Assembly: GCA_011772205.1 (NCBI GenBank)
Contig: WVZY01000016.1
Coordinates: 21,634-85,633, forward strand
Length of the DNA: 64,000 bases
From: Candidatus Latescibacterota bacterium
GTDB lineage: Bacteria; Krumholzibacteriota; Krumholzibacteriia; WVZY01
Direction: 5' to 3'
In this document: positions 1 to 64,000 of the stretch, piece after piece
How positions within the stretch are numbered: the first letter of the stretch is position 1
Layout of the letters: every line of letters starts with the position of its first letter
Made by a program: the position numbers and the translations under genes
The notes under the pieces: model-generated
The model's input: only the letters and a program-made list of their open reading frames with translations
Databases searched by the model: none
Told to the model about the DNA's origin: nothing

Positions 1-2183
1 AAACGGTCGACCTTGTCCATGATCCCCATCATCTCGAATGCCGAATTGAAATATGGCTCGGCTCCGCGGCCATCGAATTGATCGACATAGAGAATGTCTC
101 CGCCTCTTGCTGGACCCGCACCGGGAAGAATCTGCATCTCCATTGGGGCTGCGCAAGCCTCATCGATTTCGTCCACCGCACCCGTGAATTGGCTCCACCA
201 TGTTGAAGCCGCGTTGGCATCCGTTGCTCCGAAGAAGAACCACAGGGTGTCTCCACCCGTAAAGAAATGGTCGTTGAGATCGATGCAGAATTTGTCAGGC
301 ACCGGCCCGGTCCGCGGACCACTCGACTCCGTGAACACCGTGTCGAGGCGGAACTGATACCACGTACGTCCCCCGCAGATCACCGAATCGACCACTGGCC
401 AGCGGTAGCTATTCTCCACGATCTTATCGAGCGGCATCGGCTTGCTTTGAGGGTCGCGAGAGAGATAGAAGTACGCTGCCGAGCCAAATCCGCTCAACGG
501 ATCGGGCTCCTGGAGACCAAACGTCGGCTCGCTTACTGTAACGATTGCGGAATCGCCCGGCACATTGAGCCCGTCGCGATACGCCGTAATGTCGGTCGCT
601 GCATCAATGCGACCGGTTCCAACGCTGGTCCCGTCTTCAGGGAAGGTATCGTTGAAGAGATCGATGTCGCTTACACTCCACTGGGGACCCGTTATGCTAA
701 TGCGTCGGAATACGACATTGTCGAATAGCGGTGAGTGCGTGTGACATTCCTCGTACGGGCAATAATAATATTTGCAATAATCCCCACATCCCAGAGCCAG
801 CTGGACATGAGAGGCGTTAGGCGCGATGAGATCGCCGAGAGGCCGGACGCAAGTCCCCCATTCCTTAATGGAACCGTAATAGATATAATTGCGGTCTCGC
901 CATTTTCCAGGGCACGCATTGACCCAAGATCGAATGTGCCACACATAGAAGACCATTTCCGGCAGCTCCAGATCCAGGTATACATCATAGACCAGCTCAT
1001 AGACCGAACCAGCACCTTGAGTGTGGTCAATAAAAGGCGACCAGATCTCGTTAAAGATGTACTGGCCACGTGAGTTCACATAGGGAACGACGATCTGCTC
1101 GGGGTGCCCGCCACATGCATACGTAGCGGTAGATCCCTCGATAAATGCCCACATGCATGAGAGGTTCCATGCACAAGGATCCTCCTGGAGAAGAGTGCTC
1201 CCATGAAACAATCCAGCAAAATCCCCGTATGGCAGCCCTTTAGCGCAGGTCCAGTCACCGTCAGCTGCAGCGATATCTCCAGAAGACTCATCCTCGAAAT
1301 CCTCGAAGTCATAAACAGTGTAGGCTGTTCCAACAGTAATGCTGTCGATAATGACCGCACCATCCGTATCCCACAAGCCATCCTGATCAGACCAGCCGCC
1401 GTCGGACTCGAATTGGAAACGAATCCTGATGGCGCCTCGATGAGTTGAAATAAGTTCAGTGCGCGACTGCTTCGCTCCAACACCGTCGAAAGTCGCGATC
1501 CCGTGCCAATCCCACGGGGCGATCATTTCAACGCTTGATAACGAATCACATGTACTCTTTGTCGCATACTCGAGGTATGTATAGTCTAAGCCAGGCTCAG
1601 AATCCCAAGCGACAAGGTAGCTAATGAAAATCTCTTCGGTGTCTGGAACTTCGATGCACTTAAAACACCAGCTTTGATCCCATTCATTTCCGTAGCCTGG
1701 GAGAGCTGCGTACCTACAAAGGATCGTGTTTGCCGTATCAGGTCGGGCGCCACACCAAAGCGACTGCGAACCTTCGAGAGGAGCAAGGCGGCCGAATGTC
1801 CCACCATTCAGCCCCGCGAAATCGTCTATATGGAAATAACAGCCGGTCTGCGCGGTCAAATCATGCGACGTCCAAACCTCATCTGTGCATTTTCCTGCCC
1901 CTCCGTCAAACGTCCACTGAGCAAGGATAAACGTATCCGCATGAGCGGATGCCCTGAGCCCCTGCTCTTCCAATGGCCGATCCAAGTCTAGGATGCTCGG
2001 CTTTTCAACGCGAAACTTGTAACGTGCTTGATTTTTTTTAAGAGACGCCCTTCGCGCATGCGTCGGTGAGAAAAAGAAGCTGGCCAACAAAACACTGAGA
2101 ACAAAAACCTTTGAGATGTGGAGTAGATGTAGCTTAAATGATGGAGCGATTAAAAAATACCGATGCGGAGATTTCGAGTACAT
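1..2183 (-). CDS. Large secreted/cell-surface hypothetical protein; the C-terminus runs off the left window edge
   Basis: Hand translation of the minus strand from ATG 2183 (AGGAGG about 8 nt upstream) stays open to base 1, at least 727 codons. It starts MYSKSPHRYFLIAPSFKLHLLHISKVFVLSVLLASFFF (hydrophobic signal/anchor), followed by a Cys/Trp/Asp-rich region (...FESDGGWSDQDGLWDTDGAVIIDSI...). It is absent from the ORF track because it has no stop inside the window. The listed ORFs in 29-1991 are short other-frame shadows. Confidence 0.7.
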   Translation of the reverse strand, partial: MYSKSPHRYFLIAPSFKLHLLHISKVFVLSVLLASFFFSPTHARRASLKKNQARYKFRVEKPSILDLDRPLEEQGLRASAHADTFILAQWTFDGGAGKCTDEVWTSHDLTAQTGCYFHIDDFAGLNGGTFGRLAPLEGSQSLWCGARPDTANTILCRYAALPGYGNEWDQSWCFKCIEVPDTEEIFISYLVAWDSEPGLDYTYLEYATKSTCDSLSSVEMIAPWDWHGIATFDGVGAKQSRTELISTHRGAIRIRFQFESDGGWSDQDGLWDTDGAVIIDSITVGTAYTVYDFEDFEDESSGDIAAADGDWTCAKGLPYGDFAGLFHGSTLLQEDPCAWNLSCMWAFIEGSTATYACGGHPEQIVVPYVNSRGQYIFNEIWSPFIDHTQGAGSVYELVYDVYLDLELPEMVFYVWHIRSWVNACPGKWRDRNYIYYGSIKEWGTCVRPLGDLIAPNASHVQLALGCGDYCKYYYCPYEECHTHSPLFDNVVFRRISITGPQWSVSDIDLFNDTFPEDGTSVGTGRIDAATDITAYRDGLNVPGDSAIVTVSEPTFGLQEPDPLSGFGSAAYFYLSRDPQSKPMPLDKIVENSYRWPVVDSVICGGRTWYQFRLDTVFTESSGPRTGPVPDKFCIDLNDHFFTGGDTLWFFFGATDANAASTWWSQFTGAVDEIDEACAAPMEMQILPGAGPARGGDILYVDQFDGRGAEPYFNSAFEMMGIMDKVDR

Positions 2184-2333
2184 AATGACTACCTCCTAAC
2201 GCTCATGCGCTTCCTTTCTGATAAGTGCCGAATCGTTATGCTTGAGCACTGGATTGTGGGATCACGATAGAAGTATATCATATAATTAACGATATCCAAA
2301 GGACAAAGGTCGCCGCCGATCCCCATTCTTCCC

Positions 2334-3224
2334 CTATTCCAGGCACATGTCTATTTTGAGTCCGAGGACTCTGCCATGGCAATCCTCAGCAAGACAGAAC
2401 TTATAAAAGCCTCCTGGCCTGACAACACCCTTCGCTACTTGCATGCCAAGAGCAACACTATTAGAAAATCGATCATCAAATTCTGGATATTCTTCAGTCA
2501 GGATAAACTCCCCAGCGTACTCAAGAAATACAGCTATATGTGAAAAATGTATCCCTCCCGATACACCGCAGTGATAGAGAAGCTCGATCTCTCTCGTCCT
2601 TTTCCCTGTAGGTATCCATATATCTTGCCCAAATTCGAATACAAACTTACCGCCGCGAGATGGAATAAGGTGATAAGCAAAATTACCGTATATGCTCAGT
2701 GTCTTTGGCCAATACTTTTCCCTTTCGTAGAAATTCGTCTTCAAACTGAACTCACTGAAGCTGGTTTGTTCTGAAGCTGTTGGCAGGAATATGCCAGCAG
2801 ATACATTCGCGCCCGTTTCCTCCGTATAAACCCACCGTTTCTGAAGCCCGAGAAAAATATTGCCGATACCGTTCTCTTTATACGTACTTCTAATAGACGC
2901 AAAAGGATATATGGATGGGTCTCGGCGGGCATGATAAACAATTACTGGCAGCGAATAGATGAAATTAATATCTGAACTCACAGGCAAGTTGCAAGATAAA
3001 TCATAAATCCCCGAAAATCTCGAAAGATCATAATTCCGAGGCGAATACTCGTCTCCAAAGTACGGCCTCAGATACCTTAACGTGATTTGAGATTTACTCG
3101 TGGGAATACTCTGCAAAAGAACATTTTGCGCTGATGCAATGTCAACCGACAGTCCTGCACAAAGCAGCAAAGCTGATACTATTGAAGAGCGTTTTCCCAA
3201 GGCCGAATCGGCAAAACATGCCAT
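2334..3224 (-). CDS. Hypothetical secreted protein, possibly an outer-membrane beta-barrel
   Basis: ORF 2334..3281. The preferred start is ATG 3224 (GGAGG upstream), which gives a signal-like N-terminus MACFADSALGKRSSIVSALLLCAGLSVDIASAQ. The sequence has alternating aromatic/hydrophobic strand-like segments and no enzymatic motif. The fold is inferred from composition only. Confidence 0.5.
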   Translation of the reverse strand: MACFADSALGKRSSIVSALLLCAGLSVDIASAQNVLLQSIPTSKSQITLRYLRPYFGDEYSPRNYDLSRFSGIYDLSCNLPVSSDINFIYSLPVIVYHARRDPSIYPFASIRSTYKENGIGNIFLGLQKRWVYTEETGANVSAGIFLPTASEQTSFSEFSLKTNFYEREKYWPKTLSIYGNFAYHLIPSRGGKFVFEFGQDIWIPTGKRTREIELLYHCGVSGGIHFSHIAVFLEYAGEFILTEEYPEFDDRFSNSVALGMQVAKGVVRPGGFYKFCLAEDCHGRVLGLKIDMCLE

Positions 3225-3334
3225 TTGGACCTCCGCTTCTTGAACGCTGAGAACGAGGAGCGTGAATGAGACACGCAGCATCTAAGGTTTTTCAAGCCGG
3301 CCTCCCATTTCACGCCGCTACAGATGATTTACTT

Positions 3335-4702
3335 TTACTTTAGCAAGATCATTTTCCTCGTCAGTGCTTTATGTCCAGCTCTCAAGCGATAAAAATACAC
3401 TCCCGATCCGACTAAAGCCCCCCTGGCGTCAGTGCCGTCCCAGGTAAATTCTCTAACTCCTCTATCAAACCCAAACGCCTCATTGAAAAGAACCTTGATC
3501 AATTTGCCTTCTACATCGTAGATCGATAGATTAGCGAAAGAGTTCTCGGGAACCGTAAAAGATATGGTTGTCGTAGGACTGAATGGATTGGGATAATTCT
3601 GGCACAGTGCAAATCGACTCGATGGAATTGGTTCCTCAATTCCTGTCACCGTGCAACCCACAGGAAATGCCCCTATGAGCTGGCTACATAGGCTGTGATC
3701 AGGAGATGCCGGCGAAATGTCGGCAATCTTGAAGTTATGGTCGTCAGGATTGCAAAAACAGGGATCATCGATTTTATCGGCCGGGCCGAGGGGATCCCCT
3801 TGGATAGCACCATACTCGTTCGACCAAAATAGATTGCAGGCATGCACGCCGGCTGAGTCCATATATGCCAGGCCAAATCCTTCGGAATCGTCGCAAAAAA
3901 TATTTCGCAATATTGTGACAGTGGGGCTCCAGTGTATATTGATCGTTGCACCGTCTGGCGATACATTTGAATAGAACGTATTGTTCCACACATGCCCCGC
4001 CCCGACATAATAGTAGATGCACCCTGAAGTGACTGCGGAATTCTCGTAAAAAAGGTTATTGAACACTTCCATGCGACTCGAACTCGCGCACACGAGCGCT
4101 CCGCCTCCCTCTTGTGCGGAGTTTTCGCAAAACGTGCAATTTGTAATTCTCATCTCCCCATCGAGGAGCACCGCGGCGGCGCCGCCTTTATGATGGGCAT
4201 GGTTTCCTATGAAGGTGCATTTGTCTATTTCCGATCGGGATTCGGGATTGGCCACGACGATCGCTCCGCCATCGTAAGTTGACACGTTGTTTTCGAAGAC
4301 GCAATCGCGCAAGGTAACCCAAGCGCTCGACCCGACTCGCACGGAACCTCCGTTATTTGTGTGGTATCCATCGATAAACGTGAATCCACTTATTTCAGTT
4401 TCCGCGCCGCCCCAGAATACGATATGGCGATGGATGCCATTGCCGTCTATGATCGTATTTTCAGGACCATCGGTTGACACGAACGTCAAAGTGAAATTGA
4501 CTTCGAAATACTCCGGATACTTTCCAGGTCCAACTTCGATGGTATCAAATGGAATTGCCGCAGCAACAGCATCTGTGATGGTGTCGTAGTCTCCTGTGTT
4601 GTCCTTCCGGACGATGATGACGCGAGCGGAGCCCAAAATGGGATGAAATATGAATGGAGAGGATATGACCAGCAAAAGGAACGTAATTGCTTTTGTCCGC
4701 AT
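3335..4702 (-). CDS. Right-handed parallel beta-helix repeat protein with a T9SS-type C-terminal sorting domain
   Basis: ORF 3335..4789. Start ATG 4702 gives the signal peptide MRTKAITFLLLVISSPFIFHPILGSA. It contains repeated beta-helix rungs (GGAIVV, GGAAAV, GGGALV, NxF/NNxF). The C-terminus LCQNYPNPFSPTTTISF...GVYFYRLRAGHKALTRKMILLK is typical of T9SS / FlgD-Ig-like C-terminal domains. Confidence 0.75.
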   Translation of the reverse strand: MRTKAITFLLLVISSPFIFHPILGSARVIIVRKDNTGDYDTITDAVAAAIPFDTIEVGPGKYPEYFEVNFTLTFVSTDGPENTIIDGNGIHRHIVFWGGAETEISGFTFIDGYHTNNGGSVRVGSSAWVTLRDCVFENNVSTYDGGAIVVANPESRSEIDKCTFIGNHAHHKGGAAAVLLDGEMRITNCTFCENSAQEGGGALVCASSSRMEVFNNLFYENSAVTSGCIYYYVGAGHVWNNTFYSNVSPDGATINIHWSPTVTILRNIFCDDSEGFGLAYMDSAGVHACNLFWSNEYGAIQGDPLGPADKIDDPCFCNPDDHNFKIADISPASPDHSLCSQLIGAFPVGCTVTGIEEPIPSSRFALCQNYPNPFSPTTTISFTVPENSFANLSIYDVEGKLIKVLFNEAFGFDRGVREFTWDGTDARGALVGSGVYFYRLRAGHKALTRKMILLK

Positions 4703-4796
4703 GACGATACCCCCCTGATCAATCGGGAGTTGGAGCAAATGTCTCAGCACATGGCGATTGATTATCCGAGGTTTGCCTCTCCCTTGCATATGAGCA

Positions 4797-4931
4797 TTAT
4801 TTCAACAACACAATCTTCCTGCTCTGAGTTTGCCCTCCTGATTCAAGCTTGATGAAATAGACTCCAGAGCTCACCTTATCGCCATTTTGATCCCGCCCAT
4901 CCCATGACACGCGATGCTCGCCTTTTGATTG
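4797..4931 (-). pseudogene. Orphan relic of a T9SS C-terminal sorting domain (distal half only)
   Basis: Hand translation gives QSKGEHRVSWDGRDQNGDKVSSGVYFIKLESGGQTQSRKIVLLK followed by a stop. There is an in-frame TGA directly upstream (4932-4934) and no start codon or cargo domain. Confidence 0.6.
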
Positions 4932-5587
4932 TCAGCGAGGAGCCATCGCAATGCATGCCCCCACCTAAGCTGTTGCTTCCTCTCTTGACTGTTAGGAGTT
5001 GTTTCATAACAACATCACCTCGTGTGAAATAGCGCATCGTTCAAGAGTGATGGATGGGAACCTGATCTGCAAAGCTTACATTCTTAGAAGCACTTCTTCA
5101 TTTGTCGTATAACAATTTCCAGATCCATGAATCGTAGGATCCGGGTAAGATCTTCGTCCTCGAGGAAATGAATCAAAGATGCATTGTGGATTACTGCAGA
5201 ACGCGATGAAGAAATGTTCAAGAAGGATAATTTCGAAGGTGCTGAATTAATTGCGATCCCTCCCCCATCAATAAACCCTTCCCCTCGAGACGCGCCTGGC
5301 TGTTTGGTGTGCAGGGGATTTGGATAAGCGCGCAGATTATACCATAAAATAAACAATAATTGAAGGGCGAAGGGCAACAGTCGATGCACATCGACATTGG
5401 CAGGAGGACACCGTATATGCACACTGATGAAAATTGCGTTTCCCTTTATACACCTTACCCCCTTTATCCACAAAAAGCTGAAAAATAGAAAGATAGCTCA
5501 TTGATCCCTGCATTAAAAATGATCCACTCAAGACGCCACACGCTGGGTATAGCCGTCGATTTTTCTATAAGAACGTACTTTGCCCCT

Positions 5588-5785
5588 CTACTTTAAAAGC
5601 AGCATCTTCCTCGTCTGGACGAAGTTCTTCGTGTGCAGCCTGTAGAAATATATTCCAGTGGCTACCGACTGACCCATCTCGTTCCTGCCATCCCAGGTAA
5701 CCGCGAAGCATTCCGGGCGATGTGTTTGATATTCATTGACAAGCATTCGCACCAGCTGTCCGGCGACGTTATAGACCTTGATCCA
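5588..5785 (-). pseudogene. Orphan relic of a T9SS C-terminal sorting domain
   Basis: Hand translation gives WIKVYNVAGQLVRMLVNEYQTHRPECFAVTWDGRNEMGQSVATGIYFYRLHTKNFVQTRKMLLLK followed by a stop. There is an in-frame TGA at 5786-5788 where repeat copy A (5780..5893) overlaps the fragment's 5' end. No cargo domain lies upstream. Confidence 0.65.
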
Positions 5786-5893
5786 TCAAAATCCAACATT
5801 GCGCATGTCTCGTTTGCCGCGAGACGATTTCCGCAGCGCGCTATAACTTTAGACGCACGAGAGGACCATGAGCCGAGTGGTAGACGAGACATG
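5780..5893. repeat. Copy A of a ~90-bp element bounded by 10-bp terminal inverted repeats (CATGTCTCGT...ACGAGACATG), with a 24-nt flank on its left
   Basis: Core 5804..5893 matches 54323..54412 in the same orientation, with 7 mismatches in 90 nt by hand alignment. Flank 5780..5803 (GATCCATCAAAATCCAACATTGCG) recurs reverse-complemented on the other side of copy B. Confidence 0.7.
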
Positions 5894-6009
5894 CGAAGTC
5901 ATTTGAACGTAATTATCACCAGGTACTTCACAAGATAAATCGCTGCGATTTTCCGACGGATTCAGGTTAGAGTCGAACGCTTCTCGGCGTCATCTGGAAA
6001 TCCACACCA

Positions 6010-7071
6010 TCAATCGAGATCAAATCCCAATCCCGGCTTGCCCGTCGGGTACAGCATCCCTTTTCGGAGAATCACTGCTCCGGCCGACGGGTCGCCCTCG
6101 AGATCGAGGTGTCCATCCAGGTCGCAGTACGCCACGTTGGGCCTTGCCAGTGCAAAGCTGAGTCCCGCGGCAATTGCGAGCGCGGCCTCGTCCATGCACC
6201 CCACCATGACTTCCAGGCCGGCCGATCGCGCAACGGCATTTACCAGCTCCGCCTCGCAGATCCCTCCGACCTTCATCAGCTTCACGTTGACCATGTCGAC
6301 GAGATCCCGTTTCGCCAGGCGAAACGCATCCCGAAGGCTGGTGAGGCTTTCGTCTGCCATGATCGGCAGATGGGCCTTCTTTGTCACTCTTCCCAACAAC
6401 TCCGCGTCAGCGCTCGTGGTGGGTTGTTCGAAGAGCTCGAGTCGCGTTTGCCGGGTGGCTACGATGAACTTGAGTGATTCCCTGACCGAGTATCCCTGAT
6501 TGGCATCGAAGCGGAGCTCGATGTTGTCTCCAACTTTCTCTCGCACCCGGCGAATTCGGTCGATGTCCTCATCGACGTCCAGGCCGCCTTTGATCTTCAG
6601 GGCACGGAAGCCCTCGGCAACACGGCGCGCGGCGTGTTCGGTGGTCTGCTCAACAGACATGATGCCGATGGTAACGCTGGTCTTGAAACCCCGACGAAAT
6701 CCTCCCAAAAGCCTCCAAAGCGGGAGTCCTGTGACTTTTCCCAAAATGTCGTGGACGGCCATGTCCAATGCGGCAATGGCCGCGGGCTGCCCTTTGAGCA
6801 CCGATTTGATGCGCTCGACGAGTCGCGCCACCCGCAGCGGATCGGCTCCCCGCAAACGGTCGGCCGATTGGGCGATCCCGCTCAGCACGGACTCGCACGT
6901 CTCCCCCGTCACGTTCGCATCGGGCGCCGAGCAGCCATACCCGGTCACCCCTCGCGACGTTTCGATACGAACGAACACGTTCGTCGCGGCTTCAACGGTT
7001 TCATATGCTATCGTGTACGGCTCGCGCAGCCTCATCTCTACCGGCCACGCTTCCACCTTGGTGATCTTCAT
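6010..7071 (-). CDS. Enolase-superfamily dipeptide epimerase / N-acyl-amino-acid racemase-like enzyme (MR/MLE family)
   Basis: ORF 6010..7173. The start ATG 7071 gives MKITKVEAWPVEMRLREPYTIAYETVEAATNVFVRIETSRGVTGYGC..., the typical N-terminal capping domain. The barrel motifs are KIKGG, RFDANQGY, LFEQP and MADES. Confidence 0.8.
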   Translation of the reverse strand: MKITKVEAWPVEMRLREPYTIAYETVEAATNVFVRIETSRGVTGYGCSAPDANVTGETCESVLSGIAQSADRLRGADPLRVARLVERIKSVLKGQPAAIAALDMAVHDILGKVTGLPLWRLLGGFRRGFKTSVTIGIMSVEQTTEHAARRVAEGFRALKIKGGLDVDEDIDRIRRVREKVGDNIELRFDANQGYSVRESLKFIVATRQTRLELFEQPTTSADAELLGRVTKKAHLPIMADESLTSLRDAFRLAKRDLVDMVNVKLMKVGGICEAELVNAVARSAGLEVMVGCMDEAALAIAAGLSFALARPNVAYCDLDGHLDLEGDPSAGAVILRKGMLYPTGKPGLGFDLD

Positions 7072-7085
7072 GACACCAACCGCAC

Positions 7086-9422
7086 TCAGTAACGTTTCTG
7101 AAATATTTCGTCCAGCGAGAGCTTCTTGAGGTCCTCCACGAAGGCAACGAGATGTTTGACCATCGCATCCCACATTTTCTTCCCCTTCTCCGCGCTGGCC
7201 CGCGTGGGGTCGCCCATCACACCGCTGTCGGAAATTCTTTTCGTGAAGGCATGCCAGGAGATGGCGCGCTTTGAAGTGAAGTTCAAGTAGTGGCTGGAAA
7301 ACTCCGGCACGAGCTTCTCCGCGAACTCCATGCGAACGAGCTCCGGCCGCGTGGCCAGGCTCGTGCTCGTCTCGATCTCGCCGGCATGGACGTCATTGAA
7401 TGTTTCGGTCATCGACTCGATGTCCACGTCGCTCGTCTCACCCGTATCCACACAAACGAAAATGCGGGCGTCGCGGTTGATCTGCTGAGCGGCAAAGTTT
7501 AGCGCCGGTGTGTTGCCGGCGTGGCCGTTGATGATGACCAGCTTGGTAATGCCGTTTTTCGCCGCGCTCATGCCGATCTCGTACACCATGCTGGCGAGGG
7601 TCTGGTTGCCGATGCTGATCGTTCCGCTGAAATCGTCATGGTGATACGACACGCCGTATGATATCAGCGGAAAGACGATAGGCTTTGGATCGCTGCATGC
7701 TTTGGCCACGCTCGTTGCCAGATATTCCGCGTCGAAGGCGTCCGTATCGAGGGGCAGGTGCGGTCCGTGCTGCTCGATCGAGCCCACGGGCAGCAGTGCG
7801 ACGTCCGTTTCCTTGAATCGCTTTTTCGCTTCGGGCCACGTCATTTCCGCCAGCGAGTGCATGCTGCTGCGAGCGGCACTGCGGCTGGGTGACTTGCGCC
7901 GCCGGTCGCGTCTCTCGAACGGGTACGGGCGGTTGATCGCCGGATCGTTGAGCAAATCGACATCTTCCCACAGCCGTCCCATGCGGCGTACCGCTCCGTC
8001 GGCGTGCTCGAGCAGGATCCGGTAGAGGGGCGCCCGAATGTCGGCTGGAATGCTGTCCGGAGGCGACTTCTCGCCATCGAATCGCAGCTTGAGGATCTCG
8101 CGCCGCTGCTTTGCTGCGTGTTTGCTTTTGCCGCGCAGGCGAACCACTTCTCTTTCCTCGAGCATCCACATGAGCTGCTCGGCGCCGGACCGCTCCTGAT
8201 GAACCCCCTGGGTCACCAGCGCATCCAGGCAAAGGTCGATCTGCTGTTTTGTATAACCGCAGCGGGTCGGATCGCCGCCGTTGGCCAGTACCATACCGAC
8301 GATACGACGGCACTTCTCACATTTCCCGCAGGGGTACGCCCGTTTCCCCACTGTGGTTGCGGCGTGGCAGGACATTTGATGTGCGAACAAATTAGGGTAG
8401 CGCTGCACGAGAACGCGCTCGATCATGAGTTCGGACAGCGGCCGTAGAAGGGAGAACTGACTCAACGGCCAGCTCTTTTTGGCATAGTAGCGGCTGAGTG
8501 CATTGTCGAAGTAGCGGCTCTGGTCGTACAGGCCGTCGTAATGCGTGATCCCGTGGTACGTGGTTCGAGCGCTCGTGTCGTGTTCATCGCCGATAACCAG
8601 ACGCGCCGCGCCTCGTTTACGCACGAGCGGCAGCGCGCCAAAAAGGAATACGGCGACCGTCCACAACCGGATCGGATACTCATCCGAACGCAGCTGCGCA
8701 AAGTCCGGCCTGATGAACGGCAGCCGCCGAAGCATCCAGGCAAACATGCGATCCGAGGTCATCCACACGCGCGTCGTGTTCGCCACGTTCTCGTGGAAAT
8801 GCCGATAAGCATTGAGCGCGGTGAACCAGTGTCTACCGGACTCGTTGCCAAATATCGGGTGCACCTCGTAACCGAGTTCGTTCAACAGTCCATAGCTCAG
8901 CAAGCTGTCTTTGCCACCGCTGGACAGGACGGCGATCTTGTTGCGGTTACTGTTCGATGGTTCCCAGGTAATGCGCTCCCTGCTGGAGAAGCTTTCGAAT
9001 ATGAGTTCGGCGCGCAGGTAGCGGTTTTGCTTGACTATGGGGAGTCTTGCCGCTTCCGCTTTCAAGAACGGATTTGGCTCGAGAAGCTTCTTTACATAGA
9101 TTTCGCGCGCTGTGTTCTCCGCCATGTCACGCAGAAAGCGGCGGTCAACGGCGTCGAACGTCCCGTGAAAGACGATCCTGCCGCAGAAAAGACCGTAATT
9201 GAGCGCCACCTGAGCAGCGATCATATTGGCGAGGTTCACATCGGCGGGATCCTGTGGGTCGAACACCTCTTCGGCATATCGGAACATCAGCTCGGAGGTG
9301 TGGCGGGTACCTTTTTGAACAACGGCGTGCGGAGCAACCAGACGGCGTTTTTCCACCTTCACGGGTCCAACATGCAGCTCGTCGATGACGTTCAGGATCC
9401 GGAGCGGGTCGGCCTGTTTCAT
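7086..9422 (-). CDS. Fusion protein: N-terminal PP-loop (SGGKDS) ATP-pyrophosphatase-like domain with a Cys cluster, plus a C-terminal creatininase-family amidohydrolase domain
   Basis: ORF 7086..9605. The preferred start ATG 9422 overlaps the upstream stop (ATGA). The N-terminal part contains AVLSSGGKDSLLSYGLL (PP-loop) and CHAATTVGKRAYPCGKCEKC. The C-terminal ~240 aa contains LPVGSIEQHGPHLPLDTD, INGHAGN and HAGEIETS, which are creatininase-family signatures. Confidence 0.75.
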   Translation of the reverse strand: MKQADPLRILNVIDELHVGPVKVEKRRLVAPHAVVQKGTRHTSELMFRYAEEVFDPQDPADVNLANMIAAQVALNYGLFCGRIVFHGTFDAVDRRFLRDMAENTAREIYVKKLLEPNPFLKAEAARLPIVKQNRYLRAELIFESFSSRERITWEPSNSNRNKIAVLSSGGKDSLLSYGLLNELGYEVHPIFGNESGRHWFTALNAYRHFHENVANTTRVWMTSDRMFAWMLRRLPFIRPDFAQLRSDEYPIRLWTVAVFLFGALPLVRKRGAARLVIGDEHDTSARTTYHGITHYDGLYDQSRYFDNALSRYYAKKSWPLSQFSLLRPLSELMIERVLVQRYPNLFAHQMSCHAATTVGKRAYPCGKCEKCRRIVGMVLANGGDPTRCGYTKQQIDLCLDALVTQGVHQERSGAEQLMWMLEEREVVRLRGKSKHAAKQRREILKLRFDGEKSPPDSIPADIRAPLYRILLEHADGAVRRMGRLWEDVDLLNDPAINRPYPFERRDRRRKSPSRSAARSSMHSLAEMTWPEAKKRFKETDVALLPVGSIEQHGPHLPLDTDAFDAEYLATSVAKACSDPKPIVFPLISYGVSYHHDDFSGTISIGNQTLASMVYEIGMSAAKNGITKLVIINGHAGNTPALNFAAQQINRDARIFVCVDTGETSDVDIESMTETFNDVHAGEIETSTSLATRPELVRMEFAEKLVPEFSSHYLNFTSKRAISWHAFTKRISDSGVMGDPTRASAEKGKKMWDAMVKHLVAFVEDLKKLSLDEIFQKRY

Positions 9423-10558
9423 CGAAACGTGATCCACGCCAACTTCTCCCGTAAGAGACCTCGTTTTCTCTTGATTGCGGAACGGGCAGTGGCCACCCGC
9501 TTTTTCGCGAGGGGAGCTAGAGCTGCGATGACTTTCATGGGTCCATCTACCAGAACGTCGACGGTGGGCAGTCCGATGCGCCGTTCGATGGTGGCACACA
9601 CCCACGGCAGCTGGTGTTTTGGAATCCCTTCATGATTGATCGTCACCGCCACTACCTTTGTATCCGATATCAACTCCAGCGCTTGAATTTGCTTGCGCAT
9701 TGGGTGGATGGGATGGCCTGGAAATCCATCGTAATCCTTGCGGGCTGGCGCATGCTGCAGAACGATCGCGTCCGGGCGGGCCGCCGCGAGGATCTCGAAG
9801 CCCCCTGGGTAAGCGGGATTCATGAGGCTCCCCTGTCCCTCGATGACGATGACATCGGGTCTCCTTTCGACCCAAGCGAGGTAGACCGCATGCTCGATCT
9901 CACCGGCGACGAAATCGTTCACCAGCGAGTCCATGATGACGCCGTAACGCACCCCCTGCATCCACGCTGTTTGTCCGGTCCCGATCATTTCACACGTGAA
10001 TCCCGCTTGGCGAAAACCCTCCACCAGCTTCCATGCGGTGGTTCGCTTGCCGACAGCCGAATCGGTGCCCAGGACTGCGATCTTGAACGCGTTGACCTTC
10101 GCAATGTCGCCGGTGAAGAAATGCAGCTCAGACTTGGGCGGCGGCTTGCGCACATCGGTGAGGATCACGCCTTTTTTCGCGGCCAAGGCGCTCATCTCGG
10201 AATCTTCCGAGAGGAAGTCATGGAGACCGGAGTCCACGTTCAGACCCATGGTGATGGCCCGCTTTATATCTCTCCGGACCGCCGGGTCCATGCGGCCGCC
10301 ATCGGGGGCAAGACCGACGACCATGTGGCTGGCAGGGCGGCCTCGCATGTGCGATGCGTTTGCAGCCTCTTGCAGCGAGCCGAAGATAGGAATGTCATAG
10401 CTCTTACCGTCCAGAACCAGACCGGCCTCCTGTCCGCGATAGCGGCTGTCAATAACGCCTACCACGTTGTAACGTGCTGTAAAACGCACGAGGCCATGCG
10501 CCGTCTTTCCGTTGGGCGTATTGAAAGCTCCTTCACAGTAAACGATGGCATTGGGCAT
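9419..10558 (-). CDS. DUF1611-family protein (DgcN-like)
   Basis: ORF 9419..10828. The conserved region starts at MPNAIVYCEGAFNTPNGKTAHGLVR (ATG 10558). It contains a P-loop-like GTDSAVGKRTT motif and EGQGSL. The upstream 90 in-frame codons are low-complexity, so the true start could be as far up as 10828. Confidence 0.72.
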   Translation of the reverse strand: MPNAIVYCEGAFNTPNGKTAHGLVRFTARYNVVGVIDSRYRGQEAGLVLDGKSYDIPIFGSLQEAANASHMRGRPASHMVVGLAPDGGRMDPAVRRDIKRAITMGLNVDSGLHDFLSEDSEMSALAAKKGVILTDVRKPPPKSELHFFTGDIAKVNAFKIAVLGTDSAVGKRTTAWKLVEGFRQAGFTCEMIGTGQTAWMQGVRYGVIMDSLVNDFVAGEIEHAVYLAWVERRPDVIVIEGQGSLMNPAYPGGFEILAAARPDAIVLQHAPARKDYDGFPGHPIHPMRKQIQALELISDTKVVAVTINHEGIPKHQLPWVCATIERRIGLPTVDVLVDGPMKVIAALAPLAKKRVATARSAIKRKRGLLREKLAWITFR

Positions 10559-11341
10559 CGACTTTCCAATCGCCTGCTCGCGAGCGGGACGAGTACCTGA
10601 TTCATGATAAAGGTTCCTTGTAGCGCCACTCGAGCTGGAGGCTTCCGCCTGCTCTTCGAGGGGACGCAGGAAATCCCCGGTTGCTTCCATCGAGGGAGAT
10701 GCAGTGACTTGAAAGGATTCTTGGTCTGCGGTGGCTTCGTTCGGTCCAGGGTCGGACAGCGCACCGCCGCTGTCCTCAGCTGCTCCTTTTTCCATTCGTC
10801 TCACTTTCTTCCGGCCCTCTGCGCCCAACCGTTTGCATGCGATGGTCGGTAAACGACCACTTTTGAAGGGCTCATGGGCAGTGTCGATGGTGCGCCTATG
10901 GAGTCGTCGGCTGGCGAAGCTCCATTCGTTCAGCGCTGAGCCGAATCCCGATCGAGCAGCAGAGCACTGGTGATGTGATCGAGGGTCCGTTCAGCGCATT
11001 CGCTCCGCTGACTCGCGTGAGCAAACTGCAAAATTCGTACCGCAGCCCAGCCAACTTTGACTTCGATCGCCCAGGGCTCAACTGACGGTACTCAACCGCG
11101 AACGCTCACTCCCTCGCGACTTGACTCCGGTGGGCGAACTGCCAATTGCCGAAGAAACGATTGAGCCGCTATGTCATCTCCTCCAGCTAGCGGAACGGCT
11201 CCTGAAGAGTGAGTGTCATTTCGCATGACCTGCCTGATTATTGAAACCCTGCGAGGTCGGCCGCCCTCCGATCCTCGCCCGGTTTATATGGCCCATCTTG
11301 GGGCGGAGGCCTTTCAAGTGAACGGCTGCTAGCGCCGTTCA

Positions 11342-12979
<1,638 letters not shown>

Positions 12980-12995
12980 TCATTTAGAACGAAAT

Positions 12996-13280
12996 CTAGA
13001 TCGTCGCCAGAATATCGCTCTCGTGCATAATGAGATACGTATCGCCATCGATCTCAATTTCCGTTCCCGAGTATTTGCCGAACAGAACCCGGTCACCCTT
13101 CTTTACATCGAGCGGGATTCTCTCGCCCTTCTCGCTCAACCGACCCTCCCCAACCGCGATTACCTTTCCCTCCTGAGGCTTCTCTTTAGCGGTGTCAGGA
13201 ATAACGATGCTTCCCTTTCGTTTTTCCTCTTCCTCTTCTGGTACGATGAGAACCCGATCGGCTAGTGGACGGATCTTCAC
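12996..13280 (-). CDS. groES: Co-chaperonin GroES (Hsp10)
   Basis: 94 aa, GTG start with AGGAGG upstream. Sequence [44 protein letters not shown]. It sits 40 nt upstream of groEL. Confidence 0.95.
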
Positions 13281-13439
13281 TGAATCCTCCTATTCTGGCA
13301 CACAAGTCACATATACAAACCCGGGGGAACATGCCGGGCGAATGTTAACGTTATTGTTAACGCTTCGATCAACCAGTGAACCCCACGTGCGCGCCGTCCC
13401 CCGATTTTAATCTCGACATTAATATACTCTGGATAAAGC

Positions 13440-13464
13440 TTTATGTCAAGATGCTTGACATAAA
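13440..13464. promoter_or_regulatory. Perfect 11-bp-arm palindrome TTTATGTCAAG-ATG-CTTGACATAAA; candidate MarR operator
   Basis: Read directly from the sequence. The right arm contains the -35 hexamer of the putative marR promoter, and the site lies in the groES/marR divergent region. Confidence 0.5.
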
Positions 13465-13483
13465 AATTTTTAGCCACTATATT
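13455..13483 (+). promoter_or_regulatory. Sigma70-like promoter TTGACA-N17-TATATT for the MarR gene
   Basis: -35 at 13455-13460, a 17-nt spacer, and -10 at 13478-13483. The ATG at 13490 is only 6 nt past the -10, which implies a leaderless or near-leaderless transcript. Confidence 0.45.
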
Positions 13484-13489
13484 ATAGAT

Positions 13490-13984
13490 ATGAAACGAGA
13501 CCCTTTCGATAACGTCCGCGAGCAGTGGGATAAGGAACGACCGGACCTCGACACGTCGGGCCTGGAAGTACTATGGCGTATCTCTTATCTTCACAAAGAC
13601 TTGAGGCACGCTGCTGGCAAGAGACTCGCCAAGCTGAACCTGCCCAACTGGGCATTCGATGTACTGGCGAGCCTGCGCCGGCAAGGGCCTCCCTACCAGA
13701 TGTCCCCATCGGAATTATGTGAGGCGGCCATTCTGACGTCCGGGGCCATGACGAACCGGCTCGACCGCCTGGAGGAAGCAGGCCTCGTGGAGCGTCACCC
13801 CGATCCGAACGACCGCAGGAGCTTGAATGTCAGGCTCACGTCCAAGGGTAAGGACGTCATCGACCGGGCCGTCGGCGTGCGCTTCGAGCACGCCAACCAG
13901 GCACTGTCTCCGCTCAGCGAAGCGGAACGGCGTCAGCTGGTACGCCTGTTGAGGAAACTCGTGGCCGCCCGCGTTGAGGTTTGA
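13490..13984 (+). CDS. MarR-family transcriptional regulator
   Basis: The internal start of ORF 13376..13984 gives MKRDPFDNVREQWDKERPDLD... The winged-helix region reads MSPSELCEAAILTSGAMTNRLDRLEEAGLVERHPDPNDRRSLNVRLTSKG. Confidence 0.85.
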   Translation: MKRDPFDNVREQWDKERPDLDTSGLEVLWRISYLHKDLRHAAGKRLAKLNLPNWAFDVLASLRRQGPPYQMSPSELCEAAILTSGAMTNRLDRLEEAGLVERHPDPNDRRSLNVRLTSKGKDVIDRAVGVRFEHANQALSPLSEAERRQLVRLLRKLVAARVEV

Positions 13985-14284
13985 TTGGTCGCCCAACGAT
14001 CCTAGTATGGATGCCCTGCTGCAGAGCAGATACGTGCTACGGCACCTTTTCGATGTTTCCATCAATTCAGGGGAAGATCAATCATCCAAAACTGTTCAGC
14101 TCGAGTCCGTTCTGGGCCCCCTAACTGCAAGAAGTAAGAGCTATCCTTGGCGCAGGATATGTGCCATAATCATCAAAAGTCTGCACTGCACATGTCTTGT
14201 AACTCACGGAGCGAACAAAGACGATCCTGAGCTAAAAGTTCTTCTGCATGTAAGAACGAATAGCTAATCTCAAAGGAGGTTGTC

Positions 14285-15049
14285 GTGTTTGCTCCGAAAT
14301 CCCACCATAAGATGACGTCACATAAGTGCGCCAGCACTATGCGGTCGCTCTTTCGCTGTCCCCCCAATCCTGCGTCAGCAACCCAACACTTTTGCAGGGG
14401 ATTAGGCTTTTTGTCATTACTGTTGTTGGTTGCCGGCGCCGTGCCCGTCCATGCGCATGTCCAGATCGGTAACTACACCCTGGCCACGTCCGCTTTTGCC
14501 GATGAGGCCACGCAGGTCGCCGGCACGCCCTGGACATCAGGCTGTTTCCACAGACAAACCTACCGTATATGCATGCCGCCAGAGAACGGACTGGCTGGAT
14601 ACGGTGGTATAGGCATCGATGCCGGTGTGCACATCGCAAGCGATATGGTCTTTCAATTGGATTTCATCGATAACGTTGTTGTGAATCAAACAGGGTCGGA
14701 TCTGGTCCTATTCGACGCAGCTTTTACCGCTACAAGCGGCTACAACATAGCTGTGGGTGATAGTGCAGGATTTGAAACTTTCATCGCGTTTCCTCCCGAC
14801 AGGGCAATCTACGCGGGTATCTCCGATTTGTACTGGTATGACTTCCACGGGCCTCATTGGGCCGGTGTCATGGCAATCGAAATTGAACTGGATGATTTCG
14901 GGATCGCTCCGGGTGCGCTCATCACATCGATTCGCATTCAGGCAACGGAGCCTACCGGCTCGAATCCTTTGTCCGCGGCAGCGCTGCATAGCGATGTTGT
15001 CCCCGCGGAGAGTCGAACCTGGGGACTGATCAAGTCACTGTATCGATGA
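14285..15049 (+). CDS. Hypothetical secreted protein
   Basis: GTG start with AAGGAGG 6 nt upstream. Hydrophobic segment LGFLSLLLLVAGAVPVHA. No recognisable catalytic motif. Ends ...SRTWGLIKSLYR. Confidence 0.55.
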   Translation: MFAPKSHHKMTSHKCASTMRSLFRCPPNPASATQHFCRGLGFLSLLLLVAGAVPVHAHVQIGNYTLATSAFADEATQVAGTPWTSGCFHRQTYRICMPPENGLAGYGGIGIDAGVHIASDMVFQLDFIDNVVVNQTGSDLVLFDAAFTATSGYNIAVGDSAGFETFIAFPPDRAIYAGISDLYWYDFHGPHWAGVMAIEIELDDFGIAPGALITSIRIQATEPTGSNPLSAAALHSDVVPAESRTWGLIKSLYR

Positions 15050-15059
15050 CTGCAGGGAT

Positions 15060-16664
15060 TTACTGAAACTCAAACGCACCAATATCAATGATGCCGACAA
15101 GGGGGCGCACCTCAGCCGTTCCCACCGGGATGAGCACGGCCTCCGGCGGATGATAGCCCGGCGTTAGAAGCGGATTCGGAAACGGTGAACCGTCTGGACT
15201 GGTCGTCGTCAGTGTTCCCGCGTCGATCACGGGGGAGCCGGTCGCCGGCCTGAGCAGGTTGCCCGCCATATCTACCAACCCTGGATCCGACCCGGTAAGG
15301 GTTCCCGTCCATTCCGGAGGGAATCCAGCACCCGTGTGAACCCAGTTGTTGCTCCCGCTCACCCGCCTGCCGAATACCCAATTGGCTTCGGAATCATCGA
15401 GCACATAATAAGAGGTGATGTAGAAGATATTGTTGTGCATTTCCACACTCTCGACGCCGAAATGCGGAAAGATGTGAGATCTGGGATTGCTGCTGTAATG
15501 AATGAACGTGTTGTTCATGAAGCGATAGCGCCCATTGCTCTGCCCGGTGCCATCGCCGCCAATACGCACATTGCGGCTGTAGCGCCTGGCAATCAACACA
15601 TTGCCGACCACGTCGCTGTCTTCCCGTGCCGTCTCCTCTGCGACTCCCCCGGCAGGATCCGGCCCGAGGAGCTCCAGGTTGTGGTAATAAGGCGCCTCCA
15701 GCCAGTTGTAGTAGATCTCGTTTCGCTCGGCCCGGCTCTTGACGTTGTTCCCGCCATTGCTGTCATGGATGTAACAGTACTGCAGACGAAATACGGATCC
15801 AGGGTAGTCGTCCTCGTTGGTTGCGATGTATAGCTGATGACGGCCGGTCCCTTCGCCGCAGCTGTAGACCTCGCAATACTCCACAGTGAGGCTGCCCGAG
15901 CCCTGGTCTGCGCCGAGGATGCCATGCGGGCAATCGTGGACGATGCAGTCGCGTATCGTGATGTCGTTTGCATGATGGTACAGCCCGCGAAATCCTGCAT
16001 TGCGAATCTCGAAGCTCTCGAACACGTAGTGGTTCATGTTGAACTCCACGACGTCGGTGCCACCATCGATGACCGGGCGATTGCCGCTGACCTTGACCCC
16101 CCGGATGGTGATGGGCTGTGCAGCAGATCCTGCCCTGCTGAAAATGACACCACCCGAATAGGTATTGCCCCCATCTACCAATACGAGATCCCCGGGTATG
16201 AGCAGCCCCACCACTTGTTGAATACTGGTATACGCTCTATTGGGACCAACCAGATAGACGTTCCCAGCGGAGGTCGTGGCCGTCGCTTGACCGGACCTTT
16301 CGCTTTCGTTGCCGGCGGCATCAAAGGCGCTCACTCGGTAACTGTAGCTGGTCCCCGCACTGAGACCGGTGTCGGCATAGGTGGTCACAGCCGTGACACC
16401 AACGGCTGCGTCGTTACGATACACCCGGTAACCATCAACGCCGACATTGTCCGTACTCGGGGACCACGAGACATCGATTCGTGTATTGGAAAAGGTATTC
16501 GCAGCGACGTTCTGGGGCACACTCGGTGCCAGCGTGTCGGGCCCGTTCGACACGAGCGGGGGACCATCACCGCCCTTCTCATCACAGCCAAAAAGGAGCA
16601 GCATTGCAAGCGCCGGTGGAGCAAAGCTAAGAACCAAGGATCTCTGTAGCGACTTTTGGAACAT
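15060..16664 (-). CDS. Lipoprotein with an FN3 domain and a parallel beta-helix (pectate-lyase-fold) domain
   Basis: The N-terminus MFQKSLQRSLVLSFAPPALAMLLLFGCDEKGG has a lipobox-like LFGC. The FN3 region reads PSVPQNVAANTFSNTRIDVSWSPSTDNVGVDGYRVYRNDAAV...YRVSAFDAAGNES. Beta-helix rungs follow, ending DIGAFEFQ. Confidence 0.7.
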   Translation of the reverse strand: MFQKSLQRSLVLSFAPPALAMLLLFGCDEKGGDGPPLVSNGPDTLAPSVPQNVAANTFSNTRIDVSWSPSTDNVGVDGYRVYRNDAAVGVTAVTTYADTGLSAGTSYSYRVSAFDAAGNESERSGQATATTSAGNVYLVGPNRAYTSIQQVVGLLIPGDLVLVDGGNTYSGGVIFSRAGSAAQPITIRGVKVSGNRPVIDGGTDVVEFNMNHYVFESFEIRNAGFRGLYHHANDITIRDCIVHDCPHGILGADQGSGSLTVEYCEVYSCGEGTGRHQLYIATNEDDYPGSVFRLQYCYIHDSNGGNNVKSRAERNEIYYNWLEAPYYHNLELLGPDPAGGVAEETAREDSDVVGNVLIARRYSRNVRIGGDGTGQSNGRYRFMNNTFIHYSSNPRSHIFPHFGVESVEMHNNIFYITSYYVLDDSEANWVFGRRVSGSNNWVHTGAGFPPEWTGTLTGSDPGLVDMAGNLLRPATGSPVIDAGTLTTTSPDGSPFPNPLLTPGYHPPEAVLIPVGTAEVRPLVGIIDIGAFEFQ

Positions 16665-16905
16665 CGTTGACCCTTTCGGTGAGTGTATCTTCTAGCAAAT
16701 GGTGCACCATTCCAACATCCTGATTAGATCTCTGCCATAAAATGAGCTAAAAACGGCATCCCCTCCTATCGCTCGATAGACTCCTCAAAGGATCCGATCT
16801 ATTAATAATTCTTGACACATGAACTCCGAAAAGTACTATAATGCGCTTCAACTCACTCAGCCAGTGCAAATGTGAACTTTTCTCAAGTGAGTAAGAGCAG
16901 CCAAC

Positions 16906-18129
16906 GTGAAAAAGATACTTTCCGTATTTTCAACAATATTGATCATCCTCCTCATCTTCCCTTTTCCTGCCGACTCGTACGAACTGACCGGCCGGATTTC
17001 GAGCGACCTTTACGCCTATCAGGGATCCAACGATGATCACATTCGTCCGTACCTTCGGTTTAGGGCGAATATGCTGGCGTGGAGGGCGGAGGACGGCCGA
17101 TCGCTCCGCTTCCATACGTCGCTGCGCTGGACATCGGATTTCGCCGATAAGCTAACGTCCGATCCCGAACTGTTTGTCTATGACGCCTACGCTCACCTGT
17201 CGGGATTGCCGACCTGGACCGATGTGTATGTCGGGCGCCAGTTCGTGTATACAGGGGTTGGCAGTGCTCTCATGGACGGTGGACGGCTCCATTTTCGCCG
17301 TGCCAAAAATTTGAGTCTCAATGTCTTCGGCGGGAGTTCGGTATCGAGCGAAGATCCAGATAAGGTGCGCTCGCTGGACGATGATCTCGTGCTCGGCGGT
17401 CACTTCATTGCGCGACCGGACAGGGCCACTAAATTGGGTCTCAGTTGGATGTTGAGACGGCGCGACGGCGACCAGAGTTTTCATCGCGTGGGGATCGATG
17501 TCGACCGGTTGTTTGGCCCGGCTGAGATTTACGGACGGGTGTCGTATAACGCCGCCGATCTCCGCCTGGCCGAAATACTGACTCGGGCGGTCTACCGGCC
17601 GGGGGCGTGGTATGTATCCGGCGAATACGGATGGCGGGAGCCGTTTGTGGCGAGCAACTCGATCTTCGCGCTGATCGATTTCAAAGAATACCGGATCGGC
17701 CGGGTCGAAGCGCGCCGCCGCGTGTGGCGGCAGCTATCCGTCCTGGCCAACGTGCAGGCCGACCTGTCGAGCGACGAAGATGCGTGGCGGACCGGAATCG
17801 GTGTCAGCACGCCGCTGGTTTCGGTCTCATGGATTCACCAGACAGGATATGCGGGAGACAATGACGGCGTGAGCGGTCATGTCAACGTCAGGTTGAATGA
17901 CCGGCTGGACTGTTACGCATCCGCCAACCTGTTCCGCTATCGTGTCCAGCAGGAGCAGGTGGAGCGTTCCGATGCGTATGCATCAACGGCGGGGCTTCGC
18001 TGGCGGCCCGGCTGGGGAGTGACGATCGTGACGGAGGGCCAGTATCTCCGAAACGCGGTTCTAAAAGACGATAGCAGGTTCCTTCTTCGGATCTCGAAAG
18101 ACTTCTCGATAAGTTCGAAAAACGGGTGA
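16906..18129 (+). CDS. Putative outer-membrane beta-barrel (porin-like) protein
   Basis: GTG start. Signal peptide MKKILSVFSTILIILLIFPFPADS. Many amphipathic strand-like segments with aromatic girdles (YVGRQFVYTG, LSWMLRRRDG, WYVSGEYGWREP, LRWRPGWGVTIVTEGQY). Its stop overlaps the next gene's start (GTGA). Confidence 0.5.
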   Translation: MKKILSVFSTILIILLIFPFPADSYELTGRISSDLYAYQGSNDDHIRPYLRFRANMLAWRAEDGRSLRFHTSLRWTSDFADKLTSDPELFVYDAYAHLSGLPTWTDVYVGRQFVYTGVGSALMDGGRLHFRRAKNLSLNVFGGSSVSSEDPDKVRSLDDDLVLGGHFIARPDRATKLGLSWMLRRRDGDQSFHRVGIDVDRLFGPAEIYGRVSYNAADLRLAEILTRAVYRPGAWYVSGEYGWREPFVASNSIFALIDFKEYRIGRVEARRRVWRQLSVLANVQADLSSDEDAWRTGIGVSTPLVSVSWIHQTGYAGDNDGVSGHVNVRLNDRLDCYASANLFRYRVQQEQVERSDAYASTAGLRWRPGWGVTIVTEGQYLRNAVLKDDSRFLLRISKDFSISSKNG

Positions 18130-19193
18130 AAGGACAGATGATGCGGGCGGCAGCCGTCATTTCCATGATAACGATACTGATCTCCGGAACGATCCTCGCG
18201 AGCAGATACCCTGGTGTCGAGCTGCACGTACCGGAAAGCGATATAATTTTCGCGCACGCCGACCATACCGATCTGGGTTGCACCGATTGCCATGCCGATA
18301 TCGAGGAGAGCGCTGACGCACAGGATCGGAATTTCCCGTCAATGGATGTTTGCGGGGACTGCCACGACATCGAAGCCGATGAGGACTGCGGGTCGTGTCA
18401 CCGAGATCCCGACGATCCGCAGGCGTCTCCGCACCCGGAGCGAATGATCATTTTCAGCCATAAGAATCATCTTGCCCGCAATATAGATTGCGCCACCTGC
18501 CACGCCACCATCGCTACCAGCTCGGAACCATCGCACGAGCACATGCCGACCATGCGCCAGTGCTTCGCGTGTCATGACGGGGTGAAGGCAGACGACGGCT
18601 GTGCGTTATGCCACGGTGACCATCTCACGTTAGCAGATATTCATCCGGCAGAGTGGCGGCATCAGCACGGGGATCGGGCGGCTCTCGAGCGGGAATGGTG
18701 CACGCAGTGCCACCGGCGGGAGAATTCATGTCTCGAGTGTCATCGCGGCGATAATCTAACGGGCAGCATACATGATCTCAATTATATTTATACGCACGGT
18801 TTGGACGCAAAAAACAAGCGCTTCGACTGCGCCAAATGCCATGACAACCGTTCCTTCTGCTACGCATGCCACGAGCGGGAAAACCGCATCCCGCTCCTGC
18901 ACTCGTCGGTTGCGTGGCTCACCGATCACGGCCGCACGGCCCGGCGGGATGTGGAGAGCTGCGCATCGTGCCACGATTCCGCCGATCCGACGTGCGCCCG
19001 GAGCGGATGCCACCGCGACGCCGATGGTTTGAGGGGTACCGATCCGCGCTTTCATGCATCGAACCTGACTTTATTCGACTCGAAGGGGCCGTGGCACAGG
19101 GATGACGGCTATTACTGCTACCGCTGTCATACGAATACGCGAAGATCCGGACAAGGATTTTGCGGCTACTGCCACGGGTACGAAGAGGACTAG
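18126..19193 (+). CDS. Multihaem cytochrome c (13 CxxCH plus one CxxxxCH)
   Basis: I counted 13 CxxCH motifs by eye (CTDCH, CGDCH, CGSCH, CATCH, CFACH, CALCH, CTQCH, CLECH, CAKCH, CYACH, CASCH, CYRCH, CGYCH) plus CARSGCH. The N-terminal hydrophobic segment is AAAVISMITILISGTILA. The start could be GTG 18126 or ATG 18138/18141. Confidence 0.85.
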   Translation: MKGQMMRAAAVISMITILISGTILASRYPGVELHVPESDIIFAHADHTDLGCTDCHADIEESADAQDRNFPSMDVCGDCHDIEADEDCGSCHRDPDDPQASPHPERMIIFSHKNHLARNIDCATCHATIATSSEPSHEHMPTMRQCFACHDGVKADDGCALCHGDHLTLADIHPAEWRHQHGDRAALEREWCTQCHRRENSCLECHRGDNLTGSIHDLNYIYTHGLDAKNKRFDCAKCHDNRSFCYACHERENRIPLLHSSVAWLTDHGRTARRDVESCASCHDSADPTCARSGCHRDADGLRGTDPRFHASNLTLFDSKGPWHRDDGYYCYRCHTNTRRSGQGFCGYCHGYEED

Positions 19194-19199
19194 GAGGCT

Positions 19200-20693
19200 A
19201 TGATTCGTCCGCGATACAGACAACACATCACGCAGCTTTGGCTCATGGCCTGTGCATTGATTGCCGCAACACTCACGCACGGCTGCAGCACGGAGAGAAA
19301 TCCAACGACGCTTCCAGGAGCCCACCCCGAGAGCTGGATGGATGAGGAATCGCCGGATTTCCACGGCCGTTTCGTTTCCCTGGACGGTACGGTAAGCTGT
19401 GCGCACTGTCACGGTATCGATGAGCCAGGCGGCCGGGTGGGCGTCGCTTGTGTGGATTGTCATGGTCCTGGTTCGAGCAACTGTATCGCCTGCCACGGCG
19501 GCCTGGACAACATCACCGGCGCCCCGCCATACGGGCTTCGCGGAGAAACATCGGATACGACGCTGGCCGTCGGTGCGCACACCACCCACCTCGACGCGTC
19601 ATCCATAGCCGCCCCGTTGTCATGCAACGCTTGCCACATTGTTCCCCTCTTTTTGTTCAGTCCCACCCATCTCGACCTATCACCGCCGGGCGGGCAACCT
19701 CTCGACTCCATTGCGGAAATAACGTGGCACGGGATTGCCGACGGTGGCAATGCTGTCTGGAACCGGTCCTCACGGACCTGCGCGGGGACTTACTGCCACG
19801 GCAGCTTTACTGGTGGCAATGCCAACAATGCTCCTATTTGGACCGGCACCGGTCAGGCCACCTGCGGCTCCTGCCACGATGTGGGGAGCGATCCAGCTCA
19901 GCTACAATGGAAACACGAGTACCATATCGAGACGGCCGGACTGCTGTGTGCTGACTGCCACGCATCTGTAATAGATACAGAGCATAATATCATTGACCTC
20001 ACGTTACACGTGAACGGCCGGGCAGATACCCTGAGACGAGACCCTTCCATCTGCGATGTCTGTCATGGGTCAGGCCCCGAGGTATGCGTGGGCTGCCACG
20101 GAGGCGTCGACAATCTGACCGGCGCGCCACCGCTGGGCCTCCGGGGAGAGACTTCGGCGGACCAGCTGGCGGTGGGTGCGCATACCCTCCATATGGAAGG
20201 CGGCACGCTGGCCGATGCGTTTGCCTGCTCGGATTGCCACAAGGTTCCTTCGAGTTTGATCGACGACGGTCATCTTGGTTTGGATTCGATTGCCGAGATG
20301 ACTTTCAGTCCGCTGGCGGGACCGTCGGCGTCCTGGACCCGCTCCACGGCGACTTGCAGCAGTATCTACTGCCATGGGAGCTTTGCGGGCGGCAACATGT
20401 CCAACAGCCCCGTGTGGACGGGATTCGATCAGGCGGATTGCGGCTCGTGTCACGATGTGGGCAGCAATCCCAACTCACTTAGCGGCCAGCATCGCGACCA
20501 TATACAAGAGGAGAACCTGGACTGCATTGAGTGCCACGTCTCGGTGGTGAGCCGACAATTGAGCATCATTGATAAGAAGCTGCACGTCGACGGATTGAAA
20601 ACGGTTGCTTTCTTGAAAGGCGGGACGTATCAGAGTGGCTCGTGCTCGGGCCTGAACAGCACGAGCTGCCACGGGACGGAAGATTGGTGGTAG
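19200..20693 (+). CDS. Multihaem cytochrome c lipoprotein with CxxxxCH...CxxCH repeat modules (11 CxxCH plus 2 CxxxxCH)
   Basis: AGGAGG lies upstream. The N-terminus ...LWLMACALIAATLTHGCSTE is lipoprotein-like. The motifs CAGTYCHGSFTGGN...CGSCHDVG and CSSIYCHGSFAGGN...CGSCHDVG resemble the Geobacter CxxxxCH...CxxCH domain family. The two halves are clearly homologous. Confidence 0.85.
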   Translation: MIRPRYRQHITQLWLMACALIAATLTHGCSTERNPTTLPGAHPESWMDEESPDFHGRFVSLDGTVSCAHCHGIDEPGGRVGVACVDCHGPGSSNCIACHGGLDNITGAPPYGLRGETSDTTLAVGAHTTHLDASSIAAPLSCNACHIVPLFLFSPTHLDLSPPGGQPLDSIAEITWHGIADGGNAVWNRSSRTCAGTYCHGSFTGGNANNAPIWTGTGQATCGSCHDVGSDPAQLQWKHEYHIETAGLLCADCHASVIDTEHNIIDLTLHVNGRADTLRRDPSICDVCHGSGPEVCVGCHGGVDNLTGAPPLGLRGETSADQLAVGAHTLHMEGGTLADAFACSDCHKVPSSLIDDGHLGLDSIAEMTFSPLAGPSASWTRSTATCSSIYCHGSFAGGNMSNSPVWTGFDQADCGSCHDVGSNPNSLSGQHRDHIQEENLDCIECHVSVVSRQLSIIDKKLHVDGLKTVAFLKGGTYQSGSCSGLNSTSCHGTEDWW

Positions 20694-21219
20694 GGGGATG
20701 GTTCAGCAGAAGAGATCTATTCAGCGGTAATCCGCTCCGTTCTGAAGTAGCTTTCGTTTCTCTCAAGTTGCTGGGTGATGAATCCTGGTTGTCGAGTGTA
20801 ATGGACTCGGCAGCCGGGCTTTTTGTGAAGACTGTATAATTAGAATTCCTCACTACACGCCCCCTTCGCTACGTCATCCGCCTGCGGCGGGCGATGCTTG
20901 CTACGGAAGGCTATGCGCTCTCACCACGCCTCAGTTCTGCTAACTCCACGCAAGGGAACCCAATCAAATTGTCCGCCAACAGACCCGAAGCAAATGGTAC
21001 TTCTCAAGATCACCACGCGTTGTAGCAAATACCGCTAGGCTCTTTTCACAAATGCCACGATAGACGAGCAGTTGTAAGAATGCTTTAATCCAATAAGATT
21101 CCGGAATTAGCTGCTGAGCACTCTGGAATTAGGGGCATAGCAATAAAGTCAATGTCAATAGTCTGAGGCAACAAAATCCGTTAATAGAGCGAGAAGACAA
21201 CGAATGGAGATGGTCGTTC

Positions 21220-21633
21220 GTGAGAGAAGCAACGCAGAAGATACGGCTCATTCTCGTGGATGACGAGGCCGAATTCTTAGCATCCACAGCTGCAGCGCTG
21301 ATACGGCGAGGGATAGACGTGACTACCGCCCGGAGCGGATGGATCGCGCTCGAATTGTTGAACGACCAAAAGTTTGACGTAGCGATTCTCGACCTCAAGA
21401 TGCCCGGGATGTCTGGAAAGGTGCTCCATAGTGAGATCAAGCGACGCTGCCCGGACATGCCTGTGATTATTCTAACCGGTCACGGAAATTCCGAGCAAGT
21501 AGGTCATTTCTCCAAGGAAGGAATTTTTCACTATCTTTCCAAACCTTGCGATATGGAGACTCTCGTCAGCGTGACCAGACAATCTGTGGACAAATACTGG
21601 CAGAGATGGTTTCGCAGATTGAACCTCTCTTAA
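21220..21633 (+). CDS. Stand-alone response-regulator receiver protein (CheY-like)
   Basis: GTG start. Sequence MREATQKIRLILVDDEAEFL...FDVAILDLKMPGMSG...PVIILTGHG...LSKP. No output domain. Confidence 0.8.
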   Translation: MREATQKIRLILVDDEAEFLASTAAALIRRGIDVTTARSGWIALELLNDQKFDVAILDLKMPGMSGKVLHSEIKRRCPDMPVIILTGHGNSEQVGHFSKEGIFHYLSKPCDMETLVSVTRQSVDKYWQRWFRRLNLS

Positions 21634-22080
21634 TATTGCACGACGAGCTCTTTGGTCAATTGCCATGGATCGCTCTGCCAACGATATCGACAAGCCATTG
21701 ATAACGGTGCTTTTCAAATAGCCAGCAGCTCTTTTTCGTTCACGGGTCGAATAAGCCCGGTTATTGAAAATGATACACTCAATAGCCGGGCTTATTTTTA
21801 GGGAGACACCTCGTGATGGAAATTCCGGATTATTCGCACTGAGCGTGCGAGACGCGCTGCGTGATGGGGATGACGAACTATTGCGCGGATGCAAGCAGGG
21901 AGGCTCTGCGCAGGTGAGGAACCCCCATCACGCAGCAATCATACAAGCATCCTCCGCTGATGGCGAACAACCGACCGAAGCGAACGCAGGTCCGTAGTCC
22001 TCGTTTCCCATCCGTCCGCAAAATAACCTACTGTGTCTTAGAGTTTCCTATGCTTGAAACCAGCGCGAAATTATGAAAGA

Positions 22081-22106
22081 ACGCGGGAGCAAAACTGCTC
22101 CCGCGT
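22081..22106. terminator. Perfect 10-bp hairpin ACGCGGGAGC-AAAACT-GCTCCCGCGT downstream of the 22170..22697 gene
   Basis: Read from the sequence. On the minus strand the hairpin is followed by TTCTTTCATAATTTC. Confidence 0.5.
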
Positions 22107-22169
22107 CCGAGGATTATTTATTTCCTCACTCCTATTTACGCCACACAGCTACTTGACGTCCATCCCGGT

Positions 22170-22697
22170 TCAGGGAAGAGAGACAGGCGACTCTTTTCCG
22201 ATTCCGTTCTCCAACAGGTTATTCCTGCAGTCAACGACCTGGATACCTTCGGGCCAGACCGAATGCGGGAGCACCTTGAACAACGTACCTGATGGGGAGT
22301 TGCCGGGCGACTGGTACGTCAGGGTCATCACGTGGACCGCATCAAATAAGCAGGTCCCGTACGCGATTGCGATCCCATCGTCGATGTCGCCAATACTCAA
22401 CGGAAATTGAACTTCGGCTCCAATTCGTACCCAGCCAGCAGGTGTTTCAATCTTGAAAGCTGATGCCGTTGCACCGTTCGCGACGTCATGGACAACGTAA
22501 AATACCACAGTGCCACCGGTGTCGACCAAGTTGGGATCAGTTCCCTCCTCATCTGCATAAACTCCAATGCTGCCCGCTAAAACAGGCTCCTCCGGTGGCT
22601 TCCTGGTAGAAGCGGGGTTATCGCTACTACAAGCGATGAAGAGACTGAGTACGAGCAGGATGCAGACAGGACAAATGATTCTAAATGCCTTATTCAT
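22170..22697 (-). CDS. Hypothetical lipoprotein
   Basis: The internal start ATG 22697 (GGAGGAGG upstream) gives MNKAFRIICPVCILLVLSLFIACSSDNPAS, a lipobox. No functional motif. Confidence 0.55.
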   Translation of the reverse strand: MNKAFRIICPVCILLVLSLFIACSSDNPASTRKPPEEPVLAGSIGVYADEEGTDPNLVDTGGTVVFYVVHDVANGATASAFKIETPAGWVRIGAEVQFPLSIGDIDDGIAIAYGTCLFDAVHVMTLTYQSPGNSPSGTLFKVLPHSVWPEGIQVVDCRNNLLENGIGKESPVSLP

Positions 22698-23075
22698 CTT
22701 GCTTTGAACCTCCTCCCAGATGAGAGCGCAATGGACAAGTGCCAAAGAATGGCTCCTTGCCGATATCATGGAATATGACCTCTGGCAATCGGCGAATGGG
22801 AGCAAAAATTGTTCCACTATTTCTGATCCTATTGTTCCACCCGTCCCGTCAAAGGTAGTGAGGCTCATAATGCCCTATCGTTATCCATATCTTCAAAATG
22901 CAGCCCGCAAAATGCGGCGGGCACGCGGGAATATTATCGATGGACTTCGTTGCACACCTGCCATCGGTTTTAAAGATCGCTGCATCATTGCTCACTAGCA
23001 CGCGAAGCAATGACACCGAAGTCCATGGATAAAAGTCCAGGCAAGCGACAATTTATGCCGAACTAACGCAAAAAG

Positions 23076-23084
23076 TGTTATAAT
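23076..23084 (+). promoter_or_regulatory. Extended -10 promoter element TGTTATAAT upstream of the 23193 response regulator gene
   Basis: Exact TGnTATAAT read at 23076-23084, about 110 nt upstream of the start. Confidence 0.35.
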
Positions 23085-23192
23085 GCCAGTGGGAAAAGAC
23101 CGAGATAGTAAGAACCTTAGAAACCATAGAATAACGAATACGCCACACGACATTTCCCGTTGCAAACCCTGTCCACGAGGGAGGTGGTTTGA

Positions 23193-23867
23193 TTGTCGGA
23201 AGAGGAAAACTCGAAGGAAAAGAAAAAAAAGCGTACTAAAGGCGTAAAAAAGAAGATTGAAGATTGGATGGTGAGGATCTCGTTTGCCGAAGCCGGGGAA
23301 CCTGATGCCGGATTCGAGGTTACCGGGGAAGAAATCAAGCGCAAAATAAAGCTCGCGATGGACAAGATCATGATCACGCGGTCGGAGAAAATGGCTCCCA
23401 AGCGAGCCGAAGCAGTTGATCAGGAACCAATCGTTAGGCCTCCGGCAGCCCGGGAGAGAAAGGAACGACCGGCCGGCGAAAGTCTACAAGTCATGATCAT
23501 CGATGATGAGCCCATCGTAGGAAAGCGCCTTCAACCCGCCCTGAGCAAGTACGGGATGGACGTCGAGGTGTTCACAGAATCCACCGAGGCACTCTCTCGG
23601 CTCAACGAGAAAGAATTCGACATCGTCGTCACCGATCTAAAGATGGAAGAAGTGGACGGCCTCCAGGTGCTGGCACACGTGATGTCGACATGCCCCAACA
23701 CCAGGGTGATCATGATCACCGGATACGGCTCAGTAGAGGTGGCCAGAGAAGCGCTCACCAAAGGTGCGTTTGATTTCGTCTCCAAACCCTTCAAGCCCAA
23801 GGACCTGCGGGCAATCATCAACAAAGCAGCATTGTCGATGGGATTCGAGGGAATTGATAGCGGCTAG
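23193..23867 (+). CDS. Response-regulator receiver protein with a ~95-aa Lys/Glu-rich N-terminal extension
   Basis: TTG start with GAGGGAGG upstream. N-terminus MSEEENSKEKKKKRTKGVKKKIEDW... The receiver domain reads LQVMIIDDEPIVGKRL...DIVVTDLKMEEVDGLQVL...VIMITGYG...FVSKPF. No DNA-binding or enzymatic output domain. Confidence 0.75.
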   Translation: MSEEENSKEKKKKRTKGVKKKIEDWMVRISFAEAGEPDAGFEVTGEEIKRKIKLAMDKIMITRSEKMAPKRAEAVDQEPIVRPPAARERKERPAGESLQVMIIDDEPIVGKRLQPALSKYGMDVEVFTESTEALSRLNEKEFDIVVTDLKMEEVDGLQVLAHVMSTCPNTRVIMITGYGSVEVAREALTKGAFDFVSKPFKPKDLRAIINKAALSMGFEGIDSG

Positions 23868-23921
23868 AATATAGCGGCAAGGCAGCGCGGCTGGGCACGC
23901 AACATTTCGGGGAGTTGATTT

Positions 23922-24326
23922 TCAGGCTCCGGATGCTTCTTCATTGAGCGAGTCGGCGGCGCGAGCGACGATACTGCGGATCTCGTTTACGTCGAAGGGC
24001 TTAGCGATGAAATCGAAGGCGCCGCTCGCCATCGCTTTACGGGCCATATCCATCATGGCGAATGCGGTGATGATGATGACTTTCGTACTGGATGACTTCT
24101 GCATTACGTGCTCCAAAACTTGAATCCCGTCGATGTCACCCATCACAATATCTGTAACCACAATGTCAAACTTCTTCTCGTCGAATCTCCTGAGGGCAAG
24201 CTCCGGATCCTCGAAAGCTTCCACTTCGAAACCGAGTCTGCGCAACGCGATTTTCACCGATCTGCAGACCATGGGCTCATCGTCCAGTACGAGAACCTCA
24301 AGTCCTTTGTATTTCCCTTCCTCCAT
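23922..24326 (-). CDS. Stand-alone response-regulator receiver protein
   Basis: 134 aa. Sequence LEVLVLDDEPMVCRSV...DIVVTDIVMGDIDGIQVL...VIIITAF...FIAKPF. Confidence 0.85.
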   Translation of the reverse strand: MEEGKYKGLEVLVLDDEPMVCRSVKIALRRLGFEVEAFEDPELALRRFDEKKFDIVVTDIVMGDIDGIQVLEHVMQKSSSTKVIIITAFAMMDMARKAMASGAFDFIAKPFDVNEIRSIVARAADSLNEEASGA

Positions 24327-24372
24327 AGATCTTCCTGCCGGAACTCAATGGTAACTCGGGTTCACCGGGTCT

Positions 24373-25956
24373 TCAATCATCTCCTCCCTCATCCTCGGAC
24401 TTCTCAGGACGAGAAGTAATATCGGAAGGTATGGTGGTCACAGGCAACAGCACGGTGAAGGTGGATCCGACACCCAGCTCGCTTTTCACCAAGAGATACC
24501 CGCCCAGCTTCCTTACGATTCCTCGGGAAACAGACAGCCCCAGTCCGGTTCCCTTGGCCTTGGGCTTGGTGGTAAAGAACGGATCGAAGATCTGGCTCAA
24601 GACATGCCCCGGCATGCCTGGACCGTTATCAGTGACGTCCACGCCCACAAAACCGTCCCGCCGATTCGTGTTGGTGCTGATGCGGATCTCTCCTTTTTCG
24701 GGGAGGACATCCAGAGCGTTGATGATCAGGTTCATGAACACCTGGCCAAGCAGATGACTGTCGCCATGCACGGCCGGCAGCACGTCCGGTACATCCATGA
24801 TCAGACGAACCTTCTTCATCCGTATTTGGTTGGCCACAAGCTCCACGGTCTTTTCCAGGATCGTTTTCATGTCCAGGGGTTCAAACTTGGTCTCACTGTG
24901 CCGAGCGAAGTCCAGCAAATTCCTAACAATCTTTTTCGTCCGCTCCACTTGAGCGACCAGATCCTGGAGCATCTCTTGCTTCTCACTATCTTCCAGGGAG
25001 TCGTATTCCTCCTCGAGCAATGAGGCAGTGAGCAGGATGTTGTTCATGGGGTTGTTCAGCTCATGTGCCACGCCCGAAACCAGGTTGCCCATGGCCCGGA
25101 GCTTGTGGGACTCCATTAGGATGCGGTGCTGTTGATCCAGCTCCCTCACCATCCGGTTGATATTCAGAGCGAGCAGGGAGAATTCGTCGCGGTACCTGCG
25201 CTTTGGAGTAATGGGCGTGAAATCTCCGGATGCGATCCTGTCGGTATACCCGATGAAGCGGTTTAAAGCCTTCAGGATGTAACGCGCTAAGAAGGCCACT
25301 ACCAACATCATGAGCGCGAACAGCACTCCCAGAAAGTAGAACGGCACATTGCGGGTCAAGTGGAGCATGGAATGAACCATCCTTCTCTCCTTGACCACGA
25401 ACTCCTGCGCTTGTGCAAACACCTTAGCGCCGTGTTCCCTCAGTTCCCCTTCATATTCGGCTCGATTACCCTGGCCCACAACGTCCAAGAGCTGTATGTA
25501 AACAGCCAGGTGCTCGTTCATGTCTCGAAGAGTTTTCTCCCCTACGACTCTGCGGAAGCGCTCGGCGTTTTCCTCGCTGAGACTTTGAGCCGTCCGAGCA
25601 TGTTCACGGGCATCATCTAGGTTGGTACCGTACAGCAGGAAGTTTTTCTCAAACCTGCGGGCTTGCTGAATCTCCACTTTGTAGTCGTCGGCCGCCTCCA
25701 GGAAGAGAATCTTGTCGTGCACCCCGGCAAGGACACTAATGATCCAGATAGTGATAAACAGTGTGAATAAGAAGAGGAGAGAAAAGGACAGTATCAACCG
25801 CAAGCGGATGTTGAAGATGGGCCTGTCCAGGATCGCCTTGTCTGCAGCTTCGTCGTATTCTCTGTCCCGCCGCGCAAATCCCTCCGAAGTAAGTACCGAG
25901 TGCAGGTCTGGAGGACTCGGAGTCTCCGGATGTGTGCTTTGATCGCTTTCCGGCAT
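24373..25956 (-). CDS. Sensor histidine kinase (two TM segments, HAMP, HisKA, HATPase)
   Basis: H-box VSGVAHELNNPMNNI, N-box NLIINALDV, G-boxes DNGPGM and GTGLGLS. HAMP-like segment IASGDFTPITPKRRYRDEFSLLALNINRMV. Confidence 0.85.
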   Translation of the reverse strand: MPESDQSTHPETPSPPDLHSVLTSEGFARRDREYDEAADKAILDRPIFNIRLRLILSFSLLFLFTLFITIWIISVLAGVHDKILFLEAADDYKVEIQQARRFEKNFLLYGTNLDDAREHARTAQSLSEENAERFRRVVGEKTLRDMNEHLAVYIQLLDVVGQGNRAEYEGELREHGAKVFAQAQEFVVKERRMVHSMLHLTRNVPFYFLGVLFALMMLVVAFLARYILKALNRFIGYTDRIASGDFTPITPKRRYRDEFSLLALNINRMVRELDQQHRILMESHKLRAMGNLVSGVAHELNNPMNNILLTASLLEEEYDSLEDSEKQEMLQDLVAQVERTKKIVRNLLDFARHSETKFEPLDMKTILEKTVELVANQIRMKKVRLIMDVPDVLPAVHGDSHLLGQVFMNLIINALDVLPEKGEIRISTNTNRRDGFVGVDVTDNGPGMPGHVLSQIFDPFFTTKPKAKGTGLGLSVSRGIVRKLGGYLLVKSELGVGSTFTVLLPVTTIPSDITSRPEKSEDEGGDD

Positions 25957-26003
25957 CCCCTACCTCTGCCATTCGAACGGCTAATAGGAACAGCTATTAA
26001 GTC

Positions 26004-26396
26004 TTATTCGGCCTCCGAGGATTTCTTGAGTTCTCGGGTCGCCTTTTCGAGCAACTTGCGAAGCTCCTTGGGCCGAAAGGGCTTGGCGATGAAACCGAAA
26101 GCACCTTTTGCCTGTGCTTCCCGCGCCAATTCCACCGTTGCGTATCCGGTGATCATGATCGTTTTCGATCTGGGAGAGTTCTCTTGAACAGCCTGCAGAA
26201 CATCCAAGCCGTTCACCTCGTCCATTCGTATGTCAGCGACGACAATATCGAATAATTCCTTTTTCAATCGATCGATGGCCTCTTGACCGCTTTGATAGAC
26301 TTCGATTGCGTATCCATCTTTTTCCAGAGCTATTTTGAGCCGCTTGCCAACAATCTCTTCATCATCGACGAGCAATACCTTTATCTTGCTTTCCAT
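26004..26396 (-). CDS. Stand-alone response-regulator receiver protein
   Basis: The internal start ATG 26396 of ORF 26004..26654 gives MESKIKVLLVDDEEIVGKRL...DIVVADIRMDEVNGLDVL...IMITGYA...FIAKPF (130 aa). Confidence 0.85.
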   Translation of the reverse strand: MESKIKVLLVDDEEIVGKRLKIALEKDGYAIEVYQSGQEAIDRLKKELFDIVVADIRMDEVNGLDVLQAVQENSPRSKTIMITGYATVELAREAQAKGAFGFIAKPFRPKELRKLLEKATRELKKSSEAE

Positions 26397-26407
26397 TATG
26401 AATCCCT

Positions 26408-27502
26408 TCAGAGTGGCGCGGCGGGTTCCTTGCTTGCGATCAAAGAGGCATGTACCTTCCGCCGTTGTATGTACGCTTTGAAGACAAAGAACAGAATGAT
26501 CAGTGCGCCGGTGATTCCGCTGGCAAAGAGCAAACCTTTGCTCAGCGAGTTGAAAATGGCGTCTTTGCTTGGGTCGAATTCGATATAACCGAGCTGCCGC
26601 AAGTAAGCTGGGATGTTGACGGCCCGGCTGATCACGCACAGCAATATGATGCATGAGGTAGCCAAACGGATAACCACCTCCCGCACCACTTTCGTGCCGT
26701 ACGCGCCCATGTGAATGCCGATGAGGGAGCCTATGAAGAGCAATAAGGTTAACCGTATGTCCACCATTCCTCTAAGCCCGTAGTTCAGCGCCCCCCAGGC
26801 GCCCATGAACTGGGCCAAGAATAGCTCTGTTCCGGCGGCGACCTGAGAGGAGACGCCGAAGAGGTAAATCATGGCCGGAACGCCGATGAATCCTCCCACA
26901 CCAATGGTCCCGGCCAGATACCCGGTTGCCAGGCCGCAGATCAGGACAATCCAAAGAGACACCTTCACATCTGCCACCGAAAAGTTGATCAAGGGATACA
27001 AGTGCAATCGGCTGAGGAAATCTACGATCCTTCGTGACGGTTTGACCTCCTCCGCTCCACGGGACCGAATGATGTCACGAAGCATGGAAATGGAAACAAA
27101 GGAGAGCACGAATACGAAGATCAAGCTGATGTACAGATTGGCTCCAGCTCCCTTCTCCTCTCCCTTGCCGCCGGCCACACCCGCCAGCTTCATCAGCCAT
27201 GCCGCCAGTGAGATGCCGGCCGCGGCGGTGATCAGCATGAAAATGGCCAGCTTCTTGTCCACGTGCCCCATCTCCCCGTGACGCTTGGCCCCAATCATGG
27301 CCTTGCCGAACTTATGGGTGATGTTGCTGGCCACCGCAATGTTACCCGGCACACCTAGGTTCATCATCCCGGGGGTCATGAAGAAAGCACCGCCGCTACC
27401 AATGAAGCCACTCAACGTCCCCCCAATGAAGCCGAGCAAGATCACCTGGGCGGCTGCTGCCCAGTCGATCTCGACAAAACTTCCCAAAATGAAATCGGGC
27501 AT
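26408..27502 (-). CDS. TauE/SafE-family (DUF81) anion permease
   Basis: Start ATG 27502 (AGGGAGA upstream). Multiple TM helices with the GxxxGxxGxGGG-type motif (LLGFIGGTLSGFIGSGGAFF; LATGYLAGTIGVGGFIGVP). Confidence 0.8.
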   Translation of the reverse strand: MPDFILGSFVEIDWAAAAQVILLGFIGGTLSGFIGSGGAFFMTPGMMNLGVPGNIAVASNITHKFGKAMIGAKRHGEMGHVDKKLAIFMLITAAAGISLAAWLMKLAGVAGGKGEEKGAGANLYISLIFVFVLSFVSISMLRDIIRSRGAEEVKPSRRIVDFLSRLHLYPLINFSVADVKVSLWIVLICGLATGYLAGTIGVGGFIGVPAMIYLFGVSSQVAAGTELFLAQFMGAWGALNYGLRGMVDIRLTLLLFIGSLIGIHMGAYGTKVVREVVIRLATSCIILLCVISRAVNIPAYLRQLGYIEFDPSKDAIFNSLSKGLLFASGITGALIILFFVFKAYIQRRKVHASLIASKEPAAPL

Positions 27503-27513
27503 GTGGTTCTCCC

Positions 27514-29028
27514 TTACTCGAACCTGAATAGTTTGAGGAGGTGACGTGCAAAGTTGCCATATAAGTATGCAAAGACAGGCACGAACAACAAGATGGCTGC
27601 TGTAGCGAGGATGCTTCTCCAGGTTCCTGTTCCGGAGAGGAAGGAGAGAGCCTTTTCCTGATTTGTGAATATCAGGAAGGTTAAGAGAAACGCCAGCGCT
27701 GCAAAGACGAGAAACCTCACCCATTGCGCCGGCCCGAACAGATACTGAGTCTTCAGCTCCTCCGTTCCGACAACCGGCACGCGGAAGGCGCCCGAGAGGT
27801 GTCCGATCAAGTCGCGTGAAAGCCGTTTGCGTACCGACTCCGATTTTGACATGAACACATCACCCACCACAATCAAACTGTATGGAGCCGTTCTGTCCAA
27901 GCTGCTGATCAGATCCTTAGCGCTGCCGGGCACGATCCGGCTTCCTCCAGCACGCCCTGCATCGATCAGGCGCTGCCGTGTTTGCTGAAGACCGGTATCT
28001 TCCATTCCCTCCTCTTCACCCGCAACATCATCCAAGATACCCCCGTGTTCTTCTACGCTCTCTGTCTCCGCTCCTGTTTCAGCGGGCTCGATACCTGCCA
28101 GCTGGCCGACTTCCGTCCCGCTTTTGGCCAGTTGAATCAGCTCAACCGCTGCATTCCACTTGCTGGCTATCTCCAGGATCTGGTTCAGTGACTCGCTTTG
28201 CGGATCGTACCGCTCCTGGATCCACATGATGTTAGTGGTTGCCATCGTGCAGAGGATCTCTTCGACGCCTTCGATCGCTTTGAGCACGTCCGAGATGAAT
28301 TGAGCGCTGCGCTCCTGGCGTGGCAGGTAGGTCACCGAAATCCTGCCGCGCTCCGCTCTCACCTGGACATCCAAGTCCCGCGTCCTTTGGTCTGCTCCGA
28401 TAGCCAGACGGCACCGCGAAGCGAGCAACAGATCTTCCATTACCTTGCGTGTGGCCGGCGTGATTTGGTATTCCGGGAGCTGGGCCACAGTGACCAATGC
28501 GGCCGCAGCGTTGTCCACATTCAAGTGGGAAAGGTTGATCACCATATCGTAATGTGCCGGGTCTTGCCAGTCGATGTTGTAGAGCGTTCGCGCCCAGCGT
28601 CTGCGGTCCTCGTCCACCTGCTCGATGTACTTCAACGCTTTCTCGCGGCTCAGATTGAGCCGGTTCATGGAAACCTCAGTGCGTTGATCCGGGTCCATGA
28701 TTACCCGTACTCGGAGCACGTGCGAAACGCCTGGCAGCGCCAGGTGCCCGATCCGGCCGTTATAGACCAGGCCTCCCCCGATGGCCCGTTCACAAAGAGT
28801 AGCGGTGACAAATGCTTTGAATCGTTCCCTCTCGATGGCCAGCCTTTCGCTCAGGGGCTGGCGCCGGGAAACAGCGATCTCCAACTTGCCCACAAGGATC
28901 CCCGCATGCGTAGCTGCATCGGTAAGCTCCTCACGGGCAAGGCAGCCGTATCCTAGGTTTCCGGCAAGCTTCTCCGCCAGGCTCTTCCCCCCGGCGAAAG
29001 TGCCTCTAGAAACGCAGACAAGTTGCAT
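27514..29028 (-). CDS. Cytidylate-kinase-like family protein with C-terminal transmembrane helices
   Basis: The N-terminus MQLVCVSRGTFAGGKSLAEKLAGNLGYGC...YDMVINLSHL resembles the cytidylate kinase-like family 2. The C-terminal hydrophobic segments are FLVFAALAFLLTFLIF and ILATAAILLFVPVFAYLYG. Confidence 0.6.
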   Translation of the reverse strand: MQLVCVSRGTFAGGKSLAEKLAGNLGYGCLAREELTDAATHAGILVGKLEIAVSRRQPLSERLAIERERFKAFVTATLCERAIGGGLVYNGRIGHLALPGVSHVLRVRVIMDPDQRTEVSMNRLNLSREKALKYIEQVDEDRRRWARTLYNIDWQDPAHYDMVINLSHLNVDNAAAALVTVAQLPEYQITPATRKVMEDLLLASRCRLAIGADQRTRDLDVQVRAERGRISVTYLPRQERSAQFISDVLKAIEGVEEILCTMATTNIMWIQERYDPQSESLNQILEIASKWNAAVELIQLAKSGTEVGQLAGIEPAETGAETESVEEHGGILDDVAGEEEGMEDTGLQQTRQRLIDAGRAGGSRIVPGSAKDLISSLDRTAPYSLIVVGDVFMSKSESVRKRLSRDLIGHLSGAFRVPVVGTEELKTQYLFGPAQWVRFLVFAALAFLLTFLIFTNQEKALSFLSGTGTWRSILATAAILLFVPVFAYLYGNFARHLLKLFRFE

Positions 29029-29202
29029 CCTCTTTCCTTCCCTCGTTGGTAATTATCTTTAAGAGGATATACTACCCAGGTATCATCTTCAACAGCGATT
29101 ATCAGGTGGTGGGCGATTCAATCATCCGAAAACTGGCGGCATAGAGATTCGATGATCAATGTTATCCCTAAACCAATTGAAATTCTATCATGGAATCGGA
29201 AC

Positions 29203-30237
29203 TCACAACTCCTCCGCAATACGCTCCAGTTCCCTTTCGGCATCGATAACGAGCTCATCAATGACATCGTTCACGGACTTTATTTCATCTACGATGCCCA
29301 CAGCCTGGCCGGCCATGAGAGATCCACGCTCCACATCGCCTTCGACGACCGCCCGGCGCAATCCGCCGATCCAGAATTTTTCGACTTCCAAGACTGCCCC
29401 CTCACGATCGATCTCCCCGGCATCCAGCTTTTTGAGCACTTCGAACTGCAATTTGTTGAATTCGTCCGTACCCTTGTTCCTCAAAGCACGAACAGGTATG
29501 ACGGGCAGGCGAGAATCGAACTGCGGCGTCGCAATGGCTTCGCGTGCCTGCGCTCGTTTGAATGCCAACTTGAATCGATCGTGCGCAGCACATTCCGTTG
29601 TCATAACGAAACGGGTTCCAATTTGCACTCCCGCCGCACCCATCAGGAGCAAATGAGCCATCATTTTGCCCGTGGCGACACCGCCGGCAATGAAGATCGG
29701 AATATCTTCGCTGTGCTTGAAGAGAATCTGCTGCCACAGGATCGGGCCGGCGACCGGACCGATATGTCCCCCCGCTTCCATGCCTTCGAGGATGAGACCA
29801 TCCACTCCGAAGCGAATCATCCGCTGGGCGATCACATTCGTGGAGGCGAAAACGAGCACCTTTGCGCTGGAAAGCTTTGCCTTTTCGATTTCGGGTCCTC
29901 GCGGCAATCCTCCCGCAAAGATAATGACAGGCAGCTTGGCCTGTGTTGCCACATCGAGATGATTCTTGTAGTTCGGAGCGACAGTAATCAAATTGACGGC
30001 AAACGGCTTATCGGTGAGCATGCGCGTTTCCACGACCTGCTGTTCCAGCACTTCGGGCGGGACGTTCCCGCAGGCCAGACTCGCAAACGCGCCGGCATTG
30101 CACACCTGCGATACGAGTTTCGGATCACTGACCCACGTCATGGCACCGCACATGATCGGGTATTCCACGCCCAGAAGTTCCTGTCCATGTTTCCACAGCT
30201 TGTTCAATTGGGTTGCCGTTGGTTTTTTCGTCTCCAT
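29203..30237 (-). CDS. Nitronate monooxygenase / FabK-like FMN oxidoreductase (NMO family)
   Basis: 344 aa. Contains LLGVEYPIMCGAMTWVSDPKLVSQVCNAGAFASL, GLILEGMEAGGHIG and IPIFIAGGVATG. Confidence 0.8.
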   Translation of the reverse strand: METKKPTATQLNKLWKHGQELLGVEYPIMCGAMTWVSDPKLVSQVCNAGAFASLACGNVPPEVLEQQVVETRMLTDKPFAVNLITVAPNYKNHLDVATQAKLPVIIFAGGLPRGPEIEKAKLSSAKVLVFASTNVIAQRMIRFGVDGLILEGMEAGGHIGPVAGPILWQQILFKHSEDIPIFIAGGVATGKMMAHLLLMGAAGVQIGTRFVMTTECAAHDRFKLAFKRAQAREAIATPQFDSRLPVIPVRALRNKGTDEFNKLQFEVLKKLDAGEIDREGAVLEVEKFWIGGLRRAVVEGDVERGSLMAGQAVGIVDEIKSVNDVIDELVIDAERELERIAEEL

Positions 30238-30757
30238 CTGTCCTCCATGTTGTTGGCGGTTCGAATTCCTTCGATCTCAATCATATGGTTTCCCCGGAAA
30301 TGTGCATCTGACGAGATCAACCGGCGTGAAGTGGTCCGCAGCGCGCCATAAGAGTATTTACGAGGCCGAAATGTCGGTTGATATCTTCGGCTAATGTACA
30401 GGAACAGGCCGGATATTCAAACATGAAGATGGGCGGCAGAAGCCTTCTTATGACAATACTGATTTCATGAATTATCTCGAATTGCTCTCAATATATAATC
30501 GCTCCAGCCCGCTCGACGTCTTCCACCCGCACAAAATCCCCCCCAAAAAACCCATTTCCACTCCCAGTTTTTTCGTTAAAGACTTGACAGAATATCCAGC
30601 ACCCGGCATACTTCCCATTGGTAGTCCCCCAGGCATAAGTCCAACTGCGCACTGGGGATCCGCTCTGCCAACCAATTCACGGCAATATAGGTGAAAATGA
30701 GTTTTTAGTGGCACACTGGGTATAAATGCGTGTGCGGCTTTTCCTGACGGGCTGGTG

Positions 30758-31393
30758 ATGACACTAAGAGACTTATTGCAGGAGAAAAAGACGGCCATCG
30801 TTGAGAGGTGGCTGGAAGACATACTGGCCACATATGCCAGCGATGCTTCGAGTTTCCTCAGGCGAGAGAGGGATCCGTTTGCCAATCCTGTGAGCCATGC
30901 GTTTCGCGTCGGTACGCGCGCTATCTTCGAGAACATCGTCGAAGGATTGGACGCGGACACCGTCTGCCGTCATCTTAACGAGATCATTAAAATCAGAGCC
31001 ATCCAAGACTTTTCTCCATCGCGGGCAGTGTCGTTCGTCTTTCTCCTTAAAAAAGCCATTCGCACCGAACTCGGAAACGACATAGAAGACCGCCAACTCT
31101 CCAAAGAGCTGGCGGAGATCGACACCGATATCGACCAAATAGCGCTTTTCGCATTTGATATATATTCACGATGCCGAGAGCAGGTGTACGAGCTTCGAGT
31201 CAACGAAGTAAAGAGAAGCGTTTCAGCTTTAATGGGAAGGTTTACTGGAAACGACTCCGATCCGGAGTCGCTTCCCGGGCCATCCGGTGGCAACAAGTCA
31301 TCCGGCAATCCCAAGCCGGACTCATTGCCCCGCTTGTCCGATGACGATGGGTTGTCCGGCGATAGCTCGTCCGTGCGGGGTGGTAAGAAGTGA
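30758..31393 (+). CDS. RsbRD-N-terminal-domain-like protein in the dsrT position (putative DsrT)
   Basis: Starts MTLRDLLQEKKTAIVERWLEDILATYASDASSFLRRERDPFANPVSHAF (ATG 30758, or GTG 30755). Its stop overlaps the dsrM GTG start (GTGA). Assigned by position directly upstream of dsrMKJOP and by N-terminal similarity recalled from memory. Confidence 0.5.
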   Translation: MTLRDLLQEKKTAIVERWLEDILATYASDASSFLRRERDPFANPVSHAFRVGTRAIFENIVEGLDADTVCRHLNEIIKIRAIQDFSPSRAVSFVFLLKKAIRTELGNDIEDRQLSKELAEIDTDIDQIALFAFDIYSRCREQVYELRVNEVKRSVSALMGRFTGNDSDPESLPGPSGGNKSSGNPKPDSLPRLSDDDGLSGDSSSVRGGKK

Positions 31394-32379
31394 ACGTTTT
31401 CATTTCGCTCGCAGCAGTTGTCTTTCTCTTTCTAGCGGGCCTGTTAGGAGCGGGAGCAGGTCTCGACGCTCTGTTCGGTATCGTCATTCCATACATCGCT
31501 ATTTTTCTTTTTCTGGGCGGGTTGATCTACCGCGTAATGATCTGGGCAAATGTGCCGGTCCCCTTCCGCATTCCCACGACATCCGGGCAGGAGAAGTCGC
31601 TTCCGTGGATCAAGCAGTCAAAGCTGGACAACCCCAGCAGCACACTCGGTGTTATCGGCAGAATGGCTTTGGAAATTCTCTGTTTCCGATCGCTTCTGAA
31701 AAATACGAAAACGGAATTGCACGAAGACGGACATGTCGCGTACGGGTCCAGCTTATGGCTGTGGCTCGGGTCCATGGCGTTTCACTGGTCGATGCTCATT
31801 ATACTATTGAGGCACATTCGGCTCTTCATCGAACCGGTACCTGGTGCCATCACGTTCCTGCACAAACTGGATGGATTCCTGCAGATCGGGGCCCCGGTTT
31901 TCTACGTGACGTCATTTATATTCCCGATAGCCCTGCTGTACTTGTTGTTCAGGAGGCTGGGCGATCCCAAACTGCGCTACATCTCACTCGTAAACGATTA
32001 TTTTCCCTTGTTCCTGCTAATAGGCGTCGGCATCAGCGGATTCTGGCTAAGGTATATTTCGAAAACGGACATCGCGTCCGTCAAAGAGCTGACTGTGGGA
32101 CTCATGAGCTTCCGGCCAGTCACTCCCGCTGCGATCAGCCCACTTTTCTACGGGCATCTGTTCCTCGTTTGCGTGCTCTTGGGCTACTTCCCATTCAGCA
32201 AGCTGGTCCACATGGCCGGCGTGTTCTTTAGCCCCACGCGGAACCTGGCGAACACCAACCGGGAGGCTCATCATGCCAATCCATGGGACTATCCCGTAAA
32301 GGTACATACATATGAGGAATACGAGGATGAGTTCAGGGAAAAGATGAAGGCTGTCGGCATCCCGGTCGAGAAAGAATGA
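31390..32379 (+). CDS. dsrM: DsrM, membrane dihaem cytochrome b (NarI/HdrE-like)
   Basis: 329 aa, polytopic. It contains the kind of conserved His-bearing helices expected of this family (MAFHWSMLIILLRHIRLF; FYGHLFLVCVLLGYFPFSKLVHMAG). It sits immediately upstream of dsrK, overlapping it by ATGA. Confidence 0.85.
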   Translation: MNVFISLAAVVFLFLAGLLGAGAGLDALFGIVIPYIAIFLFLGGLIYRVMIWANVPVPFRIPTTSGQEKSLPWIKQSKLDNPSSTLGVIGRMALEILCFRSLLKNTKTELHEDGHVAYGSSLWLWLGSMAFHWSMLIILLRHIRLFIEPVPGAITFLHKLDGFLQIGAPVFYVTSFIFPIALLYLLFRRLGDPKLRYISLVNDYFPLFLLIGVGISGFWLRYISKTDIASVKELTVGLMSFRPVTPAAISPLFYGHLFLVCVLLGYFPFSKLVHMAGVFFSPTRNLANTNREAHHANPWDYPVKVHTYEEYEDEFREKMKAVGIPVEKE

Positions 32380-34082
32380 CCATGGCGAAATTTGACGAAC
32401 CCGGCTATTACAAGCACGAAGATCTTTTGAAGGTGGACTATCACCCGCCGAGAACGGGGTGGATGGATACTCCCGTCGACTTCAGGCCGGGCACCTATAT
32501 CTATCCAGGAAAAGCCAAGAACCTGAAGTATCTGGACCTCCCGAATCCGAGGAACTGGGCCGTTACCGACGAGGATTGGAAGCTCCAGGAAAACTGGAAG
32601 GAAATCGTCCTCGACGGGATGGCGGAACGGCTGCGCAGGTACCGCACCTTCAGGCTGTTCATGGATATCTGTGTTCGCTGCGGAGCCTGTGCGGATAAGT
32701 GCCACTTCTTCATCGGAGGGGGAGATCCGAAGAACATGCCCGTGCTTCGCGCCGAGCTCTTGCGCTCCATCTATCGGAAAGACTTCACTGCCTTGGGAAA
32801 GATCCTGGGCAAAATAGCGGGAGCGCGCGAGCTCACCTACGATGTCATCAAGGAATGGTTTTATTATTTCTACCAGTGCACCGAGTGCCGGCGTTGCTCC
32901 GTCTTTTGCCCGTACGGCATCGATACGGCTGAGATCACCATGATGGGCAGAGAGCTCCTCGGCTTGCTCGGATTGTACGTCAACTGGGCGATCGAACCGG
33001 TGGCCAACTGCTTCCGGACCGGCAACCACTTGGGGATTCCGCCGCACGGCCTCCTCGACACGCTGGAATTCATGGTGGATGACATCGAGGAAGCGACCGG
33101 TATCAAGGTCGACATCCCCATGAACAAGAAAGGGGCGGAGGTTCTCTTCGTCACACCCTCCGGTGACTACGTCGCCGAACCGGGCATCCAAACCTGCATG
33201 AGTTACATGATCCTCTTCAACGAGATTGGCCTCGACTACACGTGGAGCACGTACGCTTCCGAAGGCGGGAACTTCGGCCTGTTTACTTCCCATGAAATGA
33301 TCAAGCGGCTGAACGCCAAGATATATGCAGAGGCCAAACGATTGGGCGTCAAATGGATCTTGGGCGGTGAGTGCGGGCATATGTGGAGGACCATGCACCA
33401 GTACATGAATACCGTAAACGGCCCTCCTGATTTTCTGGAGGTGCCGAAATCTCCCTTTACGGGCACGGTGTTCGAAAACGCCCGGTCCGCCAAGATCGTC
33501 CATATAATGGAATTCACTGCCGATCTCATCAAGCACGGCAAGCTGAAGCTCGATCCCAGCCGAAACGATCACATACGCGTCACCTTCCACGATTCCTGCA
33601 ACACGGCACGGGGCATGGGCATCCTCGAGGAGCCGAGGTACGTGATGAAGAGTGTGTGCAACAACTTCTTCGAGATGCCGGAGAACACGATCCGCGAACA
33701 GACGTTTTGCTGCGGGGGCGGTGCCGGATTGGGAACGGACGAAAATATGGAAATGCGCTTGCGCGGCGGGCTCCCAAGGGGGAGCGCCGTCAAATACGTG
33801 CAGGAGAAATACGGAGTGAATCAGCTCGCGGCGATGTGTGCCATCGACAGAGCCACGCTGATTACGGTATGCGACTACTGGGCACCCGGCGTGAAAGTGA
33901 CGGGCATCAGCGAACTCGTAGCGAATGCGATGATACTCAAGGGTGAGAAAAAGCGCACAAAGAACCTGCGCCTGGAAACGATCCCCGGTGCCGAAGAAGA
34001 GGATACCGCCCAGGGGAATATCGAGCACCTGGAGACGATCGAGGGAATGCACACGACAAAGGGAGGATCCAGCAATGAATGA
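32376..34082 (+). CDS. dsrK: DsrK, HdrD-like Fe-S/CCG-domain catalytic subunit
   Basis: Cluster motifs CVRCGACADKC and CTECRRCSVFCPYG. CCG-domain motifs CNTARG and FCCGGGAGLG. Confidence 0.9.
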   Translation: MTMAKFDEPGYYKHEDLLKVDYHPPRTGWMDTPVDFRPGTYIYPGKAKNLKYLDLPNPRNWAVTDEDWKLQENWKEIVLDGMAERLRRYRTFRLFMDICVRCGACADKCHFFIGGGDPKNMPVLRAELLRSIYRKDFTALGKILGKIAGARELTYDVIKEWFYYFYQCTECRRCSVFCPYGIDTAEITMMGRELLGLLGLYVNWAIEPVANCFRTGNHLGIPPHGLLDTLEFMVDDIEEATGIKVDIPMNKKGAEVLFVTPSGDYVAEPGIQTCMSYMILFNEIGLDYTWSTYASEGGNFGLFTSHEMIKRLNAKIYAEAKRLGVKWILGGECGHMWRTMHQYMNTVNGPPDFLEVPKSPFTGTVFENARSAKIVHIMEFTADLIKHGKLKLDPSRNDHIRVTFHDSCNTARGMGILEEPRYVMKSVCNNFFEMPENTIREQTFCCGGGAGLGTDENMEMRLRGGLPRGSAVKYVQEKYGVNQLAAMCAIDRATLITVCDYWAPGVKVTGISELVANAMILKGEKKRTKNLRLETIPGAEEEDTAQGNIEHLETIEGMHTTKGGSSNE

Positions 34083-34458
34083 CAAGAGCAAGAGCATCGT
34101 CGGACTGGTCATCTTCCTCGCCCTTGTGATTTTTCCGGTTTTGTACAACTTTGCGGTAGGGGGCGCCGGGCCGCGACCGGAACTGGAACTACCCGAAGGT
34201 GAATCCAGATGTGTCGAAGACAAAGACTTCATGACCGCACATCACATGGATCTTCTGCTCGAATGGCGTGACGCGGTCGTTCGTCAAGGTAAGAAAAATT
34301 ACACATCCCAGGCTTTTGGCGAAATATACGAGATGAGCCTCACGGGGACGTGCATGAATTGCCATACAAAGAGGGAGACATTTTGCACCCGGTGTCACGA
34401 TTATGCCGATGTCGACAACGATTGCTGGGGCTGCCATGTCGAGCCGGAGGGACAATGA
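34075..34458 (+). CDS. dsrJ: DsrJ, periplasmic trihaem cytochrome c
   Basis: The internal start ATG 34075 of ORF 33943..34458 gives MNDKSKSIVGLVIFLALVIFPVLY (anchor). There are three CxxCH motifs (CMNCH, CTRCH, CWGCH). It overlaps the dsrK stop by 8 nt. Confidence 0.85.
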   Translation: MNDKSKSIVGLVIFLALVIFPVLYNFAVGGAGPRPELELPEGESRCVEDKDFMTAHHMDLLLEWRDAVVRQGKKNYTSQAFGEIYEMSLTGTCMNCHTKRETFCTRCHDYADVDNDCWGCHVEPEGQ

Positions 34459-34461
34459 ACG

Positions 34462-35250
34462 ATGGACGAGAGTAGGCGGGACTTTCTGAAGAAATTCGGT
34501 TTTGCCCTGCTCAGTGTAGGCGGTGGCTTCCCGCTCCTGCGTACCATTGCATCGGCCAGTGAAAAAGAGCTCAGGACCGGGGCAGCCGTTTCCACTCAAT
34601 GGGGCATGGTCATCGACATCCAAAAATGCCTGAGCGAGCAAGTGCGTCGTGCCTGCATCGAGGCGTGCAACCGCGAGCACAACGTACCCGAGATCCCCGA
34701 TCCCGAAGAAGAAGTGAAATGGATATGGAGTGAGACTTACGAAGATGCATTTCCCGAAGGGATTCATCCTTACACCGCTGATTACCTGAAGGGAAAACCG
34801 GTGCTGGTGCTCTGCAACCACTGCACGAATCCCCCCTGCGTAAAAGTCTGTCCCACACAGGCCACGTGGAAGAGAGAAGAGGATGGCATCGTCATGATGG
34901 ACATGCACAGGTGTATCGGTTGCCGCTATTGCATCGCCGGATGTCCGTACGGCGCCCGAAGCTTCAACTGGAGAGATCCGCGCCCTTACATAAAGGGTGA
35001 CCTCACGCCATTCCCTACGAGGGCCAAGGGCGTTGTAGAGAAATGCAACTTCTGCGCGGAGCGCCTCAGGAAAGGACAAGAGCCTGCCTGTGTCGCAGCC
35101 GTCAAGAATATACCGGGCATGGAAGGCGCATTGACGTTCGGGGATCTGTACGATCCCAACTCGGAGGTATCACGGGTGCTTCGTGAGAACCACACGATTT
35201 GCAGAAAGGTGAGCCTCGGCACTGGTCCGAACGTCTTTTATATCGTTTGA
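34462..35250 (+). CDS. dsrO: DsrO, periplasmic 4Fe-4S ferredoxin-like subunit (Tat signal)
   Basis: Twin-arginine signal MDESRRDFLKKFGFALL. Cluster motifs CNHCTNPPCVKVCP, CIGCRYCIAGCPYG and CNFCAERL. Confidence 0.9.
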   Translation: MDESRRDFLKKFGFALLSVGGGFPLLRTIASASEKELRTGAAVSTQWGMVIDIQKCLSEQVRRACIEACNREHNVPEIPDPEEEVKWIWSETYEDAFPEGIHPYTADYLKGKPVLVLCNHCTNPPCVKVCPTQATWKREEDGIVMMDMHRCIGCRYCIAGCPYGARSFNWRDPRPYIKGDLTPFPTRAKGVVEKCNFCAERLRKGQEPACVAAVKNIPGMEGALTFGDLYDPNSEVSRVLRENHTICRKVSLGTGPNVFYIV

Positions 35251-35257
35251 GGTCATT

Positions 35258-36421
35258 ATGCTGGAGCAAGCGTTTCAAGGAACGAAGAGATACTGGACCC
35301 TCGTCGGATTCTGGGTGCTCGTTATCGTCGCCGGCACCGCGGCTTTCAGCCATCAGCTCATCAAGGGCTTAACGGTGACCGGAATGAGCCGCGATGTCGC
35401 GTGGGGTCTTTATATCTCGCAATTCACCTTCCTGGTCGGAGTCGCCGCTTCCGCCGTGATGGTGGTCCTTCCCTATTATCTGCACAATTATAAAAAGTTC
35501 GGAAGGATGGTCATCCTGGGCGAATTCCTGGCGGTATCGGCCGTCGTCATGTGCGCTCTCTTTATCTTCGTCGACTTGGGTCAGCCAAGGCGAGTGCTGA
35601 ACGTGCTTCTCTATCCAACGCTGAATTCGGTAATGTTCTGGGATTCGGTCGTACTGATGGGTTACCTCGTATTGAACCTGGTGATCGGCTTCGTGACGTT
35701 CGATGCCGAGCGCAAGGGAGCGCCGCCGTCCACATGGATCAAGCCGCTCATTTATCTCTCCATCCCCTGGGCGATCAGCATCCATACGGTTACTGCGTTC
35801 CTGTACTCCGGGCTGGCGGCAAGACCTTTCTGGATGACGGCCATTCTGGCGCCGCGCTTTTTGGCTTCGGCTTTCGCCTCCGGCCCGAGTCTTCTGATCA
35901 TTCTTGCCCTCATTTTGAGGAAGTACACGAGGTTCGATCCCGGAAAAGAAGCGATCCAGAAGCTTGGGACAATCGTTGCCTACGCGATGGTGGTCAATCT
36001 TTTCTTCGTGCTCGTCGAACTCTTTACAGCGCTCTACAGCGACCTGCCGCACCATATGCATCATTTCGAATACCTGTTCATGGGCCTGCACGGCAAAAGC
36101 ACGCTGGCCCCATGGATGTGGGTGTCCGGACTGCTAACTGTTGCTGCCGTCGTGCTGCTGGTGATCCCGAAAGTGCGCAAACAAGAAAATCTCCTGGCCA
36201 TTATTTGTCTTGCGGTAATCGTCTCCATTTGGATCGAGAAAGGCATGGGGTTGATAGTCACTGGATTCATCCCCTCTCCGCTCGGAGGGATCACCGAGTA
36301 CACGCCTACCGGACCTGAAATCACGATCACTATTGGCGTGTATGGCATTGGATTTCTGATCCTGACGCTGCTTTACAAGATCGTGGTCAGCGTCCGGGAA
36401 AAAACAGAACAGATCAGATAA
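35258..36421 (+). CDS. dsrP: DsrP, NrfD/PsrC-like integral membrane quinone-interacting subunit
   Basis: 387 aa with about 10 hydrophobic helices. Last gene of the dsrMKJOP block. Confidence 0.85.
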   Translation: MLEQAFQGTKRYWTLVGFWVLVIVAGTAAFSHQLIKGLTVTGMSRDVAWGLYISQFTFLVGVAASAVMVVLPYYLHNYKKFGRMVILGEFLAVSAVVMCALFIFVDLGQPRRVLNVLLYPTLNSVMFWDSVVLMGYLVLNLVIGFVTFDAERKGAPPSTWIKPLIYLSIPWAISIHTVTAFLYSGLAARPFWMTAILAPRFLASAFASGPSLLIILALILRKYTRFDPGKEAIQKLGTIVAYAMVVNLFFVLVELFTALYSDLPHHMHHFEYLFMGLHGKSTLAPWMWVSGLLTVAAVVLLVIPKVRKQENLLAIICLAVIVSIWIEKGMGLIVTGFIPSPLGGITEYTPTGPEITITIGVYGIGFLILTLLYKIVVSVREKTEQIR

Positions 36422-36580
36422 GCGATTTAGCAGAGGGAGGTTGACAAACTGCCTGAAGTGGCATAGCCTGAAGCTTCATATTAGCCAGCAAACGAGACAT
36501 TCTAAATAGGAAGAGGAGAATCACACAAACGTAAGGCCCCGTTGTGGGGCTGGTAAACGCTGATCCAAGGAGGAGGCACT

Positions 36581-37786
36581 ATGGCGGATTCCGGCAACGG
36601 GAAAACCCCGCTACTAGACGAACTAGAGAAAGGACCTTGGCCCAGCTTTGTCACCCAGATAAAGTCTGTGGCCGAGAAAAACCCGAGGGCGAGAGCCCTG
36701 CTCCAGCTGCTGGAGCGATCGTACCGCGAGAAGATCGGGCATTGGAAGCACGGCGGGATCGTCGGCGTTTTTGGATACGGCGGCGGCGTCATCGGCCGTT
36801 ACTCGGATCTGCCGGAAGAATACCCCGATGTAGCTCACTTCCACACCCTGCGCGTCAACCAGCCATCCGGATGGTTCTACACGTCCGACTCACTTCGGAC
36901 CCTGGCAGACCTTTGGGAAGAGCACGGCTCCGGTCTTACCAACATGCACGGTTCCACCGGGGATATCATTCTCCTGGGAACCAGCACCGACGAGCTGGAG
37001 CCCACTTTCGAGGCACTCACGAATGCGGGATTCGACCTCGGCGGGTCGGGCTCCTGCGTACGGACGCCTAGCTGCTGCATCGGCCAGGCCAGGTGCGAGT
37101 GGGCGTGCTACGATACGCTGGCGCTCACTCACGATCTGACCATGGCCTTTCAGGACGAGCTGCACCGGCCGTTTTTCCCTTACAAATTCAAATTCAAATG
37201 CGCCGGTTGTCCCAATGACTGTGTCGCGTCGATCGCCAGAGCGGACATGTCCATCATAGGCACATGGCGGGATGACATACAAGTCGACAAGGCCGCTGTC
37301 AAAGCCTATGCCGATGACGGTATGAACATCGAGAGAGATGTATGCGGCAACTGCCCGACAAAGTGCATTCAGTGGGCCGGCAAGGAGATCGATATCGACA
37401 ACGAGAACTGTGTCAAGTGCATGCACTGCATCAACGTCATGCCGAAGGCCCTCAGTCCAGGCAAGGATCGGGGAGCGACTATTCTTCTTGGCTCCAAAGC
37501 TCCGATTTTGGAGGGCGCAATCATTTCTTCGGTCCTCATCCCGTTCATAAAAATCGAGCCCCCTTATACGGAAATCAAGGAGCTGACCGAGAAGATATGG
37601 GATTTCTGGGGCGAGCACGGTAAGAACCGCGAGCGTGTAGGCGAGCTCATGCAGCGAGTGGGCTTGGGCAACTTCCTCGAAGAAATCGAACTGGAGCCCA
37701 TTCCCGAGATGATCGCCCACCCTCGCGAGAACCCATACATATTCTTTGAAGAGTATTTCGAAGAAGATGAAGAAGAGGGAGAATAA
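36581..37786 (+). CDS. dsrA: Dissimilatory sulfite reductase alpha subunit
   Basis: N-terminus [28 protein letters not shown]. Sirohaem/cluster Cys motif [19 protein letters not shown]. Ferredoxin insert [10 protein letters not shown]...[21 protein letters not shown]. Confidence 0.93.
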
Positions 37787-37840
37787 CCGCCCGGCGACAA
37801 TATCAGCCGGCTGACTGTTTGCGGATCAGGAGGATGAAGA

Positions 37841-38923
37841 ATGGCCGAAGCTAAAGAAAGAAAAACCGATATTGGGCCGCCGCATTACGAGAAATTAATG
37901 CCGCCCATCATCAAGAAGAACTACGGCAAGTGGAAATACCACGAGCGCCTGAAACCCGGCGTTCTGGTGCATGTCGCTGAATCGGGAGACAAGCTGTTCA
38001 CGGTGCGCGCCGGTTCCCCGAGATTGGTCAGTGTGGAGTATCTGCGCAAGTACGCCGAACTGGCTGATAAGTACTGCGATGGCTACCTGCGTTTCACGAG
38101 CCGGAACAACGTCGAGTTCCTGCTCACGGACGAATCCAAGATCGATCCATTGATCAAAGAACTGAAGTCCGAGGGCTTTCCCGTGGGCGGCGTCGGCGCG
38201 GCGATCTCGAATATCGTTCATACGCAGGGGTGGGTTCACTGTCACTCCGCTGCGACGGATGCTTCCGGGATCGTCAAGTCCGTCATGGACGACCTGCACG
38301 AGTACTTTGCGGGGAAGGAGGTTCCCGGCAAACTCCGCATCGCACTGGCTTGCTGTCTGAATATGTGCGGCGCCGTGCACTGCTCGGATATTGCCATCCT
38401 GGGTATCCACCGCCGCCCTCCGCGTATCGACCACAGCAACCTCAACAAGGTCTGCGAAATTCCCAATGTGATCGCATCGTGTCCCACGGGAGCGATACGC
38501 CCGGCAACGGTAGATGGCCAGTCATCTGTCGAAGTGGAAGAGGACAGGTGCATGTTCTGCGCCAACTGTTATACGGTCTGCCCATCCATGCCGCTCAATG
38601 ACCCCCTGAACGATGGATTGTCCATCTGGGTCGGCGGCAAGGTTTCCAACGCCCGCTCGGAGCCCAGGTTTTCCAAGCTGGCGATCCCTTATATCCCCAA
38701 CAATCCTCCTCGCTGGCCGGAGGTCGTGGAGGCCGTCAGGAACATCGTGGAGGTCTGGGTAAAGCATGCCCGCAAGTATGAGCGCATGGGCGAGTTCATC
38801 GATCGCATCGGCTGGCCTCGCTTCTTCAAGCTGACCGGGATCGAGTTCAGCAAGGAGCACATCGACGATTACAAGTACGCGGGACTGACGTACAAGCGAT
38901 CTGCCCAGCTGCGGCATTCCTGA
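37841..38923 (+). CDS. dsrB: Dissimilatory sulfite reductase beta subunit
   Basis: Contains [66 protein letters not shown] and [12 protein letters not shown]. Confidence 0.93.
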
Positions 38924-39044
38924 TGCCGGTGGACTCATCCCGAGAGTCCACTCGGAGGCAGCCTGAAACGCCTCGAGGGAAACAAAGCGCGAAAAGCAAT
39001 ACCGTAGCAGCTGATTGCTGTCATCGGGAAAACGATCGAAAAAA

Positions 39045-39086
39045 CCGGCAGCGGCTCCAGCAACCTGGAGCACTGCCGGTTTGCTT
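39045..39086. terminator. Bidirectional rho-independent terminator between convergent dsrB and the 39108 membrane-protein gene
   Basis: AAAAA-CCGGCAGCGGCTCCAG-CAAC-CTGGAGCACTGCCGG-TTTGCTT. A long GC-rich stem is flanked by an A-run and a T-run. Confidence 0.65.
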
Positions 39087-39107
39087 ATTACGCGCGGGCC
39101 TTTACTC

Positions 39108-39551
39108 TCAGTGCCCGCCCGAAATGAGGCCGCTCGCCGCTAAGCAAAGCACCAGAACCTCGAGCAGGGCGATAACTACGTATATCTTGTCCTTCTTTTT
39201 TATCAAAACGGGAACAATGGCTATGTAGCATACGATCGTGAGGCCGGCCAGTATGGCTATTCCGATGAAGTTGAGGAGGTCACCGCGTCCCACCATCATA
39301 ATCCATCCCCATCCACCCGGGCAGCCGGACGCCTGAAGGTAGTCCGCGACGTTCATTGACCAGTATTGGGAGAGCGTACCCATCGGAAGGCACGGATCGA
39401 CCGCTCCGGAGACGTAAACGATAAACGTGATGAACAATACCAACAAGCCAATATACATGCCCTTGGCCAGAATACTCGCATACAGCTCCTGCTCCTCTAG
39501 CTTGATTTTGTAATCGGGTTCGATTTCAAGTTCTTCATTATCTATTTCCAT
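39108..39551 (-). CDS. Small polytopic membrane protein (possible DUF1634-like partner of the TauE permease)
   Basis: The internal start ATG 39551 (GAGGAG upstream) gives MEIDNEELEIEPDYKIKLEEQELYASILAKGMYIGLLVLFITFIVYVSG. There are 3-4 hydrophobic helices. It lies 40 nt downstream of the TauE gene. The family assignment is tentative. Confidence 0.5.
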   Translation of the reverse strand: MEIDNEELEIEPDYKIKLEEQELYASILAKGMYIGLLVLFITFIVYVSGAVDPCLPMGTLSQYWSMNVADYLQASGCPGGWGWIMMVGRGDLLNFIGIAILAGLTIVCYIAIVPVLIKKKDKIYVVIALLEVLVLCLAASGLISGGH

Positions 39552-39591
39552 GGTCTTGATCGCTCCTCGTGAACCAGTCAGTTTGACATGG

Positions 39592-40605
39592 CTACAAATG
39601 ATCCACAAGCGCCGATGCCTCGGACATGGCGTGGTGAGGTTGTTCAACGCTATTGATCGATGTGATTCCCTTGTGCACCGCTTTGAATCCCGCGAATGCC
39701 AGAACCAAAATCACCATCCATCGAATGATCGTGGGTTTGGAGATCCTCAAAAGGCGAACGCCCACAAACGACCCGAGCATAATGCCCACCAGCGAAGGCA
39801 CGACCATCAAAGGAATCACGCAGCCTCTGTTCATGTAGATCCATGCGGCCGAGGTATCAGTGATGGACAGAAGAAACTTGCTCGTGGCCACGCTGGTCTT
39901 CAAGGGAGCCCCCATGACGAGATTCAGCACGGGCACGTTGGCCCATCCGGCACCAAGTCCGAACATACCCGCCATAACGCCTATGATCGTGAAGAGACAC
40001 AGGCCGAGTGGCGTCCGGTGGATTTTCCATTCGATGATTTGTCCCGTGCTCTCTTCCCTGTACACGCCGTAAATCTTCAAAGTTCTGGAGAGCGTGTCTG
40101 CCTGGGGAACATCCGGGATGGTCGACTTCTTCGCCACAAACATCAGCACACAGATTCCGAGGATGGTTGTCCCCAGGCAGATCTGAACGACATGGGTCGG
40201 CAGCGCAAGTCCGATCATGGCGCCGACGATGGCGCAGGTGGAGGCGATGAGCGCCACGGGGAGAGCCAGCCTCAAACTGGCCAGTCTGGTTTTCAGTAAA
40301 CCGGGTCCGGCGGCCAAGGCACCTGAGAGCGCCACCAGCAGACCGGTCGCACGAACGAAGTCCAGGTGAAAAGGAAAGAACCCGCTTATGATGGGCACAA
40401 AGAGAACGCCGCCACCAACTCCGGCAAGTACGGCCACGACACCCATGACGAAGGTAACCACGAACAAGATCAATGGCCAAATCCACCAAGGCGCGCCATC
40501 AGCAGCAGGTGCCATTGATCCGGCAGCACCGCCAGCTTGAAGAGGACCCGCCACCGGAGCGATCAATAGAAGCCCAAGAAGCACAGCGTTTCCAAACTTG
40601 CCCAT
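39592..40605 (-). CDS. TauE/SafE-family (DUF81) anion permease
   Basis: 337 aa. Signal-like N-terminus, then VLAGVGGGVLFVPIISGF and IIGVMAGMFGLGAGWANVPVLNLVMG, the duplicated 4-TM module typical of the family. Confidence 0.8.
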   Translation of the reverse strand: MGKFGNAVLLGLLLIAPVAGPLQAGGAAGSMAPAADGAPWWIWPLILFVVTFVMGVVAVLAGVGGGVLFVPIISGFFPFHLDFVRATGLLVALSGALAAGPGLLKTRLASLRLALPVALIASTCAIVGAMIGLALPTHVVQICLGTTILGICVLMFVAKKSTIPDVPQADTLSRTLKIYGVYREESTGQIIEWKIHRTPLGLCLFTIIGVMAGMFGLGAGWANVPVLNLVMGAPLKTSVATSKFLLSITDTSAAWIYMNRGCVIPLMVVPSLVGIMLGSFVGVRLLRISKPTIIRWMVILVLAFAGFKAVHKGITSINSVEQPHHAMSEASALVDHL

Positions 40606-40626
40606 CTTCCCTACTTCTCAACGATG

Positions 40627-41022
40627 CTATGCGATGATTTCCAGGTCCATCGCCGGCGGATTGGTCAATGTCCCGTGAATGGGGCACGCTTCAGCAATGC
40701 GCCGAATGATCGGCTTTTTATCTTCGGGAACGTCCCGGGGAATCTCGAGGTCGATCGTTATAGCACCCACGCGCTTGGGATTATCGGCGAGTTCAAAGGT
40801 GAGGCTCGCCGACACTTCGCCGTCGTGATATCCGTGCTTGTCGCAGTAGCGCTGAACCATCATCGCAATGCAAGCTCCGAGGGAACCTACAAGCAATTCA
40901 GAAGGCGACAGGCCCTGATCCCGGCCGCCGTCGTCCTCCAACATATCGCTGATTGCCTGATGCCCTCGAACCTGAATCGCGAATTCCAGGCCGCTCTTGC
41001 GCGTGATACTAATGAGGTCCAT
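40627..41022 (-). CDS. OsmC/Ohr-family protein
   Basis: 131 aa. Contains GRDQGLSPSELLVGSLGACIAMMV and IAEACPIHGTL, the two conserved Cys-containing motifs of OsmC-like proteins. Confidence 0.85.
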   Translation of the reverse strand: MDLISITRKSGLEFAIQVRGHQAISDMLEDDGGRDQGLSPSELLVGSLGACIAMMVQRYCDKHGYHDGEVSASLTFELADNPKRVGAITIDLEIPRDVPEDKKPIIRRIAEACPIHGTLTNPPAMDLEIIA

Positions 41023-41068
41023 CGCGCTTCAATAGTCGTGCCCTTCGGAGCCGATTGCCCCTGGCAGC

Positions 41069-42298
41069 TTACTTCTTTTCGCCTTCGCCCGTAGCGAAAC
41101 CATGGAGCTTTATATCGACTTTCTTCTCGAGACCCTGATAGTAGTCCTGCAGGATTGTTAGAACCTCGGGCCGGCTGAAGTCGGCTGGTACCTCGCCACC
41201 TTCGGACAGCGTCTTGCGCAGCATTGTACCGCTGAGGAGCAGACGGTCCTCCTTGCCGTGCGGGCAGGTCTTCATTGAGGCCATGCCACGACACTTGAAG
41301 CAGTAGAAGGTCCAATCGATCTTGAGCGGCTGGCACTCCAGCGCGTCTTTGGGGATCTCTTCAAAGATCTTTTGCGCATCGAAAGGACCGTAATAGTCGC
41401 CTACTCCCGCATGATCGCGGCCAACGATCAGGTGACTGCAGCCGTAGTTCTGGCGGAAAACTGCATGAAGCAGCGCTTCGCGTGGCCCGCCATAGCGCAT
41501 CTCCAAAGGATAACCTCCCTGGATCACCGAATCCTTAAGGAAGTAATTATCCACCAACACGTCGATGCATTTGACCCGGACATCGGCAGGGATGTCGCCG
41601 GCTTTCAGCTTGCCCAAGAGCTGATGGATGTACAGGCCGTCGAGTATCTCGAGAGCAATCTTGGCCAAGTATTCATGTGAGCGGTGCATGGGATTACGCA
41701 GCTGCAGGGCCGCTACAGTGCTCCATCCCTTTTCCTCGAACATTTTGCGCGCTTCCGCCGGACGTTGGTAGATGCCCGCAAATTCCTCGGGGAAGTAGCT
41801 CTCGCTGATTACTTTGATGGGGCCCGCAAGGTTGACATCCTTCTGAGACATCACCTTGGCAACGCCCGGATGCTCGGTATCGGTGGTCCTGAAGACCTCT
41901 CGGCATTCCAATTCCTTGTCAATGGCGTACTTCTTGGTGACGGTCATGGTGGCAATGGGATCCAGGCTCTCCTCGTCAATAAGCACGACCTCCTCATTAT
42001 CTTTGATTGCATTTGCATCTTCTTTGGTCGCTGATACTGTCACCGGGATCGGCCAGAAGGTACCGTCTTTGAGTTTCATGTCCCGGCAGACGCCCTTCCA
42101 ATCCTCATCGCACATAAAACCTCCCAGTGGCGTGAACGCGCCGATGCCCATCATGATTGCATCACCCGTCTCACGGGACGTAATCGGAACCTTTCGCAGC
42201 CCTTCGGCTTTCTTCTTCTCCTCGGACAGCTCCTTTCCCTCCAGCAGGAGCGGCTTGAGCTTTTTGTCCTTACCGTGTGGTTTCACTAACTTGCTCAT
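41069..42298 (-). CDS. sat: Sulfate adenylyltransferase (ATP sulfurylase)
   Basis: Start ATG 42298 (AAGGAGG upstream) gives [21 protein letters not shown]. Motifs [13 protein letters not shown] and VGRDHAGVG. Confidence 0.93.
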
Positions 42299-42404
42299 TG
42301 TGTCTGTGCCTCCTTCCATGAAGACTCTCGTCAATCGCTAGACCACATAACATTGACTTTCCTTTTTCTCAATAAAGGAATCCTCTGTGGAAAAGCATCT
42401 ATGG

Positions 42405-43562
42405 TTATTGCTCTGCCGACTCCACGGCTTCTTCCCTGCCGGAATATCTGGCGTGCACGAGCGCCACTGTCCGGTAGACCATGTGCGCGAACCGGGAGAA
42501 CGGCAGATAGATCAATAGAGCAAACACCACCACCAGGTGGACGAAATAGACCGGATATGCTACGGATGCGATATTCACGAAGCGCAGAATTTCCGTGACA
42601 ATTCCCGTGATGATCACGGCGTAAAGAATCCAGATAAACGTCCAATCATTATAGGTGCTGATTTCTGTATCTCGTTGCTTCCTAGCTCGTTCGTAAATGA
42701 TCCAAGTGACGCCGACGAGCATTGCTAGCGTACTCACGTTGCCGAAAATTTTGAGTGGATGAAACAGGGGGAGCGGGTAGTAATGAAAGACATATTCGCT
42801 AATCACGACGGCAATAGTAGTCAGGAACAGACCGGCGAAGCCGTAGAAGGTCAGCAGGTGTGATATATACCGGTTCTTGTTTTCAGTGCAGTCCCGGAAC
42901 TTGGTGTGGGTCAGGATGTCTTTCACCGCGCCTACGATGCCGGTTCCTACGCTGCTGGTGCTGGCCGTTGTTGAGCTTTGGTTGAAACTTTGCCTGGAAA
43001 TCCGGCTGTTGAGATCCTTCCAGAAGCGCGACACGCCGACCAAGCAAGCAACGATCATGAGAGCAACGAACGAGCCGAAGAATATTTGAAGCGGCAAATG
43101 CGCGAAGAAACGCCCGTATTCCACATCGCCCGGAGGTGGATTGAGAGTTCCGAGCCCTGCTAGCACTGCGAGTATGAGTACAGCCGGGATGCCCAGGAGC
43201 AGCGGGAGAAACGCCGGTTTGCCGAGAGCTTTGCCCATGAATCGGGGAAATGAGTAATTGCGGATGGTATAATCCCGCACGGCCGCGAGAACGTCGCTCG
43301 GCGCAGCACTCCTTGGACAAGTAACGTTGCAGTCGCCGCAGCGATGACACAACCAGACATCGGGATCGCCGATGAGCTTGTCCTTGAGACCCCACTGCGC
43401 CCAGATCATTTCTTTGCGGGGAAACGGATGCCGATCTGGAGAAAGCGTGCAGGAGATCGAGCAGGTGGCGCACTGGAAACACTGCTTCAGACTCTCGCCG
43501 CCCAGGTCGATGATTTCCCGTACAAACTCCCTGTCCGGTTTTACTAGATAGGCGTCCGGCAT
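42405..43562 (-). CDS. qmoC: QmoC (HdrC-like Fe-S domain fused to an HdrE-like membrane cytochrome b domain)
   Basis: Contains CFQCATCSISC and CHRCGDCNVTCPR, followed by about 6 TM helices. The start could be ATG 43562 or TTG 43574. It lies 3-15 nt after qmoB. Confidence 0.85.
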   Translation of the reverse strand: MPDAYLVKPDREFVREIIDLGGESLKQCFQCATCSISCTLSPDRHPFPRKEMIWAQWGLKDKLIGDPDVWLCHRCGDCNVTCPRSAAPSDVLAAVRDYTIRNYSFPRFMGKALGKPAFLPLLLGIPAVLILAVLAGLGTLNPPPGDVEYGRFFAHLPLQIFFGSFVALMIVACLVGVSRFWKDLNSRISRQSFNQSSTTASTSSVGTGIVGAVKDILTHTKFRDCTENKNRYISHLLTFYGFAGLFLTTIAVVISEYVFHYYPLPLFHPLKIFGNVSTLAMLVGVTWIIYERARKQRDTEISTYNDWTFIWILYAVIITGIVTEILRFVNIASVAYPVYFVHLVVVFALLIYLPFSRFAHMVYRTVALVHARYSGREEAVESAEQ

Positions 43563-43577
43563 GCTTCCCACCAACTC

Positions 43578-45833
43578 CTAAAGACCCTTGAACGGATTCG
43601 GACCCACCTCATCTATTTGCTCGGCGAACTCATCTATGATTTGCTGCAGTCTGCCGTACTCGGAGATGGATATCTCCTCCACGCGGATCCGCTCCGATTC
43701 GAGAACGAGCTGTTCCAGCTTCTCCTGTATGTTTTCGCCGCGCGTCCCCATTAATTCGCTGCCGCGAATGAAGTGACACTGATAATCGTCGCCCGATTTG
43801 CAGCCGATGAGCAATATGCCGTCATATCCCCGCGAAAGCGCATCGCTGATCCAGACCACGTTCACCGATCCAAGGCAACGGACCGGGATAAAACGAATGT
43901 ACGGAGAATAACGAAGGCGCTTGATCCCAATCGTATCCAGAGCTGGATAGGCGTCGTTCTCGCAGATGAGGCCCAGCAAGCGTGGTTTTTCTTCATCTTC
44001 ATCGGGAACTTCAACGGCTTTGATCATGGATGAAAGGATTTCGATGGAATAGTCGGCAAAATTGACGATGCGTTCCGGACAGGATCCTAGACAGATACCG
44101 CAGCGACGGCAACGGAAGGGATTGGGCTGGGGCGTACCCTCGGCATCTTCGTTTAACGTTCCGAACGGGCATTCCATCGTGCAGCGCTTGCACTGCGTGC
44201 AGCGCTGCATGAAGAAGTCGGGGATCGACCGGTCCTCCCAGCGAGGGTGAACGGCCGCGCCCTGCGACGATAACTCCACGCATTGGATGGCTTTCATCGC
44301 CGCACCTGCAGCGTCCTCCCGGCACGCGTCAGTATCGTTCGGTGCACGCATGCATCCAGCAGCATAAATACCCGTGCGGCGGGTTTCGTACGGAAAACAG
44401 ATAAAATGGGAGTCGGGAAAATCGTACTTGAGAGCGGGTAAATCAGGTCCTTGTCTGTAATCGAGGTTCAGGATTTCAGTTCCCTCATGGTGCGCGAGTT
44501 TTACGACCGTTTCCTTCGCCGCATCGAGCTTGGCTCCCTCTTCGCCTTGTGCTATCAGCTCACGAGCGCTTTTCAATGCGCGAATCGCCTCACCATCCGC
44601 CGCCACCGGGACCATGCCCGTGGCCAGCACGACGAGGTCGGCATCCACCTGGATATGCGGCTCTATGAGCGTGTTCTCCACGTCGACTCGGAGACGGTCG
44701 CCATCAATCGGCTCGACGCCTATCACGTCGCCCTTGGTGAGAAAGATGTCCGTGTTTTCCTGCACGCGGCGGTAAAAATCCTCGTATTGCCCGGGTGAAC
44801 GGATGTCCTTGTACAGAATGTACACCTGCGCATCAGGATTGCGCTCCCGGATATGGATCGCCTGCTTGAGGGAGGTTCGACAGCAAACGGCCGAGCAGTA
44901 CGGCAGGTGTTCGGCATCGCGCGAGCCTGCGCATTGAATGAATGCAACACTCTTGGCTGGTTGGCCGTCGGAAGGCCTGGTGATGGTTCCGTTCCCTGCG
45001 AGTTCCTCCATCTGGACATTGGTAATCACATTTGGAGATCGGCCGTAACAAAGATGGCTCAACTTCGTTGCATCGTACGGCTTCCAACCCGTCGCCTGAA
45101 TAATGGCCCCAATACGAAATGTGACCGTCTTGCTCCCAACTTTGACGGAGACGTCGAATTGACCGGGCTGGCCACTGATTTTTTCAATTGCCGCCCCTTT
45201 AATAACATGGATTCGCTCGTGTCCTTCGACCTCTGCGACCATCTCCTGGCATTGCGTTGGCTGCGGATCTCGATAGGGAGGCCGTTTGGGAAACAGGCTG
45301 GTGAACTTCGTCAACCAGCCGCCGAGATGCTCTTCTTTTTCCACAAGCGTAACCTGGTAACCGGCCCTGGCGGCTTCCAGCGCCGCTGTCATACCGGTAA
45401 TCCCACCACCCACTACGAGAATGGTCTTGTTGACCTCTTCGAGATGGGGTTCCGGCCGCTTGGCTTTCCGTGCTCTTGCTATCCCAATGCGGAAATAGTC
45501 TTCCGCGAGCATCTGTGTATCTTCATTATTTGGCTCGTGGCACCACACAACGTGCTCCCGAAGATTAACCCGCTCGGTAAAGCACTTGTCAAATGTGAAA
45601 GCAGCCGTCATGGCCCGTGGCGAACACGCTGCAATCACAACAGCCTCTGCTCCCTCATTGACATCTTTCTTAATGGTTTCAATGCCTTCCGGCCCGCACA
45701 GCCAGGGATGGTCCCGGCAGATCTCGATTCCGGAATCATTGGTAGCCACGTTGCGCAGCGCTTCGATATCGAGCGACTTATCGATATCACAGCCGCGACA
45801 AATGTACGTTGCGATTCGCTTTTCTTCTCCCAC
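43578..45833 (-). CDS. qmoB: QmoB (HdrA-like flavoprotein with an MvhD-like C-terminal domain)
   Basis: 751 aa. FAD motif ILVVGGGITGMTAALEAARAG. Ferredoxin motifs CTQCKRCTMECPFG and CRRCGICLGSCP. The C-terminus reads LGLICENDAYPALD...LLIGCKSGDDYQCHF. Confidence 0.9.
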   Translation of the reverse strand: MGEEKRIATYICRGCDIDKSLDIEALRNVATNDSGIEICRDHPWLCGPEGIETIKKDVNEGAEAVVIAACSPRAMTAAFTFDKCFTERVNLREHVVWCHEPNNEDTQMLAEDYFRIGIARARKAKRPEPHLEEVNKTILVVGGGITGMTAALEAARAGYQVTLVEKEEHLGGWLTKFTSLFPKRPPYRDPQPTQCQEMVAEVEGHERIHVIKGAAIEKISGQPGQFDVSVKVGSKTVTFRIGAIIQATGWKPYDATKLSHLCYGRSPNVITNVQMEELAGNGTITRPSDGQPAKSVAFIQCAGSRDAEHLPYCSAVCCRTSLKQAIHIRERNPDAQVYILYKDIRSPGQYEDFYRRVQENTDIFLTKGDVIGVEPIDGDRLRVDVENTLIEPHIQVDADLVVLATGMVPVAADGEAIRALKSARELIAQGEEGAKLDAAKETVVKLAHHEGTEILNLDYRQGPDLPALKYDFPDSHFICFPYETRRTGIYAAGCMRAPNDTDACREDAAGAAMKAIQCVELSSQGAAVHPRWEDRSIPDFFMQRCTQCKRCTMECPFGTLNEDAEGTPQPNPFRCRRCGICLGSCPERIVNFADYSIEILSSMIKAVEVPDEDEEKPRLLGLICENDAYPALDTIGIKRLRYSPYIRFIPVRCLGSVNVVWISDALSRGYDGILLIGCKSGDDYQCHFIRGSELMGTRGENIQEKLEQLVLESERIRVEEISISEYGRLQQIIDEFAEQIDEVGPNPFKGL

Positions 45834-45842
45834 TGGACGACC

Positions 45843-47102
45843 TCACACGCAATTTTGAAGAGCCTTCAACGCCGTGCCCGTGGCATCGCGCATACAGGCG
45901 GACACATCGACCGGCCGCTTCGCGCAGCCCGCGACTAATAATCCTGGCTGGTTCTGCTCGGCGACGAGGAACCCATGCTCGTCCCGAATCAATCCATTCG
46001 GCACATCGACGCCGACCTCTGATGGAACGATTCCCGTGGCCAGTACAACGAGGTTCACACGCTGGCTAACTCGTCCACCGCCGAAAACATCCTCCGCCTC
46101 GACCACCAAGTCCTGGGTCGCGGGGTCCTCTTCGATCTTGGCGACCTTGCCCTTTACTATTGACAGCTTCTCGTCCTCCTGCCGGGCGGCATAGAAATCC
46201 TCCAACCGCCCTGGTGCTCTCACATCGATATAAAAAATGAAAATTTGAGTTTCCGGATACTGCTCTCGTATGTATGTCGCCTGCTTCAGTGAAGCCAGGC
46301 AGCACACTCCTGAACAGTGCTTCAGATAGTTCTCATCCCGCGAGCCGGCGCATTGAACGAAGGCGACGCTATCGATCTCCTTGCCGTCGGACGGCCTCGT
46401 AATGCGTCCCTCAGTCGGCCCGTTTGCAGCCGCCAGCCTTTCCATAATGCTGTTTGTGATGACGTTCGAGTACTGGCCGAATCCGAGATTTTCGATCTGC
46501 GCAGCATCATAGGGCTGCCACCCAGTGGCGAATACAACCGCACCAACCTCGACCTCTTCCGTGCGAGGCTTTTCCTCCAGATCGACGGCATTGTACTGGC
46601 AGGCCTCGACACACTTTGAACATGAAGTCCCCTCGCACACTCCCCCATCGATCACGAAGCGCTGGGGGTAAACTGCCTCGAATGGAAGATAAATCGCTTT
46701 CGTCTTGTCCAGGCCATAGTTGAAAACGTTCGACCGCTCGACCGGACACACATCGACGCACGCCCCGCAGGCCGTGCAGTTCTCGTTAACATGGCGGGGA
46801 TAATGCTTGATCGTCGCTCGGTAGTTCCCAGGCTCGCCAACAATCTTCTCGACCTCAGCAAGGGTATGGCATTGTATGCGACCGTTCGCGCGCAAGCGCC
46901 GCAAACTGATCTCCAGGCCACACATCGGCGGGCAGAGCTTGGGAAAGTACTTGTTCGATTGGGCAACGCGGCCGCCCAAGTATGCATTCTTTTCGACCAG
47001 AACAATACTGCATCCCGCCTCCGCAGCCTCGATGGCCACGGTGATACCGCTTATCCCGCCCCCGATGACGAGAATCTTGCCCTGTTTGCCGTTTCCGCTC
47101 AT
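45843..47102 (-). CDS. qmoA: QmoA (HdrA-like flavoprotein)
   Basis: 419 aa. Contains KILVIGGGISGITVAIEAAEAG and CTACGACVDVCP...CSKCVEACQYNA. It is followed by qmoB after 9 nt. Confidence 0.9.
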   Translation of the reverse strand: MSGNGKQGKILVIGGGISGITVAIEAAEAGCSIVLVEKNAYLGGRVAQSNKYFPKLCPPMCGLEISLRRLRANGRIQCHTLAEVEKIVGEPGNYRATIKHYPRHVNENCTACGACVDVCPVERSNVFNYGLDKTKAIYLPFEAVYPQRFVIDGGVCEGTSCSKCVEACQYNAVDLEEKPRTEEVEVGAVVFATGWQPYDAAQIENLGFGQYSNVITNSIMERLAAANGPTEGRITRPSDGKEIDSVAFVQCAGSRDENYLKHCSGVCCLASLKQATYIREQYPETQIFIFYIDVRAPGRLEDFYAARQEDEKLSIVKGKVAKIEEDPATQDLVVEAEDVFGGGRVSQRVNLVVLATGIVPSEVGVDVPNGLIRDEHGFLVAEQNQPGLLVAGCAKRPVDVSACMRDATGTALKALQNCV

Positions 47103-47995
47103 TACTTCTCCTCTTCGGGGCCCTCCACCGACTCCTTTTCGAAGAGCTTTTTCTTTTCGAGCGTCCCTTTGAACGCCTCGATGACCTCTGATTTCACTTT
47201 AACAGTCTTCTCGCCGAAAATACTGAACTGCAGCCAGAGAAACGCGAAACGCAGGAGCGTTTCGTCGTTGTAACTCATTTCATCGACGAAATCCTCGTCC
47301 ACCTCGAATCGTTGCAACAGCGTGCTACCGAATACGAATTCCCGGAACTTATCCAAGTCGTAGCAGGCGGTAAAAAACATGTGCATCTTCTCGGGAGAGA
47401 GGACCCCTCCATCATCGAAGAACTTGTGAAGGGTCAATTCCTTGAATCCTTCGCCCCACTCGTCGTACTCGCTGACGCCCTGATCATCCAGCCACTGTCC
47501 GACGGTCCACTTCGTTGGCTCTTCGAAGCCCTCACACCCTTCTTCCTGCAAAAGGAAGTAGAACCGCTCGCCGCGCCATCCGTCCGGCGTGTCCTTTTGC
47601 GCCGCCAGCCCCAAGGGATACATGCGGCAGGGCCACGGCCGATCCGAATAGATGCTGCACCCACCCTCCGACAGAAACGGACACGTTTTGGCTTCATCGT
47701 CGTTCATGCGCAGCATGACGACCGGCGTTTTCATTTCCTTGTGGATGGGCATGAGGGTGTATTGCTTGAGGAATTCGCTCGATTTCATCTCGAGCCGCTT
47801 CCTCATGCGCAGAACGTCGTAAGGGGACAGGAAGATGTTGACGTCGCTACAGCACTTGTTGAAACACGAAATGCCGGGGTGGCAGGAAAACGTGAAGGTG
47901 TCTTCTGGACCTAGCCGGGGATAGTCCTTCAAGATTTTCTCTTGAAGCTGCTCTTGCGGATCCTTTGGAAAGGGGGAGCGCTTCTCTTCGCTCAT
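47102..47995 (-). CDS. YkgJ/UPF0153-like CxxCxxCC cysteine-cluster protein, coupled to qmoA
   Basis: 297 aa. Contains FSCHPGISCFNKCCSDVNIFLSPYDV and CPFLSEGGCSIYSDRPWPCRMYP. Its TAA stop overlaps the qmoA ATG by 1 nt (TAATG). Confidence 0.7.
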   Translation of the reverse strand: MSEEKRSPFPKDPQEQLQEKILKDYPRLGPEDTFTFSCHPGISCFNKCCSDVNIFLSPYDVLRMRKRLEMKSSEFLKQYTLMPIHKEMKTPVVMLRMNDDEAKTCPFLSEGGCSIYSDRPWPCRMYPLGLAAQKDTPDGWRGERFYFLLQEEGCEGFEEPTKWTVGQWLDDQGVSEYDEWGEGFKELTLHKFFDDGGVLSPEKMHMFFTACYDLDKFREFVFGSTLLQRFEVDEDFVDEMSYNDETLLRFAFLWLQFSIFGEKTVKVKSEVIEAFKGTLEKKKLFEKESVEGPEEEK

Positions 47996-48276
47996 TCGCC
48001 GCCTCCCTCGTCATCCCCCACGATCATCTCTCGCGCCGCGGCGTCCGACCAGACCGGAAGTGGTAATGAGGCGCCGGTGGTTGGATTTACCGCATACCGG
48101 TATGAAGCCTCCTGATTATATTGTTCCTTCATCCAAACCCATCCCCTCTTGTAATAGGAACAGTTATCATTGAAGCAAACGAAGAAGAATTCCTCGCTCC
48201 AGGTCGCGTCTTCTGGTACACGCCACTTCTGGAGACGGGATTTACAATGCGGGCACGTTCTGGGTATATCTGCCAT
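47992..48276 (-). CDS. Small zinc-ribbon-like protein (94 aa), coupled to the YkgJ-like gene
   Basis: Starts MADIPRTCPHCKSRLQKWRVPEDATWSEEFFFVCFNDNCSYY (CxxC...CxxxxC). GAGGAA RBS. ATGA overlap with the downstream gene. Confidence 0.55.
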   Translation of the reverse strand: MADIPRTCPHCKSRLQKWRVPEDATWSEEFFFVCFNDNCSYYKRGWVWMKEQYNQEASYRYAVNPTTGASLPLPVWSDAAAREMIVGDDEGGGE

Positions 48277-48447
48277 CAGGTTCCTCGGTCGATCAGCGGT
48301 CTTTCGAGCTGGCCTTGGAACCGTTCATCCCTTAGCCGCGCAAAACAAAAACGCCTTTCGGAGACGAGGGAGCACAATAGGCGTCGAGAACCGGGATCTC
48401 CGGACGCCGCAAAGCGACGCCCGGAAATCCCAAGAATCCACACATCA

Positions 48448-50340
48448 TCATTGTGAGATGTATTTCACGGGCCTCTTTATCATCTTCCACTCGCCGGTGT
48501 CTTTGTCGTAAGTGCAATTGCAGAAGGCAAGCCAGTTCTCGTTATCCATTTTGGGCTTATCGGCCCGGAAGTAATAACCCGGCCAGCGCGTTTCCTCACG
48601 GAAGAGGATGGAATGCACGTGCGCCTCCGCCTGATACATACGGTGGATATTCTCCCAGCACCGCATCAACTCGTGCAGGCTCTCCGCCGCAAGGTTTTTG
48701 GAGTCTTCCTTGAGGTACCCCAACAGCTCCATGCCCTTCTCGAGCAGCTTGTCGCTTGTCTTGAACTGGCTGGACACACCACCCGCATACTCGTCCATTA
48801 TCTTCTGAAGCCTGTACATGAACTGTTTGGGACGGATATAATTCGGGTTGATGTCAGGGTCTGTTGTCTTGTCCTTGTGCTCCTGGAACGTGACCAAAGG
48901 CTTCAAGATCTCTGCCTTCAGGGCATCGACCTGCGCCTGATCCACCTTGGGAGGAACGTTGTTGTCGACGATGTAGGAGATAGCCGCCTTGGCGGCGATA
49001 CGCCCCTCAGCATGCGAGCCGGAAGAGAACTTGTGGCTCGATGCTCCTGATGCATCGCCCGCAGCGAACATACCGTAGATCGTCGTCATGTGCGGGTAGC
49101 CCCAGAAATACTCGTCCCTCGTGGCATCCGTCTGCAGGTCCTCCGGACCGGAAACCCATGCACCTGATGCGCCGGAGTGGGACCCAATAAAGTAAGGATC
49201 ACACGCCATGATCTCGGAAGGCTTCACCTCAGGTTCGACGTTCGTTGCCGCCCACAGGATCGCTTGCGAGATCGTCATATCGAGGAAGTCCTCCCATGCC
49301 TCTGCCTCGAGCTCCTTGAGCTTCTTCTTGGCTGCCTTTCCATCAGGCGCTTCACCCGCGATTCGTTTGATCGCATCGGAGGTCTGCATGTAAATCGGAC
49401 TCTTGCCGTCCATTACGTCCAGCATCATCAGCCAGTTACGGATGTTGGCGGGACGCGGCTTCACCTTGCCGTAAGGCTCCCACTTGTCGAGCTCTGCAGC
49501 GTTATCTTGCATGTAGTTGCCGCCTCGCGCATTGGTTGCGATCGACTTGAACAGAAGGAACCATGCGCCCACCGGACCGTACGCATCCTTGAAACGGACC
49601 GGGATGAAGCGGACCTCTTGGCACGTCATCTCGGCGCCGGCGTAGATCGTAAAGAATGCGCTCGCGCCCGAATTGAATGGAGGATACCAGGAGCGGCCGA
49701 AGCCCTCGCCAGTCGAACGCGGCTTGAACACGTGAACCGCGCCGCCCATGGCCACCAGCGTAGCCTTGGCTTTGAACACATATACCTTATTTTCTCTGAT
49801 GCTGAATCCGATCGCGCCGACGCACTTGTCGCCGTCCATCAACGGGTGCGTGATGAAGACGCGCTCAAATATCTCTCCGTTCGCCTCCACCAGGGCGTTC
49901 TTGGCAGCCTCCGCAATGACGACTTTGTAAGACTCACCGTTAATCATCAACTGCCAACGACCCTCGTGGACGTAATTGCCCTCTGCATCCTTCCAGATCG
50001 GAAGGCCCCACTTCTCGAACAGGTGGACCGTCGAGTCCACATGCCGCGCAATGCTGGCTACCAGGTCTTCGCGGGTGATGCCCATGAGATCGTTCCGAAC
50101 GTACTCGACGTAGTCTTCTAGGGTGTTGTTTCCGCTGTTCAAGTCCACGTACTGGTTGATCGCCGAAAGACCCATCGCGACCGCGCCCGAACGATCCACT
50201 GCTGCCTTGTCAACCAAGGTGACTTTCAATCCGTGTTTCTTGGCCCAGTAAGCCGCTTCCACTGCCGCACCGCAAGCGGCCATCCCGCCGCCGCAGATCA
50301 GCAGATCTGTTTCCACCGTTACGACTTCGAAATCAGCCAT
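48448..50340 (-). CDS. aprA: Adenylylsulfate (APS) reductase alpha subunit
   Basis: 630 aa. Starts MADFEVVTVETDLLICGGGMAACGAAVEAAYWAKKHGLKVTLVDKA (FAD motif), with the characteristic length and C-terminus. Confidence 0.95.
   Translation of the reverse strand: MADFEVVTVETDLLICGGGMAACGAAVEAAYWAKKHGLKVTLVDKAAVDRSGAVAMGLSAINQYVDLNSGNNTLEDYVEYVRNDLMGITREDLVASIARHVDSTVHLFEKWGLPIWKDAEGNYVHEGRWQLMINGESYKVVIAEAAKNALVEANGEIFERVFITHPLMDGDKCVGAIGFSIRENKVYVFKAKATLVAMGGAVHVFKPRSTGEGFGRSWYPPFNSGASAFFTIYAGAEMTCQEVRFIPVRFKDAYGPVGAWFLLFKSIATNARGGNYMQDNAAELDKWEPYGKVKPRPANIRNWLMMLDVMDGKSPIYMQTSDAIKRIAGEAPDGKAAKKKLKELEAEAWEDFLDMTISQAILWAATNVEPEVKPSEIMACDPYFIGSHSGASGAWVSGPEDLQTDATRDEYFWGYPHMTTIYGMFAAGDASGASSHKFSSGSHAEGRIAAKAAISYIVDNNVPPKVDQAQVDALKAEILKPLVTFQEHKDKTTDPDINPNYIRPKQFMYRLQKIMDEYAGGVSSQFKTSDKLLEKGMELLGYLKEDSKNLAAESLHELMRCWENIHRMYQAEAHVHSILFREETRWPGYYFRADKPKMDNENWLAFCNCTYDKDTGEWKMIKRPVKYISQ
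48451..48470. promoter_or_regulatory. Rex-box-like inverted repeat TGTGAG-N6-TTCACG at the 3' end of aprA
   Basis: TTGTGAGATGTATTTCACGG matches 10 of 12 positions of the TGTGAA-N6-TTCACA core as I recall it. It lies within the last codons of aprA, about 175 nt upstream of the Zn-ribbon/YkgJ/qmo genes. Confidence 0.3.
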
Positions 50341-50400
50341 TTTCGCTCAACTCCTTAACACTCCTCTGTCGAGGGAAACAGGTTCATATCCCATCCGCGC

Positions 50401-50871
50401 TTACTTAAGCTTGGGGATCTTGTCCATTTTGACCGGGCCCTTCTCGGTGTTCAGGCCATCAGGCTCGCACATTAAAGTTGGGCTCTTCAGATCATCGTCG
50501 CCGGTCGGATAATGGTCGAACGGCTGCGCTTGGCCTTCCGCGACGCCCCTGCGGATGGGGAACTTGAAGCGTTTCGGCTTGATTTCCTTGCTGCGGAATT
50601 GGATGGTCCACAAGATATCCTCGGAACTACGCAACGCCGTTACACTCGCCCCCAGCGGAACGAAATCGGCATAACCGCGGACTTCGACCGCTTGCGTCGG
50701 ACAAATCTTGACGCAGTTGTAGCATTCCCAGCACATCTCCGGATCCTGGTTGTAAGCCTTGTCGGTCTTCTTATCGAGCACCATCAAGTCGTTCGGACAA
50801 ATGTGCTGACATGCTGTTTTGTCCAGGTCCTTGCATCCGTCACACTTGTCCGGAATCACAAAACTTGGCAT
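50401..50871 (-). CDS. aprB: Adenylylsulfate (APS) reductase beta subunit
   Basis: Starts MPSFVIPDKCDGCKDLDKTACQHICPNDLM and contains CWECYNCVKICPTQA, followed by the long C-terminal tail. Confidence 0.93.
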   Translation of the reverse strand: MPSFVIPDKCDGCKDLDKTACQHICPNDLMVLDKKTDKAYNQDPEMCWECYNCVKICPTQAVEVRGYADFVPLGASVTALRSSEDILWTIQFRSKEIKPKRFKFPIRRGVAEGQAQPFDHYPTGDDDLKSPTLMCEPDGLNTEKGPVKMDKIPKLK

Positions 50872-50873
50872 GC

Positions 50874-51530
50874 TCAGCCTCCTTTCTCACTGCCGCTTCC
50901 CTTCCGTGCTTTGATCGCGTAGGAGAGCAGGCTTAAGCTTGAAAACATACGTGCTTCTACCAAAGAAACACCGTTCGGAGTCCGCACGTGAACGCAGGAC
51001 ATATTCAGCACACCCTGCACACCGGCGGATACCAATTCATCCGCTACCGTCTGGGCCGCTTTGGCGGGTACTGCAATAACTCCAATCTCTACATTCTTCT
51101 CGCGCACCGCCCTGGGCAGTTCATCTATGCTTTGCACGATTAGCTTTCCGACCTTCCTGCCGATGACACGGCGACTTGAATCGAACAATCCGCAGATATT
51201 AAAGCCCTGTCGGGAAAACTCCTCATGCTGGGCCAGCGCCCGGCCCAGATTGCCAGCGCCGACAATTACTACGTTGCTGCCCTGATCTCTTCCGATCAGT
51301 GTGAGAATGGATGACTCCAGATCTTCAATCTTGTATCCCCGCTTGGCCGTACCGCTGATGTCCAGCCAGGAGAGATCTTGGCGGACTGTTGAGCTGGTTA
51401 CTTCCAGCGCTTCGGCCAGTTCGAGCGAGGATATCCACTCCTGTCCCTGTTCGATTTGCATGCGAACATATTGCAGGTAGTGTGATAGCCGACGTATGAC
51501 AGGAATCGGTACTTGAGTCTTATGGTTCAT
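50874..51530 (-). CDS. rex: Redox-sensing transcriptional repressor Rex
   Basis: 218 aa. The winged helix reads IPVIRRLSHYLQYV...SSLELAEALEVTSSTVRQDLS. The Rossmann motif is NVVIVGAGNLGRAL. The stop lies 2 nt before the aprB ATG. Confidence 0.88.
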   Translation of the reverse strand: MNHKTQVPIPVIRRLSHYLQYVRMQIEQGQEWISSLELAEALEVTSSTVRQDLSWLDISGTAKRGYKIEDLESSILTLIGRDQGSNVVIVGAGNLGRALAQHEEFSRQGFNICGLFDSSRRVIGRKVGKLIVQSIDELPRAVREKNVEIGVIAVPAKAAQTVADELVSAGVQGVLNMSCVHVRTPNGVSLVEARMFSSLSLLSYAIKARKGSGSEKGG

Positions 51531-51573
51531 TTACCTCCCCGCCCATTCTCCCACTCTCGGGATGCGTGGCACC

Positions 51574-51602
51574 ATTTTAGACTTTAGGCTGAAAGCCGTC
51601 AA
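51574..51602 (-). promoter_or_regulatory. Sigma70-like promoter TTGACG-N17-TAAAAT for rex-aprBA
   Basis: Read on the minus strand: -35 at 51597-51602 and -10 at 51574-51579, about 44 nt upstream of the rex ATG. Confidence 0.4.
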
Positions 51603-51767
51603 GTACTTAACGCAATTTTTTAACGCTTTTTTCGATCCGCTCTCCCCGGCAGCTCGAAGCGTGCGTCACATTATAAGGATTAAATCAGTCTATTGTCGTA
51701 TAACTCTTTTATATATAATTTATTACGATTTTCTTTCCCTCGCAGGCAGCTTCGATGCGTTAAAAGC

Positions 51768-51795
51768 TTGACAGGAAAAATTCTTTTGTTAAAAT
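51768..51795 (+). promoter_or_regulatory. Sigma70-like promoter TTGACA-N16-TAAAAT for dsrC
   Basis: -35 at 51768-51773 and -10 at 51790-51795. This implies a GC-rich 5' UTR of about 170 nt before dsrC. Confidence 0.4.
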
Positions 51796-51969
51796 ATAGA
51801 CGATTTATTGTGCAGCGGCTTGAGGACGCCTGGATTTTCGAAAAGCCTGCGTCGATGGCGTTGCGGCCGGCGGTGGGCGGGCCCTCGCGGCGACGAATCA
51901 TGCACGGCTGGAGAGTGCGCTGGGTCGACAAGTGCGCCAAAGGCGCAAAAGAAAAGAAGGAGACGAACT

Positions 51970-52287
51970 ATGCCATATGCCGATTTAGGTGGTAAGAACC
52001 TGGAAATAGATGAGGACGGATTCATTCAAGATCCCGATGCATGGGACGAAGCAGTTGCCAAGGCACTCGCGGAAACCGAGGGCGTTGCAGACATGAGCGA
52101 CGAACATTGGAAAGTCGTGAATTACCTCCGCGAGTATTATCTCGAGTACAGCATGGCGCCGATGATTCGGAAACTCTGCAAGGAAACCGGTTTCCCGCTT
52201 AAGAAAATCTACGAACTTTTCCCCAGTGGCCCCGCAAAAGGAGCTTGCAAGGTAGCGGGGCTTCCAAAGCCGACCGGCTGCGTATAG
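51970..52287 (+). CDS. dsrC: DsrC (TusE/DsrC family, with both C-terminal cysteines)
   Basis: The internal start of ORF 51808..52287 (AAGGAG upstream) gives MPYADLGGKNLEIDEDGFIQDPDAWDEAVAKALA. The C-terminus is GACKVAGLPKPTGCV. Confidence 0.93.
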   Translation: MPYADLGGKNLEIDEDGFIQDPDAWDEAVAKALAETEGVADMSDEHWKVVNYLREYYLEYSMAPMIRKLCKETGFPLKKIYELFPSGPAKGACKVAGLPKPTGCV

Positions 52288-52330
52288 TTCGGAAAACTTC
52301 TTTTCAAGGCATCAGTAGGAAAGACGAGAT

Positions 52331-52359
52331 AGTCCCTCGAGGAGCTTGTTCGAGGGACT
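52331..52359. terminator. Perfect 10-bp hairpin AGTCCCTCGA-N9-TCGAGGGACT between convergent dsrC and the CbiA/DsrN-like gene
   Basis: Read from the sequence. There is no strong T-tract, so it may be only a stem-loop. Confidence 0.4.
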
Positions 52360-52364
52360 GCGTT

Positions 52365-53909
52365 CTATGCAGGACCGCTTCGTCTGCGTAACATACCCGC
52401 CTGCACCAGTGACCGCGCCCAGTTCCCCACACCCAACGCGTGAATGTGACAGTACGTGGCAAGCGTGTTTTTGCGGCAGATACCGTCATGTTCGCCGTCG
52501 ATTCCATAGCCACGCTGTACCCGGAAAGCAAAAGACAGTTTCTTTTCATCCAAGTCGAGCACCCGCGAATAATGGAATTCGTGTCCGCGAAACGAATCCC
52601 CCACCGGAAAATAGGGATTGGAGCGCGTCACTTCCATGATCGCATACCCATGCCCTTGCGGTCTGGTATCAAACCCGAAGACCACCGGCAGCGCTCCCGC
52701 CATGGGATACGTGTTTTCTCCCATAATGAGGCTCCGGCCGAGATAAACAGCCCCGGCACATTCGGCGTAAACCGGCATACCTGCTTCTACGGCTGCCGCA
52801 ACGGCGTGCCGGAAATCGACGTTCGCTGCAAGCTCCTCCGCAAACGTCTCCGGAAACCCCCCACCTATGTAGATCGCATCCGCTTCTGGAAGCTTCCTGT
52901 CGCGCAGCGGAGATGATTCGATGAGGCGTCCACCTTCTCGTTCCAGCGCTTCAAGGTTCTCGGGATAGTAAAATTGAAATGCTTCGTCACGAAAGACGCC
53001 GATTCGAACCTGGTGCGAATCCGGCTCCGGTTTTATCGTATCTTTTCCCCCAGGCTTGCCGACCTTGCCCGTTTCCGCGGAGGGCACCTCGTGAGCTGGC
53101 AGTTCCTTCTCAGCGAGGTCGCCACGCGTCCCCCCAGCACTAGCTTCTGGCTCGCTTACCAGCGGCGGGGCCGTTCGGGCAATATTCATGAGGGCATCCA
53201 GATCGATGTGTTCTTCAACGACACGCGCGGCTGCCTGGACCGCTCCGGGCACTTCACCGTGCTCTTGAGGTGGCACCAAACCGAGATGCCTTTCTGGAAA
53301 TGGGCATTCGGCAAGCCGGGGGATCGCGCCCAGAACGGGTAGGCCGCAGTACGTTTGGATGACGTCGCGAAGAACGGACTCATGCCTGCGACCGGCCACC
53401 TGGTTCAGAACGACGCCTTTGATATGTACGGCGGGGTCGAACCGCTGACACCCCAGTACCATCGCACCCAGCGTTCGCGTGGTCTTGGAGCAATCGCATA
53501 CGAGGATTACCGGTGCTTTGAGCAGCTTGGCCAGTTCGGCGGCACTGTAAGTGCCCCCGGCGTCCATTCCGTCGAATAGACCTCGATTTCCTTCGATAAC
53601 TGCTAGATCACTCCCTCTTGCAGTCCGAACAAAAGAATCGAATACGACATCTCTCTCGATCATAAAGAGGTCCAAGTTCCGGCAGGGATGTCCCGCGGCA
53701 GCAGCGAGCCACGCCGCATCGATATAGTCCGCTCCCTTTTTGTAAGGAGCGACGGCGAAGCCCAGGTTGCGCCATGCGGCGGTCAGTCCCACTGAGACAA
53801 GTGTTTTGCCTCCACTGCCGCGCAGCCCGGCAATCATGATTCGAGGTAATGGCAAGATGCGGGACTCTAGGTGCCCACGTGCTCGACTACCACCGCTGTC
53901 CCGTAACAT
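52365..53909 (-). CDS. dsrN: Cobyrinic acid a,c-diamide synthase family amidase, probably DsrN (sirohaem amidase)
   Basis: Contains [21 protein letters not shown] (P-loop) and a glutamine amidotransferase C-terminal half ([30 protein letters not shown]). Located next to dsrC. The start is uncertain: 53909 overlaps ybjQ, and the alternative is ATG 53837. Confidence 0.7.
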
Positions 53910-54211
53910 AATACTTCTGTCACTCCCTCCATCACTTCAGTAGCATCGTAGCGAATCCCGGTGACGGCATTTGCTCCCAGCTCTTCTGCATGGGTGATCA
54001 TCATGTCGAAGGCTTCTTTGCGTGTTTTCTCGCAAAGTTCAGTGAAGAGCGTAATATTGCCCCCAACTATTGTCTGCAATGAGGCTCCGATCTTGCCAAA
54101 GATCGAGCGCGACCGAACGGTAATGCCGCGAACGATACCGAGCGTTTTGATCACCCGATATCCATCGAGATGGAACGCTGTTGTTGTCATCGATACGTCA
54201 ATTGGCTTCAT
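53867..54211 (-). CDS. YbjQ/UPF0145-family protein
   Basis: 114 aa. Sequence [75 protein letters not shown]. Confidence 0.85.
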
Positions 54212-54322
54212 TTCTAACTCGCCTTTCTTGAGTCGTTAGGTGCACCTAACCTGAATCCGCCGGAAAATCGCAGCGATTTATCTTTTAAGGTGCTTGGTGC
54301 CAATTGCATTCAAATGAATGCA

Positions 54323-54436
54323 CATGTCTCGTTTGCCGCGAGGCGATCTCCGCAGCGCGCTATAACTTTAGACGCGCGCGAGGACCACGAGCCGAGGGGT
54401 AAACGAGACATGCGCAATGCTGGATCTTGATGGATT
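54323..54436. repeat. Copy B of the ~90-bp inverted-repeat-bounded element, with the 24-nt flank on its right
   Basis: Core 54323..54412 is about 92 percent identical to 5804..5893 in the same orientation. Flank 54413..54436 matches 21 of 24 positions of the reverse complement of 5780..5803. Confidence 0.7.
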
Positions 54437-54498
54437 CACGCTAAGTATTGGCATAAACGTTGCGATCTTTTAAGCCCCCTGCTTCCCGCCCTTGGCCG

Positions 54499-54852
54499 CT
54501 AGGATCTTTTTCGCTTCAGCCAGAAATCGAACGGTCGTCCGGGCACAAAGATATCCAGACCGCTCGACGGCCTGTCGAGCGGATTTTTGACGATATGTGC
54601 CTCGCCCCCGGCGATGTATGCTGCATCCCCTTCGTCGAGTACTTGTTCTCCGTCGTTGTCCGTTATGATACTGAGCTTGCCTTCCAGCACAACAAGAACT
54701 TGTACGTTAGGGTGTTCGTGGCGAGGGGAGGCATGCCCGGCAGGTTTGATGAAGTGTTCAACGGATATGTCATCTTCACTACACAGGCTCGAGCGTTTCC
54801 AATGCTTCTCGGGCTCATAACTCTCGGCTTTGCCGAAGCGGACAACTTTCAT
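54499..54852 (-). CDS. Cupin-domain protein
   Basis: 117 aa. Contains GHASPRHEHPNVQVLVVLEGKL and GDAAYIAGGEAHIV, the two cupin motifs. Confidence 0.75.
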   Translation of the reverse strand: MKVVRFGKAESYEPEKHWKRSSLCSEDDISVEHFIKPAGHASPRHEHPNVQVLVVLEGKLSIITDNDGEQVLDEGDAAYIAGGEAHIVKNPLDRPSSGLDIFVPGRPFDFWLKRKRS

Positions 54853-55005
54853 TACTTTTCTCCACTCTGGTGGTTGGCGCCCGCTGCCAACTGGCCGCGA
54901 TCACGCGCCAGCAGCTTTTGCTCATATAACCGCATTATCAATCCATTTGCTCGGCATTGTCATGCGCCGCTATTTCTTTTAATAATCTCAATGCTCGTTT
55001 ATACG

Positions 55006-57504
55006 CTATTCTGCGTTTTTTACATATTTATCCAGCCAATTGGTCATCTCCCAGAGCATGTGCATTATCGATTCCCGTGATCGATAACCATGGCTTTCCA
55101 GAGGAAGCATTACCAATTTCGCCGTGCCGCCGTGCCCTTTAATGGCATTATAGAAGCGCTCGCTTTGCATGGGAAAAGTGCCCGAGTTGTTGTCGGCTTC
55201 GCCGTGAATGAGTAATATCGGTTCGTTCACGCTATCGGCATGCATAAAGGGAGACATCTCGAAATAAACATCAAGTGCTTCCCATAAGGTTCTTTCTTCC
55301 GCTTGAAATCCAAATGGCGTCAATGTTCGATTATAAGCTCCACTACGGGCAATACCGGCGGAGAATAGATCCGAATGAGCCAGCAGGTTGGCGGTCATAA
55401 AGGCTCCATAAGAATGCCCGCCAATGGCAATTCGATTTCTCTCAGCCACTCCTCGACGCACCATCTCTTCGACGGCCGCTTTTGCGCTGGCCACCAATTG
55501 CTCGACATAGGTATCATTTGGCTCCTCATCCCCTTCCCCAATGATTGGCATGGTTGGATCATCGAGCACCCCATACCCTGAAACCAACCATAACAACGGT
55601 GACCACCAGCCGATTCTTACAAAGCGATAGGGAGAATCGGTCACCTGTCCGGCCGCGTCGGCACTCTTGAACTCCTGAGGGTAGGCCCACATGAGCATGG
55701 GCAATGGACCGTCATCAGTTTTATAATTTGGAGGCAAGTACAATGTTGCCGTCATCTTAACCCCATCTTCCCGCTCATAGCGAATCAGTTCCTTTTGAAC
55801 GTCTTTCAATTGAGGCGTAGGATGCGGGAATTTGGTGATTTGAGATAACTGTTCATTTTTGAGATCGCGGATAAAATAGTTGGGCGGCTTACTAATCGAC
55901 TCTCGACGCGTGATCATTATTAATTTGTCAGTATCCAATAATTCGACCGGTCGTTCGAAATAGGGCGCTTCCGATCGCCACAAGCGTTTTGTTTCTTTCC
56001 GCATTAAATCATAGGAGTCAATGAACGGCCGATCTCCTTCAGGGGATGCCCCATCGCCAACCAAATATATGGTGTTCCCTTGCTCGCTGGTCAGCAAAAC
56101 AGAGTGACCGTTGGGCAACTCTCTCATGAGCGGATATCCGGGATGGTTGTATCTGTCCTGCCAGGAAAAATCATGCAGCAGTGTTGTATCTGGTTTCTCT
56201 GAAGACGGATTGATCTTCCATGAACGAATCCGGCGATCTCGCCACCACCACTCGTTGACGATGGCCAATTGTTCGTTTCCCCATAAAACATTATAGTAAC
56301 GCAATTGCAGCGATACCAATAATCGAGGTTCTCCTGAGAATGGATCGTTTAACGTGTAAATATTATCCCGTATTTCCGCTTCCGCCTTTGGGTCTCCGCC
56401 GTCCTGCGCTTCCACCCAGCATAAAGCTGCCGGCTCATTTGACAGCCATTCGAAAGACCGCGGACCGGTTGGCACAGCTCCGAAACCAATTGGTACTTCC
56501 TCGGCGAGAGGCAGATCGGCAATCTGCTTCACCACGTTGCCTTCCAAGTCCCATACTTCGACAGAGTGAGGGAAACGATAGGCTGGCACCAGATAAGAAA
56601 ATGGCCGGTGAACCGTTTCCACGAGAATATACAATCCATTCGGCGACGGTTCTATTCTCCGAATGATGCCGGTTTTCCCAATTTGTTTTCCTTTGCCATC
56701 GATCATAACTCTGAATATCTGGACCGTAAAATGATGTTCAAAAAGTTTCTCGTCATGAGCATTTTTCAGTAAATCTTGATAGGTGCGCGCGGGTGCTTTT
56801 TTCCCACTTGTTTCTTGGATGACAGGCGCACTGGGCACACCTGACTCAACAGGCGCTTTGCCGATATCATCCGGCATGATTTTGCAGATGATGGTTTGAT
56901 TATCCGGAAGCCATTCAAATGCCGAGCGGTATGCACTGTTGATCTTGTCGGCAACGAGCTTCTTGGCTGTTTTAGCGGATACATCGATGACCCATAAATC
57001 TTGACCATTTTCTCTCGAATTGATGAAGGCGATATGATTTCCATCCGGTGACCACCTGATGTTGCGAATTTTCGCCTTTTCCGGCAATCCTCTTATTTCA
57101 AATTCTTTTCCGTCTTTGATATCCAACAGCTTTAGACCCGTCACATAGCGGCCGCGGCTTGGCCCACGATTTTTAGGGTTCATCCTGATTCCAGCCAGAC
57201 GAAGTTCCGGCTGAGCCAATTCTTCGATAGCAATGAGATTTGGATATTCTTGGATTAACATCCACTTCTGCGTTGGATCAATGCTGACATAGGGAGTCGG
57301 TGGCGCGTCAATGAGATCAGCGATCGCCTTCGGCGGTGTTTGATACTTTTGGGTGCTCGATGATTGGGCAGATAATTCACTCCACGGCAAACAAATGATA
57401 ATGGCCGAAAGCATCAGGGAACACATGATCACGGAAATATGCCTTCTAAATGTCGCAATGCACAACATGATACATCCTCCTCTTCCAGCAGTAGGAAAAT
57501 ACAT
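55006..57504 (-). CDS. S9-family serine peptidase (prolyl oligopeptidase / dipeptidyl peptidase type) with an N-terminal beta-propeller
   Basis: Nucleophile motif IAIGGHSYGAFMT. Late LLIHGEADNN and ESHGY motifs. Signal-like segment MCSLMLSAIIICLPWSELSAQ. The start could be 57504 or ATG 57468. Confidence 0.85.
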   Translation of the reverse strand: MYFPTAGRGGCIMLCIATFRRHISVIMCSLMLSAIIICLPWSELSAQSSSTQKYQTPPKAIADLIDAPPTPYVSIDPTQKWMLIQEYPNLIAIEELAQPELRLAGIRMNPKNRGPSRGRYVTGLKLLDIKDGKEFEIRGLPEKAKIRNIRWSPDGNHIAFINSRENGQDLWVIDVSAKTAKKLVADKINSAYRSAFEWLPDNQTIICKIMPDDIGKAPVESGVPSAPVIQETSGKKAPARTYQDLLKNAHDEKLFEHHFTVQIFRVMIDGKGKQIGKTGIIRRIEPSPNGLYILVETVHRPFSYLVPAYRFPHSVEVWDLEGNVVKQIADLPLAEEVPIGFGAVPTGPRSFEWLSNEPAALCWVEAQDGGDPKAEAEIRDNIYTLNDPFSGEPRLLVSLQLRYYNVLWGNEQLAIVNEWWWRDRRIRSWKINPSSEKPDTTLLHDFSWQDRYNHPGYPLMRELPNGHSVLLTSEQGNTIYLVGDGASPEGDRPFIDSYDLMRKETKRLWRSEAPYFERPVELLDTDKLIMITRRESISKPPNYFIRDLKNEQLSQITKFPHPTPQLKDVQKELIRYEREDGVKMTATLYLPPNYKTDDGPLPMLMWAYPQEFKSADAAGQVTDSPYRFVRIGWWSPLLWLVSGYGVLDDPTMPIIGEGDEEPNDTYVEQLVASAKAAVEEMVRRGVAERNRIAIGGHSYGAFMTANLLAHSDLFSAGIARSGAYNRTLTPFGFQAEERTLWEALDVYFEMSPFMHADSVNEPILLIHGEADNNSGTFPMQSERFYNAIKGHGGTAKLVMLPLESHGYRSRESIMHMLWEMTNWLDKYVKNAE

Positions 57505-57925
57505 GTATGGGACATCCCACCTTCATTTCTTTCCGGACATACAGCAGGTCCATCCAAGATAGCGAATTGACAACAGCCAATGGCTTTCCGTGAGCCATCT
57601 CAAAAGATCTCACGAAGTCAGTGAGCGGTACGTTACCTTGCTATATACTAAATGGCGTGGGCAAGCGGACAGTACGCACTCAATATTAGCATTTCTGGGG
57701 AAGTTTGCAATCGCGTCCAGAGGTGGAAAATCTGAGCATTCGGAAATACTAGAACACCCCGCTCGAGGCTGGAAGTTCCTCCGACGGCGGGGCACGCGTC
57801 GGCTTTCACTCGCTCAACGCTACTCCGAGGGCATGCACGCATGCATTGAGAATTGCCCATTCATCACCGTGCCAATTGCACACACGCATGCGCTGGTTGT
57901 TGTTTATTTGAAGCGTTGAGTTCCT

Positions 57926-59605
57926 TTAGATCAGGTCAATGTAGCCGCATGGACATACTTCCATGCACTTGTCGCACCCGTTGCACTTGTTTATGTCGAA
58001 CATGAAGGCCTCGCCCTTCACCCGTGGCTTGATGACGGCTTGTTCCTGACATAAGATCCAACACTCTTCACAACCGAAGCAATAACCGCAGCTCATGCAG
58101 CGTTTGGCTTCCTGGACGGCTTGTTCGGGTGTAAGGCCCTTGTTGACTTCGGCGAACATTTGCGCCAATCGCTCCTCGATTGCGAGAGATTCCGCCTCCA
58201 GCCGGTCTGCTTTCGGGTACCAGTCCATACGCAGGCGCTTGGTTGTGATGGCCGGCAGATCTCCAGGTATCGGGGGCTCCAGGCCGCGAAGCTTGAAGTC
58301 AATTGCAATCGCCGCCCCACGTCCCTGGCCGATGGCCGTGCTGGCAAGGGCCAGGTTCACTGCATCCCCGCCGGCGTAAATGCCCTCCTCCTTGAGCAAG
58401 GCGCCGTGGTCGTCTATCTTGAACCAGTCGCGCCCGTCTATAAGGGACTCGAAGCCGGTGAAATCCGGTTCCTGACTGATCGCCGCGATGACGGTCGTTG
58501 CCGGAATCTCGAATTCGGATCCATCTATGGGAACGGGGCGCCGCCTCCCTGACTCATCGGGCTCGCCAAGCTCCATGCGGATGCACTTCATGTTGGTGAT
58601 CCGGTTGTTTTCCTTTACGAATCCCGCGGGTGCCGCCAGGTACTCCAGCTTGATCCCTTCTTTCTGCGCTTCTTCGATTTCCTCGTCGATTGCGGGCATC
58701 TCATTGATCGTGCGACGGTACACGATGGAGGTGGTCGCCCCCAGCCGCCTGCAGATTCTGGCGGCGTCAATGGCCGTATCGCCGCCTCCCACCACGATCA
58801 CATTGTCTCCGACGTCGATTGTCTCGCCGTGATGGATGCGGTTGAGGAATTCCACACCAGAAAGAACGTTTTCGGCGTCTTCACCTTCCACTCCCAGCAG
58901 CTTGCCTTTGTGCGCACCGATGCTGAGGAAGACGGCCTGGTAATCCCGGCGGAGGTCGTCGAGCGGGATATCCGTCCCGATGCGAGTGTTGCATTTCAGT
59001 TCCACGCCGAAATCGAGGATCCGCTGAATCTCGCGATCGAGGATATCCTCCGGAAGCCTGTACCGAGGAATGCCCCACAGAAGCATCCCACCGGGTTTCT
59101 CTGTGGCTTCGAAAACGGTTACGGAATAGCCCATGCGGGTTAGCTGATAAGCGCAGGTCAATCCCGCGGGGCCGGCGCCAACGACGGCAATTTTCTCCAG
59201 GCGCTTCTCTTCCGTCAGCTTTTTGAACGTGAGGCCTTTCTCCAATCCGTAATCGCCGATCGTTCGTTCGATTTTATTGACACCCACAGCGCCATCCAGT
59301 TCGATGCGATTGCATCCGCTCTCGCAAGGATGTGGGCAGATGCGCCCGCATACGGCGGGAAAAGGACTGGTTTCCGTGTAAATGTGCCACGCCTCCTCCA
59401 GCGCCTGGTCCTGAGTCTTGCCAAACTTTTCGGCCTGCGCAAGCGTCGTCACGAACCTGCGGACCTGGTTACCGGCCGGGCAGGAGTCCATGCATCCAGG
59501 CAGCTTGGGAGCCTGAATCGGTCTCTTACCCGAATCCACATGTGCCGCACCACTCCCCCTCGAGGCGAACGACTTCTTCTTTTTCTTTACTACTTTTTTA
59601 ACCAC
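57926..59605 (-). CDS. GltD-like NAD(P)H/FAD oxidoreductase with N-terminal Fe-S and a C-terminal 2x[4Fe-4S] ferredoxin domain (DsrL-like architecture)
   Basis: 559 aa, GTG start. Contains CGRICPHPCESGC, KIAVVGAGPAGLTCAYQL and VIVVGGGDTAIDAA. The C-terminus reads CMSCGYCFGCEECWILC...CNGCDKCMEVCPCG. Confidence 0.8.
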   Translation of the reverse strand: MVKKVVKKKKKSFASRGSGAAHVDSGKRPIQAPKLPGCMDSCPAGNQVRRFVTTLAQAEKFGKTQDQALEEAWHIYTETSPFPAVCGRICPHPCESGCNRIELDGAVGVNKIERTIGDYGLEKGLTFKKLTEEKRLEKIAVVGAGPAGLTCAYQLTRMGYSVTVFEATEKPGGMLLWGIPRYRLPEDILDREIQRILDFGVELKCNTRIGTDIPLDDLRRDYQAVFLSIGAHKGKLLGVEGEDAENVLSGVEFLNRIHHGETIDVGDNVIVVGGGDTAIDAARICRRLGATTSIVYRRTINEMPAIDEEIEEAQKEGIKLEYLAAPAGFVKENNRITNMKCIRMELGEPDESGRRRPVPIDGSEFEIPATTVIAAISQEPDFTGFESLIDGRDWFKIDDHGALLKEEGIYAGGDAVNLALASTAIGQGRGAAIAIDFKLRGLEPPIPGDLPAITTKRLRMDWYPKADRLEAESLAIEERLAQMFAEVNKGLTPEQAVQEAKRCMSCGYCFGCEECWILCQEQAVIKPRVKGEAFMFDINKCNGCDKCMEVCPCGYIDLI

Positions 59606-59797
59606 GACAATCCTCTTTGTGTTTAAGCTCCACCGGACGGCACAATATCGATGGGTTCGATTGCCGGATGGTTCTTGGTGAATGTGCCTGCTGGGCAGGT
59701 GAAACAGACGCCTTCTCGTTCGGCCCTCCAGCCGTAGCTACCCGCTCGGCAGAGCGACCGGTTCCGTGTCTACCCAAAGGTGGAGGTTGAGCTGCGC

Positions 59798-60031
59798 CTA
59801 ACCCTCCTCCTCAGGCAGTTCGACGTAACTGCTTCCCTTGTAAGTGTATACACATCTGCCAGATTCGACTAGCAGGCGGACGGCTTCCTTGCACGTACTC
59901 CTACTGCACTCGCTGCCGAAGCGCTCCATCATCTCTTGGGTGAGTTCCCGTGCTGTGTACTTCTTCCTGCCTTTGTACTCCTTGACCAACTCATACATGG
60001 CATCTGCAATTTGCTCGATGCTCACTGCCAT
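59798..60031 (-). CDS. Small (77 aa) winged-helix-like protein, possibly DsrD-like
   Basis: The internal start ATG 60031 (GAGGAG upstream) gives MAVSIEQIADAMYELVKEYKGRKKYTARELTQEMMERFGSECSRSTCKEAVRLLVESGRCVYTYKGSSYVELPEEEG. Its size and the K-K-Y...K-x-A-V-x-x-L-V...Y-x-x-x-G-S-S-Y pattern loosely parallel DsrD, but the WSSGSTT motif is not conserved. Confidence 0.35.
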   Translation of the reverse strand: MAVSIEQIADAMYELVKEYKGRKKYTARELTQEMMERFGSECSRSTCKEAVRLLVESGRCVYTYKGSSYVELPEEEG

Positions 60032-60261
60032 CTGTGCTCCTCTCACGTAGCAAGTTCCTCTCCCAACCCCCTTATTCTTCCCCACCAAGTCCCAATTACC
60101 CTTTACTCGCATTGTAATAAGTTGATGGTTTCTGTCAAGTCCTTAACGAATTTCTTAGGCCTGCGCTCCCTCTGTCTTGACCCAGCCAACGCAGTTTGAT
60201 ACCTTCTTGCCCTGCGGAATGGTGGAATCCAAAGAGCAAAGAATCGGCCGGCGGTTGTTCA

Positions 60262-60948
60262 ATGGAGAAGGAAGATATGGGCTTGCAGCATCTGTTTCCC
60301 TCGATGCTGAAGCTCGATGGGGCGAAAGTGATAGTGATCGGCGGAGGAGCCGTGGCCGAGCGAAAGGTCCGGTCGCTGCTCGAATGCGGGGCGTCCGTAA
60401 CGGTCATCGCCCCCACGCTGACGAAGAGCTTGTCCCGGCTCGCTGCTGAAAAGCGCCTGACCCATTTCGCGCGATCGTTTCGTTCGGGAGACCTAACAGG
60501 CGCTGCACTCGCTTTTGCCGCCATCGATGACATCCGTGTCAACGCCGCTGTGGCTGAGGAAGCCGGACGCCTGAACGTACTCGTTAACGTTGTCGACCAG
60601 CCGGCCTTGTGTACTTTCATTGTGCCTGCTGTTACAAGGCAGGGCCGGCTGACCATTGCCGTCTCTACCGGCGGCGTTAGTCCTGCGTGGGCGCGGCGCA
60701 TAAAAGAGCACATGAGCAGCGAGTTCGGTAAAGAATACGCGCGTTTGCTCGATGCCTTGGCCACAGTCCGCAGGCGCTGTCTGAAGGATATTACCGATCC
60801 TGCCAGACGCAGGAGATTTCTCCAACAACTGGCCGATGATTCATTACTTGAATTGGCGCGTTCCAAGGAAGTGAAAGCGCTCGAGGCGGAAATCTTGGAG
60901 CGTCTCGAACGATGGTCTGAAGATGCTCGAGCCGATCCACCCGGTTGA
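60262..60948 (+). CDS. Precorrin-2 dehydrogenase / sirohydrochlorin ferrochelatase (SirC / CysG N-terminal-domain type)
   Basis: Contains LDGAKVIVIGGGAVAERKVRSLLECGASVTVIAP (Rossmann) and TIAVSTGGVSPAWARRIK. The start could be ATG 60262 or ATG 60277. Confidence 0.8.
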   Translation: MEKEDMGLQHLFPSMLKLDGAKVIVIGGGAVAERKVRSLLECGASVTVIAPTLTKSLSRLAAEKRLTHFARSFRSGDLTGAALAFAAIDDIRVNAAVAEEAGRLNVLVNVVDQPALCTFIVPAVTRQGRLTIAVSTGGVSPAWARRIKEHMSSEFGKEYARLLDALATVRRRCLKDITDPARRRRFLQQLADDSLLELARSKEVKALEAEILERLERWSEDARADPPG

Positions 60949-61021
60949 ACCACGGATGAACGCGGCGGTATAACTGGCGCTAGAGCGATGAAGCGAGCAA
61001 GGAGGGACAGGGGGTATAGCA

Positions 61022-61759
61022 ATGACACCACAAGGTAGGGTTTTCCTGGTCGGAGCGGGGCCAGGTGACCCGGAACTCATCACACTTCGAGGAGTGCGCG
61101 CACTGCAGCAAGCGGATATCGTGCTGTATGATCGCCTCGTTTCCAAGGAGATTCTGGGGCACGCGCAGCCGGATGCAGAGCTTGTCTATGTGGGCAAGCG
61201 CTGCGGCAGCCACTCTGTTCCGCAGGAAGAAATCAACAGGAGGCTCGTCGATTATGCGAGGCGCGGCAAGCACGTCGTTCGACTCAAGAACGGCGATCCG
61301 TTCGTATTCGGGCGAGGTGGAGAAGAAGCTGACGCCTTGGCAGAGGCAGGCATTCCCTTTGAAGTGATACCTGGAGTAACGGCCGCCGTGGCCGCAGGTG
61401 CCTGCTGCGGCCTGCCGTTGACGAAGCGGAGCGTGAGTTCATGCGTGACCTTGGTAACGGGACATGAGGACCCGACGAAAGACCAGTCGGATATAAATTG
61501 GGCCGCGCTCGCTTGTACGAAAGGCACCATCGTGATCTATATGGCCATGGCACATCTGCAGCAGGTCGTCACGAGACTGATCGATTCGGGTCTCCCTGCT
61601 GACACTCCGGCAGCTGTAATTAGCAAGGCGACAATGCCCGACCAAGTATGCCTCGCTGCTCCACTGGAGGAACTGCCACCACTAGTGCAAGAGCGCGGTG
61701 TGACCCCGCCCTCCGTCGTCATCATCGGGAAGGTCGTCCAGATTGAACCACAACGTTAA
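61022..61759 (+). CDS. cobA: Uroporphyrinogen-III C-methyltransferase (SUMT)
   Basis: Contains RVFLVGAGPGDPELITLRGVRALQQADIVLYDRLV, VVRLKNGDPFVFGRGGEE and VIPGVTAAVAA. Confidence 0.9.
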   Translation: MTPQGRVFLVGAGPGDPELITLRGVRALQQADIVLYDRLVSKEILGHAQPDAELVYVGKRCGSHSVPQEEINRRLVDYARRGKHVVRLKNGDPFVFGRGGEEADALAEAGIPFEVIPGVTAAVAAGACCGLPLTKRSVSSCVTLVTGHEDPTKDQSDINWAALACTKGTIVIYMAMAHLQQVVTRLIDSGLPADTPAAVISKATMPDQVCLAAPLEELPPLVQERGVTPPSVVIIGKVVQIEPQR

Positions 61760-61808
61760 CGAATCGACTGGATTTGGTGGTTAAGCCCCTTTAACAAAGG
61801 AGTGACAC

Positions 61809-62249
61809 ATGTCGATCAAGGAGTATCAGGAGAAAATAGCGGCCAACATGCGCAATTGGCAGAAGATCGAAAATTCAGGAATTGCTTCGACCAACCGTAT
61901 CATCGAGAAGACCCGGAATCCGGTAGTGCGCATGGTCATGGAGATCATTCAGCGCGATTCAGAAATGCACCACCGCGTCCAGGAGCTGATCGCCGAGAGC
62001 CTGGAAGCAACAACGGTAACTCTGAGTCCTGATGAGCTAGCGGCTGTATGGGGTATGATCGAGGAACACGTCAAGCTCGAACGGTCCACCATCGAACTGG
62101 CTAAAAACAGCCTGGAAGAGACCGAAAAGGCCAAGGGCATGCTCGTGCAGCATTATCTGCTCGAGTACCTGCTGAAAGACGAGGAAAAACACGAAGAAAT
62201 CCTCGCGAATCTCGATAAGATCAAAGGCGGGATGTACCCATACGCTTGA
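61809..62249 (+). CDS. Hypothetical helical protein
   Basis: 146 aa. Predicted all-helical, Glu/His-rich (SEMHHRVQELIAE, KDEEKHEEIL). RBS AAAGGAG. No family recognised. Confidence 0.5.
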   Translation: MSIKEYQEKIAANMRNWQKIENSGIASTNRIIEKTRNPVVRMVMEIIQRDSEMHHRVQELIAESLEATTVTLSPDELAAVWGMIEEHVKLERSTIELAKNSLEETEKAKGMLVQHYLLEYLLKDEEKHEEILANLDKIKGGMYPYA

Positions 62250-62305
62250 GCGTTTGGCGAGAAAACCCGGAGATTCCGTTTGCGCGGCGCGCCTCATGGG
62301 GAAAC

Positions 62306-63667
62306 TCACGAGCTGCTTATCTTCTTTCCATTTGAAATGGATCCATTCGAAGCGGGCGCGATGTCCGTTTGCAAAGAAGCGTCCCGCAGTATTCTCACCA
62401 TGGACTCGTCAGCCTGAGCCAGGAAAGCTTCAACGGCTTCCGTACCAACTTCGTAAGCGACTCCCCTCAACCCGGCGGTCGGGAGGTGGGCGAAACGCCT
62501 GGCTAATGTCTCTGCCCAGCGTCGAACGGCCTCCCGCTCATTCTCTTTGAGACCTGAAAGCTCCTTGCGGAACAAGCGCTCAACGCCTTCGAGCGCTGTG
62601 TGCCTGTACCGGCGCTGCACGGCCGCAAAGAGTGGCGCGAGAATCCGATCCACCAGGCGCCTGCGCAAGCCGAGGAGGGCGTCATCCACGATCGCCCTGG
62701 CATCCGCCGCTTCCAGCAAGCGTCTCTCACGGTTTCGCTCTGCCTCTGCAAGCACCTCCTCCATGCCAATACGATTCAAGCCCGCCTTATCGGCATCATT
62801 GGGAGAAACATCCGGGGGGATGGACAAGTCGATAATAAGGGGTGGCTCACCCGAAGGCGCGCGGGCAGCTAACCGCTCGAGGTCCTGATGCTCCAGGATG
62901 CCGTCGGGAGAACCCGTCGCCAAGAGGACGACTTCGACGGATTCAGGCCGAGCGCGAAACTCATCGAGCGTGCGGGCTTCCCCGCCGATCTCGCCGGCCA
63001 GCGCTTCGGCGCGCTCGAGCGTTCGGTTGACTACGTAGACAACCGTGTGATTCTCGCTGACAGCGCGAGCGCAGCGCTCCGTCATTGCGGACACGCCGAT
63101 TACCGCAACCGGGCCCGGCGTGCGTCGCAATCGGTTGCGTACGTGATCCAAAGCGATTTCCGCGAGCGACTGTCTGCCCTCACCGATGGTGGACCGGCTG
63201 TGGACACGGCGCGCTACTTTGAAGGCCTCTTCAAACAGAAGATCGAGGCGAGGACCCGTGAGGCCAAGTTTGCGCGAGAGCTCGAAAGAGTCCCGCACTT
63301 GGCCGCTGATTTCGGGCTCCCCCACTCGCGCGGAGTCGAGACTCGAGGCAACCAGGAACAGGTGCTCGGCGGCCTTCTCTCCCACCCAAACTTCGAATGC
63401 ACGTTCCGCTTCGCCGGGCTCCGGCTCGCGTCCCACGAGCGCTTCGAAAAAGATAGCGCGGTAGTCCGCAACAGCCGTCTCACCGTCGTTTACAAACGTC
63501 AATTCTACCCGGTTGCACGTGGCGAGATAGACGAGCTCATCCACCCTGTTCCGCCGCGCGAAACGCTGAAGCCAATCTGAACGCTTTTCCAATGGAACCG
63601 TGAAACCAGCCAGTGCTTGAGGTCCGCCATTTCGCCAGGAGATCCCGGTCACTCCAATCCTATCCAT
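62306..63667 (-). CDS. hemA: Glutamyl-tRNA reductase
   Basis: 453 aa. Contains LVYLATCNRVELTF (catalytic Cys motif) and the NADPH motif VAVIGVSAMTERCA. Confidence 0.92.
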   Translation of the reverse strand: MDRIGVTGISWRNGGPQALAGFTVPLEKRSDWLQRFARRNRVDELVYLATCNRVELTFVNDGETAVADYRAIFFEALVGREPEPGEAERAFEVWVGEKAAEHLFLVASSLDSARVGEPEISGQVRDSFELSRKLGLTGPRLDLLFEEAFKVARRVHSRSTIGEGRQSLAEIALDHVRNRLRRTPGPVAVIGVSAMTERCARAVSENHTVVYVVNRTLERAEALAGEIGGEARTLDEFRARPESVEVVLLATGSPDGILEHQDLERLAARAPSGEPPLIIDLSIPPDVSPNDADKAGLNRIGMEEVLAEAERNRERRLLEAADARAIVDDALLGLRRRLVDRILAPLFAAVQRRYRHTALEGVERLFRKELSGLKENEREAVRRWAETLARRFAHLPTAGLRGVAYEVGTEAVEAFLAQADESMVRILRDASLQTDIAPASNGSISNGKKISSS

Positions 63668-64000
63668 TACTTCCCTTCCGGTTTCTACTCATATCGCCTT
63701 CTCCCTATCCGCCCTTTGTCGTGCTGGAGCTTGGGTGAGGCTTTGTATGCAGGTTACCACTCGCCCGATGAAAAGTCGATTTGGACTCGCAGGTGAGCAG
63801 CTAAGATTACTGGTGTGGTAATGAGTGGCGGTCCGAATAGTGAGGGAACCTCGTCCGCTTCAATCGCCATACGAAGCGCCGTAGAAAACCAGCGCTTCGC
63901 GAAATTATAGGGCGGATTCGAGAATGCATCAAGCGCATTTCCCATGACGTGCTGCGCCTGGCAGCATCATTCTGTTTGGCGAGTACCTTGCTTCACCCAT

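Follow-up and report, generated by a model that had tools for sequence, protein, structure and literature searches.

What do a DUF1611 protein, a PP-loop ATPase fused to an amidohydrolase, and an enolase-superfamily epimerase make or break down together? The genes for these proteins, three real and closely spaced ORFs, lie on the minus strand of the stretch of DNA analyzed here, called the window below, which comprises 64 kb of a 112.5-kb contig (Table 1). An earlier note on this DNA had described three tightly packed genes, and all three ORFs were indeed found. Its domain calls (DUF1611, a PP-loop domain fused to a creatininase, and an enolase-superfamily epimerase) were right, as judged from Pfam matches and the SGGKDS motif, and so was its statement that no described pathway combines them: a literature search found no publication on the fusion or on a pathway with such a cassette. 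The co-conservation that it had named as a check was likewise confirmed, whereas the DgcN–DgcA resemblance proved to be analogy only and the salvage reading was weakened. The locus is what is left, in operon-like form, of a four-gene cassette that is widespread but uncharacterized and has the order ThrC-like PLP enzyme, DUF1611, PP-loop/amidohydrolase fusion, and dipeptide-type epimerase.

Table 1. Features of the locus, in window positions.
Feature	Position	Strand	Basis
Enolase-superfamily dipeptide-epimerase-type gene, 353 aa	6010..7071	-	Pfam, structures
Epimerase Glu24 codon (Arg24 in B. subtilis YkfB)	7000..7002	-	Alignment
Spacer from fusion stop to epimerase start, 14 nt	7072..7085	-	Read directly
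Fusion gene, 778 aa: QueC/MurL-like PP-loop ATPase module + creatininase/MftE-like metal amidohydrolase	7086..9422	-	Domains, model
Creatininase-family amidohydrolase domain, aa 525–762	7137..7850	-	Pfam PF02633, alignments
Disordered inter-domain linker, ≈aa 507–523	7854..7904	-	pLDDT <50 in both models
N-terminal module, aa 1–506	7905..9422	-	AlphaFold2, Foldseek
Four-Cys cluster, C352...C365-x2-C368-x2-C371	8310..8369	-	Invariant in the family; QueC-zinc-site-like
PP-loop motif SGGKDS, aa 168–173	8904..8921	-	Invariant in 61 family members
ATGA start/stop overlap, DUF1611/fusion	9419..9422	-	Read directly
DUF1611 gene, 379 aa	9419..10558	-	Pfam domains; start from orthologue alignment
In-frame 5' stretch of the longest ORF, opened by TTG 10828	10559..10828	-	Aligned by no orthologue
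groEL–DUF1611 gap, 783 nt, PLP-gene site in relatives	10559..11341		No gene or remnant found

Both gene junctions were as previously reported. The fusion ATG (9422–9420) overlaps the DUF1611 stop codon TGA (9421–9419) in the sequence '...ttt cgA TGA aac ag', giving the ATGA, and the 14-nt spacer before the epimerase reads 'TAC TGA gtgcggttggtgtc ATG AAG'; in relatives, this second junction is mostly 0–20 nt. From this geometry, we infer that the genes are translationally coupled. Promoter and terminator scans gave no signal exceeding shuffled expectation. The DUF1611 start had previously been placed at 10828, which is merely the TTG that opens the longest ORF. Because homology to at least 70 orthologues begins at about 10552–10576 by tblastx, the start is most likely the ATG at 10558, and translation of DUF1611 probably does not include the 5' extension. 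The extension gave a single weak pairwise match (E = 0.008) to the leader of the PLP gene at one related locus (L002), which a profile of 51 PLP-gene leaders did not confirm.

Species-representative genomes that contain the fusion number at least 572 and span more than ten phyla, including Latescibacterota, Zixibacteria, Calditrichia, Ignavibacteria, Gemmatimonadota, Desulfobacterota, Planctomycetota and Acidobacteriota; fusion proteins from different phyla are ≈60% identical. The note had allowed that the fusion might prove both common and linked to a characterized pathway; the first turned out to be so, and for the second nothing was found. The three genes are kept together in 69 of 80 loci, with DUF1611 upstream and the epimerase downstream of the fusion in the same order, mostly 0–20 nt apart. 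Rosetta-stone fusions also occur, joining DUF1611 to the N-terminal module in one case (P0124) and forming a triple-fusion ORF in another (L037), and standalone homologues of the N-terminal module (35–41% identity) still adjoin DUF1611 and/or PALP. In the databases, the fusion is labeled only 'creatininase family protein'.

No partner accompanies the fusion more constantly than the ThrC-like PLP enzyme. Its gene lies directly upstream in all 71 informative loci (71/80 overall, the other nine being cut by contig ends and hence uninformative), and the closest relative, L081, has the order PALP–DUF1611–fusion–epimerase. The PLP enzyme of relatives scored 438 vs. 266 against PRK06381, a legacy ThrC model, and 113 vs. 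167 against TIGR00260. Compared with Thermus thermophilus ThrC, it has Tyr for T88, Ala for S155 and Gln for R160, residues that we take to form the substrate phosphate site of threonine synthase. Searches of the whole 64-kb window with PLP orthologues (tblastn, phmmer) returned no significant match to the gene or a remnant of it, making the window the sole locus without it among 72 informative ones, which may leave the pathway in this DNA incomplete. This singular absence of any similar gene within 64 kb could mean that loss of the PLP gene has disrupted the pathway and left a decaying or rewired cassette, in which degradation has yet to reach the other three genes, or that the gap is an assembly artefact. 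Either is rather improbable: none of the three ORFs is disrupted and all family-invariant residues are retained, the PLP gene could lie elsewhere, since the 64 kb examined are part of a 112.5-kb contig, and some Desulfobacterales hold a complementary subset, in which the fusion is accompanied by the PLP gene alone. The latter also shows that the cassette is modular and that acylation and epimerization are not obligatory.

The DUF1611 protein has an N-terminal Rossmann-like domain and a C-terminal P-loop domain. Its matches to DUF1611_C (1e-60) and DUF1611_N (2e-22) are both above the Pfam gathering scores (PF07755/PF17396, 204.9 vs. 25 bits and 80.1 vs. 22.6 bits), and its nearest solved structures are 2g0t, 7xrj and 2obn. 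The closest NCBIfam family is DgcN (1e-44), and the protein is a distant relative of this N-acetyltransferase; it scored 152.4 bits against the D-Glu N-acetyltransferase equivalog NF041892 and did not reach the cut-off of 480.

The epimerase matched MR_MLE_N and MR_MLE_C (Pfam, 9e-50), and among solved structures it is closest to the dipeptide epimerases 3jva (9e-71), 3rit and 1jpm/YkfB, with E-values to solved members going down to 1e-71. K159-x-K161, K267 and D317-x-D319 are unchanged in 66 of 66 orthologues, and the segments 'DANQ', 'EQP' and 'ADES' align with the Asp/Glu/Asp metal ligands of YkfB; the protein thus carries the complete dipeptide-epimerase signature of the MLE subgroup (KxK, K, metal ligands, and DxD after the eighth strand). 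It shares its fold, the KxK/K acid–base pair, the metal ligands and the ammonium-binding DxD with YkfB/YcjG, 3jva, 3rit and 2zad. It differs from YkfB at position 24: 62 of 66 orthologues have Glu there (Tyr19 and Tyr23 never vary), whereas YkfB has an Arg that holds the side chain of Glu in the substrate L-Ala-D/L-Glu. Its genomic context is also dissimilar to the ykf and mpaA–ycjG murein-recycling loci. The protein is no equivalog of the L-Ala-D/L-Glu epimerases: besides having Glu24 for Arg24, it scored below the cut-offs of both models for that activity (NF041118, 226.8 vs. 500 bits; NF011708, 91.5 vs. 343). The window enzyme falls in a dipeptide-epimerase clade of its own. DgcA, its closest NCBIfam counterpart in the DgcN–DgcA comparison (4e-47), was not reached either (N-acetyl-D-Glu racemase NF042940, 161.1 vs. 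400 bits).

These scores bear on the reading of the earlier note, which saw DgcN–DgcA logic in the locus and a route acting on a D-amino acid, dipeptide or peptidoglycan fragment, taken here as salvage or catabolism. In such an extended route, DUF1611 would acylate, the epimerase invert, and the creatininase domain deacylate, with the PP-loop module adding ATP-driven activation and the PLP enzyme deaminating the released amino acid. The nearest named families of two of the proteins are DgcN and DgcA, a pair reported to turn D-Glu into L-Glu (PMC10845958); by structure, the epimerase is most closely related to dipeptide epimerases tied to murein-peptide recycling, and the hosts are for the most part sediment heterotrophs. 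Like DgcN–DgcA, the window cassette combines DUF1611 with a racemase/epimerase of the enolase superfamily and follows an acylate-then-invert logic, but it has the fusion between the two genes and, in relatives, the PLP enzyme, and its epimerase keeps the dipeptide-type DxD, with Glu at the Arg24 position of YkfB. With all three equivalog scores well under their cut-offs (152 vs. 480, 161 vs. 400 and 227 vs. 500), the relationship is one of analogy, not membership. ATP use and ≈60% cross-phylum identity would also be unusual for peripheral catabolism. No Opp/Dpp-type peptide transporter, LD-carboxypeptidase, peptidase or catabolic regulator recurred in the 80 neighborhoods, which weakens the salvage reading, now unlikely, and argues for a biosynthetic rather than a catabolic role. 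The recurrent neighbors were chaperones (groES/groEL in the window and 8 loci, and Hsp20), MgtE/CorA Mg2+ channels, DUF2179 membrane proteins (≈17 loci), an AblA-like aminomutase/ATP-grasp/GNAT cluster and a GpgS-like gene. Stress genes adjoin the cassette in a minority of loci only, and this association may be coincidental.

No Pfam family matched the N-terminal module of the fusion above threshold. The PP-loop fold proposed for this half was confirmed by an AlphaFold2 model (pLDDT 89.8, pTM 0.89), in which an extra α/β sub-domain (≈aa 1–150) precedes the PP-loop core (≈159–380) and a helical C-terminal extension (≈385–505). The best structural matches in Foldseek were PP-loop enzymes without exception, with QueC at the top (2pg3 and 3bl5, TM on target 0.68–0.71), followed by QatC, Cap9, MnmA and TtuA. 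SGGKDS directly follows the strand at 159–167, as expected for the PP-loop superfamily, and is mostly retained as SGGK(D/E)S in distant standalone homologues. C-terminal to the core, a Cys cluster resembles the QueC zinc site and is a putative metal site; C352, C365 and C368 are unchanged even in homologues of 26–48% identity. QueC PF06508 matched this region (aa 345–372) weakly, at 14.5 bits, and its gathering score of 22 was not reached. QueC and QueC-like PP-loop enzymes activate a carboxylate at the expense of ATP. The window module shares the PP-loop and the equivalently placed four-Cys cluster with QueC, QatC and Cap9, but is ≈500 aa long, carries two extra sub-domains and is not surrounded by queuosine or defense-system genes. 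PADLOC, covering QatABCD and CBASS Cap9, found no defense-system match for any of the three proteins.

The sole named NCBIfam family matched by the N-terminal module is MurL (NF041275), over ≈100 residues (aa 271–374) that include the Cys cluster. The match recurs in 24 of 25 fusion-family members, suggesting that the module is distantly related to this ATP-dependent epimerase. MurL has no known domains, depends on ATP and is proposed to adenylate the α-carboxylate of its target, the residue at the C-terminus of a peptide (PMC8788868). Like MurL, the module has no Pfam domain and is linked to ATP; the window protein differs in its fused amidohydrolase, the lack of a MurD2 partner and its host phyla. 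Were the module itself a MurL-type epimerase, it would adenylate the α-carboxylate at the C-terminus of a peptide-like substrate and labilize the α-proton, the amidohydrolase would resolve the activated intermediate (an adenylate or oxazolone) or trim the product, and the enolase-type epimerase would serve another stereocenter or substrate. We consider this quite unlikely, because the match is weak (28.6 bits, E = 5e-7, against a cut-off of 700), a second epimerase in one cassette would be redundant, and the core is structurally like QueC, QatC and Cap9, which are amide-forming enzymes. Moreover, the conserved neighbors of the 80 loci include no MurD2-like ligase or Mur-ligase cluster.

The C-terminal domain of the fusion matched PF02633 at 244 bits (2e-72; gathering score 31.3). 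Its E-x-H...D, NGH and HxGExE motifs align with the creatininase family (1j2t, 1q3k, 3no4, 3lub). Equivalents are present for Glu34, His36, Asp45 and His120, which we take to be metal ligands of creatininase, and for the presumably catalytic His178; the position of Glu122, presumably a ligand of the second metal, is Gly ('NGHAGN'). Neither equivalog cut-off was reached, for creatininase itself (TIGR04448, 117.3 vs. 235 bits) or for the best NCBIfam match, MftE (TIGR03964, 160.8 vs. 172). MftE is a creatininase-family peptidase of mycofactocin maturation that cuts the amide adjoining a lactam. The two have a GHxGN-type metal site in common, but the domain in the window is joined to an ATPase and has no mftA, mftB, mftC or mftD nearby; neither the recurrent neighbors nor the window flanks hold a radical-SAM MftC-like or other mft gene (mftA–F).

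The joining of these two domains could signify a new amidotransferase, in which the creatininase-type domain frees ammonia or an amine from an amide donor by hydrolysis and the QueC-like domain uses it for amidating an adenylated carboxylate, paralleling the glutaminase and PP-loop pairing of GMP synthetase, NAD synthetase and asparagine synthetase B. Fusions of PP-loop synthetases with hydrolases that generate ammonia are recurrent, QueC itself uses ammonia to convert a carboxylate to an amide and then a nitrile, and the fusion architecture persists down to 30–33% identity (P0154, P0156). However, these same distant fusions have a degenerate PP-loop and a retained hydrolase, a poor match to an obligate synthetase partner, and in L085 a separate HDAC-type amidohydrolase replaces the creatininase domain. 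We know of no creatininase-family member that serves as an ammonia donor domain, and the linker is disordered; the full-length model (pTM 0.65) showed no confident domain–domain packing of the kind that would hint at channeling. An amidotransferase is therefore very doubtful.

The reading we prefer, with a probability of roughly one in three, is a biosynthetic route of acylation, epimerization, activation by ATP and deacylation that yields a small, modified amino acid, and in which the cassette would build rather than degrade an amino acid or dipeptide-like metabolite through protecting-group logic. The PLP enzyme would supply the amino acid, and DUF1611, by analogy with the acetyltransferase DgcN, would N-acylate or N-aminoacylate it. 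The epimerase would then invert the α-carbon of a residue bearing a free carboxylate; its DxD motif points to a substrate with a free α-ammonium group, and because the Arg24 of YkfB is Glu here, a cationic or hydrogen-bond-donating side chain would be likelier than an acidic one. The PP-loop module would spend ATP on adenylating a carboxylate or amide oxygen, as QueC, β-lactam synthetase and acetamidino-forming sugar amidotransferases do and as is proposed for MurL, after which an amine would close or form an amide, lactam or amidine. That a PP-loop enzyme can act on an N-acetyl amide has a precedent in a sugar amidotransferase (PMC10607449). Finally, the fused amidohydrolase would strip the N-acyl or aminoacyl group, much as MftE clips the peptide from an amino-lactam. 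Judged from the neighboring genes, the end product would most likely be a stress-related solute or cofactor-like small molecule.

A bolder and, for now, doubtful version of this biosynthetic route is a new, phylogenetically widespread pathway with a new type of enzyme, an MftE-like amidase joined to a QueC/MurL-like adenylating module, that would spend ATP on cyclizing or amidating an N-protected, epimerized (D-configured) amino acid and would then deprotect it. If so, the product would be a new metabolite, for example an amino-lactam, an amidine or a D-amino-acid amide, and would serve as a stress solute or cofactor precursor of many anaerobic sediment bacteria. The absence of the PLP gene from the window is a natural 'knock-out' that may reveal separable steps, and the cultured hosts Desulfosarcina variabilis and strain NaphS2 offer experimental access. 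The function of the cassette would give DUF1611 a role beyond the DgcN case, and would also assign functions to the dipeptide-epimerase clade, to a Pfam-less ≈500-aa relative of QueC and MurL and to a mis-named 'threonine synthase' clade.

The three long minus-strand open reading frames that the earlier note had placed within 6010-10828 were present, and the sequence, read directly, contained the ATGA overlap between the fusion start and the DUF1611 stop (9422-9419) and an epimerase start 14 nt past the fusion TGA. Pfam identified DUF1611_N and DUF1611_C in the first protein, Creatininase at residues 525-762 of the fusion, and MR_MLE_N and MR_MLE_C in the epimerase, with E-values of 1e-19 to 1e-72. 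Position 10828 proved to be no more than the TTG that opens the longest DUF1611 reading frame. Because tblastx similarity to over 70 orthologous loci begins at 10552-10576, the DUF1611 start is most likely the ATG at 10558, giving 379 aa. The spacing suggests that the three genes are co-transcribed and translationally coupled. Scans for promoter and terminator consensus sequences gave counts no greater than the shuffled expectation, and no known RNA or riboswitch was found upstream of the operon, either at window 5000-14500 (E ≤ 0.1) or in six related loci (gathering thresholds). Just 3' of the cassette (2001-6000), the G+C content is 0.45-0.48, compared to 0.58-0.60 inside it.

Coordinates of cassette genes and neighboring features, in the window and in related loci (L numbers).
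Feature	Locus	Coordinates	Strand	Remark
MarR-family gene	window	13376-13984	+	divergent; upstream of cassette
groES	window	12996-13280	-	upstream of cassette
groEL	window	11342-12955	-	immediately upstream of cassette
Fusion gene	window	9422..7086	-	778 aa
Epimerase gene	window	7071..6010	-	353 aa
484-aa ORF	window	3335-4789	-	C-terminus resembles a putative secretion-sorting domain
PLP enzyme gene	L081	2852-3955		
Triple-fusion ORF	L037	2160-5270		1037 codons
Aminomutase/ATP-grasp/GNAT cluster	L018	1684-7456		
Aminomutase/ATP-grasp/GNAT cluster	L045	3-7474		
Aminomutase/ATP-grasp/GNAT cluster	L020	391-6175		
Aminomutase/ATP-grasp/GNAT cluster	L024	12396-18381		
Aminomutase/ATP-grasp/GNAT cluster	L085	4679-6625		
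GpgS-like glycosyltransferase gene	L018	13508-14779		after epimerase
DUF2179 gene	L020	13609-14562		~13 more loci besides these four
DUF2179 gene	L064	6747-7616		
DUF2179 gene	L002	13515-14105		
DUF2179 gene	L081	8527-9111		

The N-terminal half of the fusion (the N-module) matched no Pfam family and gave only sub-threshold matches, to QueC and DUF7411. It contains a canonical PP-loop, SGGKDS, at residues 168-173 and a cysteine cluster, C352...C365-x2-C368-x2-C371, both invariant in 61 aligned relatives. The AlphaFold2 model of residues 1-521 was confident (mean pLDDT 89.8, pTM 0.89), the linker at 507-521 being its sole disordered part. A Foldseek comparison with the PDB ranked QueC first (2pg3, 3bl5; TM-score on target 0.68-0.71), followed by the QueC-like proteins QatC and Cap9 and then by the PP-loop sulfurtransferases MnmA and TtuA. 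Motif, model and fold matches thus agree on the PP-loop fold that had been proposed from sequence. The module is accordingly a QueC-like PP-loop core (approximately residues 159-380), preceded by an additional sub-domain and followed by a helical extension. Membership of a defense system, prompted by the QatC and Cap9 matches, was rejected: there were no PADLOC matches, and the context was not defense-like. A rival to a QueC-like activity is that the module is a MurL-type epimerase. The NCBIfam MurL profile gave a weak match to residues 271-374 (28.6 bits, E = 5e-7), which recurred in 24 of 25 family members; MurL was not among the PDB fold matches. MurL has been described in a review as lacking known domains and was proposed to adenylate an alpha-carboxylate (PMC8788868).

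The best model for the C-terminal domain was MftE, at 160.8 bits (below the cut-off of 172), with creatininase proper behind it (117 against a cut-off of 235). Alignment with solved creatininases showed that the E-x-H...D, NGH and H-x-G-E-x-E motifs are kept, whereas the position of the creatininase-specific Glu122 is occupied by Gly. MftE cuts the amide bond adjoining an amino-lactam. In the full-length AlphaFold2 model (pTM 0.65), the linker was disordered and the hydrolase domain was poorly modeled as a monomer; an inter-domain channel was sought, and no confident domain arrangement was obtained.

With the N-module alone as query, the search retrieved over 3,000 clusters (90% identity). Nearly all of the best 120 were ~780-800 aa long with a creatininase domain, and their database name, where there was one, was "creatininase family protein". 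When one genome was scanned for each species, the fusion proved to be encoded at no fewer than 572 loci, from Latescibacterota, Zixibacteria, Ignavibacteria, Calditrichia, Gemmatimonadota, Desulfobacterota, Planctomycetota, Acidobacteriota, Aminicenantes, Bacteroidota and others, including two cultured hosts, Desulfosarcina variabilis and strain NaphS2. The architecture that the earlier note could place in no pathway is thus widespread, but it is linked to no characterized one. Co-conservation of the three genes was borne out, as they flank one another directly, with strand and order kept, in 69 of 80 related loci, and fusion and epimerase are mostly separated by 0-20 nt. On contig L081, which encodes the closest relative of the window fusion (P0002, 72% identical over its full length), the order is PALP-DUF1611-fusion-epimerase, with genes that overlap or nearly abut.

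The first of these, a gene for a fold-type-II PLP enzyme, is a fourth member of the cassette beyond the three noticed earlier. Of the 80 loci, 71 have it directly 5' of DUF1611, and contig ends cut the other 9. All four genes lie at 7750-13537 of L060 in D. variabilis, and the NaphS2 locus is L069. In six Desulfobacterales loci, it is found directly upstream of the fusion with neither DUF1611 nor epimerase, and because these loci retain it beside the fusion, the PLP enzyme is the fusion's most constant partner. Against the legacy NCBIfam model PRK06381 "threonine synthase", the protein scores 438 bits and clears the cut-off of 266, but it fails TIGR00260. This name is probably wrong. In the L081 enzyme, T88, S155 and R160 of Thermus thermophilus ThrC, which we take to be the substrate phosphate site, are replaced by Tyr, Ala and Gln, respectively. 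The N-terminal leader, PLEERLEAFDDIxDSEVGDTTL, is conserved.

No PLP gene of the PRK06381 type was found anywhere in the 64-kb window, which is part of a 112.5-kb contig, and nothing recognizable is encoded in the 783-nt gap (10559-11341) that separates groEL from DUF1611. Apart from that gene, the order exactly matches that of a Latescibacterota chromosome (L002), which runs from the MarR gene through groES-groEL to PALP-DUF1611-fusion-epimerase. Clean loss is the simplest reading; relocation to another part of the genome or mis-assembly could also account for the absence. A possible remnant in the 5' extension of the DUF1611 reading frame, to which the L002 PLP leader aligned pairwise (E = 0.008, 30% over 53 aa), was discarded when neither a 51-leader profile nor tblastx reproduced it. 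The missing gene might also mean that the window cassette is a broken remnant in this genome; every family-invariant residue is kept in all three remaining genes.

A library clustered at 50% identity was searched exhaustively for deeper relatives of the N-module and yielded 469 representatives. Distant fusions at 30-33% identity (proteins P0154 and P0156) still have the creatininase domain attached, while P0124 is a DUF1611::N-module fusion of 855 aa, and a single reading frame on L037 encodes a DUF1611::N-module::creatininase triple fusion. Standalone modules of ~460-520 aa were also found; those at 35-41% identity adjoin DUF1611 and/or the PLP gene (L083, L085, L086). In L085, a separate GNAT::HDAC-type amidohydrolase, a strong orthologue (~700 bits) of cassette-adjacent proteins in Calditrichia and Desulfobacterota, stands in for the creatininase domain. 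Because distant homologues keep these neighbors and the hydrolase can be replaced in this way, the robust unit is a PLP enzyme, DUF1611, a QueC/MurL-like ATPase and an amidohydrolase; the enolase-superfamily epimerase is a frequent fifth activity. The PP-loop is degenerate (e.g., VDGTRES, VSGSAES) in P0154, P0156, P0133 and P0210, two of which retain a fused creatininase domain; all four may be non-catalytic paralogues. It is not degenerate in the clade of the window fusion.

The nearest solved relatives of the epimerase are bona fide dipeptide epimerases (3jva, 9e-71; 3rit; YkfB, 1jpm), and its KxK/K acid-base residues, metal ligands and DxD motif do not vary among 66 orthologues. The earlier note had pointed to DgcN-DgcA logic and L-Ala-D/L-Glu epimerases, and salvage of D-amino acids or muropeptides by such enzymes is a rival to a biosynthetic role. 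The epimerase fell short of both L-Ala-D/L-Glu epimerase equivalog models and of that for DgcA, and the DUF1611 protein, whose closest solved structure is Thermotoga TM0796 (2g0t), scored only 152 bits, where DgcN requires 480. DgcN is an N-acetyltransferase according to its NCBIfam name and, by that name, the sole characterized DUF1611 protein. Arg24 of YkfB, which binds the substrate Glu side chain, is replaced by Glu in 62 of 66 orthologues; because of this replacement, the sequence argues against L-Ala-D/L-Glu as the substrate, and it hints at a side chain that is cationic or hydrogen-bond-donating.

The MarR/groESL/cassette arrangement is common to the window and L002. Eight further loci, drawn from several phyla, have groESL in the vicinity of the cassette, and an Hsp20 gene is close to it in 5 loci. 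In ~17 of 80 loci, the cassette is directly followed by a same-strand gene for a DUF2179 membrane protein (YitT-like, or DUF5698+DUF2179); none is present in the window. A glucosyl-3-phosphoglycerate-synthase-like (GpgS-like) gene in one Calditrichia locus scored 57 bits, well below the cut-off. In Calditrichia and Desulfobacterota, the cassette adjoins a cluster encoding an AblA-like lysine 2,3-aminomutase (493 bits against a cut-off of 525), two ATP-grasp proteins of the D-Ala-D-Ala-ligase family, a GNAT protein and the GNAT::HDAC protein, the last in L085 sharing one operon with two tandem N-module paralogues. Peptide transporters, peptidases and catabolic regulators do not recur among the neighbors; groES/groEL, Hsp20, MgtE/CorA, the DUF2179 proteins, the GpgS-like gene and the aminomutase/ATP-grasp/GNAT cluster do. 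For these two reasons, biosynthesis is favored over catabolism, although each association is confined to a minority of the loci and is no more than suggestive.

Domains, motifs and fold are established; combined with very strong co-conservation and with the gene fusions, they imply that the cassette genes form one pathway. PP-loop enzymes of this type adenylate a carboxylate or an amide/ureido oxygen for attack by a nitrogen nucleophile, and by analogy the N-module would do likewise. QueC converts a carboxylate to an amide and then to a nitrile, and beta-lactam synthetase closes a lactam. An acetamidino-forming sugar amidotransferase is another PP-loop example (PMC10607449), and MurL would be a further one on the adenylation proposal (PMC8788868). 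In the biosynthetic scheme, the PLP enzyme would make an amino acid, which would be N-acylated or aminoacylated (by DUF1611, on the DgcN analogy) and epimerized; ATP-driven formation of an amide, lactam or amidine would follow, and then deacylation. We give this scheme as a whole a probability of roughly 0.35. In a rival reading, the fusion would be a new amidotransferase. Each window protein belongs to a known superfamily, and none reaches the curated thresholds of characterized families; as in the earlier note, no described pathway was found for the combination, the literature searched making no mention of the cassette. We class it as a new pathway built from known enzyme folds, including an undescribed fusion enzyme. 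Being broadly distributed, strongly conserved and present in cultured hosts, the cassette is a good target.

Follow-up and report, generated by a model that had tools for sequence, protein, structure and literature searches.

Amidotransferases of the classic design, such as GMP, NAD and asparagine synthetases, join an amide hydrolase to a PP-loop domain that adenylates, and the PP-loop enzyme QueC amidates a carboxylate with ammonia. To our knowledge, there is no prior description of such a pairing in which the amide hydrolase has the creatininase fold. PP-loop chemistry generally begins with AMPylation of a carboxyl or keto oxygen, after which a nitrogen or sulfur nucleophile attacks; within this group, QatC and QueC carry a C...CxxCxxC zinc site that has been described as structural (PMC13376578). 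MurL, an enzyme with "no known domains", is an ATP-dependent, AMP-forming, unidirectional peptide epimerase; its proposed mode of action is activation of the C-terminal carboxylate in an L-Ala-L-Glu moiety. According to the literature, an irreversible racemisation pathway has dgcN as its key gene, and pathways of the DgcN type reportedly act on acidic D-amino acids "and their amides". For the dipeptide epimerases, the residues that set specificity have been named at positions 24, 51 and 296 (PMC3965090).

The locus considered here lies in a window of 64,000 nucleotides from a Candidatus Latescibacterota bacterium (contig WVZY01000016.1), in which a minus-strand open reading frame runs from a GTG at 9605 to a stop codon at 7086-7088 and yields 778 amino acids when translated from the ATG at 9422 (Table 1). 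This ATG shares the tetranucleotide ATGA (9419-9422) with the TGA of the upstream gene, an overlap that is a typical sign of translational coupling; since homologues begin about 12 residues further upstream, the true start may differ by a few codons. An earlier note on this DNA had described the product as a fusion of a PP-loop domain with a creatininase-family hydrolase, and all the motifs it quoted are present: SGGKDS, the cysteine motif CHAATT...CGKCEKC (aa 352-371, that is, C352-x12-C365-x2-C368-x2-C371), the linker with RRDRRRK from aa 504, and, in the C-terminal half, EQHGPH (aa 550), INGHAGN (aa 631) and HAGEIETS (aa 679).

Table 1. Parts of the fusion gene and its two adjacent partners, in window coordinates.
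Feature	Position	Strand	Extent or content	Basis
Fusion gene	7086..9422	-	778 aa + stop; PP-loop half, linker, creatininase half	ORF, homologues
N-terminal accessory subdomain	8973..9422	-	aa 1-150	AF2, conservation
Predicted QueC-like PP-loop ATP-pyrophosphatase core	8223..8948	-	aa ~159-400	Foldseek, invariant motifs
PP-loop motif SGGKDS	8904..8921	-	aa 168-173	Translation, alignments
Cys4 motif, probable structural Zn site	8310..8369	-		Invariant Cys, QueC/QatC comparison
C-terminal helical and beta subdomain of the N-terminal half	7923..8222	-	aa 401-500	AF2 model
Arg/Ser-rich linker, variable, predicted disordered	7854..7922	-	aa ~501-523	pLDDT, alignments
Creatininase-family domain, predicted binuclear-metal amidohydrolase	7137..7850	-	aa 525-762	Pfam PF02633, PDB, Foldseek
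Upstream partner, DUF1611 (DgcN-like)	9419..10558	-	379 aa from ATG 10558	Pfam, NCBIfam, PDB
Downstream partner, predicted enolase-superfamily dipeptide epimerase	6010..7071	-	353 aa	Pfam, PDB, catalytic residues

It is worth considering whether two separate genes have been joined by an assembly chimera or a frameshift, as the earlier note itself had warned. The linker is of low complexity, and a search for homologues with the halves as separate genes found one genome (L040) in which they are naturally split at the linker position by a stop codon, a spacer of about 415 nt and a new ATG. Against this, the same continuous frame of about 780-800 amino acids recurs in more than 120 protein clusters (62-73% identity to the window protein) from independent assemblies, including the complete or cultured genomes CP070677, CP070758 and Desulfosarcina variabilis NZ_CP159846, and GC is even across the junction of the halves (0.58-0.61). 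Since homologues occur in many phyla and all 80 of the 80 best genome loci are fused, we reject the artefact, to which we attach virtually no weight. The fusion is present in Latescibacterota, Gemmatimonadota, Ignavibacteria, Calditrichia, Acidobacteriota, Planctomycetota and Desulfobacterota, with D. variabilis and strain NaphS2 as cultured carriers, and relatives are present in at least 582 species genomes; the architecture is thus not rare in nature, and, as the earlier note had said, no characterised enzyme matches it. Identity to proteins from other phyla is about 60% in the N-terminal half and 71-83% in the C-terminal half, and both halves are strongly constrained. Plasmids gave no match to the N-terminal half by tblastn. 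The two-domain fusion gene is genuine and strongly conserved, and it encodes a predicted bifunctional enzyme.

The N-terminal half, of about 500 amino acids, is covered by no Pfam or NCBIfam model, and a PDB sequence search returned nothing significant, only the PP-loop of MJ0690 (3k32) at E 1.3. The Pfam QueC profile (PF06508) scores below threshold (14.7 bits against a cut-off of 22; aa 345-372 on profile positions 176-200) and gives any match at all in 3 of 17 family members, while hhalign aligns 48 columns with E. coli QueC, around the PP-loop; on these scores we reject a true QueC. An AF2 model of this half alone (pLDDT 91, pTM 0.91) nonetheless retrieves QatC, QueC, Cap9, MnmA and TtuA with Foldseek (probability 1.0, E 9e-6 to 8e-4), led by QatC 9y02_B (E 9.2e-6) and QueC 2pg3 (E 1.3e-5, TMt 0.67) and including QueC 3bl5 (TMt 0.73) and Cap9 9nto_B (E 9.9e-5), so that the TM-score normalised to QueC is 0.67-0.73. 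Because the model matches QatC, QueC and Cap9, this half is predicted to be a QueC-like PP-loop ATP pyrophosphatase with a Rossmann-like alpha/beta fold, as the earlier note had proposed from the SGGKDS signature. In the model that signature follows a strand at aa 159-167; it is invariant in alignments of 73 and 71 sequences, SGGK[DE]S shows little or no variation in the family as a whole, and stand-alone distant homologues conserve the S, G, G, K and S of the PP-loop at 90% or more. Neither of the two refuting outcomes named in the earlier note, an artefactual join or a lack of PP-loop homology, was thus borne out.

Around this core the family has features of its own. The motifs NESGRHW (aa 193-199), GDExD (278-282) and DQS (300-302) are invariant. 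The accessory subdomain at aa 1-150, modelled by AF2 as beta-hairpins and two long helices with pLDDT mostly above 90, matches no known family; its invariant residues include N75, Y76, G77, D93, N103, T104 and E107, and it is conserved family-wide, archaeal stand-alone proteins included. The subdomain at aa 401-500 is likewise conserved in stand-alone archaeal homologues. The four cysteines C352, C365, C368 and C371 are invariant in the alignments. The earlier note had seen a CxxCxxC cluster here, and the motif itself stands; by analogy with QueC and QatC it is most likely a structural Zn(Cys)4 site, which fits better than a redox Fe-S reading. Two divergent paralogues (P0184 and P0186) keep the creatininase fusion but no longer have the PP-loop or the other catalytic motifs, and the Cys4 motif persists even in paralogues of this kind. 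With the PP-loop gone from these proteins, it follows that the N-terminal half can also serve a role that does not involve ATP.

The C-terminal half is a complete creatininase-family domain with intact predicted metal ligands, in agreement with the earlier note: Pfam Creatininase scores 244 bits against a cut-off of 31.3 (E 1.8e-72), over profile positions 1-238 of 238. In 71 sequences no variation occurs at E550, H552, D561, H634, H679 or E682; these residues align with creatininase structures, and we take them, by reference to the Pseudomonas putida creatininase structure, to be the binuclear-metal ligands and catalytic His/Glu of the pattern ExH...D...H...HxxE. Sequence matches in the PDB (3no4, E 1.7e-19; 1j2t, about 1e-12) and Foldseek comparison with creatininases (TMt 0.78-0.84) place the domain in the same fold, and it falls below the NCBIfam cut-offs for the specific functions: MftE 160.8 against 172, creatininase 117.3 against 235, IolN 86.2 against 245 and ArfB 33.4 against 180. 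The Arg/Ser-rich linker noticed earlier is real; its sequence shows no consensus in homologue alignments, and pLDDT falls below 50 over aa 504-519 of the full-length model. Because the linker is disordered and variable, and because the full-length AF2 model reaches a pTM of 0.66 without a confident arrangement of the domains (0.91 for the N-terminal half alone), no fixed interface or tunnel is predicted between the two halves.

It is informative to examine the fusion in light of its neighbours. Gene clustering over 84 loci gives the consensus order PALP, DUF1611, fusion, epimerase, with the fusion as third gene. A DUF1611 gene is present in 66 of these loci, PALP in 63 and the epimerase in 59, many loci lying on truncated contigs; directly beside the fusion, DUF1611 occurs in about 66 of 80 loci. 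The operon often also contains a YitT-like membrane protein. PALP is a ThrC-like PLP enzyme; its gene is absent from the window, where neither a remnant nor a second copy was found. Five Desulfobacterales loci have PALP, fusion and YitT only, with no adjacent DUF1611 or epimerase gene, and at two loci no partner accompanies the fusion, which therefore does not strictly need an adjacent epimerase. A search for riboswitches and other Rfam elements ahead of the operon found none, either in the window or at nine other loci.

The DUF1611 neighbour matches Pfam DUF1611_N and DUF1611 and, in the PDB, 2g0t, 7xrj and 2obn; against the NCBIfam DgcN model it scores 152.4 bits, where the cut-off is 480. 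One homologue (P0152) has DUF1611 fused to a homologue of the N-terminal half in a single protein. On the other side, the epimerase gene begins 15 nt past the fusion's stop codon. Its product matches Pfam MR_MLE_N and MR_MLE_C and is closest in the PDB to dipeptide epimerases (3jva, E 8.8e-71; 3rit, 6.4e-67; YkfB 1jpm, 2.3e-62), and it scores 160.6 bits against NCBIfam DgcA, with a cut-off of 400. In YkfB numbering, the acid/base lysines of the K-x-K motif and the second Lys (K160, K162, K268), the metal ligands D191, E219 and D244, and the D-x-D ammonium-binding motif D321-x-D323 are present in 51 of 51 operon copies as well as in the window's copy. From these residues the neighbour is predicted to be a catalytically complete dipeptide epimerase. 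Its specificity positions are presumably E24, D51 and D298; because this pocket is acidic, it suggests a cationic dipeptide as substrate.

Archaea offer a useful comparison. Their loci have the order PALP, DUF1611 and N-terminal half, together with a GNAT gene, and an epimerase gene in two loci. The archaeal PALP falls in the same family as the bacterial one (PRK06381, 433 bits); the archaeal epimerase shares E24 and D51. The N-terminal half is unfused there and creatininase is absent; the hydrolase step may therefore be peripheral. A neighbouring archaeal protein of 450 amino acids gave a weak Pfam M14 carboxypeptidase match in one of two copies (23 bits) and no NCBIfam or PDB match.

Taken together, we favour, at a probability of roughly one half, an operon that encodes an ATP-driven route by which a D-residue-containing dipeptide or acyl-amino acid is made or consumed, with adenylation followed by amide hydrolysis; the chemical steps are drawn from family membership and gene context. 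On a small substrate derived from an amino acid, the N-terminal half would transfer AMP from ATP to a carboxylate (or carbonyl) oxygen, with release of pyrophosphate, and a nitrogen nucleophile would resolve the adenylate to an amide or peptide bond. The epimerase would invert the C-terminal residue of a dipeptide with a free N-terminus, probably a cationic one, and the creatininase domain would cleave an amide in the same pathway. The two halves may be fused for stoichiometry or proximity and not for obligate channelling. The logic of such a route is analogous to that of MurD2/MurL and of the "irreversible racemisation" by DgcN-DgcA. The route as proposed does not account for the ThrC-like PLP enzyme.

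The same two domains could be coupled more tightly, as in an amidotransferase, if the creatininase domain freed ammonia or an amine to attack the PP-loop adenylate; the protein would then represent a new, creatininase-fold class of donor. PP-loop enzymes typically take a nitrogen nucleophile as second substrate, ammonia in the case of QueC, conservation of the fusion is very strong, both predicted active sites being intact, and the amides handled by DgcN-type pathways would suit such chemistry. We nevertheless consider this coupling unlikely: the tether is disordered and variable, the full-length model predicts no tunnel, the halves of L040 are separated by a spacer, the archaeal N-terminal half has no adjacent creatininase or other amidase-like donor, and we know of no creatininase-family member (creatininase, MftE, ArfB, IolN) that releases ammonia. 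A similarly low probability attaches to MurL-like chemistry, in which the N-terminal half would itself invert or cyclise an acyl-amino acid or dipeptide through an adenylate (oxazolone, diketopiperazine or lactam) and the creatininase domain would open the ring or break down the intermediate. MurL (NF041275) is the only NCBIfam family that the N-terminal half family matches recurrently, in 9 of 17 diverse members (in the window protein, aa 271-374 on profile positions 228-334, E 4.8e-7, 28.6 bits), its reaction requires ATP, yields AMP and runs in one direction only, and creatininase, the structural match of the C-terminal half, interconverts a cyclic amide and its open form. The link, however, rests on the NCBIfam model, with about 100 residues aligned and scores of 26-29 bits, far under the equivalog cut-off of 700; a competent enolase-type dipeptide epimerase is almost always next door, so that a second epimerase would be redundant; creatininase is absent in archaea; and no evidence for a cyclic intermediate was found.

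The structural neighbours of the N-terminal half also raise the reading that it is a QatC/Cap9-like anti-phage component or a QueC paralogue acting on 7-deazaguanines. QatC, QueC and Cap9 are its top matches, and for some homologues the JGI annotation also gives "7-cyano-7-deazaguanine synthase". This seems very improbable to us: PADLOC matches none of the operon proteins, the neighbours are metabolic with no Qat, CBASS or que genes among those of the loci examined, the QueC profile match is sub-threshold with hhalign aligning the PP-loop only, and this half is twice the size of QueC with conserved motifs of its own. A defence system is rejected on the PADLOC result and the metabolic context.

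In public annotation these proteins appear only as "creatininase family protein" or "hypothetical protein", which hides a predicted ATP-dependent half of 500 amino acids for which no Pfam or NCBIfam model exists. Among uncultured bacteria and archaea of sediments, the family is a candidate for a missing piece of D-amino-acid or dipeptide metabolism. Because it is large, is very strongly conserved across phyla and sits in a fixed operon beside a DgcN-like protein and a predicted dipeptide epimerase, this candidate is well defined and testable; experiments are feasible because the cultured D. variabilis carries the operon. The weak but recurrent link to MurL offers that enzyme a fold assignment and with it a mechanistic frame, PP-loop adenylation. 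More tentatively, and with less confidence than we give the ATP-driven route as such, one can imagine that the N-terminal half founds a PP-loop family without an existing model and with MurL as a distant cousin, that the operon is an ATP-driven pathway for D-residue cationic dipeptides or acyl-amino acids shared by no fewer than 580 species of bacteria and archaea, for the most part from sediments and other anoxic settings, and that the creatininase domain is a new dipeptidase or deacylase recruited in bacteria.

A literature search found no paper on the fusion or its operon; the pathway is undescribed to date. The best structural matches, QueC, QatC and Cap9, share with the N-terminal half the SGGxDS PP-loop, the Rossmann-like core and, downstream of it, a C...CxxCxxC motif as known or probable zinc site, with AMPylation and then a nitrogen nucleophile as the expected chemistry. 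Unlike QueC, which has about 230 amino acids, the N-terminal half adds an N-terminal subdomain of 150 residues and a C-terminal one of 100, its own invariant motifs and a tethered creatininase domain. The gene context differs as well: in place of queD, queE, queF or tgt, no que or tgt gene being present in three bacterial and five archaeal Pfam-annotated loci, the neighbours there are PALP, DUF1611 and MR_MLE, the set that recurs over the 84 loci. MurL is similar in size to the N-terminal half (447 aa), whereas it partners MurD2 in peptidoglycan synthesis and is not joined to a hydrolase; no murD2 or Mur ligase gene lies beside the fusion in the window or the Pfam-annotated loci, or occurs among the recurrent neighbour clusters.

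With the creatininase family the C-terminal half shares the full domain, the metal and catalytic residues and the P. putida creatininase fold (TMt ~0.8). Known members stand alone at about 230-260 amino acids, whereas this domain is tethered, and no mycofactocin, riboflavin or inositol genes were found near the fusion. The operon as a whole resembles the DgcN-DgcA pathway and the NSAR-type "irreversible D-to-L conversion" pathways in combining DUF1611 with an MLE-subgroup enolase-superfamily racemase or epimerase and a predicted amide hydrolase. DgcN-DgcA itself consists of a DUF1611 N-acetyltransferase and an enolase-superfamily N-acetyl-D-Glu racemase, and the fusion's partners score far below both cut-offs; the operon's epimerase has the D-x-D motif and is closest to dipeptide epimerases, and nothing in DgcN-DgcA corresponds to the ThrC-like or the QueC-like component. 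Finally, the fusion shares with the PP-loop amidotransferases (GMP synthetase, NAD synthetase and asparagine synthetase B) the union of an ATP-pyrophosphatase and an amide-hydrolysing domain in one polypeptide; there the hydrolase, a class I or II glutaminase or a nitrilase-like domain, is coupled through a tunnel, whereas here it has the creatininase fold and hangs on a tether predicted to be disordered.

The minus-strand open reading frame extends from 9605 to a stop codon at 7086-7088 and, translated from the ATG at 9422, yields a 778-aa product in which all of the motifs quoted by the earlier note are found (see the table below). This ATG shares the sequence ATGA with the TGA of the upstream gene, an overlap that suggests translational coupling. 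The GC content is even on both sides of the proposed junction, and a search of 5.8 billion proteins revealed more than 120 full-length homologues (~780-800 aa, 62-73% identity) from Latescibacterota, Eisenbacteria, Gemmatimonadota, Chitinivibrionia, Thermoguttaceae and Desulfobacteraceae. When one genome per species was scanned, relatives were present in at least 582 genomes; the best 80 of their loci without exception carry the fused form, the cultured Desulfosarcina variabilis (NZ_CP159846) and delta proteobacterium NaphS2 among them. Given these homologues and the 80 fused loci, the fusion proposed by the earlier note is genuine, and an artefact of assembly or frameshift is ruled out. It is also widespread and already in databases under an uninformative name: public entries read 'creatininase family protein', and those of JGI creatinine amidohydrolase-like, sometimes with '7-cyano-7-deazaguanine synthase' added. 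The linker is variable across homologue alignments and disordered in the predicted model. Between phyla the N-terminal half is ~60% identical and the C-terminal half 71-83%; judging from these alignments, both halves are under strong constraint.

The C-terminal half covers the whole Pfam Creatininase profile (aa 525-762, 244 bits), and the residues predicted to bind metal or to be catalytic (E550, H552, D561, H634, H679 and E682) are invariant in an alignment of 71 sequences, bearing out the initial description of a complete creatininase-family domain. It matches the solved creatininase 3no4 in sequence (E 1.7e-19) and solved creatininases in fold (Foldseek TMt 0.78-0.84). Creatininases form hexamers. 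Of the NCBIfam models MftE is nearest (160.8 bits, cut-off 172), followed by creatininase, IolN and ArfB, all below their cut-offs. By its predicted residues this half is an intact creatininase-family hydrolase, and it is none of the characterised enzymes of that family.

The N-terminal half, initially read as a PP-loop domain, gave no Pfam model above threshold in a profile search and no significant match to PDB sequences; when hhalign was used to compare it with QueC, 48 columns were aligned, around the PP-loop only, and the sequence-level relation to QueC is weak. Its AlphaFold model, computed from an input alignment of 73 sequences, has a pLDDT of 91 and a pTM of 0.91, and the top PDB neighbours of this model are QatC, QueC, Cap9, MnmA, YcfA and TtuA (Foldseek, E 9e-6 to 8e-4), with a TM-score of 0.67-0.73 relative to QueC. 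The SGGK[DE]S PP-loop shows little or no variation among homologues, be they close, distant or archaeal. The four cysteines are invariant and align, below threshold, with the part of the Pfam QueC model that covers its zinc site; for QatC and QueC a C...CxxCxxC zinc site of this kind has been described and assigned a structural role (PMC13376578). Because of these structural neighbours, the conserved PP-loop and cysteines resembling the QatC/QueC site, the half is, on its modelled fold, a QueC-like PP-loop ATP pyrophosphatase. The initial reading is supported by fold and loop motif, with sequence-profile searches staying below threshold. The sole curated family that this half touches recurrently is MurL: NF041275 matches aa 271-374 (E 4.8e-7), and a match is seen in 9 of 17 diverse members. 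The protein is not itself a MurL, since its score lies far below the MurL cut-off. By sequence, MurL is the nearest characterised relative of the N-terminal half, and the family in turn suggests a possible fold for MurL.

An exhaustive search with the N-terminal half identified 469 clusters at 50% identity (E below 1e-3). These include creatininase fusions, among them the very divergent P0184 and P0186 (30-33% identical); stand-alone proteins of 460-523 aa, mostly archaeal (Thermoplasmata, Desulfurococcales) and all named 'hypothetical protein'; and a single fusion of a DgcN-like DUF1611 protein to the N-terminal half (P0152). P0184 and P0186 have lost the SGGK[DE]S, NESGxHW and GDExD motifs and kept the four cysteines, as have the stand-alone paralogues P0161, P0205, P0211 and P0238; these proteins are probably pseudo-enzymes. 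In P0205 and P0211 a long acidic low-complexity insert lies within the cysteine motif. The halves as separate genes, a form that the earlier note had proposed looking for, were found in one Calditrichaceae genome (MAG_33, JABWBP010000001), where a stop codon, a spacer of ~415 nt and a new ATG lie between them. This spacer holds short direct repeats (GTCATT...GCTTCGCGTCATT), which may mark an inserted element.

Clustering of the ORFs from 84 loci revealed a consensus gene order of ThrC-like PLP enzyme (PALP), DUF1611, fusion and enolase-superfamily epimerase. PALP passes the cut-off of NCBIfam PRK06381 'threonine synthase' (432-441 bits); the DUF1611 protein reaches 152-175 bits with the DgcN model, whose cut-off is 480, and is by this measure a distant DgcN relative. 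The nearest solved structures to the epimerase are the dipeptide epimerases 3jva (E 9e-71), 3rit and YkfB, and 3RIT was reportedly solved with L-Arg-D-Lys. All 51 of 51 sequences share every catalytic and metal residue as well as the D-x-D ammonium-binding motif, and the specificity positions are acidic, with E24 (47/51), D51 and D298; archaeal copies have E24, D51 and N298. For 3RIT, the SFLD paper (PMC3965090) lists positions 24, 51 and 296 as specificity determinants. Such an acidic pocket would suit a cationic dipeptide as the putative substrate.

Departures from the consensus occur. At two loci the fusion stands alone, with no partner gene, and five Desulfobacterales loci have only PALP, the fusion and YitT. 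In the latter (L025, L058, L059, L063 and L078) neither DUF1611 nor the epimerase is adjacent, and the YitT-like gene is seen in L058, L063 and L078; one MAG, D0606S02metaG_Bin_280, has two loci of the ThrC-like/fusion variant. Archaeal loci contain PALP, DUF1611, the N-terminal half and a small GNAT acetyltransferase, two of them adding a divergent unit of GNAT, a 450-aa protein and the epimerase; a creatininase is absent from every archaeal locus examined. One copy of the 450-aa protein has a weak Pfam M14 carboxypeptidase match, and there is no other family assignment.

The window is syntenic with a Latescibacterota chromosome (L003) through MarR, GroES-GroEL (GroEL 81% identical) and then the operon. 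Relative to L003, it is without the HSP20 and ThrC-like PLP genes, which in L003 occupy the position of a gap in the window. No PALP homologue was found anywhere in the 64-kb window, and the operon of this genome is therefore a three-gene version. No riboswitch was found at the loci checked, and the operon proteins gave no defence-system matches.

Features of the fusion protein, the window and the compared loci
Feature	Location	Position	Remark
SGGKDS	fusion protein	aa 168	translation
C352-x12-C365-x2-C368-x2-C371	fusion protein	aa 352-371	translation
Linker RRDRRRK...	fusion protein	starts aa 504	translation
EQHGPH; INGHAGN; HAGEIETS	fusion protein	aa 550; 631; 679	translation
Lower-GC region	window	1500-5500	GC 0.43-0.50; operon region ~0.59
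315-aa ORF	window	2334-3281	no Pfam match
Beta-helix protein	window	3335-4789	Por secretion-system (T9SS) sorting tail
Gap, ~780 nt	window	10559-11341	no convincing gene; between GroEL (11342-12955) and DUF1611
fn3 + beta-helix protein	window	15060-16664	second fn3 + beta-helix protein
Two adjacent multihaem cytochrome c genes	window	18126-20693	Cytochrome_C7; Geobacter CxxxxCH...CxxCH motif
ATP-grasp/M20 fusion, ~718 aa	L002	9868-12024	D-Ala-D-Ala-ligase-like domain + M20-type hydrolase (PRK07338)
Spacer between split halves	L040	8519-8934	Calditrichaceae
YitT-like gene	L084	2986-3591	
YitT-like gene	L088	4139-4741	
450-aa archaeal protein	L084	9230-10582	conserved; between GNAT and epimerase
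450-aa archaeal protein	L088	8987-10339	conserved; between GNAT and epimerase

YitT-like DUF2179/DUF5698 membrane proteins, MscS channels and CorA recur as neighbours in both bacteria and archaea, which may hint at a link to transport or osmotic stress. A YitT-like gene (cluster c5/c8) directly follows the epimerase in ~20 bacterial loci, and MscS channels and CorA lie near the operon in several. Bacterial loci additionally have as recurrent neighbours GroEL, HSP20, sigma-54 response regulators and a Ddl-like ATP-grasp domain fused to an M20 hydrolase. This last protein, a second example of a ligase-hydrolase fusion, occurs near the operon in ~7 loci (L002, L003, L025, L030, L035, L038 and L071) and in L002 adjoins a gamma-glutamyltranspeptidase gene.

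The full-length fusion model has a pTM of 0.66, compared with 0.91 for the N-terminal half alone; the prediction thus contains no fixed interface. We consider it about 95% probable that the protein consists of two intact catalytic domains of known folds, joined by a flexible tether and encoded in a conserved operon. The DUF1611 fusion to the N-terminal half, the natural split and the unfused archaeal form all point to the parts working in a single pathway with no need to be covalently joined. In PP-loop enzymes the oxygen of a carboxyl or keto group is AMPylated before attack by an N or S nucleophile (PMC13376578). For MurL, activation of a dipeptide moiety at its C-terminal carboxylate has been proposed, and DUF1611 together with an enolase-family racemase is central to an 'irreversible racemisation' pathway. 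In the most economical model, which we offer tentatively and at clearly less than even odds, the N-terminal half would perform ATP-dependent activation or ligation, the epimerase, acting on free dipeptides, would invert a (cationic) dipeptide, and the creatininase domain would hydrolyse an amide, the net result being an ATP-driven conversion involving a D-residue. In archaea hydrolysis may fall to another enzyme, as the weak M14 match of the 450-aa protein hints.

Two main rivals to this model assign the hydrolase domain a different part. In an amidotransferase-type coupling, the hydrolase half would provide the attacking nucleophile. Alternatively, in a MurL-like or lactam mechanism, the creatininase domain would open a cyclic intermediate.

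Both folds of the fusion are already known, and nothing so far shows unprecedented chemistry. Nonetheless, Pfam and NCBIfam models do not capture the enlarged QueC-like family, and in the literature searched we found no description of a creatininase fold in an amidotransferase-like role, of this family or of the operon. No characterised enzyme matches the protein, in line with the earlier note, which could not assign the fusion to a known one. The fusion and its operon are a good, tractable target for function discovery. Compared with QueC, the N-terminal half is larger by a 150-aa N-terminal and a 100-aa C-terminal subdomain and has invariant motifs of its own (NESGRHW, GDExD and DQS), and its pairing with an amide hydrolase follows the general design of the amidotransferases, in which a PP-loop domain is likewise combined with such a hydrolase.

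Follow-up and report, generated by a model that had tools for sequence, protein, structure and literature searches.

The 64-kb window, by which we mean the whole stretch of DNA analysed here, contains three closely packed genes on the same strand, with one promoter-like site before them and one terminator-like hairpin after them, and also carries genes of the sulfate-reduction pathway:

16906..18129, + strand: gene for a predicted porin-like barrel protein (ORF of 407 aa, GTG start)
18126..19193, + strand: gene for a 14-haem cytochrome (ORF of ~355 aa; likely true start ATG 18138/18141)
19200..20693, + strand: gene for a predicted lipoprotein cytochrome (ORF of 497 aa)
16812..16842, + strand: sigma-70-like promoter candidate (TTGACA-N16-TACTAT or TTGACA-N19-TATAAT, 10/12 match)
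20784..20828, + strand: intrinsic-terminator-like hairpin (14 bp, 8 GC, then CTTTTTGT)
from 31390: dsrMKJOP, on the same contig as the trio
36581-38923: dsrAB, on the same contig as the trio

The coordinates and strand of the three ORFs are those given in an earlier sequence-only reading of the locus, which also described correctly the 6-nt gap between the two cytochrome genes and the separate AGGAGG of the second one (19192-19197); this site overlaps the TAG stop of the 14-haem gene and lies 2 nt before the ATG of the next. The promoter candidate is located ~65 nt 5' of the barrel gene and, as the regional count of such sites is not above the shuffle expectation, it is its position that speaks for it, while the hairpin begins 90 nt past the last stop codon of the trio. 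Based on the packing, the promoter-like site and the terminator, we predict that the three genes are co-transcribed as one operon. The GTGA overlap reported for the first junction is indeed present, with the barrel stop TGA (18127-18129) overlapping a GTG at 18126, but this GTG is probably not the real start of the 14-haem cytochrome. A relative that is 82% identical (locus L036) has a TGA stop at the position where the window reads CAG, and both share an AAAGGA Shine-Dalgarno sequence and an ATG-ATG pair, which makes ATG 18138/18141, 8-11 nt past the barrel stop, the more likely conserved start.

The 407-aa protein begins with a predicted Sec signal peptide (MKK, a hydrophobic core and ADS/YE, the slash marking the cleavage site) and has a mature length of 383 residues. 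Its AlphaFold (AF2) model (pLDDT 90.6, pTM 0.78) shows a signal helix and a plug-less barrel of 22 strands, whose faces alternate in hydropathy (+1.10/-1.24) in the manner of amphipathic strands and whose loops do not exceed 17 aa; the model shows neither the plug nor the constriction loop that a solute channel of 22 strands should have. All Foldseek matches of the model are outer-membrane barrels, namely generic porins and ushers, and searches against Pfam and NCBIfam gave no match at E <= 1. The family comprises 834 representative clusters that are otherwise without annotation, and both word-indexed and exhaustive searches returned homologues only from FCB-group, KSB1 and metagenomic proteins. 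Judging from the model, the protein is a predicted porin-like outer-membrane barrel homologous to the porins of porin-cytochrome (Pcc) clusters, as the sequence-only reading had suggested, rather than a non-barrel or cytoplasmic protein.

The first cytochrome contains 13 CxxCH motifs and one CxxxxCH motif, and these 14 haem motifs are packed in ~330 mature residues; the second contains 11 CxxCH and two CxxxxCH motifs, giving 13, so that both haem counts of the earlier reading hold. Since DsrJ, with three motifs, is the only other ORF in the 64-kb window with at least two CxxCH motifs, the haem-motif density of the two cytochromes is far beyond chance. When read from ATG 18138/18141, the 14-haem protein starts with a Sec signal peptide (predicted cleavage ...ILA/SR). 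Across 21 relatives its 14 motifs and about 12 further histidines are invariant or nearly so, and its CX4CH site represents a two-residue insertion in what is a canonical CxxCH in more distant relatives. Domain searches recovered generic c3/c7 matches and a short local match to PF22113 (33.8 bits), and no match to the DmsE/MtrA decahaem family in Pfam/NCBIfam at E <= 1. We accordingly describe it as a c-type cytochrome of predicted periplasmic localisation, homologous to the 'pc' component of Pcc clusters.

The 497-aa cytochrome is recognised by TIGR01904 (85.3 bits against a cut-off of 27, over two stretches) and PF09698 (39.4 bits against a cut-off of 21.7), placing it in the CxxxxCH...CxxCH family for which the earlier reading had proposed a profile search. 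It displays one N-terminal haem site followed by two tandem six-haem modules, which are 52% identical to each other (E = 5e-66). An invariant Cx7CH in this family (C482...C490-H491) could provide a 14th haem site. Its N-terminus combines basic residues, a hydrophobic core and LTHG/C29, and the lipobox Cys29 is invariant in 47/47 relatives, with G, S or A at -1 in 45/47, in agreement with the lipoprotein assignment made earlier, even though the L-T-H-G-C of the window differs at -2 and -3 from the usual L-[AS]-[GA]-C. The lipoprotein export signal of the FCB group consists of a polar residue and then at least two acidic residues after the Cys (PMC5080379); the family consensus is C-S-[D/S]-[E/Q]-R, with S-D-E in many members, and the S-T-E-R of the window, with one acidic residue, resembles this Bacteroidetes surface-export signal only in part. 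The protein may be exposed on the cell surface. Its structure model is poor (pLDDT 63.6) and yielded no structural match. These features identify it as a putative outer-membrane lipoprotein cytochrome homologous to the 'omc' component of Pcc clusters.

Wherever a related locus extends far enough downstream, the barrel gene is followed by one for a (13+1)-haem cytochrome of ~350 aa; this holds over 20-85% barrel identity and in neighbourhoods that have nothing else in common, and the two genes often overlap by 4 nt. Pairs at 20-30% barrel identity come from KSB1-like and Handelsmanbacteria-like contigs. Of the 23 distinct related loci whose sequence reaches far enough, 21 continue with a lipoprotein cytochrome of the CxxxxCH/CxxCH family. 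In these comparisons the barrel/14-haem pair is an invariant unit across a large family. In the window the trio is flanked by genes for regulators and unrelated surface proteins. The distant loci adjoin CYTB-fused and NapC/NirT-type membrane cytochromes, Rieske/cyt b genes and giant cytochromes with T9SS/FlgD_ig tails; such T9SS-tailed and quinol-oxidase-type inner-membrane neighbours do not tie the homologues to a periplasm-only pathway. In one KSB1 locus (L033) the module is adjoined by a rhodanese gene.

Pcc clusters are defined by 18-22 trans-membrane motifs in the porin, 5-14 haems in the periplasmic cytochrome and, often, atypical motifs in the outer-membrane cytochrome; the periplasmic cytochrome gene always lies beside the porin gene, and most clusters include the outer-membrane cytochrome gene (PMC4245776). 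The trio displays a barrel whose 22 strands fall in this range, an adjoining gene for a cytochrome with 14 motifs and a Sec-type N-terminus, and an outer-membrane multihaem cytochrome with motifs of the atypical CX3-15CH kind. Homology to the Pcc cluster of Ignavibacterium album was traced transitively, through intermediates printed in the FeGenie supplement rather than by direct alignment. Operons in that supplement match the I. album porin, pc and omc proteins at 2e-19 to 9e-82, and all three window proteins match FeGenie operons in identical gene order. The barrel matches the printed porins at E = 1e-26/5e-24 (3e-49/7e-58 with a profile), and its profile reaches a Dadabacteria porin at 4e-17 to 6e-33, which in turn matches the Desulfurobacterium Pcc porin. 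The 14-haem cytochrome matches the printed 'pc' proteins at E = 4e-108/1e-62; the best of these values is to that of Zixibacteria RBG_16_43_9 (43% identity, E = 4e-108), a match of I. album 2514223671 in the same supplement. The lipoprotein cytochrome is 35% identical (E = 2e-46) to the Handelsmanbacteria 'omc', which matches I. album 2514223670 there. The confident barrel, the conserved pair, the lipoprotein cytochrome in 21/23 loci and the I. album-type homology in order together support the Pcc reading proposed earlier, and we hold with good confidence that the trio is an I. album-type Pcc trans-outer-membrane electron conduit operon. The Geobacter label of that reading stands for the Pcc architecture and gene order, but the type is that of I. 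album and not OmbB/OmaB/OmcB. Pcc-like operons and Dsr pathways have already been reported for Zixibacteria, and the trio adds another Pcc member. To our knowledge, neither purification nor a genetic test has been reported for any member of the I. album-type lineage. The only cultured carrier of the lineage cited by Shi et al., I. album itself, showed no growth on Fe(III)/Mn(IV) oxides (PMC4245776).

In such a conduit the 14-haem cytochrome would run through the barrel lumen in the way that MtrA sits within MtrB, since a 22-strand barrel with nothing inside it would leave a pore open to roughly 3 nm, and the lipoprotein cytochrome would dock against the barrel from outside. About 27 haems would then form one chain, which might move electrons between the pool of periplasmic cytochromes and a partner outside the cell, for which a mineral, a humic substance, an electrode or another cell are candidates. 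A sharply different proposal, which we consider very improbable, is that there is no trans-membrane conduit at all, the barrel being an ordinary diffusion or export channel and the two multihaem cytochromes belonging to a periplasm-only redox pathway or a haem-based enzyme. The missing Pfam/NCBIfam assignment of the barrel, its Foldseek matches to generic porins and ushers and the purely predicted localisation of the cytochromes leave room for it; yet across 20-85% identity the barrel never occurs without a 14-haem cytochrome directly downstream, often with overlapping stop and start, it has no constriction loop or plug, and the lipoprotein signal of the third protein is family-wide. Furthermore, there are enough conserved histidines for the haems to be of the bis-His wire type, the searches gave neither a catalytic-site signature nor a match to an enzyme family, and published Pcc clusters contain homologues of the proteins.

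The Pcc conduit coexists with a complete Sat-Apr-Qmo-Dsr pathway and could therefore be either an alternative electron sink or an electron entry point. Genes for Sat, QmoABC and AprAB are also present in the window and complete the Sat/AprAB/QmoABC/DsrAB/DsrMKJOP set, which lies 10-30 kb from the trio. The earlier claim of a sulfate-reduction set about 10 kb away is thus confirmed, but the proximity is not conserved in the 82% relative or in other relatives, which indicates co-occurrence in one genome and not functional linkage. Among the genes of the 64-kb window there is none for a quinol-oxidising cytochrome of the inner membrane, and hence the supply side of the electron pathway is not seen there. 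A rival on physiological role, though not on the machine, has the conduit running inwards. Electrons would be supplied from outside, by Fe(0), Fe(II) or sulfide minerals, by a cathode or by a syntrophic partner, for instance a methane or alkane oxidiser, and would reach DsrMKJOP and Qmo-Apr through the periplasmic cytochrome pool. Such electrotrophic sulfate reduction has been proposed for Desulfovibrio ferrophilus and ANME-partner sulfate reducers. We regard it here as possible but on balance unlikely: the complete pathway on a common contig, the lack of a quinol-oxidising cytochrome adjoining the trio and the precedents of a sulfate reducer taking up electrons with outer-membrane cytochromes (PMC5815863) and of extracellular electron transfer in syntrophic sulfate reducers (PMC5539420) favour it, whereas the Pcc-dsr proximity is not kept and the CbcL-like/NapC-type quinol oxidases that accompany the module in distant relatives are characteristic of outward transfer. 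Multihaem wires being reversible, the direction of flow is not decidable from sequence. Doubtful, in our view, is a partner of another kind, namely a sulfur or organic redox species outside the cell (elemental sulfur/polysulfide, humic substances or particulate organic matter) instead of a metal oxide. Shi et al. suggested such partners for Pcc clusters in non-iron-reducers, and S(0) reducers carry such clusters, as do I. album and D. alkaliphilus, neither of which grew on Fe/Mn oxides (PMC4245776); the energy metabolism of the host is sulfur-based, and a rhodanese gene stands beside the module in the KSB1 locus. However, no sulfur-specific gene lies in or beside the window operon, the neighbours being the regulators and surface proteins mentioned above, and FeGenie-type surveys link Zixibacteria with such operons to ferruginous sediment zones (PMC10809760). 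We also entertain, as a long shot, a joint reading in which an inward conduit connects Sat-Apr-Qmo-Dsr, possibly via the periplasmic trihaem DsrJ, to donors outside the cell, be they minerals, Fe(0) or a syntrophic partner, and the 22-strand barrel and 14-haem pair, together with a surface cytochrome that grows by six-haem modules to as many as ~45 haems, define a minimal self-sufficient conduit lineage distinct from Mtr and Geobacter. If the inward reading were true, abundant Zixibacteria-like sediment bacteria would be electrotrophic sulfate reducers.

Among known systems the Pcc cluster of I. album JCM 16511 is closest in organisation, comprising IALB_1839 (porin), IALB_1838 (14 haems, 400 aa) and IALB_1837 (outer-membrane cytochrome), of which the last carries a CxxxxCH...CXXCH domain annotation and has atypical motifs (Shi et al. 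2014, PMC4245776). Both share the order porin, periplasmic cytochrome, outer-membrane cytochrome, the 14 haem motifs of the second component, the CxxxxCH/CxxCH family of the third and a host in the FCB group. The window differs in its shorter periplasmic cytochrome (~355 against 400 aa), in the CX4CH of this protein, as Shi et al. observed no atypical motifs in the periplasmic cytochromes of Pcc clusters (PMC4245776), and in its host, a putative sulfate reducer of an uncultured Zixibacteria-like lineage. [quoted passage not shown] Membership of that subgroup (group I of Shi et al.) is ruled out by the haem counts, 14 + 13 as against 8 + 12 in OmaB/OmcB, and no orfR/orfS-type regulator gene precedes the window operon; the I. 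album porin and periplasmic cytochrome were placed outside Geobacter groups I and V (PMC4245776). The Shewanella MtrCAB, MtoAB and PioAB systems share the model of a barrel-sheathed cytochrome with an outer surface lipoprotein cytochrome. However, MtrB has 26-28 strands and is far larger than the 22-strand barrel of 383 mature residues, and no MtrB/PioB or DmsE/MtrA model matched at E <= 1; the window conduit is a lineage independent of these systems. D. ferrophilus (DFE_448-451 and DFE_461-465) and ANME-partner SEEP-SRB1 resemble the window host in combining a sulfate-reduction pathway with multihaem outer-membrane cytochromes (12-14 haems) and proposed extracellular electron exchange. In the D. 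ferrophilus clusters, NHL beta-propeller proteins take the place of a recognised barrel (PMC5815863), and SEEP-SRB1 is without homologues of known Pcc porins (PMC5539420), whereas the window operon encodes a Pcc-type barrel.

Three forward-strand genes, taken by a sequence-only reading for a Geobacter-type porin-cytochrome (Pcc) conduit, were recovered as ORFs at exactly the positions it had assigned to them, and motif counts agree with its tally of 14 haem sites in the first cytochrome (13 CxxCH and 1 CxxxxCH) and 13 in the second (11 CxxCH and 2 CxxxxCH):

16812-16839, near-consensus sigma-70-like site (TTGACA-N16-TACTAT), ~65 nt upstream of the barrel gene
16906-18129 (+), barrel protein, 407 aa
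18126-19193 (+), first cytochrome, 355 aa
19200-20693 (+), second cytochrome, 497 aa
20784-20828, 14-bp hairpin followed by a T-run, 90 nt 3' of the last operon gene

Elsewhere in the 64-kb window only one ORF, encoding the trihaem DsrJ, contains at least two CxxCH motifs. The operon has the G+C content of its flanks, and tRNA and Rfam scans over the whole window returned no matches. The GTGA overlap proposed between the first two genes stands only in part: GTG 18126, overlapping the TGA of the barrel gene, is a possible start, but the conserved start is more likely ATG 18138/18141, because in L036, a relative with 82% identity, a stop codon precedes the ATG-ATG pair of the 14-haem gene and the AAAGGA Shine-Dalgarno sequence is common to both. 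Overlaps of 4 nt between these two genes are nevertheless frequent in other related loci, and tight translational coupling is thus a family trait.

Pfam and NCBIfam scans of the barrel protein gave no match, and neither did its family profile against PDB sequences. A word-indexed search retrieved 81 relatives, every one annotated as hypothetical, with the few organism-labelled ones coming mostly from Zixibacteria MAGs, and an exhaustive profile search recovered 834 representative clusters at E <= 1e-3 (165 at E <= 1e-30). The AlphaFold2 model, built on a 56-sequence alignment (pLDDT 90.6, pTM 0.78), begins with a signal helix at the N-terminus and continues with 22 beta-strands, in which a hydrophobic face (mean hydropathy +1.10) alternates with a polar, Arg-rich one (-1.24). 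Foldseek searches of the PDB retrieved outer-membrane barrels only (FimD/PapC ushers, Occ/OprD porins and AlgE) at low TM values of 0.3-0.55, and no MtrB-specific match; the predicted fold class is certainly that of an outer-membrane barrel, one without a close solved relative. As the 383 mature residues make 22 strands joined by loops of at most 17 residues, the modelled barrel lacks both a plug domain and a long constriction loop. Standard barrel geometry (n = 22, S ~24) gives a C-alpha diameter of ~40 Å, and since an unoccupied barrel of this width would be a large open hole, we infer from the model that a partner protein normally fills it. There is one barrel gene per locus, with no further paralogue in the window or in any related locus.

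The N-terminus of the 355-aa cytochrome (…ILA|SR) is of Sec type, and the protein devotes ~23 residues to each haem. Across an alignment of 21 relatives the 14 haem motifs and some 12 further histidines are all invariant or nearly so, a supply sufficient for predominantly bis-His ligation. Its sole CX4CH site, CARSGCH (window 18993-19013), lines up with a CxxCH of canonical form in L031, L033, L034 and L035, all distant relatives, and is therefore a genuine haem site with a two-residue insertion; no atypical motifs were reported for periplasmic Pcc cytochromes by Shi et al. 2014 (PMC4245776). A PDB sequence search yielded weak generic multihaem matches only (6lod at 1e-6), and no close solved relative. 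Public annotation overlooks or wrongly calls the 14-haem gene, which lies between those for the barrel and the final cytochrome, in L036 (10359-11571), L010 and L013; for L036 it lists a spurious ORF on the minus strand in place of the intact ORF with 14 motifs. Given such missed calls, complete Pcc operons may be under-counted by automated surveys.

The 497-aa cytochrome scores 85.3 bits against TIGR01904 (cut-off 27) and also passes the cut-off of PF09698, the Geobacter CxxxxCH…CxxCH domain. Behind a lone N-terminal CxxCH its haem sites are arranged as two six-haem modules in tandem, which share 52% identity (E = 5e-66). An invariant C482...C490-H491 (window 20641-20672), which is Cx7CH here and Cx5CH in most relatives, may form either an atypical 14th haem site or a disulfide beside a haem ligand. 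At its N-terminus basic residues and a hydrophobic core precede L-T-H-G-C29, a lipobox whose positions -2 and -3 are unusual in the window protein; as all 47 aligned relatives have the cysteine, and 45 of them G, S or A at position -1, the lipoprotein signal is a character of the family. The family consensus after the cysteine, S-[D/S]-[E/Q]-R, partly resembles the surface-lipoprotein export signal of Bacteroidetes, in which a polar residue is followed by acidic residues (PMC5080379), and we give this likeness little weight because the window protein has only a single acidic residue there. A PDB sequence search found no match and thus no close solved relative; the AF2 model was poor (pLDDT 63.6) and was not used as evidence, and a Foldseek search of the PDB with it came back empty. 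Relatives of window 19200-20693 fall into size classes of ~13 haems (495 aa), 20 (690 aa), 25-26 (875 aa) and 43-46 (1500-1660 aa), as seen at L014:7675-12663, L026:8168-12733, L001:10338-12989 and L013:8282-10348. The family enlarges by whole six-haem modules of ~190 aa each, always behind the same barrel/14-haem pair.

Conservation of the module was examined in 36 related loci (L001-L036), of which 28 came from a scan of species-representative genomes and the others from exact-protein look-up. The genome scan used a 12-sequence barrel alignment; a pattern scan of this kind misses distant relatives, so that nothing can be read from the lack of Geobacter and Ignavibacterium album among the 28 scanned loci. 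In every locus with enough downstream sequence the barrel gene is directly followed by a cytochrome of ~340-390 aa with 13+1 (or 14+0) haem motifs, and among the 23 distinct related loci of sufficient length the CxxxxCH-family lipoprotein cytochrome comes next in 21 (20 intact copies and a frameshifted fragment in L005), being absent from L033 and L034. The genes flanking the module are wholly different between loci. Even at barrel identities of 20-30% the pairing with a multihaem cytochrome is kept, in a KSB1 genome, a Handelsmanbacteria-like contig and another Zixibacteria-like contig. The neighbours of these distant pairs include CYTB-fused multihaem proteins (CbcL-like), NapC/NirT-type cytochromes, Rieske/cytochrome b and Ccm genes, as well as 880-925-aa multihaem cytochromes carrying T9SS Por_Secre_tail or FlgD_ig domains (larger gene sets at L034:2617-5268, L035:2036-4813, L033:10764-12716 and L035:11255-13213). 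These sets make up a complete inner-membrane-to-outside pathway, which is locally missing around the window operon; this is the opposite of the periplasm-only association regarded earlier as incompatible with a conduit.

Shi et al. 2014 defined Pcc clusters by a porin-like protein with 18-22 trans-membrane motifs and a periplasmic cytochrome of 5-14 haems, always adjoining the porin gene, usually accompanied by an outer-membrane cytochrome, some with atypical CX3-15CH motifs (PMC4245776). [quoted passage not shown] The FeGenie supplement prints a Handelsmanbacteria operon matching the I. album porin, periplasmic and outer-membrane cytochromes at 4e-32, 9e-82 and 1e-44 (PMC7005843, Data Sheet 8), and a Zixibacteria RBG_16_43_9 operon matching the porin and periplasmic cytochrome at 2e-19 and 3e-53 (PMC7005843). 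Against the printed porins the window barrel gave E = 1e-26 and 5e-24 with BLASTP and 3e-49 and 7e-58 with the family profile; the 14-haem cytochrome matched its printed counterparts at 43% identity (E = 4e-108) and 35% identity (E = 1e-62), and the lipoprotein cytochrome its own at 35% identity (E = 2e-46). As these printed sequences themselves match I. album Pcc proteins, the trio belongs, through homology that is transitive via the intermediates, to the Pcc superfamily, within which the I. album type stands nearest to it. Barrel profiles also match a Dadabacteria porin (4e-17 to 6e-33), for which FeGenie reported a match to the Pcc porin of Desulfurobacterium thermolithotrophum (PMC7005843), a member of Shi's group III (PMC4245776).

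The sulfate-reduction gene set noted beside the operon proved complete (window 31390-50871), comprising Sat, AprAB, QmoABC, DsrAB and DsrMKJOP. Also encoded in the window are two exporters of the TauE type, a regulator (Rex) and genes related to sirohaem, with cofactor and accessory genes close to the sulfate-reduction set:

26408-27724 (-) and 39592-40605 (-), TauE/SafE-family (sulfite exporter-like) membrane proteins bracketing the dsr locus
31390-36421, dsrMKJOP
36581-38923, dsrAB
41069-42334 (-), sat
42405-47102 (-), qmoCBA
48448-50340 (-), aprA
50401-50871 (-), aprB
50874-51530 (-), Rex-type redox regulator, next after aprB
52365-53909 (-), CobB/CobQ-like amidotransferase (DsrN-like)
57926-59605 (-), GltD/DsrL-like Fe-S flavoprotein
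61022-61759 (+), tetrapyrrole methylase
62306-63667 (-), glutamyl-tRNA reductase (HemA)

A quick look directly after dsrB recognised no dsrD-like ORF. With these genes the organism is a putative sulfate or sulfite reducer. Other neighbours of the operon are surface proteins and regulators:

3335-4789 (-) and 15060-16664 (-), right-handed beta-helix surface proteins
21220-26654, dense regulatory cluster directly downstream of the operon, with four or five response-regulator genes (21220, 23193, 23922 (-), 26004 (-))
24373-25956 (-), HAMP histidine kinase within this cluster

One beta-helix protein ends in a T9SS Por_Secre_tail/FlgD_ig region, a signal that fits an FCB-group organism, and the other is a lipoprotein (…LLFGC) with an fn3 domain.

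A functional link between the operon and the dsr locus was considered and rejected, since the neighbourhood differs in L036 and in all other loci; with the L036 module lying in unrelated surroundings, the ~10-kb distance in the window reflects co-occurrence and not linkage. The fn3/beta-helix lipoprotein (15060-16664) and the response regulators were likewise rejected as parts of the module, as they are not conserved beside it. Two-component genes flank the module in L036 and L033 too, on different sides, an association that is only suggestive. In L036 a two-component cluster lies between the Pcc module, whose barrel gene starts at 9175, and a T9SS-tailed multicopper oxidase (Cu-oxidase_2 + Por_Secre_tail; 2009-4576 (-)) ~4.6 kb upstream of the module.

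Beyond the demonstrated composition, fold class, secretion and lipidation signals, operon structure, obligate pairing and Pcc homology of the parts, analogy with MtrCAB and the Geobacter Pcc complex suggests how they may work together. The 14-haem cytochrome would sit in the barrel lumen, spanning the membrane, and the lipoprotein cytochrome would cap the outer face of this unit, so that electrons could hop, in either direction, over ~27 haems linking the pool of periplasmic cytochromes to some external partner. The window contains no inner-membrane quinol-oxidising cytochrome. Precedents cut both ways: I. album failed to grow with Fe(III)/Mn(IV) oxides (PMC4245776), whereas anodes enrich Ignavibacteria with OmbB-like PCCs and M. 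roseus reduces Fe(III) (PMC7399161), and D. ferrophilus takes up electrons through outer-membrane cytochromes during sulfate reduction (PMC5815863).

Geobacter/Ignavibacterium-like porin-cytochrome operons were already known in Zixibacteria from FeGenie screens (PMC7005843; PMC10809760), as were mtrAB genes and multihaem proteins in Zixibacteria MAGs (PMC9769843) and the full reductive Dsr pathway (PMC6018805; PMC10591310); outer-membrane cytochromes in sulfate reducers are likewise known. What is added here is the occurrence of a well-supported Pcc-type conduit operon and a complete dissimilatory sulfate-reduction pathway on the same contig, from an uncultured Zixibacteria-like bacterium of the FCB group. 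Sediment surveys repeatedly score Zixibacteria as iron reducers from such operons, 26 MAGs in one case (PMC10809760), and this one-trait assignment calls for caution since the same genome encodes sulfate reduction. With both traits in one genome, the conduit may let electrons out or take them in. Also added are the invariance of the barrel/14-haem pair, the modular growth of the surface cytochrome and a confident predicted 22-strand, plug-less barrel for a family without annotation. This family, which comprises hundreds of clusters always paired with a 14-haem-type cytochrome, has neither a Pfam/NCBIfam model nor a solved relative; with the confident model and a clean alignment it is ready for family definition and for structural work, as a putative compact alternative to MtrAB.
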